A stretch of 64,000 nt of DNA from a virus (Duplodnaviria; Caudoviricetes), in the IMG/VR virus record IMGVR_UViG_3300025392_000002; one strand, given 5' to 3'. Below are positions 1 through 64,000 of this stretch, piece by piece. The first letter of the stretch is position 1; the number at the start of each line of letters is the position of its first letter. The notes under the pieces were generated by a model that made no database searches, was not told where the DNA came from, and worked only from the letters and a program-made list of their open reading frames with translations. The position numbers and the translations under genes were made by a program.

Positions 1-300
1 ATTTGAATTTATTGTGGCACCATTTAGAGCTAGATTATATCTGTTAGTGGCTTCTGTGCCTAATGAAAACAGTGTATGGGTTCCGGTTAAGTTTGTTGGA
101 TAAAACCATGCTTCAACTGTGAAATCACCTGTAAAGATAAATGTGCCACGTGTACCTGTAGCTGGAGCACTTAGGTATTGATTTGATCCGTTAAAACTAG
201 CACTGACTCTCTGTGGCGGGCCTGTAAAATCGAACGGCAAGAAGCCGCCGCCGCCGGCAGGTACAAGTGTACCACGAGTTGCTGTTAATGCTCCAGCCAT
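1..300 (-). CDS. LamG/concanavalin-A-like lectin domain protein (3' end outside window)
   Basis: Not in the ORF track. ATG at 300-298 directly follows the stop of the 944-aa gene. Manual translation MAGALTATRGTLVPAGGGGFLPF...SASFNGSNQYLS...GDFTVEAWFYPT; FNGxxQYL and DFTVEAW are typical LamG-like motifs. Open to position 1. Confidence 0.75.
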   Translation of the reverse strand, partial: MAGALTATRGTLVPAGGGGFLPFDFTGPPQRVSASFNGSNQYLSAPATGTRGTFIFTGDFTVEAWFYPTNLTGTHTLFSLGTEATNRYNLALNGATINSN

Positions 301-301
301 A

Positions 302-3136
302 TTAGGTCACTCCTACACCGCTAATATACCAGGTAGTGTTTGTCACTTTTTGCAATGACGCCATACCATAAGTTGCTACAGTACGTGTACCAGTTTGACT
401 TGTAGCCTGGCCGCCCCATTGTAATACATCACTTCCACCGATGGCGATAGTTATACCTGCGCTGGCTATCACGTTGATAATAGTACCTACTGGGAAAGGC
501 GTAGTTCCGTTAGCTGGTATTGTTAAATTACCACCTGCATAAATTGTCTTACCAACATCGCCTATCACTAGTGTATATGTACTAGCTTGTGTATTAATTG
601 GGCTACCAATATAGCCTAAACTTGCGGCTGTACTTGTTGATGTAGCTGTTGCGGCTGTTGCTATTAGCGTACCAGCTACTGTTAACTGCATCTGTTGACT
701 TCCGTTAGTATAAAAACTTAATGGCAAGTATGTACCGGTACCGTTGATGCCTGATACAAGTTGTACATCAGTGCTACCGTTAGTAGCAATTAAGATCTTA
801 CTTGCGTTAGTTGGATTACTGTTGTTCAATGCTTGCCAGCTGGCCGCAGTACCAGTGCCATTTGGTACAGCATATATACCTGGGTTGGCATTAGCTGTCT
901 TAGTTGTGAATACTGTACGGTTTGCAAATGTAGCATTATCAAAATCACCAATAATTTGTGTACTAGCATTGTATGTTACATTACCGCTGAATGTTGTTGC
1001 GGCTAATGTTCCTGGAATGTCTGCGGCTACTAATAAACGGAATGCTGGATTACCGTTACCACCGCTGCCTGGAGCGGCATAAACATAATTTTGTGTTTGA
1101 CTTCCAAATGTTGTATTAATATCTGATGCCGCGGCAGCTGATATAACACCACTAGTACCTTTTAATAATCCTGCTAATGTACCAATAGTTACTGTACCGT
1201 TGCTTGCAATACTTAATGCTGTTGCCGGAGCACTTGCGCCAGCTTTGAATGTTATTGTACTTGCACTTACTGTATAAGGAACATATCCTGAAATAGTGTT
1301 ATTAAGAGCATCATTAGCAATACCATATGCATTATTGCCAGTACCAATTCCAAATACAGCACCAGTTGTTCCATTTGCAATCTTTAATGTATAATTTGTG
1401 CCGCCGGATGTATCTGTAATTGTCTGACCAGTTGTGCTTGGAGAAATATAATCAGTGCCACCGGTTGCGGCAGATATAGCTGTGCCATTACCTTTTAGTA
1501 GTCCAGTAATACTTGTTGAAATTGTAATAGCAGGAGTTGATGTGCTTGTTGCTACTGTTCCTGCAAATCCGTTTGCACTAACAACACTAGTTGATGTAAC
1601 TGTACCTGGAGTGAATCCTAAAGCTGTAGTAATATCTGTACTAGTTAAAGTAATAGCACCTTGTCGTGTATTAAATGATACGACATTATTACCGCTTGGA
1701 ATACGTACCCATTTGGCTCCGTCATATATTACCAAGTCACCTACAGACCATACTGTACTACCGTTGCCAATATCTCTTGTTGCGGCAACACTTACAATAT
1801 ATTCGTAGCCTGCTACACCAGTACCCGAACCCAATGTAGGAGTGTTTGTTGAAGCATCCCATGAGCCTTTAAATATCGTAGCACTAGTTAATGCGCCGCC
1901 AACACTAATAACTCCATTATTAATTACAATGGTGTTGTTATCAATTTTAACACCACCTAGTACACTAGTAGTAGCTGTAGGTAACGCATACGCGGCTGCT
2001 GGGGTAAATGTAAGTACAGTTCCAGTAATACTTAAACTACCGCTGCCGCTGGCCGCTTGTGTGTTTACAGTATAAGTTGGGATACTTGCTGGAGCAAATG
2101 TAAATGTTCCAGCATTATAAGTTAAACTGCCGCCGCCACTTGCTGTGGTAGTTGCTATAGTTATATTACTTGATTGAATTGGAGTAAATCCTAACGCAGT
2201 AGTAACATCACTGCTGGTCAATGTAACTGCTCCCTGACGTGTATTAAATGAAGTTACACCACTATTTCCAGAAATATCAATCCAGTTAGCACCATCATAA
2301 ATTATAAAATCTCCAACATTATAAGTTTGAGATCCGCCACCTAAATTTCTTGTTCCTGCTACACTAACTGCATATTGCCAGCCAGTTGTTCCAGTTCCGC
2401 TAGCTAATGTAGGAGTGTTAGTTGCGGCGTTCCAAGTACCTTTGAATACAACCGAGCCAGTTACACTTGTACTAATTACTCCGTTACTAATTATAATACT
2501 AGTTCCATCAACTTTAACACCACCTAATGCACTTGTTGTTGCTATTGGTAATGTATAAGTGCTTGCTCCGCTGATAACACCGTTATTAATTGTAATACTA
2601 GTACCATCGACCTTAACACCACCTAGTACACTTGTAGTTGCTGTGGGCAATGTGTATGCACTTGCGGCACTAATAATACCGTTGTTAATTGTGATTGTTG
2701 TACCATCTGGTTTAACACCACCAACCATGCTAGTAGTAGCTGTACCTAAATAAGCTGTTGTCTGTATTGAAGTATCTGGAAATACTAATCCGCCACTTGT
2801 ATTGAAAATAAGAGTGTATGCACCGTTAACTAATGTTTGAGCCGCAGGAACTGGCCCTAAAATTTTACTAGGAGATATTCCAGTAATCCATGCTGGATCA
2901 TTGTAGCTACCAGTAGTTACAACTCCGTTAGTAGCTGTAACAGTTCCCCAATATAACAACGATCCGTCAGTATATAATGCTTTGCCAGCATTATTATTCC
3001 TACTAGGTAAAATAGTTGTTGCTAAAGTTGTATATAGTTCTGCAAAATTTGCATTTATTTTTTGTCCGCCAGTACGCAAGGTGTCCCCAGTTTTATCACC
3101 CGGGGCCGCTCCTATGTTTAAAATTTGTTGCGTCAT
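302..3136 (-). CDS. Tail fibre/baseplate-attached fibre protein (944 aa)
   Basis: N-terminus IGAAPGDKTGDTLRTGGQKINANFAELY resembles the T4 gp9/gp10 N-terminal motif; Thr/Gly-rich with internal repeats. Confidence 0.75.
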   Translation of the reverse strand: MTQQILNIGAAPGDKTGDTLRTGGQKINANFAELYTTLATTILPSRNNNAGKALYTDGSLLYWGTVTATNGVVTTGSYNDPAWITGISPSKILGPVPAAQTLVNGAYTLIFNTSGGLVFPDTSIQTTAYLGTATTSMVGGVKPDGTTITINNGIISAASAYTLPTATTSVLGGVKVDGTSITINNGVISGASTYTLPIATTSALGGVKVDGTSIIISNGVISTSVTGSVVFKGTWNAATNTPTLASGTGTTGWQYAVSVAGTRNLGGGSQTYNVGDFIIYDGANWIDISGNSGVTSFNTRQGAVTLTSSDVTTALGFTPIQSSNITIATTTASGGGSLTYNAGTFTFAPASIPTYTVNTQAASGSGSLSITGTVLTFTPAAAYALPTATTSVLGGVKIDNNTIVINNGVISVGGALTSATIFKGSWDASTNTPTLGSGTGVAGYEYIVSVAATRDIGNGSTVWSVGDLVIYDGAKWVRIPSGNNVVSFNTRQGAITLTSTDITTALGFTPGTVTSTSVVSANGFAGTVATSTSTPAITISTSITGLLKGNGTAISAATGGTDYISPSTTGQTITDTSGGTNYTLKIANGTTGAVFGIGTGNNAYGIANDALNNTISGYVPYTVSASTITFKAGASAPATALSIASNGTVTIGTLAGLLKGTSGVISAAAASDINTTFGSQTQNYVYAAPGSGGNGNPAFRLLVAADIPGTLAATTFSGNVTYNASTQIIGDFDNATFANRTVFTTKTANANPGIYAVPNGTGTAASWQALNNSNPTNASKILIATNGSTDVQLVSGINGTGTYLPLSFYTNGSQQMQLTVAGTLIATAATATSTSTAASLGYIGSPINTQASTYTLVIGDVGKTIYAGGNLTIPANGTTPFPVGTIINVIASAGITIAIGGSDVLQWGGQATSQTGTRTVATYGMASLQKVTNTTWYISGVGVT
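1610..2745 (-). repeat. Intragenic protein repeats in the fibre gene
   Basis: Four copies of YxLPxATTSxLGGVKxDGTxIxIxNGVIS and two copies of a ~90-aa unit (FKGxWxAxTNTPTL...VxSFNTRQGAxTLTSxDxTTALGFTP). Boundaries approximate. Confidence 0.8.
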
Positions 3137-3137
3137 C

Positions 3138-6100
3138 TTAAGTTCCTTGATCGAATGTTAAATCGGTATTGTCTAATGTGTCACCGGCACTATCAAATAG
3201 TCCGTCTGCTATAGTACTTATTGTTTTATACTCTTTATACCAGATGCCTGGAGTTGCACGTAGGAATTCGCTGACCTTTCCTGAATCGTACAACACATTT
3301 GTAGTCTGGTCCCAACTTTGTCCAGTAGTTTTAATCACTGTAATTTGTGTGCCAAATGTTATTGCGTTAGTTAATGTTATTGCCGCAGTTGCGCCGTCAA
3401 CTGTAAAGTCTGCTGTAAATGGTACATCACCTTCTGGACTATACGGTGCTTGGTTAATATTAAATGCACTATAAGCAGTTTTCTTTAGGCGAATATTTCC
3501 AATAAAGAATTTCCATACTTTACTGCTGGCAATTCCAGTAGTTAATACAGTATTAGTTCCATCAGCATTAATTGTCACAGTACTAACTGTGTCGTAGAAT
3601 GTTGCACCGCTGATATGACTTGTTAAACATCTGTAAGTATAAACTCCAACATTAACAATCATGCCCGCAGGATAAGTTGCACCGCTTTCCCAGATAGTTC
3701 CGTCATTATAGCCGCCTACGAACACTTCAATTTCATTTACACTCTTTGGAGTAAAATCTAAAGGTACAATTAAACTACCATCGCTGATGATTTGTTTAAC
3801 CACTTGTGTATCTGTATAAGGTAATGTTTCGCTAGTACCAATATCCTGTACAGTTGTTCCTTGTAAGTTTATTGTTTGAACACCAGTGCCCAGTGTGCCT
3901 CTGCGTAATTTACTTAATGTGTTTCCATCTTTAGCAAAATACTCAATACGCTCTCCACGGATTTCAACCACACCCGGACGGTTGTTTGCCGGATTAGGCA
4001 AATCAAATGTAGATGCATTATCTAGTAGAATCTGTGTATCATTCCAATGTAAATCTCTTGCTAACATAGCTTGTTTATTTGCACTTAGGCGTTTATAGCT
4101 TACACGGTTTAGCATATCCTTAAATTGCATATAAGCAATACCTGCACGTAATATATTGCTACCGAATGTAATCAATGTTACTTTGTCAGTCTGTATCAAG
4201 TTAGCACCAAGTGTGATACTTTGATGGTCATCGTTAAGTTTGTAGTCAACACTAGGTGTTAATAACATAGTGTTCTTGATTACCCAAATATAATTGTCGT
4301 TAACAACTGGTCTGTCTAGTTTTAATAAGCCGCCAGACATATTCTGATAATAATAGTAATCAGAAGTATCTGCAATTAAGGTTGCACTGGTGCTAACACT
4401 GATTGTAGTTCTTTCAATATCTAAAATATCATGCTTGTAACTACTAATAACTTGTACTAGATGTGTGTTGTCGTAGGCAGTTTTAAATGTAATTTGATTT
4501 GTAGCTGGATTATACAAGTAGCTTTGATCGGTTATTACACTGATGATCAACTGTTGTCCTGTATAATTTTTATAAATGGTTTTATTGATCTTAATTGTAA
4601 TTCCGCCAAGATCTACAAGATAATCAGTACCCTGAGTCAATAATGTATTTCCAACTATTACATGAATGTCAGTTGCTGGTATTGAATATGGAACAAATTT
4701 AGTTTTATCAATTGAATAATTTAATCTGTTGCTACCAATTGTAAAATATGTATTACTTGGTGCTTGTAAAATATTCTGATCTACACGCACAATCATGTTA
4801 GACTCATTAGGCAATGCATTGCCTATTGTGTTTTGTAGTGTATAAGTTGTTGCGCCAGTAGTTGCAATAGTTTCTACTTTAGTAATAGAGTATGCTTGAT
4901 CGCTGCCATTAACAATGATAAAGTTAATTACCTGTCCCTTAGCTGGTGGTAATGCAAATCTAAATGCTATTGCATTTGATAATTCATAACTTGCATCAGT
5001 TTTAAATATAGCAGGGTTAGCTACTACACCATCAACATATACTAGACTGTTAATTGGAGTTACCCAAGAAGCATTTGTAACAAACTCAGTTGTTGTACCG
5101 TCTGCAACAAAATAATCAATATCCAATATATTAGCGCCATTAAATCCAATACTGAATAAGGTAACAGTTGTGCTAGCGGCAGGTGCTGTTGTAAACACTA
5201 CTTGATTATTTGGATAGTCTACAACATAGTCGTTAGTTACAGTTGTTGTAGACATTGTTTTAATTAAATTATCAACTTTAACAATAACTGCACCTGGACT
5301 GTTTGGTGTTTGTGTCAACTTAAATGTCTTGGTAGTTCCATCTGCTAGATAATTGTCTACCTTTATCTGTCCAGATCCAGTATTTGGTTTATCAAATACC
5401 TTAATAGCTACTGTATCTACTACTTGTCCTGGAACAACTTCTTCTGGTGCTGGACTTGTTGTAGGAGTAACTAAATCGTCGCCGTCAACAATGATGTCAT
5501 CTGCGGCAATACCTGTGGCAGTTGCATACGCACCGCTTAGTGTGCTAGTGTCGCCGCCGCTTAAACTTGTATCGTAGTCTGTATCTTTAGGTTTGATACT
5601 GCCATCGCTAGTAGTTTCCCTAATGATAAACTCATCTCCAGTTAACACTGTAAATGCCTTAGCAGTTGCTGAGTTACCATCTACTACAACATCGGTTAAA
5701 CCGCCAAATACTGTACCGGCTGTGCCGCCATCGTCTATACTAGCATCGATAATATCTGTACTCAATCCGCCATCGACAACATTATACGGACTAGGTAAAG
5801 TAAACGTATCTGTTGAGCCATCTGCTAAGAATGTATTAACAACTGCATTTGGATTAACCAAAGGTGTCAGTGAAGTCTTGGCCGCTAGTATAGCAGTTGC
5901 ACTAGCATTTAGTGTAGCGGTTGGCTGTGTTACTATCGGCTGTGGACTTGCCGCACTAGTTACAACACTCAACAATGTAGTAATGTTATTGCTGATAATT
6001 GTAGTAGCTAGATTACCGTTTGTCCACGCATTATTTTTATACTGGAACACTGCTGTTTGTAATCTAGTTACAGTTGTGTTAGTTATAATTGACTGCGAAA

Positions 6101-9100
6101 GCGAATTTAACTTAGCAAATAATCCAGTCCAGAATGTAAGTGGTTGTAAGAAACCTGTATTATTAATATAATACCAGTAGTCTATACCTTGATAAATTGT
6201 TTCTCTATTTCCACCTTTAAATAAGTCATAGGTCAGACCTTCAACAATATGTTGAATTCTTGTTTGAAAATCAGTGTGATCAAACACAACGCTTGGATAG
6301 TTTGCAGTTATCCATGCAATCAGTTCTGCTTGTAAGAAAGGAATATTGTCATCTAATAACCAACCTGCTTGCCCACCGCTTGGATCTTGCGGCGCAGATG
6401 CTGATAATGCCAACCATATTGGAACAATTTGACCTGATACAATATTCTGTATTGTATTTGTCACTAGTGTATATCCAGTAGCAAATGTAGGATTTGTTAG
6501 GGCAGATATCACTGCTGGAAGTTTTGCTATATTAGAAATAATATTATTAATACTTAAATTAATTTCTTGAGACCTGTAACCGTAAGTAGTAACAAGATTT
6601 CTTAAAGTTAATCCAACTCTAATAGTTTGGAACTGTTGTAGATCGTATGCAAGATCGTATGCCAGTGCTTCAATTATTTGTCCAATGTATAACGCAATAT
6701 CATAATTAGGATCATCTAGTCTAATTGGATTCAATCCTCCAATAATACTAATTGTGGTACCGGCTATAATCTTACTGTTGGATAAATTAGTTAAACTAAT
6801 ATGTCCGTCAGAATGTATAATGACATCTGTTGGTTGCACTAGATCTCTTTCAAATGTTACATAGATACCGTTAGGAATACTTCTATACAAAATAGAACTT
6901 ACTTGAACTTTAGTACTATCAATAATAGCTGTAACTACAGTGCTATAACTAAATGCATTTACATCAATACAAGATACCTTGTCGCCAATTTTAATTCCAG
7001 CTGTACTTGTTATAGTTACAGTTGAGCTGCCTTTAATATTTTGTGAAAATACTAAAGACCCGCTAGGCAATGAATCTGGTGCGGCACTTAATCTTAAAGT
7101 GACTGCATCAACTACACTGAATACTGTTTGTCCAGATGCAAATCCAGTGCCAAGTACTTGCATTCCAGCAACAATATTTGCTGTACTATCCAATGTCAAT
7201 ATATTTCCGTACACACCCGATACTTGATTAATATTAACAAAGTTGTGTGTAATACCACTAGTTGCCAATACTACCGATGCAGTAACATAAGGATTAATAT
7301 CGTGTATATTGTATGTGTAGCTAGTAGTTACACCGTCACTTACATAGGATTCAGTATTAATAGCTCGCTTGTAAATGTTTAGTTGTGTATTATTTGTAGG
7401 AACGTAGGGCAATGTGAATGAGTTTGTACCAGCAGTTACTACAGTAATATAATCTTTAAATGTTTCATCATAGCTATCCCATTTATCTGCAAAGTATGGT
7501 AAACTATCCCAACCATTAGATATTTGGAAACCAAGGCCGTTAATAATCACGCCGCCGTAGTCGATACCTGTCATTAGCTGTGCAAGATCTTTGCCTAGCT
7601 GTCCAGATTCAGGATTATAATAATATTGTATTCTATCAGCAAATCCTAAGAAACTTTCGTCTATAATATAAGTTACAACAATAGTAGAATTTTTTGCAGG
7701 AGCAGTTGTAAATGTTATAGTACCAGAATAACTTGTAAATCCTTTACTAGTATTAGAAACAATGTTTAATGTATAGTTATCACGTAGTGCTGGTACATTA
7801 TTGACTGTTACAACACTCTGTCCAATGCGATTATCTGGAGCCCATGTTAATGGCCATTGAACACGAGATCCTGTGCCGGTAAATGTTTCAACTTTTTGTA
7901 GTTGAGTAATATAATATTTACGATCAATCCTATCAAATTTTATACCAATTTTGCTAGAACGTACAACACTATTACCAATAATAGCAACAGCATTTGCTTG
8001 TACACCGTCGACTCCTAATCCACCATTTAATATAATTTTTGGTGCGGCATAATATCCAGCACCAGAAGTTATTAATACAACTCTGTTAACTGAACCGTTA
8101 CTAATGTATGCTTTAGCAGTTGCTCCTGCACCACTGTCGCTAATAAACACAACGTCTGGAGCAGTTACATATCCTGAACCGTTAGTAGTTAATACAATTT
8201 CAGTAACTTCGTAACCAGCATTATCTAACCAGAACTTCCAAGGATATGTATTGATAGCAGGATCGCCTGCTACAATTACCCCGTTTGTTACAAATGCTTG
8301 TACAAGTGTTACTGCATCTTTTTCAAATATTGGTTGTAAATCAAAGTCAGTAATTGGTAACTGTGCTGTATCTAAACTTTCATAGTTGCTTACATATTCT
8401 CTAACTTTAGTCTTATAAGGTTTGACTTCAGCAATATAATCCTCAAAGTTGCTTAAATTATTAGGTTGATAAGTTACTGGCTGATCTAATGCGCCAACAT
8501 TATGTTGTGCTTTTACAAAACTAGTTTTAAATATCCAATCAACATACGGTTGTTCACTATGTACATATCTTACAGTAGCAAAGAATAAATTTGACCATGC
8601 ACCATTTAAATCATTAATAAAAATATTATGTTTTAATGTGTCAAGGATAATTCTTAATTCAGTAACTGCTACTGCATCAAATCCAGACTCGTCGTAAATA
8701 AAATTATCAAAACCTAATGTTGTATTGGCCACTTGATATAAATTAGAATTTAATTGTATAGTACCGTTTTGCATACCAACAACATTATAACTCTGTGTCC
8801 AGTCTACACTTACAACATCTGCGTATTTTTCTAATAATAGCCAACCGCCGGCATTGGCAGTTCTAACCTTAACTACTTCTCCTACCTTGGGAGAGATAGA
8901 ATTTAATTCTACAAATGTAGCTACAGAAAAATCTGCCGCAGTAAACTGGTTAAATCCAGTTGCATACCAATCAGCATAACTCCAGAAGTTTCTAACATCG
9001 TATGCTTGAGTTAATGTTCTGTTCCAAGTTTTTTGTATTGGATCGTATGTATAGATACTCCAATTGCCGTTAGCCTGACTATCACTCTTTACTAACGCAC

Positions 9101-12100
9101 TGTAATCACGAATCGATAGTGTAGTAGAGTCAGTATATCCAGCACCGCCAGAAATAATGGTTACTCCAGTAATTTGACCTTTAGCATTGATTGTTGCACG
9201 AAGATTTGCACCTGATCCTGTGCCATTGACCATGATATAAGGAGCAATTACATATCCCTTACCAGCAGTAGCTATATTAATTCCTACAATTTTACCATCA
9301 GTTATTACAGGACTAATGCTAGCTCTTGTGAAACTACCAATGTTAGCATAAGATAATTCGGCATCGGTGTCAAATATAGTATCGTATAGTCCAGATAATG
9401 TACTAGGTTGCGGATCATAACTTTCTAATTTAAGAATGTTATCATTTTCTACAACTTGATTTACTAATAATACCTGATTGGCTAATTCTATAAATTGTTT
9501 TAATGCTTCAAATCGATTTATGAACATACCCTGACGTGGACGATTTTCAACACCGTAACGTAGTTTAATAGGTAATTGTGGATCTGGTACCAAACGTCCT
9601 GCAGAATCTCTTCCGCATAAACTATCAATCCATTTTTGTTCAATGATTGGAGGAATATATGTGTTAGGATCAGTACTAACAATTTTCCACTGACTATGTA
9701 CATTTTGGTCAGTTTTCTTACCTAACCAATATTCTACACTTAATACAACGTCTGTAGATTTTAAATATTGTTTAGCATTAACAAGACTGAATGTGTTTAA
9801 TCCAGTTAATGCAAGATATGTATATCCATATCCGCGTGGGTTACCAATAAGATTTGCAACATCCTGTGCGGCCAAATGTCTACCTGCAATATTTGGAATA
9901 AACTTTTTATTTTTAACCCAATAGTAATATGTAGTTGTAAATGTCTGTGTTGTACTATTATAAGTTTGTTTTGTACTATACACAGAATCGCTATATAGGC
10001 TTTGTCCACTGATGCCTAATGCTATTCCAGCAGGTGTATCTGCTTGAGCATCCCAGTCACTAGGTTTTAATCTTGAACCAACCCATTCATATATATCAAT
10101 ACTTGCACCCGGTGCAAGTGTAGTCCAGTTGGTATTTCTATAGACAATATCGTCTTCGTAGGCATTTAGAAATTTAGCTGTTCTTAAATCCCACCATAAC
10201 ATACCTACTTGATCGGTAGTCCATGCAGATGTAGGACTAATATTTACGCCATCAATTCCAATAGAATAAGATGCAGGATCGTAGAATGATTTATATTTTA
10301 ATTCTTCTTCGGCGGCGCCAGCAATTTTTCCTTGAGCAGGATCAATTACATCAATATATGTTACAAGCTCGCCGGTCACTCTATCATATAAGAATGCTTT
10401 TTTAATCTTACTAACATCAGGTTTTTCAATTTCTTGATGTGCAACTTCCCATGTAAATTTATTTGGTTTCTTACCGTAGTCGTATACTAGACCAGATTGT
10501 AAACCTTGATCTAATCCTGCTGGAGCACTAACTAATATATGGTTAGATCCAACTGCAAATCCAGTTCCGTAACCATCTAAGACTAAAGACTCTGAGGTTA
10601 TAATTGCCGCAGTACCAGTTCCTGAACCGTCACTGGTTGCTGTGAATTGAACACCTACTGCATTTTTTGCGGCTCCAACCTTTGTAAAATCAGTTGTACC
10701 AAGTGATAGGATTGCGTAAGTATCGCCTGCTACAAAACTGCCAGCAGTAACTACTGGGTTCACTTTTGTCAATGACTCGCTGAATACCCACTTGTTAGCA
10801 TAACGATCAAACACATCAACACGTCCACTATTAATTTCTGTAACAGTAAATGCTGTAGTATTTTTATCAAATGTAGTTGTAGTTTTATCAAAGGTTGTTG
10901 TAATACTAGTATCGCCATACTGACTATAAACAACTAGTGTTTTATAATCATTCATAAACGAAACATTTACACCAAATAATCCATTTTGCTCTGGTAGATG
11001 ATTTACTATATTACCAGTGTTAATATAAAGTCCAGTAGAATCTATACTATAAATTCCAACACGACCTTGGTTTGTAATTGCAGGTGTGAATCCAGAGTAT
11101 ACTGGATCGGATATTGCAATGTAAGTTGCATCATCGCTGATAGAGACACTTTGTCCAAATAATGAAACACCTGCTTGAGATATAGTTTGGAACAATACAT
11201 CGTTTTTATAGATAGCAACTGACGATCCGGTTGTTGGATCATTCCAAGAGCTAATAGCAAGTGTTGTTTTGTCATTACTAATAGCTAACGTGTTACCAAA
11301 TTTTTGTCCAGGAGTAGTACCAGTACGAGTACCGGTTAAATCATACCCCCAACCAATAACTGCAAATTTAATAATACCATCAGGTGTAGAATTAGGACTA
11401 CCGCTGAGTAATACTGTTGTTGAATCAACAACACTAATTACTGTTTGATCGCCTGTAAAACCAGTTCCTAGCACATACATACCAGCACGGACGCCAGCTG
11501 TAGATGTTACACGTAATGTTGATTCGGCACTACCAACTGGATTATATGCAGACTGTGCTTGCACTACAGTTGAATATTTTAACTTATACACACGGCCGTA
11601 AGGCTGAACTGCTGGAGGATTATTATTAGGGCCTGCAGGAACAAAACCATAACCTGGAGCAGAAACATATAATGTGTCATTACTAAATGCAAATGTAGAT
11701 CCAAAATTTTCATTTGCCGCAGGGTAAGGACTTACTATGGTGTCTACTAGATTAAAGATATTGTTGGCATCTTTCTTATATAAACTAATTACACCTTGAC
11801 CAGCTGGGCCGGCTTGTGTTGATTGCAAAGTCCACTGGCCGTTTCCAGAATCTGGAGACAACTGTCCTTGTTGTGTACCTGTCATTAATCCAGATGCATA
11901 GGTTAGTGTTACCGGAATTGTTCCGCCTTGAGCCGCAGTTAATCTAAAATGTTTAGAATCGAGAACATCTAATATATAATAAGTTACTCCGGCAGTAACC
12001 CCACCATATACATTACCTGAAAAGACAATTTGATATCCTGGTGCTAATACACTAGTATCTGCGGTAACTAGCTGATTACCGGCGATTGTACTGGTGACTG

Positions 12101-15100
12101 TTACATCTACTTTTCCGTAAATTTTTCTTGTTGATTTATATATTTTACCTTTATAAATTACAACTGTATTAGTAGGATAAATTACTGTTTGATCCCAAGT
12201 ACCATAACTGCTAACTGGAATATAATAGATAGGTTTCCAATATGTAGATATTGCAGTTGGGGCTGTATTAGCAGATACTACTACAACTGCTTGATAGAAT
12301 AAACTATTATAGGATACGATTGCACCGGGGCCGTAGATTACTGTAGAATCATATGCTCCAAAATAATTTGTTACCGCAGATCCAGCTAGTGGGCTTCCGG
12401 TAACCATATAACTGCCATCATTAGAAATCAGTATGTTAGTAGCACTTACACTACTTGGATTTGGATTTGTAATAATAGTATATGTGCTGTTTGTATTAGT
12501 AGATACTGCTTTTTGTCCAATAGTAATACTAACACCAACATTAACTGCGGTGATTAACGTATCTACTGGAATACCAGAACCTTCTATTATACCACCTATC
12601 ATATAAGTTTGTGCAGAAGTCATTGCTACAGTTTTACTTCCTGCTGTAGTAGTTCCTATTGTTACAGATACTGTGTTAGTTGCAATAAATGGTGCTGTAA
12701 TTACTTGACGCTGTACCCATTCTGCATCTACACTTGCTTTGTCGTAGGTGATAATTTCGCCAATCGAAGATCCGATTGCGGCAACGTTACCTTGACTATT
12801 AATAGCAATCACTTGGCCAAAACGTAATTGATCTTGCGGAGCACTATTGTTTAAGTTGGCAATAGCATAAACAGGATTATACTTCCAAGTAGTCCATTTG
12901 CCTGCGCCATTATCGTCGGTCCAGATTAGTTCGTTAGGATATAGTTTGTTAGTAAGAACAGCATCAATTGTATCAATCGATTGTGTACGTTGTGTCACTA
13001 ATGCACAAATTACTAGTTGTCCATTTTGTGTAAATGTACTTGGGAACCCAGTAATATCAGCCAAAATAGTAAAAGTATTTAAAGATACACTTGCAATCTT
13101 ATAAAAGCCTTTTAATAATGGAACTTGTGATAATCCAATATACGATCCAACTGTAAATTTAACAATATCATGTGTTGTTATTGTTAATATTTTTGTGTTA
13201 GTTGCATAGGTAACATTTGTTACTACGGTATGTGTATCAGTAAATCTAAAAACATTCCAACTCGGGCCATCGAATGTTACCCAGATATACGATCCTTCCT
13301 GGAAGGTATCAATATCGTAATTGACGATTTCTTCAATATAACCAATACTTAAAAATACTTCCGAAGCATTTACATAACCGGCACTGCGTAAAAACGGATT
13401 GTAGTTTTCAAGCATGGGCCAAGGTGTTGAATTATAGCCTAACGGTTTTAGATATACGTCTGAGGTCTTTTGTTGTATGATAAATGTGCCAAGCAAATCT
13501 ACATTTGTACTATTGAATAATGCAAAACCTTGAGGGTTAAGTTTAAATAATCCTTCGTCTAGAATAAATTCAATATTTTCAAATGCATTTGCCGCGCCGT
13601 ATTGTCCAACACGCAACGCCCATTCTTCATAGAATGTTAAACTTTCTTTGTTTTCGCTACTAAGAACATCAAATAGTTTGTTTAAAACATTTAATGTGCC
13701 CTTTTCACGAATCATACCTTGATAGAATTTAAATTCACTAACATCATCTCTGATAATGTTGTCAAGGTACTGACGTTTTTGATATCCAATTAAATGTTGA
13801 GCAACTTTTTGCTGATCTGAATCAAAGTTATCGCTATCTAGGTTATAAAAATCTGTAAACTGACTAGCTTTATAGGTCCAGTTTGGAATTAATTTTGCTG
13901 TTGGTTTCTTAGTTAAACGTGACCAGTTTGCTGAATTAAAAGTTTCTGTTCCAGGTAATGCTGTAGTTGCACTATAATAATAACCTTGAAATCCTACAAT
14001 GTCGCCAAGTGCATAATCTTGCCAAGGTTGCCAAGTTTGAATATTTGCTTGGTCAAATATAAATCCTGGAACATCAAGACCACCATACCAATCAATGCTA
14101 GTATGTCCAGATACTTTGATGCGCTCTTGCCTATATCCGCTTTCTGGGTTATAAACAATGTCGTTAAAAATTGTATTATTATCCAATAATACTACTTGTT
14201 CATTTTGTACTAGATAAAAACTTGCACCGTATATCCCATCAGTTGTTCTTGGAGAATAGCTAACAATATTACCTTCTCTATAACTATCTAAGAATAAAGG
14301 AGATATAGGTGTACCGTCAACTTTAAAAATTTCATAATCGTAAAACGGATTACTAATATTATCAACTACTGCTGTTGGAGTTTCAAATGTTAATTTGATT
14401 GCGGCTGGACTTAAACTAATAACACTTGCACCTACTTCGCTTAGTCCTTCTAATTTACTATATTTTTCAGGTTCAAAAATATCAGAAGGTGCAATAGCGT
14501 ATGATGCACTATAATAATCGCCGTTATAACGAACAATACTTCCGTATGGTACTGGTTGATTTGCTCTCCAGTCGCTCCACTTGTCCTGGCCTGTACTCCA
14601 GTTCTGTGTAGTCCAGAATAAAAATTCTTTAACACTGGTTTCCCAGTTCGATACGGTTGCTAGGGTATTATTAAAATCATCGAATATAAATCCTTGATCT
14701 TTTAAATATTCGCCGTAACCTTGTAGGAAATCTACAACATCTTGTATTTTAGCAAACTCAGTACCATATGGGACTGTAATTACATCATTCTTATCCCATA
14801 GTTTTCTTAAGGTAGCAGTTTGTCCGCCAACTATTGGTAAACTAGATAATTTTGCAAAATATGAAGTATCGAATCCTGCACCTGCTGTAGTAGTAACAGT
14901 TGCTCGATAAAATACACCACCATATTGAACAACTGATCCCATTGGGTATTGTTGTCCAGTAGTCCACATACTATAGTTTTCGCTTATTCCACCTACATTT
15001 ATAGTATTACCTGATTGAATCCAAGTATAATAATTAAAATATGGTTGTGTTTTACTATATCCCTTTACTTCAAATCCACTTTGAAGTTTAGTAATAATAA

Positions 15101-18100
15101 CGCCGCTGTATGTTATTTTCTTTATTGGACTAGAAGTATTTAGAGAAACTTTAAAATTTTCTTTAGGAACAAATACACTACCAGTACTCAAAGGTGTTTT
15201 GCTATCTAACAACAAATTAAACTGATCTTTACTACTAAATGCTCCAAGTCTGTATGACAACTGTGCTTGTATTGTTTTTAAATCAGAAACATAAGTGTTA
15301 TAAGATTTTATATTGTTACTAAAAATAAAATTTAAAATATGGTCAACAATATAATTTGCAAGTCCCGCAGTCTGAACGCGAACTGTACTTGTATAAATGC
15401 TCGGTAATATAACATTAGTTGGATTAATACGCAAACCAGTGTCTTTATAAATTAATTGACCTGCTAGATTACGTACAACTCGAGAACGATCTAATAAGAT
15501 ACCAAAAGTTTTTGCAGGTGTCAACAGTGTCGTAGATAAAATTACACTAAAAGGATAGTGGCTACTACGGCGCCAAGCGGCTTCAACTGGGCTTACATCT
15601 CCAAATACAAAATTTGCATCAACACCGCTTGTAATAGGGCCTAATGCCAATCCGCAAGCTAACGGACTTTTTAAAAGCCCATCGCTATCTACAGGAATAC
15701 GTCCTGTTAGGAAAGGTTTAGCATACTTAGGAACTTTAACTGGTGCTTTACCTGGTTCACGAATAATACCATCTGCAATATCTTGCCACATAGGTAAATT
15801 ATCACCTGTATATGGTGATGGGCCATATACGGATACCCACCAGCTTGGTTGTAAACTATAACCCAACATTTCCCAAGGAGTTAAATTAGGACGATCGGTA
15901 TCTAAAAGATAACGATAGACACCTCTCCAATAACCCGGTACACTTGTACCATCTGGTGCTGAACTGTTTGTATAATTATAAGTGAACGAATTATTAATAT
16001 CGTAACTTAAAGGTTTTGTAAAATCTCTACCAGCTAAACTAGTCCACTTATAAAAACTAGGCGCTAATACTTGATTAAACTCGGCTAGACTGTAATCATT
16101 TGATCTATTATAACTAGGGATAATATCTGATATATCAAAAATAGAAGGATCGTAATTGACTTTAATATTATTAAAAATACGTTTTTCTAATTCTAAAATT
16201 AAATTATCTCTATAATCGCCGTAGGCTAATACTTGGCTTCCATCGTGCCCTTGTATCATTAATCGAGGAGTTACTAAACTTGTATCTGTGTAAATTTGTG
16301 GAACATACTTTGGCCACATACCCATCTTAGTAGGAGTTGCTGGAACATAACATCCATCTGTATTATCATACTCGATAGTAGTAATAGTGTCGCCGTTGTT
16401 CATTACCACCGATGGTGTTATTACAACAAATCCTTGACTACTAAAAGTATAATCTTGTCCATATACAAGTTGTGATCCGTTTAAATAAACTCCAACAGCT
16501 TTGTTTGACAATGAATCTAACGTAAACACATTAGACAATGGATATGTTTTGATTCTGTAATCAACTACAGTTAAATTAGTTTTAATAGACGCACCGTACG
16601 GAATCATATCGCTGAAATAATAAGGCGATGTTTTTGGTTTGTCTTTATTGATTGTTTGTAAAACTAGTTCTACAATGGTAGCAGGATCACCATCAATCCC
16701 AAGCGATCCGGCTATTTTTATAAAGTTTCTTTTAAAACTATTGTAGTCATCTCTTGCTTGTTCAATGCTTCTTATAACGTTGTTTGATTGATTTGTAATA
16801 TGATACAATGCAAGGCTCATTGGGCCGCTATGCTGTACAAATTTAGTGCCATATTGTGTAACATTTCCAAGGTCTCTTAAATTACCAGGCCCTGGAAATG
16901 TTCCTATAAACATGTCAAGATTATCTACGATAGAATTTACATGGTCAATAACTTCGCCCAGTGTAAAGTCTCCCATTGCATTATTCAATGGATTATTTTG
17001 TAAGTTAACTGGAATTTCATAATATCCGTTATCGTTTACTGGCTGGGAGGTAAATGCACGAATAGTCAATACATCGGATAAGGCAATATCAGTGTTTAAT
17101 ACTACTTGCTTATAATAGTTACCATCTATTACTGACCAGTTAGCTTTATCTAATCTATGTCCATTAATATAAATTTTAACAACAAGATCAGATAACTTTT
17201 CAATATTATCAAAAATATCAATATCAAAATTATTAGTCTTCCCAGAATTTTTGTAAATTCTAACAGCCGATTGAACATTAGGTGCTGTGCAGGTTTGCCA
17301 ACCGTTTAGATATTTCGTTACACCTGCAAACGTCTGACTTACAAGATATCCGTTATTTGTATACTTGGTGATAATATCAATAGTCTGCTTGTACTGAAAA
17401 CTATCAGTAGCAAGATTAAAATTAAAAACAATATCCCCAATGTTACTAATGTTTCGATAAGACAACGGGAAACCTAACATGCTGTCAGAAATACCAGATC
17501 CTATTTTATAAGAAAATAATTGTGTACCTTTAAATGTTGAACCATTATATACAGTATTATCACCATAACTTATACCATTTTCATCTACAATATCAAACAA
17601 AGGAGCTTGGTTAACTGCTGTTTTCTGTTGCGCTTTTATCCAGCTAGTACCATTATACCAATAAGAGGTTCCCTGGTTTGTCACGCCTGTACGAATTAGT
17701 GCAACTTGATTTAGTGCAGGTTCTGCAATTTCAACTAAATGTATCTGTTTACTACCCGAACTAAGATGAATTACATCCACAAAATCAATTCGATAAATTT
17801 TATTTTTTACTAATCGATCTGTGTCGGCTGTAAAAATAATATGCTGGCCGTTAGTCACAGGTTGGCCATCGACGTGATATCCGAACGACCCTTCAACATT
17901 TGAAAATGCATCTGTTGTAAATTGATCAATAACATCAATATCAATAATTGCAGTTGTTCCAGAATTAAATAATTTTAAATTAGCTTCAAATTCTATAATA
18001 GGTCTAACCGCTCTAGCAGTTTGATCTAAACTTGCAACTTGTCCATTATATGCGGCACTAGCAATAAGCACATCTTTATGGAACCAGCGGTTATAACGAC

Positions 18101-19247
18101 TCCAGTTATTTTTATCCTGACTAGCACGATTTATTACAATGTAGTCATGCTCACCTGCAAAACCAGTAGCATCGCTAAAAGGATTAGTATCAAATTTATC
18201 ACTGTCAAAAGGTATTGTTTGTTCTGCGGTATAAGAATTAATTAATTCTAAATCTTTAGAAGAAATTAAACGAATAGCAACTCCTACGCCTTCAACATAA
18301 AATTCACCAATAGCGTAGTTTGCAGGAGTTACATTTCCGGAGAATCGTAACTTCATTCCATTACTCAATGCTGTGCCATCTGCTAATTTGTAATATTTCT
18401 TTCCTAAAATTTCAGCGGCAACATCAATATATGTGTCTTCTTTAATAGATAATACTTGTATTGCTCCGCCAAGATTTAAATCAGTTTCACTTTGATAGTA
18501 TAAAATTGTTGGAGCATCTAACGGTACTTTGAATGTTATGCTTCCAGATTCTACACCATAATTATCGATTGTATCAGTTATGAAACGATTGTCCTTACCT
18601 AAACTTCTTTCAGTTTTTATACTAAACGGATTGCCTAGACTATCAATTTCAAAAGTGTATGTTTGACCTCTGTATAATTTTAATACAGGATTACGTGTAA
18701 ATCCGTTAGGAGTGAACAAATATTGATTATTATTAATTTCATGTTCAACTGTTACAGTATATGTACTTTGTATATTTTTTTGTTGGCCAAATACTTCAAT
18801 TGTATCAGGACCGTATGGTAACCAATAATAGTTTTGAAAATTTACAAACTTGTCCCAGTCAATATGTGGATCCCAAGAATAAAATTCTTGTTTGTTTAAT
18901 CGTGCATGATTATTAGTATTACCACCAAATACACTTATTTGATTAATATAATCAATATAGTCTTTAAAAAATGTTGTATTACCAATATCATCGGTAATAG
19001 TCATACCGGGTTCTAATTGATAATTTTGACGAACTGAGCTAGCCGCAGTAATATATAAATCAGTCCCTGTGGCACTTTTTGCATTTTCTCTACCCACATA
19101 TCCGTTAATTTTTTTAACAGTACCTGGTTGATATAATTGGTCCAGTGTTGCCTGTAAAAATTTCTTGTTTGCAGGAGTCTTATAAAAATCAGGGAGAAAA
19201 TTTGCCGTTAGGCCATTGTTTCCAGTTGGGTCCGTATTATTGGCCAT
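3138..19247 (-). CDS. Giant virion structural protein, baseplate wedge/fibre-like (5369 aa)
   Basis: Uninterrupted 16.1-kb ORF overlapping the gp6-like gene. Contains FG-GAP-like propeller repeats (FGxxxAISxD), WxxxxxYxxGxxVxYxG CBM-like repeats, GxGY repeats and DYT/FTTAP Ig-like repeats. Confidence 0.75.
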   Translation of the reverse strand: MANNTDPTGNNGLTANFLPDFYKTPANKKFLQATLDQLYQPGTVKKINGYVGRENAKSATGTDLYITAASSVRQNYQLEPGMTITDDIGNTTFFKDYIDYINQISVFGGNTNNHARLNKQEFYSWDPHIDWDKFVNFQNYYWLPYGPDTIEVFGQQKNIQSTYTVTVEHEINNNQYLFTPNGFTRNPVLKLYRGQTYTFEIDSLGNPFSIKTERSLGKDNRFITDTIDNYGVESGSITFKVPLDAPTILYYQSETDLNLGGAIQVLSIKEDTYIDVAAEILGKKYYKLADGTALSNGMKLRFSGNVTPANYAIGEFYVEGVGVAIRLISSKDLELINSYTAEQTIPFDSDKFDTNPFSDATGFAGEHDYIVINRASQDKNNWSRYNRWFHKDVLIASAAYNGQVASLDQTARAVRPIIEFEANLKLFNSGTTAIIDIDVIDQFTTDAFSNVEGSFGYHVDGQPVTNGQHIIFTADTDRLVKNKIYRIDFVDVIHLSSGSKQIHLVEIAEPALNQVALIRTGVTNQGTSYWYNGTSWIKAQQKTAVNQAPLFDIVDENGISYGDNTVYNGSTFKGTQLFSYKIGSGISDSMLGFPLSYRNISNIGDIVFNFNLATDSFQYKQTIDIITKYTNNGYLVSQTFAGVTKYLNGWQTCTAPNVQSAVRIYKNSGKTNNFDIDIFDNIEKLSDLVVKIYINGHRLDKANWSVIDGNYYKQVVLNTDIALSDVLTIRAFTSQPVNDNGYYEIPVNLQNNPLNNAMGDFTLGEVIDHVNSIVDNLDMFIGTFPGPGNLRDLGNVTQYGTKFVQHSGPMSLALYHITNQSNNVIRSIEQARDDYNSFKRNFIKIAGSLGIDGDPATIVELVLQTINKDKPKTSPYYFSDMIPYGASIKTNLTVVDYRIKTYPLSNVFTLDSLSNKAVGVYLNGSQLVYGQDYTFSSQGFVVITPSVVMNNGDTITTIEYDNTDGCYVPATPTKMGMWPKYVPQIYTDTSLVTPRLMIQGHDGSQVLAYGDYRDNLILELEKRIFNNIKVNYDPSIFDISDIIPSYNRSNDYSLAEFNQVLAPSFYKWTSLAGRDFTKPLSYDINNSFTYNYTNSSAPDGTSVPGYWRGVYRYLLDTDRPNLTPWEMLGYSLQPSWWVSVYGPSPYTGDNLPMWQDIADGIIREPGKAPVKVPKYAKPFLTGRIPVDSDGLLKSPLACGLALGPITSGVDANFVFGDVSPVEAAWRRSSHYPFSVILSTTLLTPAKTFGILLDRSRVVRNLAGQLIYKDTGLRINPTNVILPSIYTSTVRVQTAGLANYIVDHILNFIFSNNIKSYNTYVSDLKTIQAQLSYRLGAFSSKDQFNLLLDSKTPLSTGSVFVPKENFKVSLNTSSPIKKITYSGVIITKLQSGFEVKGYSKTQPYFNYYTWIQSGNTINVGGISENYSMWTTGQQYPMGSVVQYGGVFYRATVTTTAGAGFDTSYFAKLSSLPIVGGQTATLRKLWDKNDVITVPYGTEFAKIQDVVDFLQGYGEYLKDQGFIFDDFNNTLATVSNWETSVKEFLFWTTQNWSTGQDKWSDWRANQPVPYGSIVRYNGDYYSASYAIAPSDIFEPEKYSKLEGLSEVGASVISLSPAAIKLTFETPTAVVDNISNPFYDYEIFKVDGTPISPLFLDSYREGNIVSYSPRTTDGIYGASFYLVQNEQVVLLDNNTIFNDIVYNPESGYRQERIKVSGHTSIDWYGGLDVPGFIFDQANIQTWQPWQDYALGDIVGFQGYYYSATTALPGTETFNSANWSRLTKKPTAKLIPNWTYKASQFTDFYNLDSDNFDSDQQKVAQHLIGYQKRQYLDNIIRDDVSEFKFYQGMIREKGTLNVLNKLFDVLSSENKESLTFYEEWALRVGQYGAANAFENIEFILDEGLFKLNPQGFALFNSTNVDLLGTFIIQQKTSDVYLKPLGYNSTPWPMLENYNPFLRSAGYVNASEVFLSIGYIEEIVNYDIDTFQEGSYIWVTFDGPSWNVFRFTDTHTVVTNVTYATNTKILTITTHDIVKFTVGSYIGLSQVPLLKGFYKIASVSLNTFTILADITGFPSTFTQNGQLVICALVTQRTQSIDTIDAVLTNKLYPNELIWTDDNGAGKWTTWKYNPVYAIANLNNSAPQDQLRFGQVIAINSQGNVAAIGSSIGEIITYDKASVDAEWVQRQVITAPFIATNTVSVTIGTTTAGSKTVAMTSAQTYMIGGIIEGSGIPVDTLITAVNVGVSITIGQKAVSTNTNSTYTIITNPNPSSVSATNILISNDGSYMVTGSPLAGSAVTNYFGAYDSTVIYGPGAIVSYNSLFYQAVVVVSANTAPTAISTYWKPIYYIPVSSYGTWDQTVIYPTNTVVIYKGKIYKSTRKIYGKVDVTVTSTIAGNQLVTADTSVLAPGYQIVFSGNVYGGVTAGVTYYILDVLDSKHFRLTAAQGGTIPVTLTYASGLMTGTQQGQLSPDSGNGQWTLQSTQAGPAGQGVISLYKKDANNIFNLVDTIVSPYPAANENFGSTFAFSNDTLYVSAPGYGFVPAGPNNNPPAVQPYGRVYKLKYSTVVQAQSAYNPVGSAESTLRVTSTAGVRAGMYVLGTGFTGDQTVISVVDSTTVLLSGSPNSTPDGIIKFAVIGWGYDLTGTRTGTTPGQKFGNTLAISNDKTTLAISSWNDPTTGSSVAIYKNDVLFQTISQAGVSLFGQSVSISDDATYIAISDPVYSGFTPAITNQGRVGIYSIDSTGLYINTGNIVNHLPEQNGLFGVNVSFMNDYKTLVVYSQYGDTSITTTFDKTTTTFDKNTTAFTVTEINSGRVDVFDRYANKWVFSESLTKVNPVVTAGSFVAGDTYAILSLGTTDFTKVGAAKNAVGVQFTATSDGSGTGTAAIITSESLVLDGYGTGFAVGSNHILVSAPAGLDQGLQSGLVYDYGKKPNKFTWEVAHQEIEKPDVSKIKKAFLYDRVTGELVTYIDVIDPAQGKIAGAAEEELKYKSFYDPASYSIGIDGVNISPTSAWTTDQVGMLWWDLRTAKFLNAYEDDIVYRNTNWTTLAPGASIDIYEWVGSRLKPSDWDAQADTPAGIALGISGQSLYSDSVYSTKQTYNSTTQTFTTTYYYWVKNKKFIPNIAGRHLAAQDVANLIGNPRGYGYTYLALTGLNTFSLVNAKQYLKSTDVVLSVEYWLGKKTDQNVHSQWKIVSTDPNTYIPPIIEQKWIDSLCGRDSAGRLVPDPQLPIKLRYGVENRPRQGMFINRFEALKQFIELANQVLLVNQVVENDNILKLESYDPQPSTLSGLYDTIFDTDAELSYANIGSFTRASISPVITDGKIVGINIATAGKGYVIAPYIMVNGTGSGANLRATINAKGQITGVTIISGGAGYTDSTTLSIRDYSALVKSDSQANGNWSIYTYDPIQKTWNRTLTQAYDVRNFWSYADWYATGFNQFTAADFSVATFVELNSISPKVGEVVKVRTANAGGWLLLEKYADVVSVDWTQSYNVVGMQNGTIQLNSNLYQVANTTLGFDNFIYDESGFDAVAVTELRIILDTLKHNIFINDLNGAWSNLFFATVRYVHSEQPYVDWIFKTSFVKAQHNVGALDQPVTYQPNNLSNFEDYIAEVKPYKTKVREYVSNYESLDTAQLPITDFDLQPIFEKDAVTLVQAFVTNGVIVAGDPAINTYPWKFWLDNAGYEVTEIVLTTNGSGYVTAPDVVFISDSGAGATAKAYISNGSVNRVVLITSGAGYYAAPKIILNGGLGVDGVQANAVAIIGNSVVRSSKIGIKFDRIDRKYYITQLQKVETFTGTGSRVQWPLTWAPDNRIGQSVVTVNNVPALRDNYTLNIVSNTSKGFTSYSGTITFTTAPAKNSTIVVTYIIDESFLGFADRIQYYYNPESGQLGKDLAQLMTGIDYGGVIINGLGFQISNGWDSLPYFADKWDSYDETFKDYITVVTAGTNSFTLPYVPTNNTQLNIYKRAINTESYVSDGVTTSYTYNIHDINPYVTASVVLATSGITHNFVNINQVSGVYGNILTLDSTANIVAGMQVLGTGFASGQTVFSVVDAVTLRLSAAPDSLPSGSLVFSQNIKGSSTVTITSTAGIKIGDKVSCIDVNAFSYSTVVTAIIDSTKVQVSSILYRSIPNGIYVTFERDLVQPTDVIIHSDGHISLTNLSNSKIIAGTTISIIGGLNPIRLDDPNYDIALYIGQIIEALAYDLAYDLQQFQTIRVGLTLRNLVTTYGYRSQEINLSINNIISNIAKLPAVISALTNPTFATGYTLVTNTIQNIVSGQIVPIWLALSASAPQDPSGGQAGWLLDDNIPFLQAELIAWITANYPSVVFDHTDFQTRIQHIVEGLTYDLFKGGNRETIYQGIDYWYYINNTGFLQPLTFWTGLFAKLNSLSQSIITNTTVTRLQTAVFQYKNNAWTNGNLATTIISNNITTLLSVVTSAASPQPIVTQPTATLNASATAILAAKTSLTPLVNPNAVVNTFLADGSTDTFTLPSPYNVVDGGLSTDIIDASIDDGGTAGTVFGGLTDVVVDGNSATAKAFTVLTGDEFIIRETTSDGSIKPKDTDYDTSLSGGDTSTLSGAYATATGIAADDIIVDGDDLVTPTTSPAPEEVVPGQVVDTVAIKVFDKPNTGSGQIKVDNYLADGTTKTFKLTQTPNSPGAVIVKVDNLIKTMSTTTVTNDYVVDYPNNQVVFTTAPAASTTVTLFSIGFNGANILDIDYFVADGTTTEFVTNASWVTPINSLVYVDGVVANPAIFKTDASYELSNAIAFRFALPPAKGQVINFIIVNGSDQAYSITKVETIATTGATTYTLQNTIGNALPNESNMIVRVDQNILQAPSNTYFTIGSNRLNYSIDKTKFVPYSIPATDIHVIVGNTLLTQGTDYLVDLGGITIKINKTIYKNYTGQQLIISVITDQSYLYNPATNQITFKTAYDNTHLVQVISSYKHDILDIERTTISVSTSATLIADTSDYYYYQNMSGGLLKLDRPVVNDNYIWVIKNTMLLTPSVDYKLNDDHQSITLGANLIQTDKVTLITFGSNILRAGIAYMQFKDMLNRVSYKRLSANKQAMLARDLHWNDTQILLDNASTFDLPNPANNRPGVVEIRGERIEYFAKDGNTLSKLRRGTLGTGVQTINLQGTTVQDIGTSETLPYTDTQVVKQIISDGSLIVPLDFTPKSVNEIEVFVGGYNDGTIWESGATYPAGMIVNVGVYTYRCLTSHISGATFYDTVSTVTINADGTNTVLTTGIASSKVWKFFIGNIRLKKTAYSAFNINQAPYSPEGDVPFTADFTVDGATAAITLTNAITFGTQITVIKTTGQSWDQTTNVLYDSGKVSEFLRATPGIWYKEYKTISTIADGLFDSAGDTLDNTDLTFDQGT

Positions 19248-22200
19248 TAGTTACTCCGAACGATGCACTAGTTATGTTTTGTGATGATACTACAGAATTC
19301 AAGCCTGCACCTGTTACAGTTTTAATATTGTCAGATGTCAAACCAGCTACTACATTGATATCGGTTGCAGTAGCACAACTGACGAATATCTTGCTACTAG
19401 GGCATTGAATTTCAAATAAACTGCCAAAGTATAAATTGCCTTGCTTAGGAACAATAACAAAACTAGTAATATCTGGACTTAGTTGTGTTAATACGTATGT
19501 GGATAATTCTGTAAAATAAAAGGTATCGCCAAAATTCCAATTTTCTAATGCAAAAAATTCAGTGAACGCTGTAATAATACGAGCAATAATATCGTTATTA
19601 CTAGCAGTACTACTTACATTTTTAACTACATTGAAACTTGCTTGTAAATTAAAATCAGCTTTGCTACCAAATAATAAAATATAATCAACAGGATGATATA
19701 CAATCTCATCTGATATAGATTTAATTAAATTTAGTTCTGTTGATAATAAACTATTTAACTCGCTACTACTTGGTGGTAACGGTTCAGTAATATTTGCTCC
19801 AGACAGCCACTGTCTAAATTGTGTATCGTAATCTTTAGTCAATACATATACATCCATAATATTGCTTGCGCCTGGATCAATTCTACTATCGTAATCTGCA
19901 TTATGAATATACTGAAATTTTAAATTATCGCGACCAACATAAACTTTGTAATCCAATGTTGGAATTAATGTACTAGTTACAGCATCATATTTTTTAACAA
20001 CTTGTTTGTCTACAAAATAAAAATACTGACCGTCTGTATATTGAGATAATGCACCTACGTTACTTTGTGTACTAAAAATTAAAACGATACCAGTTGCATT
20101 ACTAACATAACGATAATCTTCCTGACCCTGACTTATCAGATATTTTTCTTGGACAATATATTTTGTCAATGGGTTTGTGTTAGGAGAAACAATGTCTAAA
20201 AATAGTTGTGGATTGTCAACTACTCCATCATTACGTGAATCTGCAAATGTTATAACAATTTTACTTGGATCAATATACCCGTCAAGCCCGTTGTACTCTG
20301 AAACAATTTGCCAAGCGGCATCAACTGTAAAAGGACTAGTATTATCCGGTTGTGTATTAATACTTAATACTTTTAATTGATCTACAATAGTATTGCTAGA
20401 TACTGTATCGTAAACTTTGACTGTGGTGTCAAAATAGAATGTTACTTCCTGATTACTTTCAAATATGTATCTTAGTAGTCTACTAGAAATTGTATATGTT
20501 TCGTTGTTAGTTGTAAACAATAAAATCCAACTAGAATCTTGCTGGGTATTTGTTGTGTCGCCTTGACTTCCAAGATTAAATGCACCGGATGCATTAAGAT
20601 TAGTTTCAAAGATTATCTGCCAACTTTGTGTTGTTGCATCGTAACGCAATCCGAATGGTTTATTATTGAATATTAAATCTATCATTGTAGTGATTACACT
20701 ACTTGTAATTGTTACATTTAATTTTGGAATAATTTGACTAACAACTGCACCTGACGGGATAATTGCACTCATTGTTACTGCACCAAATCCTGTAGACAAC
20801 ACGCCCTTGCCTGTTCCAGTGCCATCTGTTGTTACTGAAATAACTTGTGCCCACAAGTAACTAACTAGTCCTTTCATGTTTGAACTAGCAAGAACTACAG
20901 CATTATTGTTGTTTGTATCAAAATATCTTGGCACACCGTCAACCGATGCGGCTGTAAATTTTATTAAGGCGCCGGCTGTAAAATATTTTAAATCTGTACT
21001 AGTATAAGAACCTAACTTATAAGGTGCGGCATCAACCGCTGATCCAATATAACCAGTAGAACTATTACTATCAGTAGTTGTTTTATACCACGCAATGTTT
21101 AAACTTTCGCTAATGTAATTAATAAAATTTGAATAATAAAAATTACGTAAATTTGGATCATCTAGTAACTGGAACACAGTATTGTAAACAATTCCTTCAA
21201 TATCTGTTTTAGTTAGATAAGAAAAATTTGTAGTAGAAATATAAGGCTCTTGATATAAGATGCCGTCGTCTGCAAATAAATTTGTACTTGAATATTTTCC
21301 TGTTGGGTCTACTAAATCAAAATATCTACTGATACCGCTACTAGAACGATTAATTGCTTTAACTTTTGCAACCTTTTGTGTTACTGCTAAAGGACTAATA
21401 TTATAATCTTCTCCAGTAACCATTCTATTTTGTGTATAATAAGTTTGCGGAGCATTAGTTTTAATATTAGCATTAGTTTCAGCTACACTAGCATTATTAA
21501 CACTAGCTGCCAAACTTAAAGTCACTGATAATGTTTCAATTTGATTTCTTGCTGAATAGTAAGGGATACTTATTGACACATTTATAATGTCACTTGGATT
21601 GACAGTATATGTTAATCCGTTGCTAACACGATAGTAAGCTCTAAAATTGCCTAATGGTAGATCGCCAAATGTTCCATCACCAAATCCAAGACTGATAGAA
21701 TCTCCAGCTCTTGTGATTACGCTGTAGATAGATTTTATTTTTTTACTTAAACTATTATAGATAACATTATTACCAGTAAGTGCAGGAACTTGTGTCCATA
21801 ATGTGTTTTCAGCACCCGTATTTTGATCTAGTTTGTATAGCCATACATCAGAGTTATTAATATTCTGTGTGTTGATATCTACTATTTCATTTGTACTAGG
21901 CTGTGTAATTTGAAATGTACCTTGATTCAATGAACCTTGTGTAAAATTTAAAAAGAAACCAGTATTGGTACTGCCGGCGCCGTAGCCGTCATCTTTGTAT
22001 ATAAAAGCTAGACCGTTTCCAACTTTAGGAGGTTCTTCATAGATATAAGTTTTCCCGCTAAAAGTTGTACTAGTTATTTCAAAATTCATACTACGACCAG
22101 CAACAGTCTTGGTAAAAGAAAATACAGGAACATTAGTGTTAGTACCGTTAAACCGATACTGACTAGTTGCAATATTATAAATGTTTGCTTGATCAATTGG

Positions 22201-22716
22201 ACTGCCAAACTGCTGAGTCTTGGGCAAACTTGCATTAATTACTTTAATAAACTGATCGTACCAGTTAGGATTACTTGGATCGTTCCAAGTAATAACTTGG
22301 CCACTCATATTAATACCGTTGCTGTCTAACACAGTTTCAGATGTGGAAACTGTATGAAATTTAAGCAATCCCTTTGCTGCCATGTTTCTATTGGCATTGT
22401 AACCTAACATTCTTGATAAACGTAATACGCTATCACGACGCTCTGCCAGTTCTAGAAAGTTTTCACGAGCATTTAAGTCGGTACGGAAAGCAATGCTTTG
22501 TCCTACGAATGCAATAATATCAATTAATGCTAGATACTCTGAACTTTCTATATAGTCATTAAAATCTTCTGGAAAATTTGTACGGATGTAGTCGATCATT
22601 GTGCGACGTAAATTTTCAAAGTCGTAACTTTGGAAATCTGCATTCTTAAATGACTGATAAATTTTATGCCAATCTTGGTTTACTAGCAGGTTATTTTGTC
22701 TATCCGTGGCGCTCAT
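19237..22716 (-). CDS. gp6: Baseplate wedge subunit, gp6-like
   Basis: SYDFENLRRTMIDY, FNDYIESSEYLALID, ARENFLELAERRDSVLRLSRMLGY, FGDGTFG and QNRMVTGEDY are gp6/baseplate-J motifs; lies next to the gp25-like gene. Confidence 0.85.
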   Translation of the reverse strand: MSATDRQNNLLVNQDWHKIYQSFKNADFQSYDFENLRRTMIDYIRTNFPEDFNDYIESSEYLALIDIIAFVGQSIAFRTDLNARENFLELAERRDSVLRLSRMLGYNANRNMAAKGLLKFHTVSTSETVLDSNGINMSGQVITWNDPSNPNWYDQFIKVINASLPKTQQFGSPIDQANIYNIATSQYRFNGTNTNVPVFSFTKTVAGRSMNFEITSTTFSGKTYIYEEPPKVGNGLAFIYKDDGYGAGSTNTGFFLNFTQGSLNQGTFQITQPSTNEIVDINTQNINNSDVWLYKLDQNTGAENTLWTQVPALTGNNVIYNSLSKKIKSIYSVITRAGDSISLGFGDGTFGDLPLGNFRAYYRVSNGLTYTVNPSDIINVSISIPYYSARNQIETLSVTLSLAASVNNASVAETNANIKTNAPQTYYTQNRMVTGEDYNISPLAVTQKVAKVKAINRSSSGISRYFDLVDPTGKYSSTNLFADDGILYQEPYISTTNFSYLTKTDIEGIVYNTVFQLLDDPNLRNFYYSNFINYISESLNIAWYKTTTDSNSSTGYIGSAVDAAPYKLGSYTSTDLKYFTAGALIKFTAASVDGVPRYFDTNNNNAVVLASSNMKGLVSYLWAQVISVTTDGTGTGKGVLSTGFGAVTMSAIIPSGAVVSQIIPKLNVTITSSVITTMIDLIFNNKPFGLRYDATTQSWQIIFETNLNASGAFNLGSQGDTTNTQQDSSWILLFTTNNETYTISSRLLRYIFESNQEVTFYFDTTVKVYDTVSSNTIVDQLKVLSINTQPDNTSPFTVDAAWQIVSEYNGLDGYIDPSKIVITFADSRNDGVVDNPQLFLDIVSPNTNPLTKYIVQEKYLISQGQEDYRYVSNATGIVLIFSTQSNVGALSQYTDGQYFYFVDKQVVKKYDAVTSTLIPTLDYKVYVGRDNLKFQYIHNADYDSRIDPGASNIMDVYVLTKDYDTQFRQWLSGANITEPLPPSSSELNSLLSTELNLIKSISDEIVYHPVDYILLFGSKADFNLQASFNVVKNVSSTASNNDIIARIITAFTEFFALENWNFGDTFYFTELSTYVLTQLSPDITSFVIVPKQGNLYFGSLFEIQCPSSKIFVSCATATDINVVAGLTSDNIKTVTGAGLNSVVSSQNITSASFGVTNGQ

Positions 22717-22734
22717 AATGTGTCCTAATATCAG

Positions 22735-22741
22735 TATTTAT
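22735..22741 (-). promoter_or_regulatory. Late promoter (ATAAATA)
   Basis: T4 gp55-type TATAAATA-like box 18 nt upstream of the gp6-like start. Confidence 0.7.
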
Positions 22742-22763
22742 TGATTAAAATTCTATGCGCACT

Positions 22764-23198
22764 TTATTGTGTCAGTAGACCGTTAGCTTGATCAAATTGT
22801 AGTTTTAGAGTCTGGCTAATATTATAAGGAATATATTTTAAATTTGCTTCGATTTGTAAACCGGTGTCGTAGGGTGTTATAAGTACGTTTTCTGCTTGTA
22901 TTCTAGGATCGTAATTAAGAATTTCGTTAACGTTTTGTAAGATGAGATCTTTAAGTTGTTCTGTTAATGGTTCAAATAAAAGGTCCCAAATGATGGTTCC
23001 AAACCCTGGTTGCATTAATCGCTCGCCCTTACGAATATAAAAATGATTGATCAGGTCTTGCTTGATTAAATCAAAATCATACAGTGTAAAATTTTGTGTA
23101 TTAGTTGCAACTGTACTAAAACCTCTATACATTTGTGGTGTAGCTGGAGTTGTATTAGGCCTTGCCGGAAGGGTTACTTTACTATATAGTTGACTCAT
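22764..23198 (-). CDS. gp25: Baseplate wedge subunit, gp25/GPW-like
   Basis: LIKQDLINHFYIRKGERLMQPGFGTIIWDLLFEP...YDPRI is the gp25 family signature. Confidence 0.9.
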   Translation of the reverse strand: MSQLYSKVTLPARPNTTPATPQMYRGFSTVATNTQNFTLYDFDLIKQDLINHFYIRKGERLMQPGFGTIIWDLLFEPLTEQLKDLILQNVNEILNYDPRIQAENVLITPYDTGLQIEANLKYIPYNISQTLKLQFDQANGLLTQ

Positions 23199-24541
23199 TA
23201 GTCTGCTCCTTTAACCTTATTAAAGGTATCTGTTTTAGTTGTATATTTTAGTGAGGCACCGTGTAAATTTTCATGTCCTGCCCAAGGTTCTGCGTTTGGT
23301 ACTCGAGTAGCCGCTGTTGCGGCTGCGGCTCCGCCAGCTGTTCCTGAATTTAAGTTAATAGTTCCACCATCTATAGAAGTACTTCCAGCTAGTATGTTGC
23401 AATTGCCGCCTGGATTAATATTAGCAGATCCACCAGGTTTAACATTAAAGTTTCCGCCTGGGCCTATATTAGTATTACCGCTAGATTTAATATTAACATT
23501 TCCGCCAGTACTAGTTAAATTAATATCCTTATCAGCAGTTACATTAAAGTTACCTTTGGTGTGCATACTGATATCATCTGCGGCATAGATGTCAATCTTA
23601 CCATTACTAGTCAATTCAATCCATGTGGTTCCTCTAGCATTACCTATATAGATTAAATCTTCACTGTTATGTAGAAGAATTTGATGTCCGGTACGAGTAC
23701 GAATACGTACTAGTTCGTTGTGTGGGATTGTATTGAGTCCACCGGTTTCTCCCTGCTCTACCGCGGCATATTCTGGCGGACCATCGCTTGGTTTCGTTTT
23801 ACGCAAAAATTTGTCGTCGCCGTCATCCATAACAAATGTCGATCCGCCAAGCCTGCTGACAAACGCATTTGGAACTCTGCTAGTAGTACTACCAATTGCG
23901 CCTCTAGTTGCACCAGGTCGTTTATCTACTGGCCCAGGGGTGCTGATACCAAATACTGAACTAGGAGTTTCTCTACGAGCACTACTAGTTGTGATTCCTC
24001 TAATATCGTCTTTTAATAAACCCTGTGTTGTTAACACATCTGCTAGAGGATGTTTAGGTTTTTTAAATTGTGTTGGATCTGCACTACTGTTATTAAGTTT
24101 TTTATTATACTCTGCTACAGGTGCGCGGTCGCCGCCTTCTACTACATTCTGTGTTGCGGCTATTCCTGGAACCATAAAATTCATATTTTCATCAGGAACA
24201 CAACCTATCCAATAACCGCGTTTTGGATCTCCATCAATAAAAATTACAATAACAGTAGAACCGACATCGGGAGGTACCATCCACATTCCATAACTTTTTT
24301 GTGTGTTGTTATAGTTGTCAGGATCTTCTTTGATAAAGTCTGCACTTGTCTGTCCCCAGAACGGACTCATATATTTTACTTGATGGGTTTGTCCATCGGA
24401 ACCAGTATTACCAGTAGGTCTTAATATTTGCACCTGTAACATTCCCATATAGGTACTGTCTAGATGACTCATGACTTTTGCCAAATAAGGGCCTGGGCGT
24501 TGTTCAGGAGATTCTGCCGATACGTAATTTTTATCTCCCAT
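23198..24541 (-). CDS. gp5: Baseplate central spike, gp5/VgrG-like (OB fold + beta-helix)
   Basis: GMWMVPPDVGSTVIVIFIDGD..GYWIG OB-fold motif; RIRTRTGHQILL; C-terminal beta-helix repeats. Confidence 0.8.
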   Translation of the reverse strand: MGDKNYVSAESPEQRPGPYLAKVMSHLDSTYMGMLQVQILRPTGNTGSDGQTHQVKYMSPFWGQTSADFIKEDPDNYNNTQKSYGMWMVPPDVGSTVIVIFIDGDPKRGYWIGCVPDENMNFMVPGIAATQNVVEGGDRAPVAEYNKKLNNSSADPTQFKKPKHPLADVLTTQGLLKDDIRGITTSSARRETPSSVFGISTPGPVDKRPGATRGAIGSTTSRVPNAFVSRLGGSTFVMDDGDDKFLRKTKPSDGPPEYAAVEQGETGGLNTIPHNELVRIRTRTGHQILLHNSEDLIYIGNARGTTWIELTSNGKIDIYAADDISMHTKGNFNVTADKDINLTSTGGNVNIKSSGNTNIGPGGNFNVKPGGSANINPGGNCNILAGSTSIDGGTINLNSGTAGGAAAATAATRVPNAEPWAGHENLHGASLKYTTKTDTFNKVKGAD

Positions 24542-26787
24542 TATGGTGTTACCTCATCTGGATCTGTATTAGGTGGTTCTTCTTTCTTATTTGAAATTCC
24601 AAACATTTGGTCAGGTGTTGATTCAAATAAATCTCCGTACAACGGTCTGCGGAAACCTTTTAATACTTGTGTAAAAACTCCGCCACTAAATTTGCTTGTT
24701 AAATCTGTTACACAATACAATCCGCTGAAATGTTTTAATGGCACTGATTTTGATTTGCCAAAATCGTATAATCCAGTGCTTTGATTAATATCTATAGGAG
24801 TTCTAAAATTGATCTTAATATCCACTTCGCCGTTTTCATAATTTATAGTACCATCAGAATTTAGATTCTTATATTGTGTACAAGCAGATGTATAATTGCC
24901 AGTGCCGCTTTGTGCAATATAATAAGGATCTCCCACAATCTCCATTTCTAAATTATACATATCAAGAGGATTTTCTAATGCCATCTGGAACATTTTTGCG
25001 GCACGTTGAGCTTGACCTTCTGCACCGCCGCCACCCCGACGATCTTGACCAGTAAGAGTATTAACCCAACGTAGTATTGTTGGCATAACTCCAATCTTTT
25101 TACTAGGGTCTTGGCCGTCTGGCATTGCCTTTATATTCTTTTTTGTTTTTTCGTCTGAGCCGCCTGTTTGTTTTTCTGTCACGCTATCTTGAGTTCTTTC
25201 CAAAGCATCAGAACCCATAATCATTGAAAAACCAGCATCATATTTAATTTCAAATTTCATAATATCAACATTTTTACCGGTGTAGATATAGTTGTATTCT
25301 TTAACTGCTTCTTGCTCTAGTGGGCCACCTTCGCTTAATCCTATACCAGGTGTGTTAGGAGGAGTTAGTCTACTGCTGTGTACCGCATAAGGAACTACTC
25401 TGTAGACAACTAACTTAGGTTTAATACCGCTGTTTTTATTCACCGAACCTATATTATAAACTTTAGTATCAATTCGATACCAACCTCTGTAACCTTCAGG
25501 TGTGATATTGTCGTTGTCTAGAGCGTCATTGACAAATCCACTTTGTAATATCACTTGATTTATAGCAGTAGTAATCTTGGTATCTTGTCCAAATTTCATT
25601 TCGCTTAGTTTGATATCAGACGTTAATTTACTTCTATCAAAGATACCTGTTTTACTGTTATATACTTTATCAGTTGCTCCACTTGGTGCAATACCTTTTC
25701 TTACTTCGTCAAATCCAAGATCTGCAATACCTATATTGTTACAAGTTGCAGGATCTTGAATAAGATTTGGATTAACTGTGCTTCTAGTTACTCCTAGTTG
25801 TTCATACAATGCGCTTGCGCTGGCTACATCTGATTCGCTTACTGTGGCTGCATCCGTAGTTTCTGTATTATCAGAACTTTGACTAGGACTAGATGCACTG
25901 GCAGTATCTAAAGGAAATAAAATAAGAACTTCGTCTGGAGTTTCAAAGTTTGCCTGTATTGCAGTTTGTTTGAGTTTTTCATTCAGCACTGCTTGTAAAC
26001 TATTATCTCCAGACTGCAATATTTCTTGTATAGTTTTACCGCTAATGCTTACATCATTTTTAAAAAGATTAACATCGTCTGTAAGGGCAAATACATTATA
26101 AGCCATTGCTGTACATTTATATACAGATCCTTTTTCATTGACTGTCATGTCCATAGTTTGAAAACTAAATGGTATCTGTCTACTACATCCTGGAATTTTA
26201 ATTATTTTTCCAGATTCTGTGTTACCCCTAAAATCTATAGTAAGTACAAACGGAGCTTCACGCCAGTTATCATGGCCTAACTCCTGTGCTATTGTTTGAC
26301 AGCTGAGTGGAAACAAACCCATACTATAGGGTTCAATAATATTAAAACTGAAATTTTGTACGTTAGTTTGATCACATGCTGCCATGAAACCTATTTGTTG
26401 TTCAAGAACTAGGTTATCTATAAAAAAATCAAACTTGCCGTAGGGAGTGTTTACACGATTAGAAGGATCAGCATTTGCAGACTTGCATACTAGCGCAATT
26501 TTTTTTCCTATCTTATAGGAGGTGTCAGGATAATTAAGTTCGTCATCTGTAAGACAACCAATACCTATTACATAGGTGTAACTAGCATAACCAAATAAAG
26601 GATTTGGAAGAGGTAATTTAACACCTCCTAATTTTTTAATAAAATTACCAAGATCTCCTAAACTGCCAGTTAATGTTGTCAATGCATTAGCTGGACCTTC
26701 TGACAAAAAAGTCTTGGCTGCATTAGCACCTGCTTCGACAGTGCGGGTCGCTGAATCTACTACACCTGGAATTCCGTCAAAACTCAT
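24541..26787 (-). CDS. Putative baseplate hub protein (gp27-like position)
   Basis: 748 aa between the gp53-like and gp5-like genes; C-terminal MEIVGDPYYI and FSGLYCVTDLTSKFSGGVFTQVL are typical of hub proteins. Confidence 0.6.
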   Translation of the reverse strand: MSFDGIPGVVDSATRTVEAGANAAKTFLSEGPANALTTLTGSLGDLGNFIKKLGGVKLPLPNPLFGYASYTYVIGIGCLTDDELNYPDTSYKIGKKIALVCKSANADPSNRVNTPYGKFDFFIDNLVLEQQIGFMAACDQTNVQNFSFNIIEPYSMGLFPLSCQTIAQELGHDNWREAPFVLTIDFRGNTESGKIIKIPGCSRQIPFSFQTMDMTVNEKGSVYKCTAMAYNVFALTDDVNLFKNDVSISGKTIQEILQSGDNSLQAVLNEKLKQTAIQANFETPDEVLILFPLDTASASSPSQSSDNTETTDAATVSESDVASASALYEQLGVTRSTVNPNLIQDPATCNNIGIADLGFDEVRKGIAPSGATDKVYNSKTGIFDRSKLTSDIKLSEMKFGQDTKITTAINQVILQSGFVNDALDNDNITPEGYRGWYRIDTKVYNIGSVNKNSGIKPKLVVYRVVPYAVHSSRLTPPNTPGIGLSEGGPLEQEAVKEYNYIYTGKNVDIMKFEIKYDAGFSMIMGSDALERTQDSVTEKQTGGSDEKTKKNIKAMPDGQDPSKKIGVMPTILRWVNTLTGQDRRGGGGAEGQAQRAAKMFQMALENPLDMYNLEMEIVGDPYYIAQSGTGNYTSACTQYKNLNSDGTINYENGEVDIKINFRTPIDINQSTGLYDFGKSKSVPLKHFSGLYCVTDLTSKFSGGVFTQVLKGFRRPLYGDLFESTPDQMFGISNKKEEPPNTDPDEVTP

Positions 26788-26788
26788 A

Positions 26789-27091
26789 CTATAATCCTAA
26801 CACTGAATTTAAATTTCTACCTTTGGGAATATAAATTTGTACACCTGGTACAAAATCTAAAATAGGATCTTGTAATACATCAAGATTACGTTGTATAAAC
26901 ACCCACCATAAATTGCTTTGACCATACAAGTCATTGGCTAGTAAATCTGGTCTGTGCGAATACTGCGGTTGTATTGTATACAAAAAATCATCGTTGTCAG
27001 CCGCAACTGGTCTAATGGTCAGTATATCTAAATAATTCTGTTTTATCTTAGTATTATACCAAGGACTAGTATTTGTATATTGTGCTGGCAT
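26789..27091 (-). CDS. gp53: Baseplate wedge protein, gp53/LysM-like
   Basis: YTIQPQYSHRPDLLANDLYGQSNLWWVF...G..IYIP motif. Confidence 0.8.
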   Translation of the reverse strand: MPAQYTNTSPWYNTKIKQNYLDILTIRPVAADNDDFLYTIQPQYSHRPDLLANDLYGQSNLWWVFIQRNLDVLQDPILDFVPGVQIYIPKGRNLNSVLGL

Positions 27092-27093
27092 GA

Positions 27094-28092
27094 TTATACG
27101 TATCCAAATGAATTGTTTAAATAGCCGCCACCGACAAATCTGTCAAGACTAAAGTTGCGAACACTATTTCTACTGTATATCGGTTGTACTGTAACGTTAA
27201 TTGTACTTTTGACTGGAACGTGTGCGACTCCGCCACTAGTTGTTCCACCAATACCAAACGATCCAAGTAGTCCTGCTACTTGGCCAACACCACCGGCAAT
27301 ACTACTGACTCCGCTTAGTATTCCTCCAAGTGCCGAATCGCCACCTAGTAAACCAGCGCCCATGCTGGCTAGCCCGCCAATGCTGTCTGCAACTCCTTCT
27401 ACTTCTCCGGCAGCACTTCCAACTACATCACAACCAATATAGTCGCAATCATTTGGTAATGTAATCTTAACATCGGTTACGATTACTGGAATATTTTTAA
27501 ACACAAAATTTCCATAACCGTTAAGGAAAATAATAGGAGGAGGATTTCCAGCCTTAGGATCATTTCCTGAAAACATTTTGGTAAGACTGCGTAAATAATG
27601 CACGGCGGCAATCCAGTAAAGAGCTTGCGTAGCATCTTCTGCGTAAAAAGGAGCATCAATAGTTATGTGTCCAGGGTCGCTATTTTTAAATGCCTGCATT
27701 AGATAATTGGTATGTATTGTTTCAACAGCTTGATAGTTAGCCTTTGTACCAAATGAAACCTTAGGAGTATATGGAAATACTAAACCGCCTGCATCTTTCA
27801 ATGGTTTTAGCACAGGACTTGTTTTGAAAGCTGTCCAGTTAGCCATGCTTAATCGAACACGCCAATCATTTGCATTTGCATCGCCACCAAAGCTGGCAAC
27901 AGCACTGGTAAGATCGCCAATAGCTTCTCCTGCGGCCGGCAAATCAACTGCTCGGATAGCGGCCATTACATCACCACCGCTGGCGCTGTATGCTGTATCA
28001 ATTGCGGCTCCTAGATTTTTAGCGGTGTTGACTGCACCTGAAGCGGCGCCTAATAACCCGCTTGATGCATTTAGTGAGTCTAGTAATCCCAT
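27094..28092 (-). CDS. Putative tail tube initiator/baseplate protein (gp48/gp54-like)
   Basis: GLVFPYTP and GNPPPIIFLNGYG..F.NIPVIV motifs; position next to gp53. Start moved from 28116 to the ATG at 28092, which has an AAGGA SD; the track start overlaps the late promoter. Confidence 0.6.
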   Translation of the reverse strand: MGLLDSLNASSGLLGAASGAVNTAKNLGAAIDTAYSASGGDVMAAIRAVDLPAAGEAIGDLTSAVASFGGDANANDWRVRLSMANWTAFKTSPVLKPLKDAGGLVFPYTPKVSFGTKANYQAVETIHTNYLMQAFKNSDPGHITIDAPFYAEDATQALYWIAAVHYLRSLTKMFSGNDPKAGNPPPIIFLNGYGNFVFKNIPVIVTDVKITLPNDCDYIGCDVVGSAAGEVEGVADSIGGLASMGAGLLGGDSALGGILSGVSSIAGGVGQVAGLLGSFGIGGTTSGGVAHVPVKSTINVTVQPIYSRNSVRNFSLDRFVGGGYLNNSFGYV

Positions 28093-28115
28093 AATTAATA
28101 TTCCTTTTGGTAACA

Positions 28116-28121
28116 TATTTA
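28116..28121 (-). promoter_or_regulatory. Late promoter (TAAATA) for the baseplate operon
   Basis: cTAAATA on the minus strand upstream of the baseplate block. Confidence 0.65.
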
Positions 28122-28122
28122 G

Positions 28123-28151
28123 TTGACTTTATTAAGTGCGTAGTTTATAAT
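28123..28151 (+). promoter_or_regulatory. Sigma70-type promoter for gp55-gp47-gp46
   Basis: TTGACT (28123-28128), 17-nt spacer, TATAAT (28146-28151). Confidence 0.85.
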
Positions 28152-28175
28152 TAATCATTAGAGGACTGAACAAGG

Positions 28176-29006
28176 ATGACTGCAAAAGTAAATTACCTAA
28201 ACAACAAGGATATGTTGTTAGAAATACATAGAAGTAAAACATCGTACTGTGTGTTTACTCAACCCGAATATCACCAATATGATATAATTTTGCCCAATGT
28301 AGACAAAATTAATATTCGAACTATTGCAGAGGCCAAACGGAATCGAGCAAAACGCATAGGAGATGCCGATTACCAACAGCGAAAAAAAGCTGGTGAAAAA
28401 ATCAAACAAGCTGATTGCGAAGTTGATTATAAAAAAATACCAAAGACAGACTTAGTATTCAGAATTATGACATTTGATCATATTCCGCTGAACAATACCC
28501 GTAAGAAGAATCCAAAAAGTCTTGCCGATCACAGGGACAAAGTAAACTTTCCTCCATTCCAGCATTGGAAATTTGACGATAAAGACGAACTGATTTGTGT
28601 TGGTAAAAGTCATTGGAAGGGTGATTTAGTCAAGGGCAAGTTTGATAAAGATGCTGGCCAAATTACTAACACTTTAGCTCGTATGATGTTAAAATTGTGT
28701 GAAAGATATGCTACTCGCGGTAACGTTCGTGGCTATACTTACAATGACGAAATGAAGGGACAGGCTATTTTGCAACTAACACAGATAGGACTACAGTTTG
28801 ATGAATCCAAATCCGATAACCCTTTTGCATATTTTACTGCCGCGGTTACTAATAGTTTTGTTCGCGTTATTAATATTGAAAAACGCAATCAAAATATTCG
28901 AGATGATATTTTAGAAATCAACGGTATGAATCCTAGTTATAGCAGAACTGGTGCTGGCGAACATGCGGCAGCATTGAAAAGACACAATGAGGATGCTAGT
29001 GAGTAA
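28176..29006 (+). CDS. gp55: Late-transcription sigma factor, gp55-like
   Basis: NYLNNKDML N-terminus; RGYTYNDEM and FDESKSDNPFAYFT..NSFVRVINIEK motifs; synteny with gp47/gp46. Confidence 0.85.
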   Translation: MTAKVNYLNNKDMLLEIHRSKTSYCVFTQPEYHQYDIILPNVDKINIRTIAEAKRNRAKRIGDADYQQRKKAGEKIKQADCEVDYKKIPKTDLVFRIMTFDHIPLNNTRKKNPKSLADHRDKVNFPPFQHWKFDDKDELICVGKSHWKGDLVKGKFDKDAGQITNTLARMMLKLCERYATRGNVRGYTYNDEMKGQAILQLTQIGLQFDESKSDNPFAYFTAAVTNSFVRVINIEKRNQNIRDDILEINGMNPSYSRTGAGEHAAALKRHNEDASE

Positions 29007-30012
29007 TTTATTTAAAAAAGTAGCTTGTTTTACAGATATACACTTTGGATTGAAATCTAACAGTAATGTACACAATCAAGATTGTGAAGATTTTGTAGAC
29101 TGGTATATTGCTAAAGCAAAGGAGGAAGGCTGTGATACAGGAATTTTTATGGGCGATTGGCACCACAATCGCAATAGTCTCAATATTACTACTATGGATT
29201 ATAGCCTTAGGGCTTTGGAAAAGCTGGGCCAAGCGTTTGATAATTTTTACTTTTTTCCTGGTAATCATGATCTTTACTATAAAGACAAGCGAGATATTCA
29301 TTCAGTCGAGTTTGGAAAGTATATTCCCGGAATCACAGTGGTTCATGAACCGACTACCGTTGGAAATGTCACGCTCTGTCCATGGCTTATAGGTGACGAA
29401 TGGAAAAGTTTAAAAGGTTCTAAGAGCAAGTATATCTTTGGACACTTTGAACTTCCATTGTTTTACATGAACGCAATGGTACAGATGCCGGATCACGGAG
29501 AGCTACAGGCCGCAGACTTGAAAGGTCCCGATTATGTATTTTCAGGACACTTTCATAAACGTCAACAACAGGGCAACGTTGTATATATTGGCAATGCTTT
29601 CCCGCACAACTATGCAGACACATGGGACGATGAACGCGGTATGATGATTTTAGAATGGGGTAAAGATCCTGTTTATCATACCTGGGATAATCAACCTACT
29701 TTCCGTACACTTAAACTTAGTGAACTAATCGACGGTGCTGATACAATCCTTAAATCTAAACAGCATTTACGTGTTACATTAGACATTGATATTACTTTTG
29801 AAGAAGCAAGTTTTATTAAAGAAAAGTTCATGGCAGATTACGATATCCGTGAGCTTACACTTATTGCTGAAAAGAAAGAAATTGAAATCAATACAAATAT
29901 TGACATACAGGCTTTTGAAAGTGTCGATCAAATTGTAAGTAGTCAAATTATTAATATCGACTCTGATACTTACGACAAAAACACACTTCTAGCCATTTAT
30001 AACAGCTTATGA
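28999..30012 (+). CDS. gp47: Recombination endonuclease subunit (Mre11/SbcD-like)
   Basis: Metallophosphoesterase motifs DIHFG, GDWHH, GNHD, GHFH. Likely GTG start at 28999 after a GAGGA SD (track start 28987). Confidence 0.92.
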   Translation: MSNLFKKVACFTDIHFGLKSNSNVHNQDCEDFVDWYIAKAKEEGCDTGIFMGDWHHNRNSLNITTMDYSLRALEKLGQAFDNFYFFPGNHDLYYKDKRDIHSVEFGKYIPGITVVHEPTTVGNVTLCPWLIGDEWKSLKGSKSKYIFGHFELPLFYMNAMVQMPDHGELQAADLKGPDYVFSGHFHKRQQQGNVVYIGNAFPHNYADTWDDERGMMILEWGKDPVYHTWDNQPTFRTLKLSELIDGADTILKSKQHLRVTLDIDITFEEASFIKEKFMADYDIRELTLIAEKKEIEINTNIDIQAFESVDQIVSSQIINIDSDTYDKNTLLAIYNSL

Positions 30013-31787
30013 TAAAAATTAAAGAATTAACCGTTAAGAATTTCATGAGTGTGGGTAACCAAACTCAAGCAGTGAATTTTGCCCAGCAGAACTTGACTCT
30101 TGTACTAGGTGAAAACTTGGATCAAGGAGGAGACGACAGCGGAAGTCGTAACGGTACGGGCAAAACAACCATTGTAAATGCTCTTAGTTATGCTTTATTT
30201 GGTAATGCCTTAACTAACATTAAAAAAGATAACCTTATTAATAAGATTAATAATAAGGGTATGTTGGTTACACTGGCATTTGAAAAAGACGGTATAGATT
30301 ATCGTATTGAGCGTGGACGTAAGCCTAATGTATTAAAGTTCTTTGTCAACGACCAAGAACAAGAAACCGCAGAAACAGATGACGCACAAGGAGATATGCG
30401 TGAAACTCAGAAAGACTTAGATGACTTACTGGGTATGAGTCACGATATGTTCAAGCACATTGTTGCCCTTAACACTTATACAGAACCTTTCCTAAGTATG
30501 CGGGCTAACGACCAGCGTGTTATCATCGAGCAATTACTAGGTATTACACTATTAAGTGAAAAAGCAGAAACACTTAAAGAATTAATTAGACAAACTAAAG
30601 ATTCTATTACACAAGAAACTGCTAATATTGAAGCGGCTAAGAAAAGTAATGAAAAAATACAGTTAAGTATTGATGGATTACTAACAAGACAAAGTGCTTG
30701 GAATACCCAGCATACAGAAGACTTGGAAAAAATCGGCCGTGCTATTATCGAACTTGAAAGCGTAGATATTACAGCTGAGCTTGCGAAGCACAGCGAGCTC
30801 AAAGAGTTCGATGAAAAAACAGCGAAGCTGAAAAGCCTAAATAAGGAACGAGCTACGTTAGATAGCGCGACAGCGCAAGCGGAGCGAAGCGTCACGAAGT
30901 ATGACGGCGAGCTCGCCAAACTGGCTAACAAGACCTGCCATGCTTGTGAACAATCCCTCCATGACCATAAACATGAAGAAATGACTCAGCTGGCACAAGG
31001 GCACCTTGATGAAGCGAAGAAATACTATGACAAGGTTGTTAAAGATAGGACTAAAATTCAAACGGAAATAGATGCAATTGGTGAAGTACCTGCTAGGCCC
31101 GTTACTTACTATGACACTATTGAGCAAGCACTCAAGCACCAGAATAATCTTAAAACCTTAGAAACACAGTTGACGATTCGCGCTGGGGAAACAGATCCCT
31201 ATCAAGAACAGATTGATGAGCTTACCGATACTGCTCTACAGGAAATCACATGGGATCAAGTCAACGACTTGACCAAGCTCAAAGAGCATCAAGAGTTTTT
31301 ACTTAAACTTCTTACCAGCAAGGACAGCTTTATTCGCAAGAAGATTATAGATCAAAACCTAGCTTATCTAAACAATCGTCTTACTTACTATCTAGATAAA
31401 ATGGGCTTACCGCACACAGTATTATTCCAGAATGATCTAACGGTTATGATTACACAGCTAGGGCAAGACTTGGATTTTGACAATCTAAGTCGAGGCGAAC
31501 GCAATAGGCTTATCCTATCCTTGTCTTGGAGTTTCCGTGATGTTTGGGAATCCTTATATCAAGGCATTAACCTCTTGTTCGTTGATGAGCTGATTGACAA
31601 CGGCCTAGATGCGTCGGGTGTAGAAGGTGCATTGGCAGTACTTAAGAAAATGGCTCGTGAACGCAAAAAGAACATATTCTTAATATCGCACAAGGACGAA
31701 CTGATTGGTCGTGTTAATAACGTATTAAAAGTTATTAAGGAAAATGGATTTACCAGTTATGCCAATGATTTAGAGATCAATGAGTAA
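30009..31787 (+). CDS. gp46: Recombination ATPase subunit (Rad50/SbcC-like)
   Basis: Walker A NGTGKT, CHAC zinc hook in the coiled coil, LSRGE signature, LFVDE Walker B, ISH motif. Confidence 0.93.
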   Translation: MIKIKELTVKNFMSVGNQTQAVNFAQQNLTLVLGENLDQGGDDSGSRNGTGKTTIVNALSYALFGNALTNIKKDNLINKINNKGMLVTLAFEKDGIDYRIERGRKPNVLKFFVNDQEQETAETDDAQGDMRETQKDLDDLLGMSHDMFKHIVALNTYTEPFLSMRANDQRVIIEQLLGITLLSEKAETLKELIRQTKDSITQETANIEAAKKSNEKIQLSIDGLLTRQSAWNTQHTEDLEKIGRAIIELESVDITAELAKHSELKEFDEKTAKLKSLNKERATLDSATAQAERSVTKYDGELAKLANKTCHACEQSLHDHKHEEMTQLAQGHLDEAKKYYDKVVKDRTKIQTEIDAIGEVPARPVTYYDTIEQALKHQNNLKTLETQLTIRAGETDPYQEQIDELTDTALQEITWDQVNDLTKLKEHQEFLLKLLTSKDSFIRKKIIDQNLAYLNNRLTYYLDKMGLPHTVLFQNDLTVMITQLGQDLDFDNLSRGERNRLILSLSWSFRDVWESLYQGINLLFVDELIDNGLDASGVEGALAVLKKMARERKKNIFLISHKDELIGRVNNVLKVIKENGFTSYANDLEINE

Positions 31788-32040
31788 ACACGTTGAACCC
31801 AGTTCCGTACAAAACGAAGAGTCGCATGAAAAGCTCATGCTGGCTTTTCGTGAGTACTTTAAAGCTAATCAAGACTGGCAAGCTAAGGGCACACGCCGTG
31901 CTGGGGAAAATATGCGCTACTGGTTGGCGCAGATACGCATTATTGCCAAGGACCGTAGGGCTCATGTGCAACAATATCGTGTGTGGTTAGATAGAGAAAA
32001 ACAAGCACGTAAGGATAAAAACAATGACAATACTATATAA
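31780..32040 (+). CDS. Small basic helical protein, possibly Hc1-like DNA-binding
   Basis: 86 aa; KGTRRAGENMRYWLAQIRIIAKDRR resembles the GxxxAGxRxRxxLxxIxxxxKxxR pattern of Hc1-like N-terminal domains; overlaps the gp46 stop. Confidence 0.45.
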   Translation: MSKHVEPSSVQNEESHEKLMLAFREYFKANQDWQAKGTRRAGENMRYWLAQIRIIAKDRRAHVQQYRVWLDREKQARKDKNNDNTI

Positions 32041-32896
32041 TGTTTGGTTGGACCGTGTTAAATTTACCTACAGATTGGAGGAACATCGTGTGGCCCGTGT
32101 GTGGGCTGACATTATGAAGCCTTTAAGTGTGACCAGCTTGTACAAAGGTGCTGATCCGTGGCACGGCAGACCCGAAGATCTAAAAAAACGCAGTACCGAG
32201 CTTAACTTTTTGATAGATGCAATCAACACATGGATTCCTGAAAAAATTCCTGGTCATTTTGATGCAAGTGATGCACAGGCCAGTTTGAATCTTCTACATA
32301 TAAATTTTCCACAGCAACACTATAAAGAAACTGATCCTGAAAAACTTTCTCAGTTGAGATACTACAATCACTTGCTACATCAACTTGAACAGTGCTTGTC
32401 CAGTATCAACAATCCTGTGGAAGATATTTCAATCATAGCAAGTCCTGATATTCCATCACGGTTAGTGCCGTTAGAAGAGGAGGATTATAAATTGTTTAAA
32501 AAGACATTTTTGTTTGGCGACTTGCTGTTGCACTATCCGCATGTGGGCCGACATCCTTATGAATTAGCCAGTCGCAAAGACGTGGATTGTCCTGCTGATC
32601 AAATTATATGTCAAGACACTATTACAGAAAGTCACAGTATGCGATTTGGTCCCAGTCATATGAGTGATGAAGAATTTAACGAATTTTATCGTACCAGCGG
32701 TATCACTTGGCCCTACAGCATTGATGATCCAAGACTGGCTGTGGGCTATATCAAATTAGGCACTCTATTGGCAGTGAACTATGAACGGCCACTCAAACAA
32801 CAGGTTAGACAAATAGTCAAGGCATCAACAAAAATTACAAATTGGCAAATATTTGACCAAAACCAAGAGGCAGAGGACCAGACAAACACTAACTAG
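32024..32896 (+). CDS. Hypothetical protein (290 aa)
   Basis: ORF with AAGGA SD; His-containing motifs (LNLLH, NHLLHQLE, GDLLLHYPHVGRH); no recognisable family. Confidence 0.75.
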   Translation: MTILYNVWLDRVKFTYRLEEHRVARVWADIMKPLSVTSLYKGADPWHGRPEDLKKRSTELNFLIDAINTWIPEKIPGHFDASDAQASLNLLHINFPQQHYKETDPEKLSQLRYYNHLLHQLEQCLSSINNPVEDISIIASPDIPSRLVPLEEEDYKLFKKTFLFGDLLLHYPHVGRHPYELASRKDVDCPADQIICQDTITESHSMRFGPSHMSDEEFNEFYRTSGITWPYSIDDPRLAVGYIKLGTLLAVNYERPLKQQVRQIVKASTKITNWQIFDQNQEAEDQTNTN

Positions 32897-32899
32897 TGT

Positions 32900-33325
32900 A
32901 TGTCTTGGTACTATGAAAATCAATTAATAGAAGAATTGCCCGAGGATTGTGTTGGATTTGTTTATCTAATTACAAATACAATTACAGGGCGTATGTACAT
33001 AGGCAAAAAACTAGCTAAATTTTCTAAAACTACCTACAAAGTAGTCAAGTTAAAAAACGGCACAAAGAAAAAAAAGAAAATCCGTGGTAAAATTGACTCA
33101 GACTGGCGTACCTATTATGGTAGCTCACCAGAACTGACCAAGGATATCACGCAGTTAGGTCAAGAAAACTTTCGCAGGGAAATACTTTTTTACTGTAAAT
33201 CCAAGGCAGAAACGTCATATATAGAGGCTCGTGAACAATTCAGCCGTCGTGTGCTGGAATCAAATGACTATTATAATGGTCATATTCAAGTGCGTGTACA
33301 CGGTTCACATATACTCAAATCATAA
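32900..33325 (+). CDS. Stand-alone GIY-YIG nuclease-domain protein (141 aa)
   Basis: GFVYLITN...YIGKK, YYGSS, FRREIL, conserved Glu (YIEA) and YYN. Lys-rich insert; no C-terminal DNA-binding domain. Confidence 0.85.
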   Translation: MSWYYENQLIEELPEDCVGFVYLITNTITGRMYIGKKLAKFSKTTYKVVKLKNGTKKKKKIRGKIDSDWRTYYGSSPELTKDITQLGQENFRREILFYCKSKAETSYIEAREQFSRRVLESNDYYNGHIQVRVHGSHILKS

Positions 33326-33329
33326 TAAT

Positions 33330-33720
33330 TTAGGCAGATAAAACACCAAATAAGCCTGCACTGGCGTTGTTAAAGTGCCCTTAAAGCTGGACCACGGGTC
33401 GCAGTCAATGGAATTCCTGCTTGGTGTCAGGGTTGTCAACTACTATCCTTAACAGGACGATGATGGAATATGCCTATAGAATCCGTTTAATTGACAAGGA
33501 AACTAATTTTTCAAGGCTAAAAGAGGGGTTGTAGCCCCACGTTTGTACTAATGTTAGCGTATTAGTGCAAGCCGCCGTCATATAAAGACAGCATGAGCAG
33601 GTACCGGATGACCGCCTGTGTTCTAGTGCTAACGCTAAGTGATATTGTTCGACTCAGATAATGTCCAAAATACTTTGCCCGCCAGGGCAAAGTGTGACTG
33701 AACGATCTAGATAATATATC
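33330..33720 (+). ncRNA. Putative large structured non-coding RNA of unknown class
   Basis: ORF-free and GC-richer than its flanks; about 10 helices whose G-U pairs work on the plus strand; 7-bp loop pseudoknot (33554-33560 with 33632-33638). Confidence 0.65.
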
Positions 33721-33722
33721 TT

Positions 33723-33793
33723 AACGCTTCGCGTTTTATAATAACTACTAAAGTTCGAGCGAAAGCGATGAACAGAAGAACGCTAGTTCTTCT
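33723..33793. repeat. Three closely spaced mini-hairpins
   Basis: AACGC-TTC-GCGTT (33723-33735), GC-GAAA-GC inside GTTC..GAAC, AGAAGAAC-GCTA-GTTCTTCT (33774-33793). Confidence 0.75.
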
Positions 33794-33804
33794 TTAAGTA
33801 CTAG

Positions 33805-33811
33805 ATAAATA
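33805..33811 (+). promoter_or_regulatory. Late promoter (ATAAATA)
   Basis: Box upstream of the 485-aa ORF. Confidence 0.7.
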
Positions 33812-33835
33812 TCATATCATGAGTAAACCACAAAT

Positions 33836-35293
33836 ATGAAAGTCGTAGAAATTATTAGTCTAAATGAATCTGATCCTAAAAAAGCTGTAGGTCTAGGTGA
33901 TAAAATAGCTAACTGGGCTCTTAGAAAAATTACGGGTGCAGGTACAGGTGCCGCCGCGGCAGAATTTATAAAAGCTAAAGATAAAGCTGTTTCGGCTCTT
34001 GTAAAAGCCATGGAAGAAAAAGCGGCCGCAGTAAAGCCTACAAATAAAATTATTGGAAAAGATGCCCATGAATTAACTGATACCGAAATAAACAATATTG
34101 TAGGCGAGGCTCTTGGAGATCTAGTTAGACTACCTGGTGATGTTTTTGTAAAAAAAGGTAGCCCTGATCATCTAGTACCTGTAGAATTTACTGTAAACGT
34201 GCCGAACAAGACACCGAGAAAAGTTCGTCGCCCTGGTGATCCTCCTCCGCCTCCTTCCACAACAACTAAAACTGAAGTACGTATGGTTCCTTGGACTGAA
34301 GCGCCAGCTGATGTGCAAGCAAAAATACGTCAAGAAATGGAATCTAGTAATTGGGTTACACAGAATCCTGCCGAGTATGAAAAAGTAAAAAAACAAGCAC
34401 TTGCTCAAGCAGAGGAACAGTACGATAAAGCAAATTTAGCTACTACTACTGGAGAAGCTGAAAGAAGATTTGACAAGATCAAAGACAAAGCATTAATGAC
34501 AAAAAGTTTTGGAGATTTTGTTGCCAAGTGGGGATTTGATGGATATGTATTATGGAATTGTTTTTGGCCTCCGTATTCACGTTTTCAAGATAAACTTGAA
34601 CAACTAAGAAATGATTTAAGTCAAAATAAGGCTAATGGACAAACTGTTTCAAAAGACATAGCAGAAAAATATTATCTAAATGCCTATGAAGCAGAAAAGA
34701 AAGTAATGATTGCAGAAGTAATACAGCTACTAGTAGTACAATTTGCAACAAAAATTCCTGCATCTGAAAAAGGCACATTTGGAGTTAGTCCTCTCAATGG
34801 AGCCACATGGACAACAATTACTCATTTATTTTTACCGTTCCTACGATTGGCTGAAGCCGATACTAAACAAAAAACAAATATAATTATAAAAGCAATTAAT
34901 AATCCTGTTACACGAGTAGCAATGATCAGTCTAGTGAATTGGTTACAAGTTTCGGAAGGCCTTGGGGCGGCAATGGTTAATTATGTTTTGTTTACTATTC
35001 CTTTACCTCCGGGAGTTCCTAATATAGAAGTTAAACCTGGAAATTGGGTCACTTCTAAGATTAGTAGTATGATACCAGATCTAGACAGCAAGGCTAAAGA
35101 GCTTCTAGCAAAAGAAGAAGCAGATAAAAAGAAGAAAGATGCAGAAACACCTGCACCGCAATCTGAACAGCCTCCGGTACAACAGCCAGTACAACAGCCA
35201 GAGCAACCAGTACAACAACCTAATAGTACTCCATCTACAACTACCCAACCGGGTAGTCGAATCGACAGACTAGACAGCAAGTACGGAAGTTAA
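33836..35293 (+). CDS. Hypothetical late protein, possible internal head/ejection protein
   Basis: 485 aa behind a late promoter; MKVVEIISLNE N-terminus; Pro/Gln-rich linkers and hydrophobic segments. Confidence 0.65.
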   Translation: MKVVEIISLNESDPKKAVGLGDKIANWALRKITGAGTGAAAAEFIKAKDKAVSALVKAMEEKAAAVKPTNKIIGKDAHELTDTEINNIVGEALGDLVRLPGDVFVKKGSPDHLVPVEFTVNVPNKTPRKVRRPGDPPPPPSTTTKTEVRMVPWTEAPADVQAKIRQEMESSNWVTQNPAEYEKVKKQALAQAEEQYDKANLATTTGEAERRFDKIKDKALMTKSFGDFVAKWGFDGYVLWNCFWPPYSRFQDKLEQLRNDLSQNKANGQTVSKDIAEKYYLNAYEAEKKVMIAEVIQLLVVQFATKIPASEKGTFGVSPLNGATWTTITHLFLPFLRLAEADTKQKTNIIIKAINNPVTRVAMISLVNWLQVSEGLGAAMVNYVLFTIPLPPGVPNIEVKPGNWVTSKISSMIPDLDSKAKELLAKEEADKKKKDAETPAPQSEQPPVQQPVQQPEQPVQQPNSTPSTTTQPGSRIDRLDSKYGS

Positions 35294-35523
35294 AGTAGTG
35301 GTAGTTGGGTGTTTTTAGTAGTTTCAATATTTTCTTTAATAATCTGAAAGAAAATTTCTCGATCCTCATAGCTATAACGATCTAGTAAATCGTTAATCGA
35401 TACACCTCCACGCATGTACCAGCCAATTTTGTAAAGTTCTAATTTAAATTCTTTGCTTTCTTCTTCTAGCCTAATTAGATCCTGTTGGATATCCTCGGAG
35501 CTTTTTCCAATTAGGCTTAGACG
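35290..35523 (-). CDS. -1 frameshift extension (77 aa) of the gp26-like chaperone; gpT/gp51-like segment
   Basis: Not in the ORF track. Open frame RLSLIGKSSEDIQQDLIRLEEESKEFKLELYKIGWYMRGGVS...QLPLL* fills the gap exactly. No ATG/GTG/TTG before codon 37; begins at a U UUU UUC slippery site. Confidence 0.8.
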   Translation of the reverse strand, partial: RLSLIGKSSEDIQQDLIRLEEESKEFKLELYKIGWYMRGGVSINDLLDRYSYEDREIFFQIIKENIETTKNTQLPLL

Positions 35524-35529
35524 AAAAAA
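35468..35529 (-). promoter_or_regulatory. Programmed -1 ribosomal frameshift signal
   Basis: Heptamer T TTT TTC (35529-35523), 5-nt spacer, then 12-bp stem AGCCUAAUUGGA (35517-35506) / UCUAAUUAGGCU (35479-35468). Confidence 0.8.
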
Positions 35530-36335
35530 TTAGACTGATCCAAATCTATCGATAATTCTGCTTTATGCTGGCAAGCCCCGCAAGTTACCGGATATAATGG
35601 AGCTCTCCACTTTAATAAATTTTCTTCAATCTTTTTATTGATTTTTTCAAATATAATTCTATCGCAATTATCTAACCATTCGTTAATATATTGTTTTTCG
35701 GTAACTACTTGTCCGCTTACTTCAACACTGTCGACACAACTATGATAAACTTCAAGTTGTATTTCGCTAAGTTCTTTCCATAACAAATTCATCTGTTGGT
35801 TTTTTTCGTCGCCGTCGTCCATTTTTTCAATTTGAAAAAGTTTTTGTTGAATTTGAAAATTCTTCAGTGCAAAATCTGTTTTCTTTTTGTAATTTAAAGG
35901 CTGTATTTTAACAGACAATTCGTCTAATACTATATTAGTATCAAATTCTAAATTTGTAAAATGATTAATTAGTATACCTAAATCAACATCATATTTGTTA
36001 GGTTCATCGCACTCTGTACATGTATGTTCTATTTCTATAGTGTTGCCGTAAGTTGCTATTCTTATTGCGGCAAAAATTATTTCAGAATCTAACGATGATA
36101 AATCCCATGCATTTTTAATATTAGGACAGCAACTTTCGATAATTTTAACACTACTTTCACCACTTAATAGTGCATCAGGAGTTTTTGCCATAAGTTCATC
36201 CATACCAGTCATGCCATATACTGCAATTTTACTAGGATCTCCTTGTATAGTTCCGGTCTGACAATAAGCACCTTTACTGGGCAAACTAATATAAATTTTG
36301 GGTTGTCTGAAAAACTGTTGTAGAGGATTTGCCAT
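35517..36335 (-). CDS. gp26: Baseplate hub/tail assembly chaperone, gp26-like
   Basis: P.IYISLPS.G, MT..DEL, IRIATYG..I, two CxxC motifs, C-terminal NFF; divergent from the tape-measure-like gene. Confidence 0.75.
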   Translation of the reverse strand: MANPLQQFFRQPKIYISLPSKGAYCQTGTIQGDPSKIAVYGMTGMDELMAKTPDALLSGESSVKIIESCCPNIKNAWDLSSLDSEIIFAAIRIATYGNTIEIEHTCTECDEPNKYDVDLGILINHFTNLEFDTNIVLDELSVKIQPLNYKKKTDFALKNFQIQQKLFQIEKMDDGDEKNQQMNLLWKELSEIQLEVYHSCVDSVEVSGQVVTEKQYINEWLDNCDRIIFEKINKKIEENLLKWRAPLYPVTCGACQHKAELSIDLDQSNFFV

Positions 36336-36347
36336 ATTTTACTCCTG

Positions 36348-36373
36348 ATAAATATATGTAGTGTGTATTTATA
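36348..36373. promoter_or_regulatory. Pair of opposed late promoters
   Basis: ATAAATA on + (36348-36354) for the tape-measure gene; TATAAATA on - (36373-36366) for the gp26-like gene. Confidence 0.75.
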
Positions 36374-36398
36374 TACGCATATTTCTTAGGATTTTTAA

Positions 36399-38369
36399 AT
36401 GGCTAGTGAAAATGTAACCGTTACGATAGATTCTGTAGTAATCGGTAAACAAATTGCCGAAGCATTAACAAGCTGGCTTGGAAAACAATCGGGTACTTTA
36501 AAAGCGGGTGGCACAGATGTTGCAGGTCTTACCGCGGCAGCAATTCCCGCGGCTACAGCCATAGGCGGTATGAAAGATCAAAGTAATGCGGCAACTGCAT
36601 CTTTGACAAGATTTGCAGGTGTAATTCCTTACGCAGGCACAGCATTTGCTGGCCTTATTCAAGATATAGATACTGCAAGAGCGCAAACTAATAAAAATTT
36701 CCAACAAGGTATCGGCGGTTTAAGTTTATTTGACACAGCAGAAAAAGCTGCCAAGGCTGGATTTAACAGCCAGGAACAATATAGAGAAGCACTGACAAGA
36801 TCAGGCGGAGCACTAGGTGGCATAAACAATGCAATAGGTCAAACTAGTAACGATATTTTAAGATTTGGAGAAAAGGTAAGAAATAACGATCTAGATCAGA
36901 ACCAAAAGAGCTTGCTAAAAAGCAATGCCATGCTGGGAGATGAGTTGGGTAGAGTTGCAGTTTTAAGCCAATACGGACGTAGAGACAAATTATCAGAAGG
37001 CGACGCAACTAATCGTGCAGTGGAAGCTACTGACAAATTAAGTAGAGAAATTTTAAGACAAGCTGGAGTAACTGGTAAAAGTACCACAGCTATAGAAGCA
37101 GAATTAGAAGAACGTCTACAGCAACCAGCGGTATTAGCCAATATGCGCCAAATGACAGAGAAACAACGTGAAAGTTTCATGTCAAATCAAGTAGCGTTAA
37201 GTGGTATGGGTAAGAATGTTTCTGATTTAAGTGCCACACTCGGTATAAATGGTCGTCTAAGTGAAACACAACGTTATCAGTTACTAGCCATGGGTCCAGC
37301 CGCAAGTGAATTTCAACGTGCAAGTCGTATGGCTGCCTTGGCAAAAACTGATGAACAAAAACAAATGGCTGCAGATGCCATGGCAAGAGCACAGGCCAAA
37401 GCCAATGATTATCAAAATAGTCCTCAGTTTGCCAATGCATTGAAAAATCTAGCTGAAGGTGATCCACGTAGACAGGCCATGGAAGCACAAATGAGGCAAA
37501 ATTTAACTGCGGCTCCACAAGCAGCCGCACAGAGAGACACTGGATTGTCAGGAGTAAGTGCTAATAAACTTGCCAGAGATGAAATTGATAGAACAATAGC
37601 TGGTAAAAAACTAGTGGGCGGCAAAGAAGTAGAAGATACTGGGCAAACTATGGCACGTATGTCCGCAGAAGGCAATTTAAGAGCGCAGGCAAATACACAA
37701 GGTATGATTGGAGCACTAAATGACCTTGGTAAACAAATGGATAAGAACGGTGCATTTGCTAAAAAATATGGAGAAATGTTAGATTTCTTATACGGTAAAG
37801 AAACAACTGCCGCGGCTGCACAAGAAAGAAATGCAAAATTTATACAAGATGTTGCTAAAGCAGTTAATACTGTTGCTAACACTGCCAGTGGTAATAACAG
37901 TAATACTCCTAATGGTCAACGAGAAACTCCAGGAGTTCCTCCATATGTGCCGGGACAAACTCGTCCTCGTGTCGAAGGAGGTTCTCACGCAAGTGGAACT
38001 AAAGAATCTTTTGGTGATTGGTTTGGCAAAGACTTTGGCGGCGGTATGCTAGCAGAATTACACGGTCCTGAAGCAGTAGTTCCACAAGCTAAAATTGGCG
38101 AGTTTATGAAAGACATGATGTCTGGTATTAGTAAATCAAAAGCACAAGGCGCACAAACTGATTTACCCAATATGACAAACATGGGCAATACCGGTACTAG
38201 CGGTAGTGGAAATAGCGATAATGTAACTCTAAAAGACGTGTTAGCCAGTCTACAACAGTTAAATAAGACTATGGGACAAGTAGCTTCGCATTCAGAGTCA
38301 ACTGCTGAAGCAAGTCATAAAACAGCTAGATTAGCTGGCAAGGCTACTGGTAATAGAGTAGCGGTTTAA
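36399..38369 (+). CDS. Tape-measure-like protein
   Basis: 656 aa, Ala/Gln/Met-rich and helical; C-terminal HASGT...AELHGPEAVVP motif typical of tape measure proteins; adjacent to the frameshifting chaperone. Confidence 0.65.
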   Translation: MASENVTVTIDSVVIGKQIAEALTSWLGKQSGTLKAGGTDVAGLTAAAIPAATAIGGMKDQSNAATASLTRFAGVIPYAGTAFAGLIQDIDTARAQTNKNFQQGIGGLSLFDTAEKAAKAGFNSQEQYREALTRSGGALGGINNAIGQTSNDILRFGEKVRNNDLDQNQKSLLKSNAMLGDELGRVAVLSQYGRRDKLSEGDATNRAVEATDKLSREILRQAGVTGKSTTAIEAELEERLQQPAVLANMRQMTEKQRESFMSNQVALSGMGKNVSDLSATLGINGRLSETQRYQLLAMGPAASEFQRASRMAALAKTDEQKQMAADAMARAQAKANDYQNSPQFANALKNLAEGDPRRQAMEAQMRQNLTAAPQAAAQRDTGLSGVSANKLARDEIDRTIAGKKLVGGKEVEDTGQTMARMSAEGNLRAQANTQGMIGALNDLGKQMDKNGAFAKKYGEMLDFLYGKETTAAAAQERNAKFIQDVAKAVNTVANTASGNNSNTPNGQRETPGVPPYVPGQTRPRVEGGSHASGTKESFGDWFGKDFGGGMLAELHGPEAVVPQAKIGEFMKDMMSGISKSKAQGAQTDLPNMTNMGNTGTSGSGNSDNVTLKDVLASLQQLNKTMGQVASHSESTAEASHKTARLAGKATGNRVAV

Positions 38370-38380
38370 GGATAAAACGA

Positions 38381-40123
38381 ATGAGTTGGAAAAAATATTT
38401 CACACCTGTGCCGGTTAATGGCGAAGTCTTAAGCCCAATCAGCGGAATGAATTCCGGAAATCGCCCAGGCCCAGCTCGTACAAACTACAGTAGTTACTTG
38501 CCAGATGTTTATACTGGTAGTCCAAATCGTGTAGAACGTTATCAGCAGTATGAAGTTATGGACAGCGATCCAGAAGTTAATGCGGCATTAGATATTCTAG
38601 CAGAGTTCTGCACACAAAAACTAAAAGACAATAACAATCCGTTTGCAGTCAAATGGCGCCACAAGGCAACTAATAGCGAAATCCGTATTCTCAGTGAGTA
38701 CTTACAGCAGTGGAACAAGTTACAAAACTTTGATATTCGTATTTTCCGTATTGTTCGCAATACATTCAAGTATGGCGATAGCTTTTTCATCCGTGATCCA
38801 GAAAATCAAAAGTGGAGTTATGTAGATCCTAGTAATTTAGTCAAGGTTATTGTAAACGAAAGCGAAGGCAAAAAGCCTGAACAGTACATTCTTAAAGATC
38901 TAGCACCTAATTTTGAAAATTTAGTTGCTACAATGATTACTCCTAACATTAATCCTAAGCAAACTGGTGGTGGTCCACTACCTGCCAGCGGATATTTAGG
39001 TAGCAGTGGCAGTCGCGGTAGTACAAGTAGCGGCGGCGGAAGTGGTAGCGGTAGTCGCTTTGGTATGCAACACAAAGAAAATGCTATCGATGCCAAGCAT
39101 ATTGTACACTTATCCTTGTCAGAAGGATTGGATAATAACTATCCGTTTGGCAATAGCTTGCTAGAAAATGTTTATAAAGTGTATAAACAGAAAGAATTAT
39201 TAGAAGATGCTATCTTAATCTATCGTATACAACGTGCTCCAGAGCGCAGAGTATTCCATATTGACGTAGGAAACATGCCAAGTCACTTGGCTATGGCATT
39301 CGTAGAGCGTGTTAAGAATGAAATCCATCAAAGACGTATACCAAGTCAAACTGGTGGTGGACAAAACGTTATTGATAGTGCATACAATCCACTATCAATT
39401 AACGAAGATTACTTCTTTCCTAAAACAGCAGACGGTAAAGGTTCAGATGTTACCATGCTTGAAGGCGGTAAGAACATTGGTGAAATTGACGACTTAAAGT
39501 ATTTTACTAATAAATTATTCCGTGGTTTACGTATTCCTAGTAGCTATTTGCCTACAGGACAAGATGATAGCCAGTCAAACTTCAACGACGGCCGTGTCGG
39601 AACTGCTTATATTCAAGAATTACGCTTTAACAAGTACTGCGAACGCTTACAAAGTCTAATGACTGCGGTGTTTGATGCTGAGTTTAAGATGTTTATGCAC
39701 AGCAAAGGCATGAATATTGACAGCAACTTGTTTGAATTATCCTTTAATCCACCATTAAACTTCGCCAGTAGCAAGCAAGCGGCTATCGATGCCGAGCGTA
39801 TCAACACATTTAATACCATTCAAGCAATACCTTTTGTGTCAAAACGCTTTGCTCTCAAGCGTTTCTTAGGTCTAACAGCAGAAGAGATTGCAGAAAATGA
39901 ACGCATGTGGGCAGACGAAAATGGTAAAGGTGAGCCAACTGCTACTGATGCCGCTGGAGAATTACGTAGTGCAGGCTTATCTGCTAGCGGAATTGAAGGC
40001 GACCTAGGCGCAGCCGCTGATATGACTGCACCAGAAGACATGCAAGAGCCAGGATCAGAAGGCATGAGTCCTACTGGCGCTCCTACACAACCTGGGGCAC
40101 CTCCTCCGCCCCCTGCCGCATAA
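38381..40123 (+). CDS. gp20: Portal protein
   Basis: LLEDAILIYRIQRAPERRVFHIDVGNMP, EDYFFP, IDDLKYF..KLFRGLRIPSSYL, ELRFNKYCERLQ. Confidence 0.95.
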   Translation: MSWKKYFTPVPVNGEVLSPISGMNSGNRPGPARTNYSSYLPDVYTGSPNRVERYQQYEVMDSDPEVNAALDILAEFCTQKLKDNNNPFAVKWRHKATNSEIRILSEYLQQWNKLQNFDIRIFRIVRNTFKYGDSFFIRDPENQKWSYVDPSNLVKVIVNESEGKKPEQYILKDLAPNFENLVATMITPNINPKQTGGGPLPASGYLGSSGSRGSTSSGGGSGSGSRFGMQHKENAIDAKHIVHLSLSEGLDNNYPFGNSLLENVYKVYKQKELLEDAILIYRIQRAPERRVFHIDVGNMPSHLAMAFVERVKNEIHQRRIPSQTGGGQNVIDSAYNPLSINEDYFFPKTADGKGSDVTMLEGGKNIGEIDDLKYFTNKLFRGLRIPSSYLPTGQDDSQSNFNDGRVGTAYIQELRFNKYCERLQSLMTAVFDAEFKMFMHSKGMNIDSNLFELSFNPPLNFASSKQAAIDAERINTFNTIQAIPFVSKRFALKRFLGLTAEEIAENERMWADENGKGEPTATDAAGELRSAGLSASGIEGDLGAAADMTAPEDMQEPGSEGMSPTGAPTQPGAPPPPPAA

Positions 40124-40126
40124 ATA
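40120..40126 (+). promoter_or_regulatory. Late promoter (ATAAATA)
   Basis: Overlaps the portal stop codon; 4 nt before the ATG at 40131. Confidence 0.7.
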
Positions 40127-40130
40127 TAAT

Positions 40131-40373
40131 ATGATCCTAAGAGAATTGTTTTACATTGATCCTGATACTAGGCATATAGCCAACGATTTGCGCTATGAGC
40201 CCAAGCGTGACGATACAATCATGCATAGAGATGACACACGTAAGACAAGATTAACTCTTAGACAACTGAACGAACTTAGAAAAAGCAGTGAAGCACACAT
40301 ACTAGAACAGGAAAGTGAATTAGAATTTATTCATTCAATGTATGCCGCACCGCCAGCCGCACCAGCCGCTTAA
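40131..40373 (+). CDS. Small head-module protein
   Basis: 80 aa between the portal and the acidic core gene; DTRKTRLTLRQLNELRK motif. Confidence 0.75.
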   Translation: MILRELFYIDPDTRHIANDLRYEPKRDDTIMHRDDTRKTRLTLRQLNELRKSSEAHILEQESELEFIHSMYAAPPAAPAA

Positions 40374-40376
40374 TAA

Positions 40377-40400
40377 AAATCAGTCAAAACTGACTGATTT
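40377..40400. other. Perfect 10-bp hairpin (terminator or processing site)
   Basis: AAATCAGTCA-AAAC-TGACTGATTT. Confidence 0.6.
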
Positions 40401-40434
40401 CCACCTATATCTATACACTTTTTGTAATAAAGTG

Positions 40435-40440
40435 TAAATA
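40435..40440 (+). promoter_or_regulatory. Late promoter (TAAATA)
   Basis: Upstream of the AGGAGA SD and the ATG at 40482. Confidence 0.65.
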
Positions 40441-40481
40441 TATTACAGCCTTGTATCAATACAACCACAGGAGAATTTAAC

Positions 40482-41444
40482 ATGACTGACCGCGCTCAAT
40501 TTGAAGCCATGCTTGAAGCTTTGATCAATGACGATCAACAAGCAGCCAAAGAAATATTTCACAACATCGTAGTAGGTAAATCACGTGAGATTTACGAAGA
40601 ACTACTAGCAGAAGATTTTAGCCGTGACACTGGTAATCCATACTCAGCACAATCTGAAAGTATGGAAGAAGAAGGTGTAGAGGAAGACATGGAAGAAGAA
40701 GAATCCATGGAAGAAGAAGGCGCTGAAGAAGAAGAAGGCGCTGAAGAAGAAGAAGAAAAAGACAGCGAAGAAGATGATGCTGAAGATGAGCCAGAAGATG
40801 ATGGCGAAGAAGATCCATTTGCTAGCGACGAAGAAGGTGATGAAGCTGATGGCGACATCGAAGATCGTGTAATGGATTTAGAAGATGCTTTAGAAGATCT
40901 AAAAGCAGAATTTGAACAATTATTGTCACAAGAAGACGAAGAAGGTCATCACGATATGGATGCAATCCATGGTGCAGGCGATGACATGGGAATGGATGCA
41001 GAAGTAGACGAATTTAGTTTACCAGGTGCCGACACAAATTCAGCAATGTTTGAATATGTTGACAAAGTAAGTCCACCAAAGCATGGTGACAACGGAGTTC
41101 AAACACGTTCAACTGTAGCTGGCAAGAACAATATGGGTGGTACAGCCGCTAATATTGCTCAGAACCATGTAGAAGTACACGGTGATGCTGGAACTAAAGC
41201 TGGTGGAACTAAAGGCGGTTTGCTAAAGCCAACAACAGCTGACTTAACAGCAGGACTAGGAGAAATCCATAATCGTCCAGGTAAGACAGATGCTGGTAAG
41301 AAAGGTTTTAAGAAAACAGTAGCTGGCGGTGGAATTGATCGTCAAGCTGGTTTCAACAAGCCAGGCAAGCAAGTTGGTGCAACAGACTCAAGCGGTAAAG
41401 GCGAAAGCAATACCCAGAGTACATTGCGTCCACTAAAGAAGTAA
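40482..41444 (+). CDS. Acidic prohead core/scaffold-like protein
   Basis: Very Glu/Asp-rich middle, basic Gly-rich C-terminus; lies between portal and protease like T4 gp67/gp68. Confidence 0.65.
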   Translation: MTDRAQFEAMLEALINDDQQAAKEIFHNIVVGKSREIYEELLAEDFSRDTGNPYSAQSESMEEEGVEEDMEEEESMEEEGAEEEEGAEEEEEKDSEEDDAEDEPEDDGEEDPFASDEEGDEADGDIEDRVMDLEDALEDLKAEFEQLLSQEDEEGHHDMDAIHGAGDDMGMDAEVDEFSLPGADTNSAMFEYVDKVSPPKHGDNGVQTRSTVAGKNNMGGTAANIAQNHVEVHGDAGTKAGGTKGGLLKPTTADLTAGLGEIHNRPGKTDAGKKGFKKTVAGGGIDRQAGFNKPGKQVGATDSSGKGESNTQSTLRPLKK

Positions 41445-41466
41445 TATAAAGAGTACATACTAATAT

Positions 41467-42096
41467 ATGTCACTATACCTCCGAGAGAATCTCAGTTTCA
41501 ACGAAGCAAAGATGGTCGTTGAATCTGATGACAAAGAAGGAAAAAACTTATACATGTCCGGGATTTGCATCCAGGGCGGTATAAAAAACGCTAACCAGCG
41601 TGTTTATCCTGTAAATGAGATTGGCAAGGCTGTCAAAACCTTAAACGATCAGATTCAAAACGGCTATTCAGTTCTCGGAGAAGTAGATCATCCAGATGAT
41701 CTAAAAATTAACCTGGATCGTGTAAGTCACATGATTGTAAATATGTGGATGGACGGTCCAAATGGTTACGGGAAGTTGAAAATACTTCCAACACCAATGG
41801 GACAACTAATCAAGACAATGCTGGAAAGCGGAGTCAAGTTAGGTGTTTCAAGTCGCGGATCCGGAAACGTCAAAGATGACGGATCCGGTGAAGTATCGGA
41901 TTTTGAGATTATCACAGTAGATATGGTAGCTCAACCTAGTGCTCCGGGAGCATACCCAACACCAATTTATGAACACTTGATGAATAATCGAGGCGGATTA
42001 AATGCCTTGCGTATAGCGCAAGAGGTGAAAGGTGACCCTAAAGCACAGAAATATCTCAAAGAGAGTTTATTAGCAATAATAAACAAACTCCAATAA
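41467..42096 (+). CDS. gp21: Prohead core protease
   Basis: NANQRVYP, GEVDHP, RVSH, ILPTPMG, GVSSRGSG, DMVAQPSAPGA. Confidence 0.95.
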   Translation: MSLYLRENLSFNEAKMVVESDDKEGKNLYMSGICIQGGIKNANQRVYPVNEIGKAVKTLNDQIQNGYSVLGEVDHPDDLKINLDRVSHMIVNMWMDGPNGYGKLKILPTPMGQLIKTMLESGVKLGVSSRGSGNVKDDGSGEVSDFEIITVDMVAQPSAPGAYPTPIYEHLMNNRGGLNALRIAQEVKGDPKAQKYLKESLLAIINKLQ

Positions 42097-42109
42097 TAAG
42101 GAGAATCAC

Positions 42110-43204
42110 ATGTTGGATGCGCTAAAAAGTTTATTTGAAAACAATGTGATTTCTGCGGAGATCAAAGAGTCTATTGAGGCTGCTTTCGAAGCTCGTATCA
42201 ACGAAGCTAAGGAAACTGCTACTCAACAGCTACGCGAAGAGTTTGCACAAAAATATGAACATGACAAGAACACAATGATTGACGCAGTAGATCGTATGAT
42301 CTCTGAGCAGTTAAGTGCTGAGATTGTTGAATTTGCAGATGATCGTAACCAACTAGCAGAGATGAAAATCAAGCTAGCGAAAGAAAAACAGAAGACAGCT
42401 AAGGTAATGAAGGAATTTGTTACACGTCAGTTGGCCGCTGAAGTTCGTGAGTTACATGAAGATCAAGTTGCAATGGCAAGTAAGTTTGGTAAATTAGAAC
42501 AATTCGTTGTAGAAGCTCTAGCTCAAGAAATTACAGAGTTTTACAAAGACAAACAGGACCTAGCAGAAACTAAAGTTCGCTTGGTTCGTGAAGGTCGTAA
42601 AGAAATCAAGAAGGTAAAAGAAGCATTTGTACAACGTGCCGCTAAGATGGTTGAAGGTGTTGTAAGTCAAGGCCTACGTGCTGAGATGAAGACATTGAAA
42701 GAAGACATTGAAGCCGCTCGCCGTGCAGACTTTGGTCGCAAGTTATTCGAAGCTTTTGCTCACGAATATCAAGCGTCTTATCTAAATGAAAAATCGGAAA
42801 CTGCAAAATTACTCAAAGTCATAGACTTGAAAGATCAAGCAATGCAAGAGGCCGCTAAGGCCGTTGTACAAGCTGAACAAATCCTAGAAAGTAAAGAACA
42901 GACAATCCGTGCTTTGAAAGAAGCTCAAGAAAGAAAAGCAATCATGGACGAACTTTTGTCTCCTCTAAACAAGGAACAAAAAGAGATCATGGGCGAATTG
43001 ATGGAGAGTGTAAAGACTACTCGTCTAAACGAAAGTTTTGAAAAGTATCTTCCAGCAGTGTTAGCTGGAAACGCTCCGCAGAAGAAACAGGCACTAGTAG
43101 AGGCTAAAGAAATAACCGGAAATAAGATTTCCAACAACCAAAATAGAAGTGAGACCGATAACAATATCATTGATATTCGTAAGCTCGCTGGACTAAAATT
43201 CTAA
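42110..43204 (+). CDS. gp22: Prohead core scaffolding protein
   Basis: Long charged coiled coil between the protease and the major capsid gene. Confidence 0.8.
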   Translation: MLDALKSLFENNVISAEIKESIEAAFEARINEAKETATQQLREEFAQKYEHDKNTMIDAVDRMISEQLSAEIVEFADDRNQLAEMKIKLAKEKQKTAKVMKEFVTRQLAAEVRELHEDQVAMASKFGKLEQFVVEALAQEITEFYKDKQDLAETKVRLVREGRKEIKKVKEAFVQRAAKMVEGVVSQGLRAEMKTLKEDIEAARRADFGRKLFEAFAHEYQASYLNEKSETAKLLKVIDLKDQAMQEAAKAVVQAEQILESKEQTIRALKEAQERKAIMDELLSPLNKEQKEIMGELMESVKTTRLNESFEKYLPAVLAGNAPQKKQALVEAKEITGNKISNNQNRSETDNNIIDIRKLAGLKF

Positions 43205-43216
43205 GGAGAAATTTAA

Positions 43217-44392
43217 ATGTCAGAACTATTAAACGGACGTTGGGCAGAAACAAAGGAAGCCCTATTAGAAGGCTTATCAGGCACTAAAAAATCAGTGATG
43301 GGAGTTACTCTAGAAAATACTCGTAAGTATTTGATGGAATCTCCAACAGCTGGTGCCACTTCTGCTGGTAACGTTGCAACATTAAACCGCGTGATTCTTC
43401 CAGTAATCCGCCGTGTCATGCCAACAGTCATTGCTAATGAACTAGTTGGTGTACAACCAATGACTGGCCCAGTTGGTCAAATTCACACATTGCGTGTACG
43501 CTACAGCGATACATCAGCAGGTGCGAACGTTCTAGCTGGTGAAGAGGCATTGAGCCCATTCAAGATTGCCGCTAGCTACTCTGGTAACGCTAACGATGCT
43601 GCCGCTAAAGCAACATCAACAGCAACACTAGAAGGTGTAGCAGGTAACAGAATGAGCATCCAAATCTTGAAACAAACTGTTGAAGCGAAGACACGTAAAT
43701 TGTCAGCTCGTTGGACATTTGAATCAGCTCAGGATGCACAAGCACAGCAAGGTATCGACGTTGAAGCAGAAGTAATGGCTGCTTTAGCACAAGAAATCAC
43801 AGCTGAAATCGACCAAGAGATCATTGCATCATTGATCAGCTTGGCAGGTACTGCAACACAGACTTATGACCAGTCAGCAGTTTCAGGTACAGCTACATTC
43901 GTTGGTGACGAGCATGCCGCTTTGGCAGTTCAGATCAATCGTGTTAGCAACTTGATCGCCCAGCGTACACGTCGTGGTGCTGGTAACTACGCTGTTGTAT
44001 CACCATTTGCATTGACAATCCTACAATCTGCTACTACAAGCGCATTTGCTCGTACAACAGAAGGTACATTCGAAGCTCCTACAAACACTAAGTTTGTTGG
44101 TACATTGAACAATGCTATGAAGATTTATGTAAACAGCTATGCAACTGATTCAACTGATATTCTTATCGGTTACAAAGGTGCTAGCGAGTCTGATGCTCCT
44201 GCATTCTATTGCCCATACATTCCATTGATGAGCAGTGGTGTAGTACTTGACCCATCAACATTCGAACCAGTCGTTTCATTCATGACACGTTATGGCTATG
44301 TTGAATTGTCTAACACAGCATCTAGCTTAGGTAATGCGGCTGACTATTTAGGTCGTGTTGCTATCACTTCAGCTAACGTTAAGTTCAGCTAA
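43217..44392 (+). CDS. gp23: Major capsid protein
   Basis: RRVMPTVIANELVGVQPMTGPVGQI, VEAKTRKLSARWT, EITAEIDQE, FYCPYIPL, MTRYG; strongly biased codons. Confidence 0.97.
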   Translation: MSELLNGRWAETKEALLEGLSGTKKSVMGVTLENTRKYLMESPTAGATSAGNVATLNRVILPVIRRVMPTVIANELVGVQPMTGPVGQIHTLRVRYSDTSAGANVLAGEEALSPFKIAASYSGNANDAAAKATSTATLEGVAGNRMSIQILKQTVEAKTRKLSARWTFESAQDAQAQQGIDVEAEVMAALAQEITAEIDQEIIASLISLAGTATQTYDQSAVSGTATFVGDEHAALAVQINRVSNLIAQRTRRGAGNYAVVSPFALTILQSATTSAFARTTEGTFEAPTNTKFVGTLNNAMKIYVNSYATDSTDILIGYKGASESDAPAFYCPYIPLMSSGVVLDPSTFEPVVSFMTRYGYVELSNTASSLGNAADYLGRVAITSANVKFS

Positions 44393-44424
44393 TTCAAACC
44401 TAAACAGTTTGTTAGTAATAAAAC

Positions 44425-44449
44425 AAAAGGGATCTTCGGATCCCTTTTT
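44425..44449 (+). terminator. Rho-independent terminator after gp23
   Basis: AAAAGGGATC-TTCG-GATCCCTTTTT. Confidence 0.9.
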
Positions 44450-44456
44450 GTTTGGG

Positions 44457-44462
44457 TAAATA
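44457..44462 (+). promoter_or_regulatory. Late promoter (TAAATA)
   Basis: Directly after the terminator; 4 nt before the ATG at 44467. Confidence 0.65.
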
Positions 44463-44466
44463 TATG

Positions 44467-45060
44467 ATGACCACTACTGCCTTTTTAAATCCAACAAATT
44501 TATCTAATCTGAATATACCTAATACTGTTACTGGGTATCCAAGTATTGACTGGATTACAAAAAATAATACTATTTTAGAAAACAATTACGCAACTAGTAG
44601 TAAACCTTTACATACTATTAGTGGATTATGGATGGAAAAGTTTCTTAGTAATACCAGCGAATTATACTGCACAGGATATAAATTTGCCGATACAGGACTA
44701 ATAGTTGCCGGCATTGAACTAGCTCTTAATGTACAACGTGCCAGTAGAATTCAAGATTTAAAAATTAAATTAGTGTTAAATGGTGCAGAGATTGCCAACG
44801 GTAATAATCTTGCCAGCACTGTAAATCCTGTACAAAGCAATATGTATGTAGGAACAGGTCCTACAGATGTGTATCCTGTACCAGTAGGCGATTATAATGT
44901 CTATGGCGGCGATTTGAGTCTATGGGGAGTTACACTAACAAGCACACAGATAGCAGATCCTACGTTTGGTGTTGTGATTAGTTTCCACAGTAATCAAATA
45001 TATCCGCATACTGATCTAGTTTATCTGGATCAAGCGGCATTAAGAGTTACCTACGCATAA
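44467..45060 (+). CDS. Hypothetical virion-associated protein
   Basis: Beta-rich ORF. The track start (TTG 44452) lies upstream of the late promoter, so ATG 44464 or 44467 is preferred. Confidence 0.7.
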   Translation: MTTTAFLNPTNLSNLNIPNTVTGYPSIDWITKNNTILENNYATSSKPLHTISGLWMEKFLSNTSELYCTGYKFADTGLIVAGIELALNVQRASRIQDLKIKLVLNGAEIANGNNLASTVNPVQSNMYVGTGPTDVYPVPVGDYNVYGGDLSLWGVTLTSTQIADPTFGVVISFHSNQIYPHTDLVYLDQAALRVTYA

Positions 45061-45146
45061 ATACATTGTCACGCTTGCATGGTGCAAGTTTATGCGGATA
45101 ACCCAACCGCGTATGACATAGAACGTCAAATTTAAGGAGAAACAAA
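45057..45146 (+). promoter_or_regulatory. Late promoter plus structured 5' leader (three-way junction)
   Basis: ATAAATA 45057-45063; TGTCA/TGACA helix enclosing two 7-bp hairpins; then AAGGAG SD. Confidence 0.65.
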
Positions 45147-46898
45147 ATGGGACGTCCATTAAATAAAAAATATTTCGGTAAGAGAAATACAGGTGCCGCA
45201 GGCACATTTGGTAATACAAACTTATTACCAACAGACTATGACCTAGGTGGTCTTAAAACAAGCGGTGTTACCGTTGGTACAGCAGGTTCTTATACACCTA
45301 CACAAGCTAACACATTAACTGTAACATTTCCAAAACCAGCACTAGCTTCCGAAGGCGGTGTAACAGCAGTTGGTACTCCTTCATTCACTTATGTAAGTGG
45401 TGGTTCATTAAGTGGTACACAAACTCAAGCCTATTTAGGTGGCGCTGGTAACCCAGTAACAGCTACAGTTGGTACTAACGTAGTTACATTTACTCCAACA
45501 CTAACAGCAAGCACAACTGGTATTTCAGTTACTAGTGTTAGCTCATCTGGTGTTGCAGTAGTAGCAAGTGGTACATACGTAAAAGGCCAAGACTTTGTAT
45601 TATCAGGTGCTTCAGCTGGTAACGGAACATATTATGTTCAAACTGGTGGTACATCAGTAACAAGCATTACAATCACAACAAGTTATGCATTGGCTATTGG
45701 ATCAACAACTCCAGTAGTAACAGCATCAACTGGTGGTACAGCAGTACTAGGCGCAACTTATAATACAATCGCTAGTATTGCTCTAGCAAGTGGTGGTACA
45801 TTTACAGCCGCACAAACTACAGCATGGAACGCCGCAAGTGCTCCATCATTAGTACAAGCAACAAGTTCAGGCCTAGGCGCAACATTGACAGTTTCAAGTT
45901 CAGCATTTGGTGTTGGCGCAGTTGCATTAACTACTCCTGGTAACGGTTATATCAATGCTGTTTCAGTTACTCCAAGTATCACAAGTTCAACATTGACAAC
46001 AATTACAACATATACATCAACTGGTTTAAGTGCAACTACAGTTGGTGGTGTATTTGCAATGACACCAGCACAATCAGCTGGTACATTCTATGTTGGGCAA
46101 GTTGTTACATTAACCGGTACAGCAGGCGGCGCGGGTTCAATTGGTAGTTATTCAACTGGTAACAGTTACCTTGTTAAAGCAACTGATGGTATCAGTACAC
46201 TTACTTTAACTAACATTGATGGTTCAGCAATAACAACAGTAGTTGGTGCAATCAGCGGTTTATCAATCGTTCTTTACAAAGAAACAGTTACATCAACAGA
46301 CCAATTAGTTCCAGGGTTGAAAGTAGTTACAACTGGTACAGGCGGTAGTTTAACAGCCGGTACATATTATATCATTGCAGTTAACGGCTCAACTGAAATT
46401 GTTCTAAGTAGCTCAGCAGGTGGTAATGCAGTAGCAGTTACAACAGCAACTTCAACAGCAACTTGCGTATTCAGTGGTAACATTGCCGCAACGTTTAGTT
46501 CAGGTGCCGCTACTGCTAACTTGACATTTGCCGCACAAGTAACAACTGGTTATACTGGTAACTATGCCGCTATCCAGGCACAGTCATTAGCTACAACTGG
46601 TGGTGTTGTTCGTCAAGATACAGACATTATCAAACAAGAAAACACACAACGTTTCCGTGTTGAAAGTGCTGATGGTGTATTCTATGCTAAGTTAGTTAAT
46701 GCTTTTCCAACAGTCGGTGGAACAATAGCTATCAATGCTACTGATTCTGCTGGTGGTACATACTGGGTAACTAAGATCACTAATCGTCGTTGCCGTGTAA
46801 CTCGTAACACAGGTACACAGTTTACAGACGGATCACAAGTTAACTGGACATTTGGCTCAGCAGTAGCTAACGTTTCAGTTAAGATCGATAACGCTTAA
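45147..46898 (+). CDS. Abundant virion structural protein (head decoration/fibre-like)
   Basis: 583 aa, Thr/Gly/Ala-rich, codon bias like gp23; MGRPLNKKYFG N-terminus. Confidence 0.65.
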   Translation: MGRPLNKKYFGKRNTGAAGTFGNTNLLPTDYDLGGLKTSGVTVGTAGSYTPTQANTLTVTFPKPALASEGGVTAVGTPSFTYVSGGSLSGTQTQAYLGGAGNPVTATVGTNVVTFTPTLTASTTGISVTSVSSSGVAVVASGTYVKGQDFVLSGASAGNGTYYVQTGGTSVTSITITTSYALAIGSTTPVVTASTGGTAVLGATYNTIASIALASGGTFTAAQTTAWNAASAPSLVQATSSGLGATLTVSSSAFGVGAVALTTPGNGYINAVSVTPSITSSTLTTITTYTSTGLSATTVGGVFAMTPAQSAGTFYVGQVVTLTGTAGGAGSIGSYSTGNSYLVKATDGISTLTLTNIDGSAITTVVGAISGLSIVLYKETVTSTDQLVPGLKVVTTGTGGSLTAGTYYIIAVNGSTEIVLSSSAGGNAVAVTTATSTATCVFSGNIAATFSSGAATANLTFAAQVTTGYTGNYAAIQAQSLATTGGVVRQDTDIIKQENTQRFRVESADGVFYAKLVNAFPTVGGTIAINATDSAGGTYWVTKITNRRCRVTRNTGTQFTDGSQVNWTFGSAVANVSVKIDNA

Positions 46899-46907
46899 TA
46901 AACTAAT

Positions 46908-46926
46908 AGGGCCCTTCGGGGCCCTT
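46908..46926 (+). terminator. UUCG hairpin, probably a leaky terminator
   Basis: AGGGCCC-TTCG-GGGCCCT with a short U tail. Confidence 0.7.
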
Positions 46927-46939
46927 ACAGGATTCTAGA

Positions 46940-47926
46940 ATGTCAAGAATATTAAAAGTCAGTAACGGCGACTACAGATTACAAGTTGTATCCGGTGGAA
47001 ATATCATATTTGATCCGGGTTCAACAGGTACGGTTACAGTTACAGGCAATCTTGATGTTAAGGGTATAACAACCCAAATTGAAAGTATCAATACCACAAT
47101 TCAAGACAACATCATACAATTAAACCAAGGCCAGCAAGGCAATGGTATTAGTAGTGCTAATAATTATGTTGCAGGTATTGAAGTAGAACGCGGTAATTAC
47201 AGTGCCGCACAATTAATTTTTAATGAACAAGTAAGTCATTACGACAGTCAAAGTTCAACTACTGTTACAGGTACCTGGAGTTTAAAAACAGCCGACGGTA
47301 AGCTGAGTGGCATGCAGTTGAGAACTATTACAACAGATGGACTTGCTGATTTGATATTTGACATGCAAGGTCAAAATCCAGTTATACGTGTTGCTAATAG
47401 TACAAATTATTATCTACGTTGTACAGATGTAAATGATATTCCAAACGTAGATTATGTACAGCATTTTGTAGCCAGTAACTATAATGGTTCAGGGCAGGGT
47501 TATGCGATTGTAAGTAGTCTCCAGTATCCAATTACTGGATCAGTTGCCGCTGCCAATGCTAGTATTCAAGCTAGTGCAACAAATATTATATTTCAAATAG
47601 CACAAAACACTATTGCTACAGTTAGTAGCACAGGTGTACAACTAGGTAACATTCAAGTAGGCGGTACAAGTACTCCTAATACAATCAGTAATACTACACT
47701 GAATCCATTAATTTTAACTAGTAATAACGGAGTAGTCGAAGTTAATGCAGTTATGACACTAGATGATCAAAGTGCTCCAACATACACATCTGGCAAGTCA
47801 AAAGTGTATTCAAGCGCCACAGCAGGCCCAGGACGTACTGGAATATATTTTACAAATAATACAAGTCAAACGCCAGATGAACTGATAAGTAGAAATAGAG
47901 CGGTGCTGTTAAGCATCTTATTATAA
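46940..47926 (+). CDS. Virion structural protein
   Basis: VTGNLDVKG..T.I.S.NTTIQDNIIQLN and AGIEVERG fibre-type motifs. Confidence 0.7.
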   Translation: MSRILKVSNGDYRLQVVSGGNIIFDPGSTGTVTVTGNLDVKGITTQIESINTTIQDNIIQLNQGQQGNGISSANNYVAGIEVERGNYSAAQLIFNEQVSHYDSQSSTTVTGTWSLKTADGKLSGMQLRTITTDGLADLIFDMQGQNPVIRVANSTNYYLRCTDVNDIPNVDYVQHFVASNYNGSGQGYAIVSSLQYPITGSVAAANASIQASATNIIFQIAQNTIATVSSTGVQLGNIQVGGTSTPNTISNTTLNPLILTSNNGVVEVNAVMTLDDQSAPTYTSGKSKVYSSATAGPGRTGIYFTNNTSQTPDELISRNRAVLLSILL

Positions 47927-47935
47927 GGAATAAAC

Positions 47936-48262
47936 ATGGCGATTTCATCAACATTAGTAGCAAATACAAACACAACAATCTATACTAGCACAGTTAGCGG
48001 TAGTCAGATTGGCAATGCAATCACTTGTTTAATGTTTTGCAATTATACTCCTAGTACAACTGCTACAGTTACAGTTTATGTTGTTCCTAATGGCGGGTCC
48101 GCAACTAATACTACCATGATAGTTAATGCATTGAGTATTCCGGGCGGAGAAACTGTAAGTTTAGATCAAGAAAAATTAGTGTTAGGTAGCGGAGATTTTA
48201 TTGTAGCCGTTGCTAGTGTAAACACAGTAATAACATCAACAATTAGCACATTGCCAGTATAA
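47936..48262 (+). CDS. Small virion protein (paralogue of 52065-52397)
   Basis: 108-aa beta protein; IPGGET...EKLVLGSGD. Confidence 0.7.
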   Translation: MAISSTLVANTNTTIYTSTVSGSQIGNAITCLMFCNYTPSTTATVTVYVVPNGGSATNTTMIVNALSIPGGETVSLDQEKLVLGSGDFIVAVASVNTVITSTISTLPV

Positions 48263-49293
48263 TGAGATATTTAAAACGTCAAAATGTCAATAGAAGAATA
48301 GCTAACGATACCACGTTATATTCTGATGCGGCTGGTCAAAACGTATATGTTCAGCCTAATTTAGCTGGTAGTGTAAGTGTTCCTGTTGGAACAAATGCAC
48401 AACGCCCAGGTACTCCTTCAAATGGAATGATGCGTTTCAATACAGACGGTGTTACTAACGGACAGATGGAAGTTTATTCCGCAGGACGTTGGAGAGCATT
48501 GAAGTATGTTGAGCAAGGCACAATTACACAACAGAATTTAGGAGCTGGAGACGGAGCTAATACTTATTTTGGTCCTTTAAACAGCACTTGGTACAATCCG
48601 GCTAACAATGCCAATAACACAACAGTTGGCGCACAAAATATTTTAGTAATTGTTGAAAACGTAATTCAAGTTAGTGCAATCAACTATACAGTAGTACAGA
48701 ATCCAACACTTCCAACAGAAGTTTATGCGCCAAAATTAAGTTTGGCAGCAGGTGTCGGAGCAACGACATTATATTTTAATAGCAGTTTGTTTATTACAGG
48801 TGCAAGCGGCAACGGTGCTACAGCAACCATAACATTTGCTACCCAACCACAAGTTCCATTTGCAACCGGTGCAAGTATTGTAATTACTGGGGTAAATGCA
48901 ACAGGTACTGGTTCCTATAACGGTAACTTTACAGTAACTGGTAGTACTGTTAGTAGTGTAAGTTTTGCCAGTGCAACTACAGCAACTTATCAAAATGGCG
49001 GCGAAGTTGATGCAGTTGGAGCAGTATACCCAACAGTAAACTTAACTGGTTCAACTATAACTGGTACAAACTTGCCAGGCGGCACAACTATTGTTAGTTA
49101 TGTGACAGATCCAAATACAGATGCACTACTCAGCGTAGTTATTAGCAATGCAATTACTACTAGTACAGTTGCAGTTAATACTGCATATACTATTACAAAA
49201 ACTGGTGGAGCAGGATCTGGCTACTATTTGAATTTTAGTACACCAGTGCCATACGGAAAGGTTGTCATAGCACTACTCGGCTTTGACAGTTAA
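48262..49293 (+). CDS. Virion structural/fibre protein
   Basis: VPVGTNAQRP...GMMRFNT...MEVY motif; VIVENVIQ repeat type. Confidence 0.7.
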   Translation: MRYLKRQNVNRRIANDTTLYSDAAGQNVYVQPNLAGSVSVPVGTNAQRPGTPSNGMMRFNTDGVTNGQMEVYSAGRWRALKYVEQGTITQQNLGAGDGANTYFGPLNSTWYNPANNANNTTVGAQNILVIVENVIQVSAINYTVVQNPTLPTEVYAPKLSLAAGVGATTLYFNSSLFITGASGNGATATITFATQPQVPFATGASIVITGVNATGTGSYNGNFTVTGSTVSSVSFASATTATYQNGGEVDAVGAVYPTVNLTGSTITGTNLPGGTTIVSYVTDPNTDALLSVVISNAITTSTVAVNTAYTITKTGGAGSGYYLNFSTPVPYGKVVIALLGFDS

Positions 49294-49307
49294 GCTAGGA
49301 GCTGACC

Positions 49308-50441
49308 ATGGGGCGAGAACTTGGTAGAATAAGCGGCCCGTTACTAGCAGATAATTTACTACGTAACGGTTCAAATCTTGCCTTTGACACACAAGTATTA
49401 TACTTAGACGTTGTTAACGGTCGAGTTGGATTTAATACTCTAGCACCAACGGTTGAACTTACAGTTCCAAACCAAGCTAATACTACAAATTTAGTTGTTG
49501 ACACACAAGCTAATTTTGGCGATTTTACTGTCACTACTAATAATATTCAGCATGTAACCGGTGGCATAACAATCCAGCCTAATCAAGCAAGTAATCCTAC
49601 AGTAGTGACTCCAGGATTGAGTACTGCTAATTTATACTTTAGCGGAAATACATTATTAGATACTGTTACTAACGATAATATAAACATTAATCCTAGTGGA
49701 ACAGGACAAATTAAACTAAACAATAATGTATTAGTTACAGGTGGACTACATGCTACTGGAAATGTTACATTTGATGGTAACATTCAATTAGGTAATGAAA
49801 CTACAGATAGGATTACATTTGTTGCAGAAGTTACTAGTAACATTTTACCTGCTCCTGCAACCACAGCTTCCAAACTTTTAACTCAAAGTGGCCCTTTGTT
49901 CATTGGTATAGATGACGAATTCTTATTGTTAAACAAACAGTATTTGTATAATTTAGGTAGTCCTAGCCTACAATGGAATACACTGTATGCTAAGAGTCTT
50001 ATCAGTCCGGGAGCAAATGCTGTTACGATTACTACTTCATCAACTACTGCTGGTGGTATAACTTTTGGTTCAAACACTATCAACACAACTAGTACTGATA
50101 TTATTCTTAGCACTAGTGGAACAGGACAAGTTAAACTAAATGGAGTTCCTTGGATAAATGGTAGTAATATACAAAACACTACTAATGGCGGAGTAAATTT
50201 AGCTGGCACCAATAACGGTTATATAAAATTTACAGGTACAAGCGGTCTAGTACTTCCTGTAGGTAATTCAAATAATAGACCTAAAAGTCCTCAACAAGGT
50301 GCTATGCGATATAATACTGATTTAGGATATGCTGAAGTCTACAACGGAGCCGGTTGGTCTACAGTTGGTGGGTCCGGAGCAGTCTTAACACAAAGCCAAG
50401 TTAATGATACACTGTGGGCCTGGGACTTAATTCTAGGGTAA
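49308..50441 (+). CDS. Fibre-like virion protein
   Basis: GRISGPLLxDNLLRNG N-terminus and LVLPVG..RP..GAMRYNTD C-terminus; paralogue of the next gene. Confidence 0.7.
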   Translation: MGRELGRISGPLLADNLLRNGSNLAFDTQVLYLDVVNGRVGFNTLAPTVELTVPNQANTTNLVVDTQANFGDFTVTTNNIQHVTGGITIQPNQASNPTVVTPGLSTANLYFSGNTLLDTVTNDNININPSGTGQIKLNNNVLVTGGLHATGNVTFDGNIQLGNETTDRITFVAEVTSNILPAPATTASKLLTQSGPLFIGIDDEFLLLNKQYLYNLGSPSLQWNTLYAKSLISPGANAVTITTSSTTAGGITFGSNTINTTSTDIILSTSGTGQVKLNGVPWINGSNIQNTTNGGVNLAGTNNGYIKFTGTSGLVLPVGNSNNRPKSPQQGAMRYNTDLGYAEVYNGAGWSTVGGSGAVLTQSQVNDTLWAWDLILG

Positions 50442-50465
50442 TCAACCCGTAAAAAACAAAACAGC

Positions 50466-50585
50466 TAAATACTATGATTAGAAAAAATGACCAATTTTTT
50501 CTATGATTAAACAGTGGTAAACCCGCTAAGAGCGTCCAGCTGAAAAAGTGGTTAACCGTGAAACACGGGGTAAACGGGAGCTCTG
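50466..50585 (+). promoter_or_regulatory. Late promoter plus structured 5' leader
   Basis: TAAATA 50466-50471, several hairpins and repeated GGT(A/T)AAC before the ATG at 50586. Confidence 0.6.
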
Positions 50586-52061
50586 ATGGCTGTTGGTCGA
50601 ATTTCGGGTCCGCTCTTAAAAGATAATTTGCTTCGTAACGGGGTAAATTTAGCTTTTGAGACAAACCTACTTTTCTTGGATGTTGTAAACAGCCGCGTTG
50701 GCATTAAAACAGCATCGCCCGCTTACGACTTAGATGTAAATGGAACAACACGTTCTACAAATTTAACAGTAACTACACAAACCAATCTAGCAACATTTAC
50801 CTTTAATGGTAATACTTTAAGTAGTAGTAGTAACACAATTAATTTAACACCAAACGGTGTAAACCCTACTGTTTTTTCAGCAAATATCAATGTAGGTAGT
50901 CTAACTCTTAACAGTAATACAATTCAAGCCACTGGAACAAATACCGATGTAAATGTTACTGCTAGTGGTACAGGATCAATTAATTTAAATTCAAATACAT
51001 TAGTTACTGGGAACTTACACGCTACTGGAAATATTACAGCTGATGGTAATATCCAATTAGGAGCCGCAACTAATGATACTATTAGTTTCACAGGCGAAGT
51101 TAGTAGTAATATTTTACCAGCAGTTACTAACACATATAATTTAGGTAGCTCAAGTTTACAATGGAATAATGTTTATGCACAAAATGCTTCTATCGGCAAT
51201 TTAAGTGTAACTAATTTTTCAACTCCATCGCTGACTACTGCTAATCTTACAATTAGTAATAGTACTATTACGGCAACTCCAGCAAATACCGATATTAATT
51301 TTATCACTAGCGGTACTGGCGGAGTAAGTTTAGGTAATTTTAAATTCTATCAAAATACTATTACTAATACAGTATCAAATGCTGTTAGCCAGTTTTCTCC
51401 AACAACATTTACATTTGTTGGCGGAATTTCATCAGGTACAGCTATAACGCTTGTAGGCGCAAGTATTAGCGGAACAACACTAACATTTACTTCAGTTTCA
51501 GGTGGTACCGTTGCTGTAGGACAAATATTAAGCGGTGGATCAGTTACAGCAAACACTTATATTGTCAGTGGTTCAGGCTTAACTTGGACTGTAAATATTA
51601 GTCAAAATACAACTTGTACAACTAGTACTCCTGTGATACTTACAGTATCATCTACTACTGGTATATTAACACCGGGTGTGTATATTACATCAGGTGCGAC
51701 TACAAATACATTAATTACTGCAACTACTAACGAAAACGTTTCTCTTACCGGTAATGGCGGAGTAGGAACTTATTTGGTAAGCATTAGTCAAACAGTTAGT
51801 ACAAATACTACAATGTCTGCACTAGGAGCAGGTTATTTTAAAATTGCCGGTACATACGGATTTGTTATTCCTGTAGGATCAAATGCTCAACGTCCTGCAT
51901 TACAATATGAAGAAGTTGGTATGGTACGATTTAATACCGATTTACAATTAGTTGAAATATACAATGGATCAATATGGGGAAGCGTAGCAGGTAGTAGTGT
52001 AGGTGTAACAAGTTCAACTGCACAAGATATCGGTGTACAAACTGCACTGACTTTAGGATAA
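50586..52061 (+). CDS. Fibre-like virion protein
   Basis: MAVGRISGPLLKDNLLRNG; C-terminal FVIPVGSNAQRP..GMVRFNTD. Confidence 0.72.
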   Translation: MAVGRISGPLLKDNLLRNGVNLAFETNLLFLDVVNSRVGIKTASPAYDLDVNGTTRSTNLTVTTQTNLATFTFNGNTLSSSSNTINLTPNGVNPTVFSANINVGSLTLNSNTIQATGTNTDVNVTASGTGSINLNSNTLVTGNLHATGNITADGNIQLGAATNDTISFTGEVSSNILPAVTNTYNLGSSSLQWNNVYAQNASIGNLSVTNFSTPSLTTANLTISNSTITATPANTDINFITSGTGGVSLGNFKFYQNTITNTVSNAVSQFSPTTFTFVGGISSGTAITLVGASISGTTLTFTSVSGGTVAVGQILSGGSVTANTYIVSGSGLTWTVNISQNTTCTTSTPVILTVSSTTGILTPGVYITSGATTNTLITATTNENVSLTGNGGVGTYLVSISQTVSTNTTMSALGAGYFKIAGTYGFVIPVGSNAQRPALQYEEVGMVRFNTDLQLVEIYNGSIWGSVAGSSVGVTSSTAQDIGVQTALTLG

Positions 52062-52064
52062 TAA

Positions 52065-52397
52065 ATGACTACACTATTTAAAAATAAATTAGCAAGCGGA
52101 GTAGGCACTACCCCAACTACAATATTAACCAGTAGCGGAAGTGCTACTACTACAGTTGTTGGCCTTAGTATGACTAATACCACAGGAACTATATTGTTAG
52201 CTAGTGTTCAAATAAATGATACATTAGCCAGTACATCTGCATATTTTGTGCAAAACGTAGTAATACCTCCTAACACCACCGCCAGGATAATCAATGGCGG
52301 AGAACGATTAGTTTTAGGAGCAAGCAATACATTGATAATTACTTCAAATACTGCTAGCAGTCTAGACGTTGTATTAAGTTACGTTGAGATTAGTTAA
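52065..52397 (+). CDS. Small virion protein
   Basis: 110 aa; IPPNTT..INGGERLVLGASN; paralogue of 47936-48262. Confidence 0.7.
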   Translation: MTTLFKNKLASGVGTTPTTILTSSGSATTTVVGLSMTNTTGTILLASVQINDTLASTSAYFVQNVVIPPNTTARIINGGERLVLGASNTLIITSNTASSLDVVLSYVEIS

Positions 52398-52406
52398 GGA
52401 TAGATT

Positions 52407-52787
52407 ATGACATATTATGTTGGTAATGAATATAGTTTAAACGATTTATTGGGAGAAGGTAATCCTAGATATTTTTACGGATTACGTCGCCAAGATGATG
52501 GCACTTTGTTATTCAACAAAGTAGATCAGTTAAGTTCTACAGCAAGTATAAACATTAATGTTCCAGGGCCTAACAGCGGTAACTTTGAAAACTTTGAATA
52601 TGGCGTAGATTTTTTTGATGGAAGATTAGCAACCGATCATAGCAGACCTTACCCTAACTTATACTTTGATCAATATCGTTGGGATAGTAAAAATTGTTAT
52701 TATTATATTGATTCGCAAGGACAACTAGTTGTTCGTGTTAATCAGGCGTATACATACTCTGCCGCTCAAATCGTTAGTGCAAATTAA
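52407..52787 (+). CDS. Hypothetical virion protein
   Basis: 126 aa with AAGGA SD inside the structural operon. Confidence 0.7.
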   Translation: MTYYVGNEYSLNDLLGEGNPRYFYGLRRQDDGTLLFNKVDQLSSTASININVPGPNSGNFENFEYGVDFFDGRLATDHSRPYPNLYFDQYRWDSKNCYYYIDSQGQLVVRVNQAYTYSAAQIVSAN

Positions 52788-52799
52788 TAGGATATAAAA

Positions 52800-55700
52800 A
52801 TGGCATCAGAATTTAAAATTGGAAGATTAAGATTTACATGGAAAGGTGTGTGGACACCAAATACTGTTTACGCTCGAGATGACGTAGTTAGCTACCAAGG
52901 TAAAACATACGCATGTGTTCTTCCAAATACCTCAAGTTCAACAAATTTTTATAATGACTTGTATTATGTAACTCAAACAGGTGCAAGCACACCTTATTGG
53001 AGTTTAATTGTTGACGGAAAAACATTTGTTAGTTCGAATAATGGACAGTGGCAAACTGGCCAGGCATATAGCTTAGGTAATATTATTATCTTTGGCGGTG
53101 TGGTGTATTATTGTAGTACAGCTCATACTAGTACAGCATTTGCATCTGATATCGCAAACTGGACTGAGTATACAGAATTCAATGCTTGGAGATCGGTAGG
53201 TTGGGTTCCAAATTATGCGTATGGTAAAAACGATGTTGTAAAATACGGTGGTATAGTTTATAAGTGTATCGCTAATCATACTAGTGCCGCTACAGCCGCA
53301 TTAGGTTTAGAAGCCAATCAAAGTGCGTGGACCATTGTCGATAGCGGAATAGAATACAAAGGAACTTGGACTACAAGTACTAGATATAAAACAAATGATA
53401 TTGTAAAGTATGGCCCAGATATTTGGATTTCAAATAGCGGCCACACAAGTTCTATATCTGTAGGACTTAGCACAGTCTCAATTACTAATACAACAGGTCA
53501 GTTTTCTTATTCAGGTCCTGCATTAACAGTAGGACAATCTATTACAGTTACAGGGCAATTATCGGCAACTGCATCCGGATCAATTTCTTTATATAGCGGA
53601 AGCACAGCAATATATTATGTTAGCGCAACTAACGGATCGAATACATTTGTTTTGTCAGATACATACGCACATGCTCTTGCTGGAACAAATCAATTAACAA
53701 CCGTTGCTGGAACAACAACTGGTTTAATTTTTAGTATAAGCGGTTTTGATCAAGGTAAATGGTCAATTTGGATGCCAGGTTTAGAATATCTTGGAGCATG
53801 GAATGCCGCTACAACTTATCAAACTGGCGATACTACAATGTATGGTGGTTATACATACATAAGTAAAACTGCAAACAACATTGGTAACACTCCATCTGTA
53901 GATTCAACAGACTGGGCAGTTGAAACACAAGGATTTAATTTTAGGGGTGAATGGGGCCAGACAACTCCTTACAAAGTTGGTGATGTTATACGTCGCCACG
54001 GTATGTTGTTTGATGCTATTGCTGATAACCTTGGACAAGACCCAAACTCATACAGCGTAACAAAAACTTATTCTTCAACAGGTAGCTCTGGTACTATATT
54101 AAAACTTAATTCTGTAACAGGTATAACGGTTGGTATGAATATTATTGGTGCTGGTTTTACAGCCGGCCAAACTGTAATTGCTATCGATACAACTGCAATC
54201 ACTGTTACAATAAGTAGTGTCAATGATACTCCTTTAGTTGATGCACAGCTTCTTTATTTTGTAGGTATTAATTATATCTATTGGAAGGCAGTTATTCCTG
54301 GAAGATTATGGACTAAGTCATGGGTTACTGCAACAACATATACAATTGGTGACCTAGTAGTTTGGCAAAATGGTACTTATGTTTGTGTACAAACACACTT
54401 GTCAGGATATTCAACTAGTCGACCAGATCTCGACACTACAAATACATACTGGATTTTTTACATCCCACATGCTAGAAAAAATGCTATGAATACTGTAGGG
54501 GATCTTGAATACTATTCAAGCACTACTAGTTCATACACTGCATTACCTATTGGAACAAATCAGTATACATTAAAAGCAGTTTCTACAACAGGTGCTAACG
54601 GAGTTATAACAACATCTCCTAGTTGGAATAAAATTAATCAAGTAGGTGCTGTTTATTATGTTTCAACAAAAACTGGTATAGATCGTCCAGACTATGGTAC
54701 AACTTGGGATCAACCTTGGAAATCTATTGCCTATGCTTGTAACTATATTGGTCAAGGTACATTATATCAAGGAGCAGTTGCTAATCTTGTAGCAAACAAA
54801 ACTTGGATGACTACTGAAATGTACTACTGGATGGTTTATCAAAAATCAATCAGTGCAAATGGGTTCACTTCAAGCTCTGTATTTGATCAGACAAAGACTA
54901 TAAGGGATGCTGGTTATATTATTGATGCACTTGTATATGATATGGCACGAGGCGGAAATAGTCAAATTGTTGCGGCAACTCTAGCTTATTTTGCATTTGG
55001 TAGCACTAACACAATTATCAATAGTACAGTATTAGCCGAGTTACCTTATTTTATTGCCGCATTAAATCAACTAGCATCGCTTATACAAAATGTATTAACC
55101 AATACTGTTCCTGCGCTAACTGTCGGATCCAACAATTATACAGGATCGATTTATCAAACATTAAATTCAATTGTTCCAGTTGTGTATCAAAGTTTTGGAA
55201 CTACAGATTCTACTTCGCCTGCCTATGCGGCATCGTTGTTGACTATTGTTACAACAGCATTGACTAATCAAAATACTTCGTCAGTACCGACACCAAATAC
55301 TGGTACTACTGCAAGTATTTTTATTAAAACTGGAAGTTATTATGAAACACTGCCAATTACAGTTCCAGAAAACACATCTATAATTGGTGACGAGCTACGT
55401 AGTGTAACAGTAGCACCTGCAATAAGTTTAACTTTACAATGTACTGCCGCAACCGGATCAAGTAATTTATTCACAGTAAATTCTACAAATCAGTTTACAG
55501 ATCAAATGGCTTTACAATTTGCCAACCCATCTACTCCAGCAGTTATTGGAACTAATCCTTACTATGGGTTTGGTGGTATTACTCCCGGAACAACTTATTA
55601 TGTAATAGGATCTAGTATTTCATCGACTCAGTTTAAAGTTACAGCATCTACTGGTACATATTATGGAGTTAGCGGAACAAATATTGCATCTTCTGGAATA

Positions 55701-58700
55701 AATGCAACATTTAACGTATCTCCAAATCAAAATGGAACTTATACTGTAGCTGTTGTTTATCCAGGTAGTGGATATGCTCAAGGAGATACTATAAGAATAT
55801 CTGGAAGTAGTGTAGGTATTCCTACAACTACCGCAGGATTATTTGTTACAGGTTTCCAATATGCTATTACATCATTGGGCACAACAGATTTTACAGCAAT
55901 TGGTGCAAGTGCAAATACAATTGGTGGAAGATTTGTAGCAACAGGTCCTGGATCTGGTACTGGTACTGCTACAAATACCTACAATGATATTACTGTAACT
56001 GTGCTTACAGTATCTTCTGGAGGTATTGCTACTATTAATACAACTAGCACTTCAGTATTTCCATTGGTTACTGGTTCTGGAACTGTTGCTACAGGAACCC
56101 ATATGGTAATATATGCCGGTGACTGTGTTAAAGATATGTTCCGTTTGAGAAACGGTACAGGTCTACGTAACATGACTTTCACTGGATTGTTAGGTTCGTT
56201 AACTACCGCCGATCAATTTTATATACAGCGTCCAACAGCAGGCAGTTATGCTTGCCTAGATCCAGGTACAGGACCAAACGACACTACTGCTTGGATCTTC
56301 CGACGTAGTCCTTATGTACAAAACGTTACAGCATTTGGTAATGGTTGTACTGGATTGAAGATTGATGGAACCTTGCATAACGGTGGAAATAAATCGATCG
56401 TTTGTAATGACTTTACACACATTATTAGTGATGGTATTGGTATTTGGTGTACTGGCCCAAGTGCATTAACAGAAGCTGTTTCAGTATTCTCATACTATGG
56501 ATATACTGGTTACTTTGCAGAAGCTGGTGGAAGAATTCGTGCTACCAACGGTAACACTTCATATGGTACATACGGAGTTATTGCTGAAGGGTATGACTCT
56601 ACCGAAACCCCAGCAACTGGTATTGTTTTTAATCAAAGTGCTCAAGTACAGGCATCGGTACAACAAGCATTTGGTTCTCAAGCACAGTTAGTAAGATTAA
56701 ATTTCTCTAATGCAGGATCTGCATATAATACAACAACTACTAACTTATTAAATTATAGTAATAACTTTTTAGGTGCTAATTGGTTTACAGATACTAACGT
56801 AACATTTAATAAAAATACCATTGCGTTAACTGGACTAACTGAAGCATGGAGTATGACTGGCGGAACCACTGGCCCAGATGGTAGCTATGTTTATCAAAAT
56901 ATCAGTGTGCCAGCACCAGGATTTACATATTCTGGTTTAAGCGGCGTAAACATTTCTGGTAGCGGTGGTACCGGAGCTAATAGTCCAGCAACATTTAATA
57001 TTACTGTTACTGCAACATCATATGTTGTTACCGTTGCTAGCGGTGGCGGCGGTTATGTTTCTGGAAATCAAATATCTATTTCTGGAAGTCAATTAGGCGG
57101 TGTTAATAGTGTTAACGATTGCGTTATCACTGTAGCTAGTACCGCAGGTAGTGCAGTATATACAATCACTAGTTCAGGAACTGTTCCAACTAATAGTGCT
57201 TTAGGTTATACACTGAGTGTATATGTTAAACAAGGCACGTCTGCGATTGTTGACTTGTACGCATTATTTTCCGGATCTTCTAGTCCAGCATTGACTAGTG
57301 GTATCAGTTATAACTTTAATACAGGTGTAGTAACACCTACAAGTTCCAACGGCGGTTTAACTCCTAGTAGATACGGAGCAATTAATCAACAATTATCGTC
57401 CACCGATAATACAGCTGGCTGGGTAAGATTATGGTTCTCAGTATATGATACTTCTGGGTTGAATACAACTTTACAATATAGATTGTATCCAAGAGGTTAT
57501 AGCGGATTCACTGGACAATACACATATATCTATGGATCACAAGTAGAATTATCAAAATCTAATTACACACCAAGTTTCTATTTAGAAGTTGCTAACGTTT
57601 CTAAATTTACTGCTTATGCTAACTTTAACGTTAGCGGTGCGGGTACGGGCGTTGTTACTATTGGCGATGAACTTAGAACTCAAGCAGTATTTCAAGCTCG
57701 TGTTGTAACTGATAGTAATGGTGTTACAGGCGGCTCAGGATACTTAACTGCAAGTAATAATGCACAGGGTGGAACAAATCAATATTTACAACTAGCACAG
57801 TCTGATACAAATACTAACGGAAACTATACAGGTATGCGTGCCTTTGTACAATCTGGTACAGGTGCAGGACAATATGGTTATATTTCATACTATAACGCTT
57901 CAACTAAGACAGCTTGGATTTTAAAAGAATCATTTGCAACTTTACCAGTGACTGCTACAACTGCGTCTAGTAGTTTGTTTTCATTGACTGGCGCTACAAC
58001 TGCAACTTTATATTTGAATCAACCAGTACAGTTTATTCCAACATACTATACAACATCAGTAAGTTCTACTTCTCTTGGAACAACCACAGTTACAACTTCA
58101 ATCGGCGGCACAACAAACACGTTCTCTGTTTCCAGTACTGTTGGTCTGTATTATAATCAAGCAGTTACATTTACTGGATCAACTTTTAGTACTGTAACTT
58201 CGGGCAACACTTACTATATATTTGCAATTATTGATGCAACAACTATTCAAATAACTAATCAACCTTATGGTACTGTTTGGCAGTTGACAAATTCAGTTGG
58301 TACAATGACCATGAATTTTAACTCCAATACTAGCTATTTGTCAGGATCTACAACTAACATGGTTGTTAACTATCCAATACAGTTTACTGGATCAGCACTA
58401 GGTGGATTATCTGTTGGTACAGTATATTATATTAATGATATTATTAGTACTAGTAACTTTACAGTTTCAGCATTATTAATTACATCAACTGTGACTGCAA
58501 CTACAGCTGGAACAGTTAACGGTGCAACAAATTCATACTGGGGCTCTAACTTACCTGTTCTCACTGTAGCTTCTACCGCAGGACTAATAAGTTTAAATCC
58601 AATTGTGTTTACAAGTCCAATGATTGGCGGCCTTGTTGACTCTCAAAAATATTATATTGCTAAAATTGTAGACTCATATACTTTTGCAGTAGCAACAACT

Positions 58701-61610
58701 TTAATTAGTGTAACTGCTACAAAATTTGAAGCAGGAACAAACTTGATTACTGTAACTAGTACCACTGGGTTCCAACAAGATTATCCAATCAAATTTACCG
58801 GCTTGGCAATGAATACTATCAGCCCAGACGTTGTTTATTATATTCAGGCGGTTAACGATACTACAACATTTACAATTACAACGTATCCAGGACAAGCATC
58901 TTTACAATGTACAGCAACTACTAGTGGATTTATGACAGCCAGTACATGTCCGTATGCACAAGCAGTGACCACAGTTGCTAGTGGTGGCACTATGACACTA
59001 ACTACAACATCTGCTAAGACAACAGTATCTGTTGGTGTTGGATCTATGAATGCAACTTTCTCTACATTATTGTTTGGTAATCCTAGCCTAGGACAAACAT
59101 ATTATGTACAGTCAATTCCTAGTACATCTCAATTTGCAGTTTCTCTTGCAAGAGGAACTGTATCGGGAACTAGTACATCGGCAAGTCCAATTGCTCTTCT
59201 TGATAAAACTGGTGCTATGAGTGTTGCCGCAGTTGGTTGGGATCATATAAACCCAGGAACACAAATTTTATCAACACTAGATAGTTCAAGCGTTTATTAT
59301 ATTGAACCAAGAACAATATTTTCTGGGCCAGGATTTAGTCAATCAGTTGCAACTTCTGTAATTTCTCTATCAGTAGGAACAACATATAGTTCAATAGCTT
59401 ATGGAAACAATTATTGGATTGCACTGCCATCATCAAACACCGCGGCTGCTGGATCTAACGATGGGTCGACATGGACCAGTATCACACTTCCAGCAAATTA
59501 TCCTTGGACAGGAATTGCCTACGGTAACGGCTATTGGATTGCAATCAGTTCAGGCGGATTAACTAATTCAGTATTTGCAATTTCTAAATCTAACGGCCAA
59601 GGCTGGAGAACTACAAACGTTTCATCTAATACATGGTCTAACATTGCATATGGTAATGCAGTATTTGTAGTACTTACTAATAACTCAACTTCTGCGTTGT
59701 ATAGTACTAACTATGGAACTAGTTTTAGTTCATCTACTTTACCAACAACAGCCGCATGGTCTGGTGTAACATGGGGTGGAAGTGTTCTTACTAGTGGATA
59801 TCCTGGAAGATTTGTAGCAGTTGCAAATGGATTATTATACACTGTTGCCGCTACAGGCGGTACTGGCAGCAATGCCACTTTCTTAGTAAAAGTACAACCA
59901 ACTGGATATAGTGTAACATTGACTAGCATTGCCGGATCAGGCTATACTGCTAACGATTCTCTTACAATCGCAGGTACTAGTTTAGGCGGAACATCTGCTA
60001 ATAATATTACTATTACGGTAACGGCAGTAAGCGGTTCGCTAACTGGTAACGCAGTTTCAACATTTACTTCATCGGGAACTGCACCATTAAATACATCAAC
60101 TGTTGCCGCATATAGTAATACTGGCCAAACATGGTTTAGTACAACTTTACCATCAAGTGCTACATGGAATTCTGTTGCATTTGGTAACGGACTATTTGTA
60201 GCAGTATCAAACACATCTGCACCGCCTGCATATTCAACAGACGGTACTAACTGGTATAGTGCAAATAACAAATTCTCAGCAGATAAGGTATCATACGGAC
60301 AAGGTGTATTCCTTGCAGTTTCTGCATCTAGCGGATTAGCCTATACTAGCGAGAACGGTGCAGATTGGAAACCACAAACAATTACTAATGACGGATATAG
60401 TGCAATGGCATTTGGGTTCATTGGTGCATCTGGGCCAACACAATACACTGGTGTGTTTGCAACACTGGCCGGAAGAAATACTGGAAGTGTTATCAGTGCA
60501 GGATGCCAAACAAAAGGTCGTCCAAGCATTACATCTAATGTTATCTCAAGCATTGTATTATTTGAACCTGGTTCAAATTATTCTTCACCTCCAACTGTAA
60601 CATTTACAGATCCTAACGTTACTACATTGGCATTAATTAGTTCAAGAACATCTAACGGTGTATTGAGTAGTCCTACTTTTGTATCAAGAGGTTCAGGATA
60701 TAACACAAACTCTACTGCTGTTATTACTTCTGGTAATGGTTACTCCGACCAGTATCAAACAGGATTGACTGTAATTTTAAATAATTTAACAAGATTACCT
60801 AGCCCAGGCGATAACTTAACTATCACAGGTGTAAGTCAGATCTATAAAGTTACCAGTGCATATAGTGTTTATAACACAGTGGTACCTTACTTAGAAGCTA
60901 ACGTGAGTGTTAGCCCATCTATTTCAACTGCTAATGCAACTGCTAACGGTACTACTGTTAGTATTAGAAGTAAGTACAGTCAAGCTCGATTAACCAACCA
61001 TGACTTCTTAAATATTGGTTACGGAGATTTTATATTAAGTAACTATCCAGGTTTCCCAATAGGGGCTTATGTAGCAACTTCTAATAATCAAACTGTTGAG
61101 GTTAACTATGGACGAGTATTCTACACGTCAACTGACCAAGACGGTAACTTTAAAGTTGGTAACTTGTTTGGAGTTCAACAGGCGACAGGTATTGTTACAT
61201 TAAGTGCTAGTCAATTTGGACTATCTGGATTGAATAGTTTGAGTATTGGTGGTATTGCTGTCGGTGGATCAGGAACTGTTATTAGTCAGTTTAGCACTGA
61301 CGGTACATTTACGGCTAACAGCGACAACATTGTTCCTACACAAAAAGCTATTAAGAAATACTTAACTGATAGATTGTCAGCAGGTGGATCAAATACATTT
61401 ACAGGACAATTAACCGCAGGTACAGTTGTTGTGGGCGGTCCAAACTTTATAAGATCAAGTATTCCAAGCGGAACTGGTTCAAGTGTGAAATTTACTGCTA
61501 AGGCAAATATTGCCGGATCTACCGCAGGTGTTGACGGTAACTTGGCAGCATTGGATTTCTTCCACAGACATAGTAATAAACGAAACTGGGGCGGTGGTTT
61601 TACAGGTTAA
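52800..61610 (+). CDS. Giant tail fibre/adhesin (2936 aa)
   Basis: N-terminal CBM5/12-like WxxxxxYxxxDxVxYxG repeats; pectin-lyase-like beta-helix motifs (IKTGSYYETLPITVP..SIIGDELR, RSPYVQNVT); Asp-box-like propeller (YSTDGTNW). Confidence 0.8.
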   Translation: MASEFKIGRLRFTWKGVWTPNTVYARDDVVSYQGKTYACVLPNTSSSTNFYNDLYYVTQTGASTPYWSLIVDGKTFVSSNNGQWQTGQAYSLGNIIIFGGVVYYCSTAHTSTAFASDIANWTEYTEFNAWRSVGWVPNYAYGKNDVVKYGGIVYKCIANHTSAATAALGLEANQSAWTIVDSGIEYKGTWTTSTRYKTNDIVKYGPDIWISNSGHTSSISVGLSTVSITNTTGQFSYSGPALTVGQSITVTGQLSATASGSISLYSGSTAIYYVSATNGSNTFVLSDTYAHALAGTNQLTTVAGTTTGLIFSISGFDQGKWSIWMPGLEYLGAWNAATTYQTGDTTMYGGYTYISKTANNIGNTPSVDSTDWAVETQGFNFRGEWGQTTPYKVGDVIRRHGMLFDAIADNLGQDPNSYSVTKTYSSTGSSGTILKLNSVTGITVGMNIIGAGFTAGQTVIAIDTTAITVTISSVNDTPLVDAQLLYFVGINYIYWKAVIPGRLWTKSWVTATTYTIGDLVVWQNGTYVCVQTHLSGYSTSRPDLDTTNTYWIFYIPHARKNAMNTVGDLEYYSSTTSSYTALPIGTNQYTLKAVSTTGANGVITTSPSWNKINQVGAVYYVSTKTGIDRPDYGTTWDQPWKSIAYACNYIGQGTLYQGAVANLVANKTWMTTEMYYWMVYQKSISANGFTSSSVFDQTKTIRDAGYIIDALVYDMARGGNSQIVAATLAYFAFGSTNTIINSTVLAELPYFIAALNQLASLIQNVLTNTVPALTVGSNNYTGSIYQTLNSIVPVVYQSFGTTDSTSPAYAASLLTIVTTALTNQNTSSVPTPNTGTTASIFIKTGSYYETLPITVPENTSIIGDELRSVTVAPAISLTLQCTAATGSSNLFTVNSTNQFTDQMALQFANPSTPAVIGTNPYYGFGGITPGTTYYVIGSSISSTQFKVTASTGTYYGVSGTNIASSGINATFNVSPNQNGTYTVAVVYPGSGYAQGDTIRISGSSVGIPTTTAGLFVTGFQYAITSLGTTDFTAIGASANTIGGRFVATGPGSGTGTATNTYNDITVTVLTVSSGGIATINTTSTSVFPLVTGSGTVATGTHMVIYAGDCVKDMFRLRNGTGLRNMTFTGLLGSLTTADQFYIQRPTAGSYACLDPGTGPNDTTAWIFRRSPYVQNVTAFGNGCTGLKIDGTLHNGGNKSIVCNDFTHIISDGIGIWCTGPSALTEAVSVFSYYGYTGYFAEAGGRIRATNGNTSYGTYGVIAEGYDSTETPATGIVFNQSAQVQASVQQAFGSQAQLVRLNFSNAGSAYNTTTTNLLNYSNNFLGANWFTDTNVTFNKNTIALTGLTEAWSMTGGTTGPDGSYVYQNISVPAPGFTYSGLSGVNISGSGGTGANSPATFNITVTATSYVVTVASGGGGYVSGNQISISGSQLGGVNSVNDCVITVASTAGSAVYTITSSGTVPTNSALGYTLSVYVKQGTSAIVDLYALFSGSSSPALTSGISYNFNTGVVTPTSSNGGLTPSRYGAINQQLSSTDNTAGWVRLWFSVYDTSGLNTTLQYRLYPRGYSGFTGQYTYIYGSQVELSKSNYTPSFYLEVANVSKFTAYANFNVSGAGTGVVTIGDELRTQAVFQARVVTDSNGVTGGSGYLTASNNAQGGTNQYLQLAQSDTNTNGNYTGMRAFVQSGTGAGQYGYISYYNASTKTAWILKESFATLPVTATTASSSLFSLTGATTATLYLNQPVQFIPTYYTTSVSSTSLGTTTVTTSIGGTTNTFSVSSTVGLYYNQAVTFTGSTFSTVTSGNTYYIFAIIDATTIQITNQPYGTVWQLTNSVGTMTMNFNSNTSYLSGSTTNMVVNYPIQFTGSALGGLSVGTVYYINDIISTSNFTVSALLITSTVTATTAGTVNGATNSYWGSNLPVLTVASTAGLISLNPIVFTSPMIGGLVDSQKYYIAKIVDSYTFAVATTLISVTATKFEAGTNLITVTSTTGFQQDYPIKFTGLAMNTISPDVVYYIQAVNDTTTFTITTYPGQASLQCTATTSGFMTASTCPYAQAVTTVASGGTMTLTTTSAKTTVSVGVGSMNATFSTLLFGNPSLGQTYYVQSIPSTSQFAVSLARGTVSGTSTSASPIALLDKTGAMSVAAVGWDHINPGTQILSTLDSSSVYYIEPRTIFSGPGFSQSVATSVISLSVGTTYSSIAYGNNYWIALPSSNTAAAGSNDGSTWTSITLPANYPWTGIAYGNGYWIAISSGGLTNSVFAISKSNGQGWRTTNVSSNTWSNIAYGNAVFVVLTNNSTSALYSTNYGTSFSSSTLPTTAAWSGVTWGGSVLTSGYPGRFVAVANGLLYTVAATGGTGSNATFLVKVQPTGYSVTLTSIAGSGYTANDSLTIAGTSLGGTSANNITITVTAVSGSLTGNAVSTFTSSGTAPLNTSTVAAYSNTGQTWFSTTLPSSATWNSVAFGNGLFVAVSNTSAPPAYSTDGTNWYSANNKFSADKVSYGQGVFLAVSASSGLAYTSENGADWKPQTITNDGYSAMAFGFIGASGPTQYTGVFATLAGRNTGSVISAGCQTKGRPSITSNVISSIVLFEPGSNYSSPPTVTFTDPNVTTLALISSRTSNGVLSSPTFVSRGSGYNTNSTAVITSGNGYSDQYQTGLTVILNNLTRLPSPGDNLTITGVSQIYKVTSAYSVYNTVVPYLEANVSVSPSISTANATANGTTVSIRSKYSQARLTNHDFLNIGYGDFILSNYPGFPIGAYVATSNNQTVEVNYGRVFYTSTDQDGNFKVGNLFGVQQATGIVTLSASQFGLSGLNSLSIGGIAVGGSGTVISQFSTDGTFTANSDNIVPTQKAIKKYLTDRLSAGGSNTFTGQLTAGTVVVGGPNFIRSSIPSGTGSSVKFTAKANIAGSTAGVDGNLAALDFFHRHSNKRNWGGGFTG

Positions 61611-61630
61611 TCCCCATAAATCAACTTAAG

Positions 61631-61637
61631 ATAAATA
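61631..61637 (+). promoter_or_regulatory. Late promoter (ATAAATA)
   Basis: Upstream of the GAGGA SD and the ATG at 61658. Confidence 0.7.
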
Positions 61638-61657
61638 TATTAGAGGAATAAAATAAA

Positions 61658-64000
61658 ATGGCAGAATTTAAATTAGGTAGAATTAAGTTTGTGTACCAAG
61701 GTGTATGGGCACAAAACTATGCATACGTTGTAGACGACGTAGTAACAGTCGGTGGAAAGACTTACATTTGTGTACAAAGTCATACTTCTACAAATTCAAC
61801 AACTGGATTTGCTACAGACTTAGCCGCTAATCCTACCAACTGGAATATAGTTGCTGATGGATCAAAATGGATTGGTAACTGGAATAACGGTACTTACTAT
61901 AACGTCGGCGACCAAGTTGCATACGGCGGTATTGTATACCAATGTTTAACATCACACACTAGTATTGCATCTAACGCTTCCATAACTGCTACAGGATTTA
62001 CAGTAAGTGCAGGAACTGCCACCTTAACTTACGCATCGCAAGTAGTACAACCATTTTTAGTAGGATCAACTATTACCCTAGCAGGATTTAGTCCTGCACA
62101 AACTACAGGAACAGTTAATAACGTTAATGCTTCTTTTACAGTATTAACTTGTACAACTACTCAAATTACATTTGCCCTAACAGGTACTTATACTGTTTCA
62201 GTATTAGGTACAGTTTCAGGAACAACTCAACTTGGTTTAGAAAATGACCAGACTAAATGGGTTGCATTTGCCAGTAATTTTAACTGGGCACAAGGTTGGA
62301 CTACTAACTATCGTTACAAAGTTCGAGACTTAGTTACAAACGGTGGTTATACTTATGTTTGTAATACTGCACACGTTAGTGCTAACACAATCGCACTTGG
62401 ATTAGAAAATGATTTACCAAAGTGGGATATATTTAATGCTGGTATCATTTATAGAAATGCGTGGAGCGGAAGTAGTGTAACATATCGTGCAAACGATATC
62501 GTAACTTATGGTGCAGATCTTTGGATTTGTACAACAGCACATACTTCGACTGGTTCGACATTAGACATTACAAAATTTAGTTTGTTTGTTAGTGGATTTG
62601 AATTTTCAAATAGCTGGAGTGCTACATCAAATTATGTTATCGGCGACATGGTAACTTATGGTGGTTATACTTATACTGCAATTCAAAACGGTATTAATCA
62701 AATCCCTAGTACTGCTACCGGTTACTGGCAACCATTTACTACTGGATTTAATTTCCGTGGAGATTGGTCTAGTGCAAATAGTTATAAAGTTGGAGATGTT
62801 GCTCGCGTTGGAGGATACACTTATTCTGCCGCGTTAGATAATAGTGTTCAGTCAATACAAGCAATTGCCACCACTGTTTCAAGCGATATTACTCGCCCTA
62901 ATCAAATTACACTAGCAGGTCCTATAACACTTACTGCGGCAAGCGCAAGTACTGGCACTGCTACATTAACATTTGCATCACAAACACAAATCCCGTTTGC
63001 AGTTGGACAGACTATTGTTGTGTCTGGCGTAACACCTTCCGCATTTAATGGAACTTTTGTTGTTACAGGAACACCTAGTACAACTCAAGTACAGTATGCT
63101 TTAACTGGATCATTAACTGGAACAGCATTTGGTACAGTATCGGCAACTACAACGATACTAGCAGTTGGATTACCAATTACATTTGGTAGCGCATTAGGTA
63201 ATTTATTAACTACTCAACAATATTATGTAAACACTATTCCTGACAGTACACATTTTACTGTTACTACTACTCAGAATAGCGGCACTCCATTTGCATTAAT
63301 AAGTGCAACAGGCGTGAGTCTTGGTACTACAAATCCAAAACCTCCTTACACTACCTATTGGAATCAGTTAAACGCTGGATTTAGATGGAATCCAACTAAT
63401 AATACCTATTCAGCAGTTGCACAATCTAGTACAAGTGGTTCTGGTACAACAGCTACTTGGAATATTGTTGCAAAAAATACAGTTTATACTGTAACAAATA
63501 ACGCAACTGGTACTGGTTATAGTAATAACGATACAATTAGAATTTTAGGATCATCTCTAGGCGGCATAAGTCCAGCTAACGATTTAGTTATTACAGTCAC
63601 TGGTACAATCAGTGGTGCAATATCTACATATACATTTACTGGAATCTCATCTAGTTGGAGTACTGGGGTAACTTATGTAGCAGGTGATACTGTACTTTGG
63701 GGTGTAAGTAGCTACACTTGTGTACTGTCACATGTGAGTGCAACAGGCAACAGACCAGATAACGATGCAACTGGAACATATTGGAATTTACTTGCCAGTG
63801 GCGCAGAGTCAAGTGTACTAACTACACAAGGTGACATGTTCTACTATAGTGGTAACGGTCCAACTCGTTTGCCTATCGGTACAGATGGTCAAGTTTTACG
63901 TGTAAACAATACTAGCCCAGCATGGCAATATTATGGACAGATTAATAACATTGTATATGTTAGTCCAGCCGGTGTTGATACTTTGGCAAACGGCCAAGGA
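61658..64000 (+). CDS. Second giant tail fibre paralogue (truncated by window end)
   Basis: Not in the ORF track. MAEFKLGRIKFVYQGVWAQNYAYVVDDVVTVGGKTYICV is paralogous to the 2936-aa N-terminus; the frame appears open to the window end. Confidence 0.85.
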   Translation, partial: MAEFKLGRIKFVYQGVWAQNYAYVVDDVVTVGGKTYICVQSHTSTNSTTGFATDLAANPTNWNIVADGSKWIGNWNNGTYYNVGDQVAYGGIVYQCLTSHTSIASNASITATGFTVSAGTATLTYASQVVQPFLVGSTITLAGFSPAQTTGTVNNVNASFTVLTCTTTQITFALTGTYTVSVLGTVSGTTQLGLENDQTKWVAFASNFNWAQGWTTNYRYKVRDLVTNGGYTYVCNTAHVSANTIALGLENDLPKWDIFNAGIIYRNAWSGSSVTYRANDIVTYGADLWICTTAHTSTGSTLDITKFSLFVSGFEFSNSWSATSNYVIGDMVTYGGYTYTAIQNGINQIPSTATGYWQPFTTGFNFRGDWSSANSYKVGDVARVGGYTYSAALDNSVQSIQAIATTVSSDITRPNQITLAGPITLTAASASTGTATLTFASQTQIPFAVGQTIVVSGVTPSAFNGTFVVTGTPSTTQVQYALTGSLTGTAFGTVSATTTILAVGLPITFGSALGNLLTTQQYYVNTIPDSTHFTVTTTQNSGTPFALISATGVSLGTTNPKPPYTTYWNQLNAGFRWNPTNNTYSAVAQSSTSGSGTTATWNIVAKNTVYTVTNNATGTGYSNNDTIRILGSSLGGISPANDLVITVTGTISGAISTYTFTGISSSWSTGVTYVAGDTVLWGVSSYTCVLSHVSATGNRPDNDATGTYWNLLASGAESSVLTTQGDMFYYSGNGPTRLPIGTDGQVLRVNNTSPAWQYYGQINNIVYVSPAGVDTLANGQG

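What the first reader, a model, noticed from the sequence alone, without database searches (positions are those of the whole stretch)
32890..33720. Minimal GIY-YIG nuclease followed by a ~400-nt pseudoknotted putative ncRNA: candidate new nuclease-RNA system
SEEN: in an otherwise gap-free genome, ~500 nt with no ORF follow a 141-aa GIY-YIG gene. The region is dense with helices: GCACU/AGUGC (33358-62/33374-78); GACC/GGUC (33390-400); UUGUCAA/UUGACAA (33433-39/33491-97) enclosing two sub-hairpins; GGGGU/GCCCC (33525-38); a 12-bp stem (33541-52/33561-72) whose loop UUAGCGU is complementary to ACGCUAA at 33632-38 (pseudoknot); a compound stem 33590-33630; a T-loop-like G-UUCGACU-C (33647-55); and a 10-bp stem 33671-94. 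CGCCAG (33680-85) around that last loop matches CUGGCG (33361-66) at the first hairpin, a possible 5'-3' kissing contact. The many G-U pairs favour plus-strand RNA over a DNA cruciform. KNOWN: GIY-YIG homing endonucleases such as I-TevI and Seg need extra DNA-binding modules; this protein has none but carries a Lys-rich insert (KLKNGTKKKKKIRGK). INFERENCE: protein and RNA may be co-transcribed and form an RNP (RNA-scaffolded or RNA-guided nuclease). Alternatively the RNA is a ribozyme or an origin primer processed by the nuclease. I could not match it by eye to tmRNA, RNase P or a group I intron.
Basis: partly seen in the sequence, partly recalled or inferred. Interest (0 to 1): 0.88.

Follow-up and report, generated by a model that had tools for sequence, protein, structure and literature searches.

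The report
Full-length Polynucleobacter-1 twin-box phage RNA
The gene-free stretch behind a small nuclease gene of this uncultured freshwater T4-like phage encodes a real, doubly knotted non-coding RNA of about 440 bases; its first third is the catalogued orphan motif Polynucleobacter-1, nothing indicates that it guides the nuclease, and it shows one 7-letter word twice to a reader that is still unknown.

Summary
Window 33326-33816 is the largest internal ORF-free gap. About 33353-33795 is a plus-strand structured RNA, conserved in more than 180 IMG/VR phage loci. On 60 diverse homologues 90.8% of pair cells are standard pairs (78% shuffled, about 40% slid), and 68 of 107 pairs show compensatory changes. 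The proposed 5'-3' kissing contact is not conserved.

The RNA is not wholly new. Positions 33353-33497 are Rfam Polynucleobacter-1 (84.9 bits). The 2010 description already placed that motif downstream of PSSM2_218-like genes, which I show to be this GIY-YIG family. The other two thirds are not in Rfam; their core resembles cow-rumen-2 weakly.

The nuclease-RNA complex idea is unsupported. The protein family occurs in about 490 phage records, and the four I examined (Melnitz, ACP17, BUCT-ZZ01, P-SSM2) show no sign of the RNA. The RNA also occurs without the GIY-YIG gene, once behind a PD-(D/E)XK nuclease and once in a non-T4 context. Near-identical proteins accompany different RNA alleles.

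Two 7-nt boxes (33656-62 and 33709-15) are identical in 130 of 130 sequences at their two most variable positions, with no partner inside the RNA. This scan has reported the same RNA family on many other genomes. Function is unknown.

The parts
32900..33325 (+). GIY-YIG nuclease gene (141 aa), SegE-type catalytic domain only; neighbour of the RNA
   Evidence: Pfam PF19835 at 1.8e-33 covering 1-123 of 123 profile positions, and phrog_447. G19, Y22, Y33, G35, E109 and N126 are invariant in 40 homologues. AF2 model pLDDT 90; the only meaningful fold match is the I-TevI catalytic domain, probability 0.91-0.96, TM 0.65-0.67 by target. The Lys-rich stretch is the tip of a long beta-hairpin (strands 40-50 and 56-66).
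33353..33795 (+). Whole structured non-coding RNA, about 440 nt; the ends are inferred, not mapped
   Evidence: Conserved at 68-84% identity across the whole gap in relatives. nhmmer finds it in 114 of 120 core-pattern loci. Covariation. One copy in the window.
33353..33497 (+). Domain 1: Polynucleobacter-1 RNA (Rfam RF01718): P1, P2, P3 and a long-range stem enclosing two hairpins
   Evidence: 84.9 bits against a gathering score of 37, model positions 1-141 of 141. Ten relatives score 59-118 bits. Helices 1-6.
33513..33538 (+). Conserved linker AAGGCUAAAAGAG plus small hairpin 33525-28/33535-38
   Evidence: Conservation line; helix 7 is 84% paired.
33541..33638 (+). Domain 2: double-pseudoknot core. 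P6 33541-44/33569-72 and 33547-52/33561-66; PK1 33554-60/33632-38; P7 33577-81/33608-12; P8 33591-94/33626-29; P9 33598-601/33615-18 enclosing the near-invariant loop UACCGGAUGACCG
   Evidence: Helices 9-16: PK1 98.3% paired with 7 of 7 compensatory, P7 99-100%, P8 99.6% with 4 of 4 compensatory. Weak full-length match to cow-rumen-2: 16 bits and 20.9 bits, E 0.073, in L007.
33639..33665 (+). Twin module 1: GUGA, 3-bp stem, 7-nt loop UUCGACU, box AGAUAAU (33656-33662)
   Evidence: helices 17-18.
33672..33693 (+). Hairpin P11 between the twin modules
   Evidence: Helix 19: 89.6% paired, mostly invariant, one compensatory pair.
33694..33715 (+). Twin module 2: GUGA, 3-bp stem, 7-nt loop AACGAUC, box AGAUAAU (33709-33715)
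   Evidence: Box positions match module 1 in 130/130, 130/130, 129/130, 129/129 and 124/128 sequences. Position 1 changes at least 28 times on a tree built from the rest of the RNA.
33723..33735 (+). Hairpin P12 with near-invariant GCUUCGC centre
   Evidence: Helix 21: 94.7% paired, 3 of 5 compensatory. GCTTCGC is conserved at 90% or more.
33736..33752 (+). A/U-rich linker, hypervariable in length and sequence
   Evidence: Alignment columns about 549-586.
33753..33773 (+). Hairpin P13 with GNRA tetraloop (GC-GAAA-GC)
   Evidence: Helices 22-23. The loop varies among GAAA, GCAA, GUAA and GGAA.
33774..33793 (+). Terminal 8-bp hairpin P14; probable 3' end of the RNA
   Evidence: Helix 24: 98.5% paired, 6 of 8 compensatory. 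It does not score as an intrinsic terminator. Homology stops here in loci where a minus-strand gene follows.
33805..33811 (+). ATAAATA, resembling a T4-type late promoter, for the downstream gene; not part of the RNA
   Evidence: Conserved ATAAATA before the downstream ATG in the alignments. That this is a late promoter rests on the T4 consensus TATAAATA, from my own knowledge.
33836..35293 (+). Downstream variable gene (485 aa; no Pfam or PHROG family)
   Evidence: Replaced by other ORFs or absent in relatives.

Best explanation
Window 33353-33795 (+) is the gene of a stable, trans-acting, highly structured non-coding RNA of about 440 nt. It is the full-length form of the RNA family of which Rfam holds only the first 141 positions (Polynucleobacter-1, RF01718).

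Shown:
- The RNA is made of modules: the Polynucleobacter-1 domain; a double-pseudoknot core with a near-invariant 13-nt loop; two look-alike small hairpin modules that each carry the same 7-nt box; and three terminal hairpins.
- The fold is kept by compensatory changes on the plus strand.
- The two boxes are kept identical to each other while they vary between phages, and nothing inside the RNA covaries with them.

Inferred:
- The RNA is made by read-through from the GIY-YIG transcript and ends at hairpin P14.
- It works as a scaffold or decoy that offers two identical sites to an outside, sequence-specific reader.
- The GIY-YIG gene is a neighbour, not a subunit. Either the adjacency is inherited gene order, or the nuclease gene is a selfish element parked beside an invariant RNA gene.
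For: - Rfam match of 84.9 bits.
- Conserved in more than 180 viral loci.
- Covariation: 90.8% of cells paired against 78.2% shuffled and 32-43% slid; 68 of 107 pairs compensatory; 0 of 500 shuffles reach the observed value on any measure.
- G-U 1446 against A-C 404, and GNRA loop variants.
- No conserved ORF.
- Twin boxes identical in 130 of 130 sequences, with A/A 64 and G/G 66 at position 1. Sites 5 nt apart assort freely (four combinations), yet twins 53 nt apart never differ at box positions 1 and 2. At least 28 changes on the tree. The top covariation partner of each of the four variable box positions is its own twin.
- Independence from the nuclease: L146, L183 and the loci with inserted ORFs; four examined phages that have the protein show no RNA; discordant identity profiles.
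Against:
- No promoter-like or terminator-like site flanks the RNA.
- No reader of the boxes was found: no complementary word lies at a consistent place within 6 kb, and the word is only mildly enriched in the window (25 against 14.9 expected).
- Box identity could partly reflect two or more old alleles shuffled by recombination rather than many independent double changes.
- In this clade the RNA is almost always next to the nuclease gene, so a functional tie cannot be excluded.
Confidence: 0.6

Rival explanations
1. Selfish nuclease beside its target. The GIY-YIG gene, and in L146 a PD-(D/E)XK gene, are free-standing homing-type endonuclease genes. They sit next to the RNA gene because its invariant sequence supplies a cleavage site in phages that lack them. 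On this view the RNA's own function has nothing to do with the nuclease. This explains the adjacency and is compatible with the best explanation.
For: - Two unrelated nuclease families occupy the same slot directly 5' of the RNA.
- L170 carries a 355-aa SegE-type gene (PF19835) and a second ORF with a GIY-YIG-like N-terminus in the same region.
- Other ORFs are inserted at this junction in several loci, and a 290-aa ORF specific to the window lies just upstream.
- Gene and RNA show mosaic, discordant identity.
- From my own knowledge: T4 SegB lies in the tRNA gene cluster and cuts it in related phages.
Against: - The gene is present in nearly every member of the clade. No empty-site allele was seen in a T4-like context.
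- The protein is a catalytic domain only (141 aa) and lacks the DNA-binding domain of I-TevI and the Seg proteins.
- Homologues are a conserved gene of cyanomyophages at other genome positions (T4-GC 213 in P-SSM2).
Confidence: 0.3
2. One reading: protein and RNA form a complex, an RNA-scaffolded or RNA-guided GIY-YIG nuclease.
For: - Adjacency on the same strand in more than 100 loci, with no terminator between.
- A Lys-rich beta-hairpin arm on the protein.
- A hypervariable A/U-rich segment at 33736-52 that could in principle be a guide.
Against: - The protein family is far wider than the RNA.
- The RNA occurs without the protein.
- Inserted ORFs separate gene and RNA in five loci.
- Proteins 99% and 95% identical go with different box alleles, and the same allele goes with proteins less than 65% identical.
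- The Lys-rich arm is part of the Pfam family model, not an insert special to this clade.
Confidence: 0.04
3. The RNA is a ribozyme, for example one that processes itself or acts on another substrate. The near-invariant loop UACCGGAUGACCG inside two pseudoknots would be its active centre.
For: - Size, two pseudoknots and blocks of near-invariant sequence at 33586-33720.
- A similar loop-in-helix motif is kept in cow-rumen-2 RNAs of unrelated phages.
Against: - No match to any ribozyme family of Rfam at E up to 10.
- Nothing points to a cleavage site or a substrate.
- The twin boxes are not explained.
Confidence: 0.1
4. The element acts as DNA. It would be an origin or regulatory region in which the twin boxes (TAGATAAT-like, 53 bp apart) are protein-binding or -10-like sites and GCGAAGC forms a minus-strand mini-hairpin.
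For: - The boxes resemble a -10 hexamer and lie about five helical turns apart.
- GCTTCGC is near-invariant.
- Perfect stems at the 3' end.
Against: - 68 compensatory pairs including long-range pairs and pseudoknots, the G-U over A-C bias, and GNRA loops all point to plus-strand RNA.
- The promoter scan finds nothing above chance.
Confidence: 0.05

Closest known systems
Polynucleobacter-1 RNA motif (Rfam RF01718; Weinberg et al. 2010, Genome Biol 11:R31, PMC2864571)
   Same: 33353-33497 matches the whole model at 84.9 bits. The gene context is the same: the 2010 supplement says most examples lie downstream of GOS11034 genes with possible homology to PSSM2_218. PSSM2_218 is the P-SSM2 homologue of this GIY-YIG protein. 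The environment is also the same (fresh water and estuary), and the function is unknown in both.
   Different: Rfam models 141 nt, and the paper saw no example in a purified phage. Here the motif is only the first third of an RNA of about 440 nt. The two pseudoknots, the twin boxes and the three 3' hairpins are not catalogued. All examples I found are on viral contigs or small MAG contigs.
cow-rumen-2 RNA (Rfam RF02947)
   Same: The core 33541-33638 aligns end to end with the model. Both have a hairpin with a UUAGC-type loop, then GCCGCC, then an outer helix, then an inner helix around UAC(A/C)GGAUGACC, then GUAA. True cow-rumen-2 RNAs are also phage-borne.
   Different: The scores of 16-21 bits are far below the gathering score of 66. 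The reciprocal search is partly circular, because its target loci were chosen by a shared motif. cow-rumen-2 is about 106 nt. In the roughly 70 nt printed after its core I saw no twin boxes, and a Polynucleobacter-1 domain was not searched for. It has no GIY-YIG neighbour.
Large phage-associated orphan RNAs (GOLLD, ROOL, HEARO/omega RNA)
   Same: Large, intricately folded RNAs often encoded by phages or mobile elements.
   Different: No Rfam match to any of them. No RuvC or HNH effector is present. No guide at an RNA end. The nuclease and the RNA occur independently of each other.
I-TevI and T4 Seg endonucleases (GIY-YIG homing enzymes); the T4 segB-tRNA cluster arrangement
   Same: SegE-type GIY-YIG catalytic domain and an I-TevI-like fold. 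The nuclease gene lies beside a stable-RNA gene, as segB does in T4 (my own knowledge).
   Different: Only 141 aa, with no linker or DNA-binding domain. Homing has not been shown. The gene is nearly fixed in the clade.

Membership tests
Polynucleobacter-1 RNA (RF01718) | Covariance-model score at or above Rfam's gathering score, over the full model | tested here: met
   84.9 bits against 37, model positions 1-141 of 141, E 1.4e-18. Ten relatives score 59-118 bits.
Polynucleobacter-1 RNA (RF01718) | Model helices kept by compensatory change | tested here: met
   Helices 1-6: P1 4 of 5 pairs compensatory, long-range stem 9 of 10, inner hairpin 99.2% paired.
Polynucleobacter-1 RNA (RF01718) | Location downstream of a GOS11034 / PSSM2_218-like gene, as first described | tested here: met
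   The supplement text. The homologue of the window's GIY-YIG protein in P-SSM2 is PSSM2_218.
cow-rumen-2 RNA (RF02947) | Score at or above the gathering score (66 bits) | tested here: not met
   16.0 bits in the window and 20.9 bits in L007. True members score 90-110 bits.
cow-rumen-2 RNA (RF02947) | Shared order of conserved motifs and helices (a remote relation, not membership) | tested here: inconclusive
   Full-length alignments in both directions, but the loci used had been picked by two of the shared motifs.
GIY-YIG nuclease, SegE type (Pfam PF19835) | Profile match above the curated cut-off, and conserved GIY, YIG, Glu and Asn residues | tested here: met
   115.8 bits against 25. G19, Y22, Y33, G35, E109 and N126 are invariant in 40 sequences. 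Fold closest to the I-TevI catalytic domain.
Homing endonuclease (Seg / I-TevI type) | Separate C-terminal DNA-binding domain | tested here: not met
   141 aa, of which residues 3-129 are the catalytic-domain match. The model shows one domain plus a beta-hairpin arm. L170 has a 355-aa form.
Homing endonuclease (Seg / I-TevI type) | Presence/absence polymorphism between related genomes, and a cleavage site in the allele that lacks the gene | tested here: inconclusive
   Replaced by a PDDEXK_15 gene in L146 and absent in L183, but present in nearly all other loci. Cleavage cannot be tested here.
RNA-guided nuclease systems (IscB/TnpB omega RNA, HEARO) | Obligate co-occurrence of nuclease and RNA | tested here: not met
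   Protein present, no sign of the RNA: Melnitz, ACP17, BUCT-ZZ01 (no Rfam or profile hit) and P-SSM2 (next gene follows directly). RNA without protein: L146 and L183.
RNA-guided nuclease systems (IscB/TnpB omega RNA, HEARO) | Hypervariable guide segment at one end of a conserved scaffold | tested here: inconclusive
   The only hypervariable stretch is the internal A/U-rich linker 33736-52. No target search was possible.
tRNA, tmRNA, RNase P RNA, group I intron | Detection by ARAGORN or by Rfam models | tested here: not met
   ARAGORN finds none in the window. No such Rfam match at E up to 10 in 33250-33900.

The most novel reading that the evidence does not exclude
The RNA is a new class of large functional phage RNA. 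Its two identical, fast-changing boxes would base-pair with, or be bound by, two copies of a host- or rival-specific molecule, for instance a defence RNA, a repeat-derived RNA or a dimeric defence protein. It would then be an RNA decoy tuned to each host, built around a catalytic or scaffold core that it shares with cow-rumen-2 RNAs of rumen jumbo phages.
Probability: 0.12. Interest if true: 0.85.

Novelty: new variant of a known kind. Interest (0 to 1): 0.55.

Why it matters
RNAs of more than 400 nt with several pseudoknots and blocks of invariant sequence are rare. When such RNAs have been solved, they have usually turned out to be ribozymes, ribonucleoprotein scaffolds or guide RNAs.

This one is widespread: more than 180 loci here and at least 120 core matches in IMG/VR. 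Rfam holds only its first third, so genome annotation misses most of it.

The twin boxes give a concrete experimental handle: mutate one box, mutate both, and pull down whatever binds. The possible link to cow-rumen-2 would join two orphan motifs into one phage RNA superfamily.

For the question that was asked, the practical result is negative. This is not evidence for a GIY-YIG ribonucleoprotein or an RNA-guided nuclease.

Tried and rejected
- **Kissing contact** 33361-66 with 33680-85: no covariation, and three of its six positions are standard pairs in only 20-54% of relatives.
- **GenBank phage records:** blastn with the gap found nothing.
- **tRNA or tmRNA:** none.
- **Promoter and terminator scan:** nothing above chance near the RNA.
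- **Small ORFs in the gap:** not conserved.
- **Reader of the boxes, complement search:** I looked for the reverse complement of each phage's own box within 6 kb. The one apparent peak, 1.4-2 kb upstream, is a conserved gp46 coding motif (Y-Y-L-D-K-M-G) that does not change with the box allele.
- **Reader of the boxes, word count:** AGATAAT occurs 25 times in the window against 14.9 expected, and 2 of 100 shuffles reach that.
- **Third covarying column inside the RNA:** none.
- **Proteins shared between the L183 stretch and the window:** none.
- **Bacterial genomes:** six matches, five on MAG contigs of 1.5-4.5 kb and one on a 57-kb MAG contig; no isolate genome. The Polynucleobacter genome copy named in 2010 could not be fetched.
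- **PDB sequence search with the protein:** no significant match. Foldseek E-values are weak, and only the I-TevI catalytic domain has high probability.
- **Reciprocal model search against cow-rumen-2 loci:** 17-19 bits, but partly circular.
- **T4 endonuclease II (denA) as positional analogue of the protein:** considered because the Melnitz and BUCT-ZZ01 homologues follow the nrd genes. Not tested.
Full report
**Setting.** The window is part of an uncultured T4-like myophage. The gene order is gp47-like (28987-30012), gp46-like (30009-31787), an 86-aa ORF, a 290-aa ORF (32024-32896), the GIY-YIG gene (32900-33325), a gap, and then a 485-aa gene (33836-35293). Relatives in IMG/VR share this order. 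They lack the 290-aa ORF, however, and the gene after the gap is replaced or missing. The closest isolates by the GIY-YIG protein are the Methylophilales phages Melnitz (49% identity), followed by many Kyanoviridae. No whole genome is held for the window.

**The observation.** The gap 33326-33816 is the largest internal ORF-free stretch of the window. It is richer in G+C than the window as a whole (43.6% against 37.6%). It folds better than shuffles on the plus strand (z -4.3) than on the minus strand (z -2.5). Its small ORFs are not kept open in relatives.

Eighty loci fetched through the protein nearly all have a gap of 450-520 nt. That gap is 68-84% identical to the window's over almost its whole length.

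I also searched IMG/VR with the most conserved 17-mer of the RNA, independently of the protein.

**Structure.** I aligned 130 distinct full-length copies to a profile. Mutual information picked out the helices and the pseudoknot without any prior structure. I then wrote a structure of 107 pairs and counted it on a separate MAFFT alignment of 60 diverse copies (A1). The result:
- 90.8% of cells are standard pairs, against 78.2% in shuffles and 32-43% when the partners are slid.
- 68 pairs have changes on both sides.
- The covariation score is 0.391 against 0.169.
- No shuffle out of 500 reaches the observed value on any measure.

The predicted pseudoknot (33554-60 with 33632-38) is the cleanest element, 98.3% paired with 7 of 7 pairs compensatory.

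GUCAU (33577-81) pairs with AUGAC (33608-12). That segment lies in the loop closed by 33598-601/33615-18, inside 33591-94/33626-29.

G-U pairs outnumber A-C 3.6 to 1, and the P13 loop varies within GNRA. Both fit a plus-strand RNA. The proposed kissing contact between the first hairpin loop and the 33680-85 loop is not conserved.

**What is already known.** Positions 33353-33497 are Rfam Polynucleobacter-1, at 84.9 bits against a gathering score of 37, over the full model. All ten relatives that I scanned match too.

The only paper in the library that names the motif is Weinberg et al. 2010. Its supplement says the motif was found in environmental samples and one Polynucleobacter genome. It adds that its 3' half is not always detected. 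It places most examples downstream of GOS11034 genes with possible homology to PSSM2_218, and it saw none in a purified phage.

I located the P-SSM2 homologue of the window's protein, and it is PSSM2_218. So the gene-RNA linkage was recorded in 2010, although the gene was not recognised then as a GIY-YIG nuclease.

The remaining 300 nt or so have no Rfam family.

**A possible second relative.** The best sub-threshold match of the core 33541-33638 is cow-rumen-2 (RF02947), with full-length alignments at 16 bits in the window and 20.9 bits (E 0.073) in L007.

Both RNAs have, in the same order:
- a hairpin with a UUAGC-type loop;
- GCCGCC;
- an outer helix;
- an inner helix around UAC(A/C)GGAUGACC;
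- GUAA.

I fetched cow-rumen-2 loci with a motif pattern. Seventy-two look genuine by motif spacing, and seven scanned loci score 90-110 bits. They lie on viral contigs, several of them very large, with up to three copies per contig. They have no GIY-YIG neighbour.

A model of my core (R1) finds them end to end at 17-19 bits. Because these loci had been chosen by two of the shared motifs, this is a lead and not proof.

**The protein.** It matches Pfam SegE_GIY-YIG along the whole profile. The motif residues are invariant in 40 homologues. The predicted structure (pLDDT 90) resembles only the I-TevI catalytic domain. The Lys-rich stretch is the tip of a long beta-hairpin that belongs to the family profile, so it is not a clade-specific insert. 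There is no DNA-binding domain.

**Is it a nuclease-RNA system?** The evidence is against it.
- The protein family is in 494 phage records. Melnitz, ACP17 and BUCT-ZZ01 show no sign of the RNA. In P-SSM2 the next gene follows directly.
- The RNA occurs without the gene. In L146 a PDDEXK_15 endonuclease gene sits in the same slot. In L183 the RNA (96.8 bits for domain 1) lies between an HTH gene and a D-Ala-D-Ala carboxypeptidase gene, near a DNA ligase, with no GIY-YIG.
- In L016, L097, L105, L155 and L162 another ORF separates gene and RNA.
- Identity profiles are discordant. L004 is about 90% identical in the gene but about 75% in the RNA, while L036 shows the reverse.
- Proteins 99% identical (window and L004) and 95% identical (L014 and L015) accompany different box alleles.

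Two unrelated nuclease families in the same slot fit the habit of free-standing homing-type genes to settle beside conserved genes. However, no cleavage site or empty allele was shown.

**The twin boxes.** Two small modules, 33639-65 and 33694-715, share one plan: RUGR, a 3-bp stem, a 7-nt loop and a 7-nt box (AGAUAAU in the window).

Across 130 distinct sequences the boxes vary. Position 1 is A 64 times and G 66 times. Position 2 is G, C or A. Position 5 is A or G. Position 7 is U, A or G.

The two copies nevertheless agree in 130/130, 130/130, 129/130 and 124/128 cases. A loop position 5 nt away assorts freely with box position 1, giving all four combinations, so simple linkage does not explain the match.

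On a tree built from the rest of the RNA, position 1 changes at least 28 times. Recombination inflates this number, so I read it only as 'several times'.

For each of the four variable box positions (1, 2, 5 and 7) the best covarying column is its own twin. I found no complementary word at a fixed place nearby. The word is only slightly enriched in the window.

Identity, rather than complementarity, points to one outside reader that meets both sites.

**Earlier work in this scan.** After I had seen the identity covariation, I looked up the scan's notes. The same RNA family has been reported on many other genomes: 131 notes in at least 82 genomes hold the search words. Follow-up agents reached the same reading as mine: a full-length Polynucleobacter-1 RNA, twin boxes, the nuclease as a neighbour. 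My tests agree with theirs.

- the PSSM2_218 identification;
- the PD-(D/E)XK replacement in L146;
- the protein-allele discordance;
- the cow-rumen-2 lead.

**Verdict.** This is a real and interesting RNA of unknown function. It is an extended variant of a catalogued orphan family, and there is no evidence for a new nuclease-RNA system.

Noticed in passing
window 45073-45149 (+): Second Rfam match: freshwater-2 RNA (RF02980, 64.6 bits against 49.9). It ends at the ATG (45148) of the next ORF and is preceded by CATAAATAC, which resembles a T4-type late promoter. It looks like a 5' leader of a late gene.
   Followed up: partly
window 32024-32896 (+): A 290-aa ORF with no Pfam or PHROG family lies between the 86-aa ORF and the GIY-YIG gene. 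It is absent from all relatives compared, so it is an insertion specific to this phage at a junction where other loci also carry inserted ORFs.
   Followed up: partly
L146 8819-9385: In one otherwise syntenic relative, a 'Phage putative PDDEXK endonuclease' gene (PF24608, 5.6e-30) replaces the GIY-YIG gene directly upstream of the RNA.
   Followed up: partly
L183 7509-7983: A divergent full-length copy of the RNA, with AGAUGAA twice, in a non-T4 context: ATP-dependent DNA ligase, WYL_2 and HTH_39 upstream, Peptidase_S11 and an Fe-S assembly protein downstream. Its domain 1 scores higher against Rfam (96.8 bits) than the window's.
   Followed up: partly
L213-L332 (for example L213 12093-12197; L270): cow-rumen-2 RNAs (90-110 bits) lie on IMG/VR viral contigs, some over 400 kb, with up to three copies per contig. 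They often sit about 170 nt upstream of a conserved gene that begins MKSEKLDLN. L270 also carries a tmRNA gene (133.5 bits).
   Followed up: partly
window 33726-33732: GCTTCGC is near-invariant in the P12 hairpin. On the minus strand it reads GCGAAGC, which from my own knowledge is a very stable DNA mini-hairpin. The outer stem covaries, which fits either RNA or single-stranded DNA.
   Followed up: no
window 52800-61610 (+): A single ORF of 2936 aa, followed by another long ORF that runs off the end of the window.
   Followed up: no
window 33836-33870 and relatives (alignment A1, columns 698-730): The genes that follow the RNA differ in length and sequence between phages but share a conserved start (M-K-V/I, then E-I-I), as if a variable body were joined to a constant N-terminus.
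   Followed up: no
L209, L204-L208: The RNA also occurs on contigs binned into bacterial MAGs (Flavobacteriales, 'Bacteroidetes', 'Bifidobacterium'). Five are 1.5-4.5 kb and one is 57 kb. Most likely these are phage DNA mis-binned.
   Followed up: no
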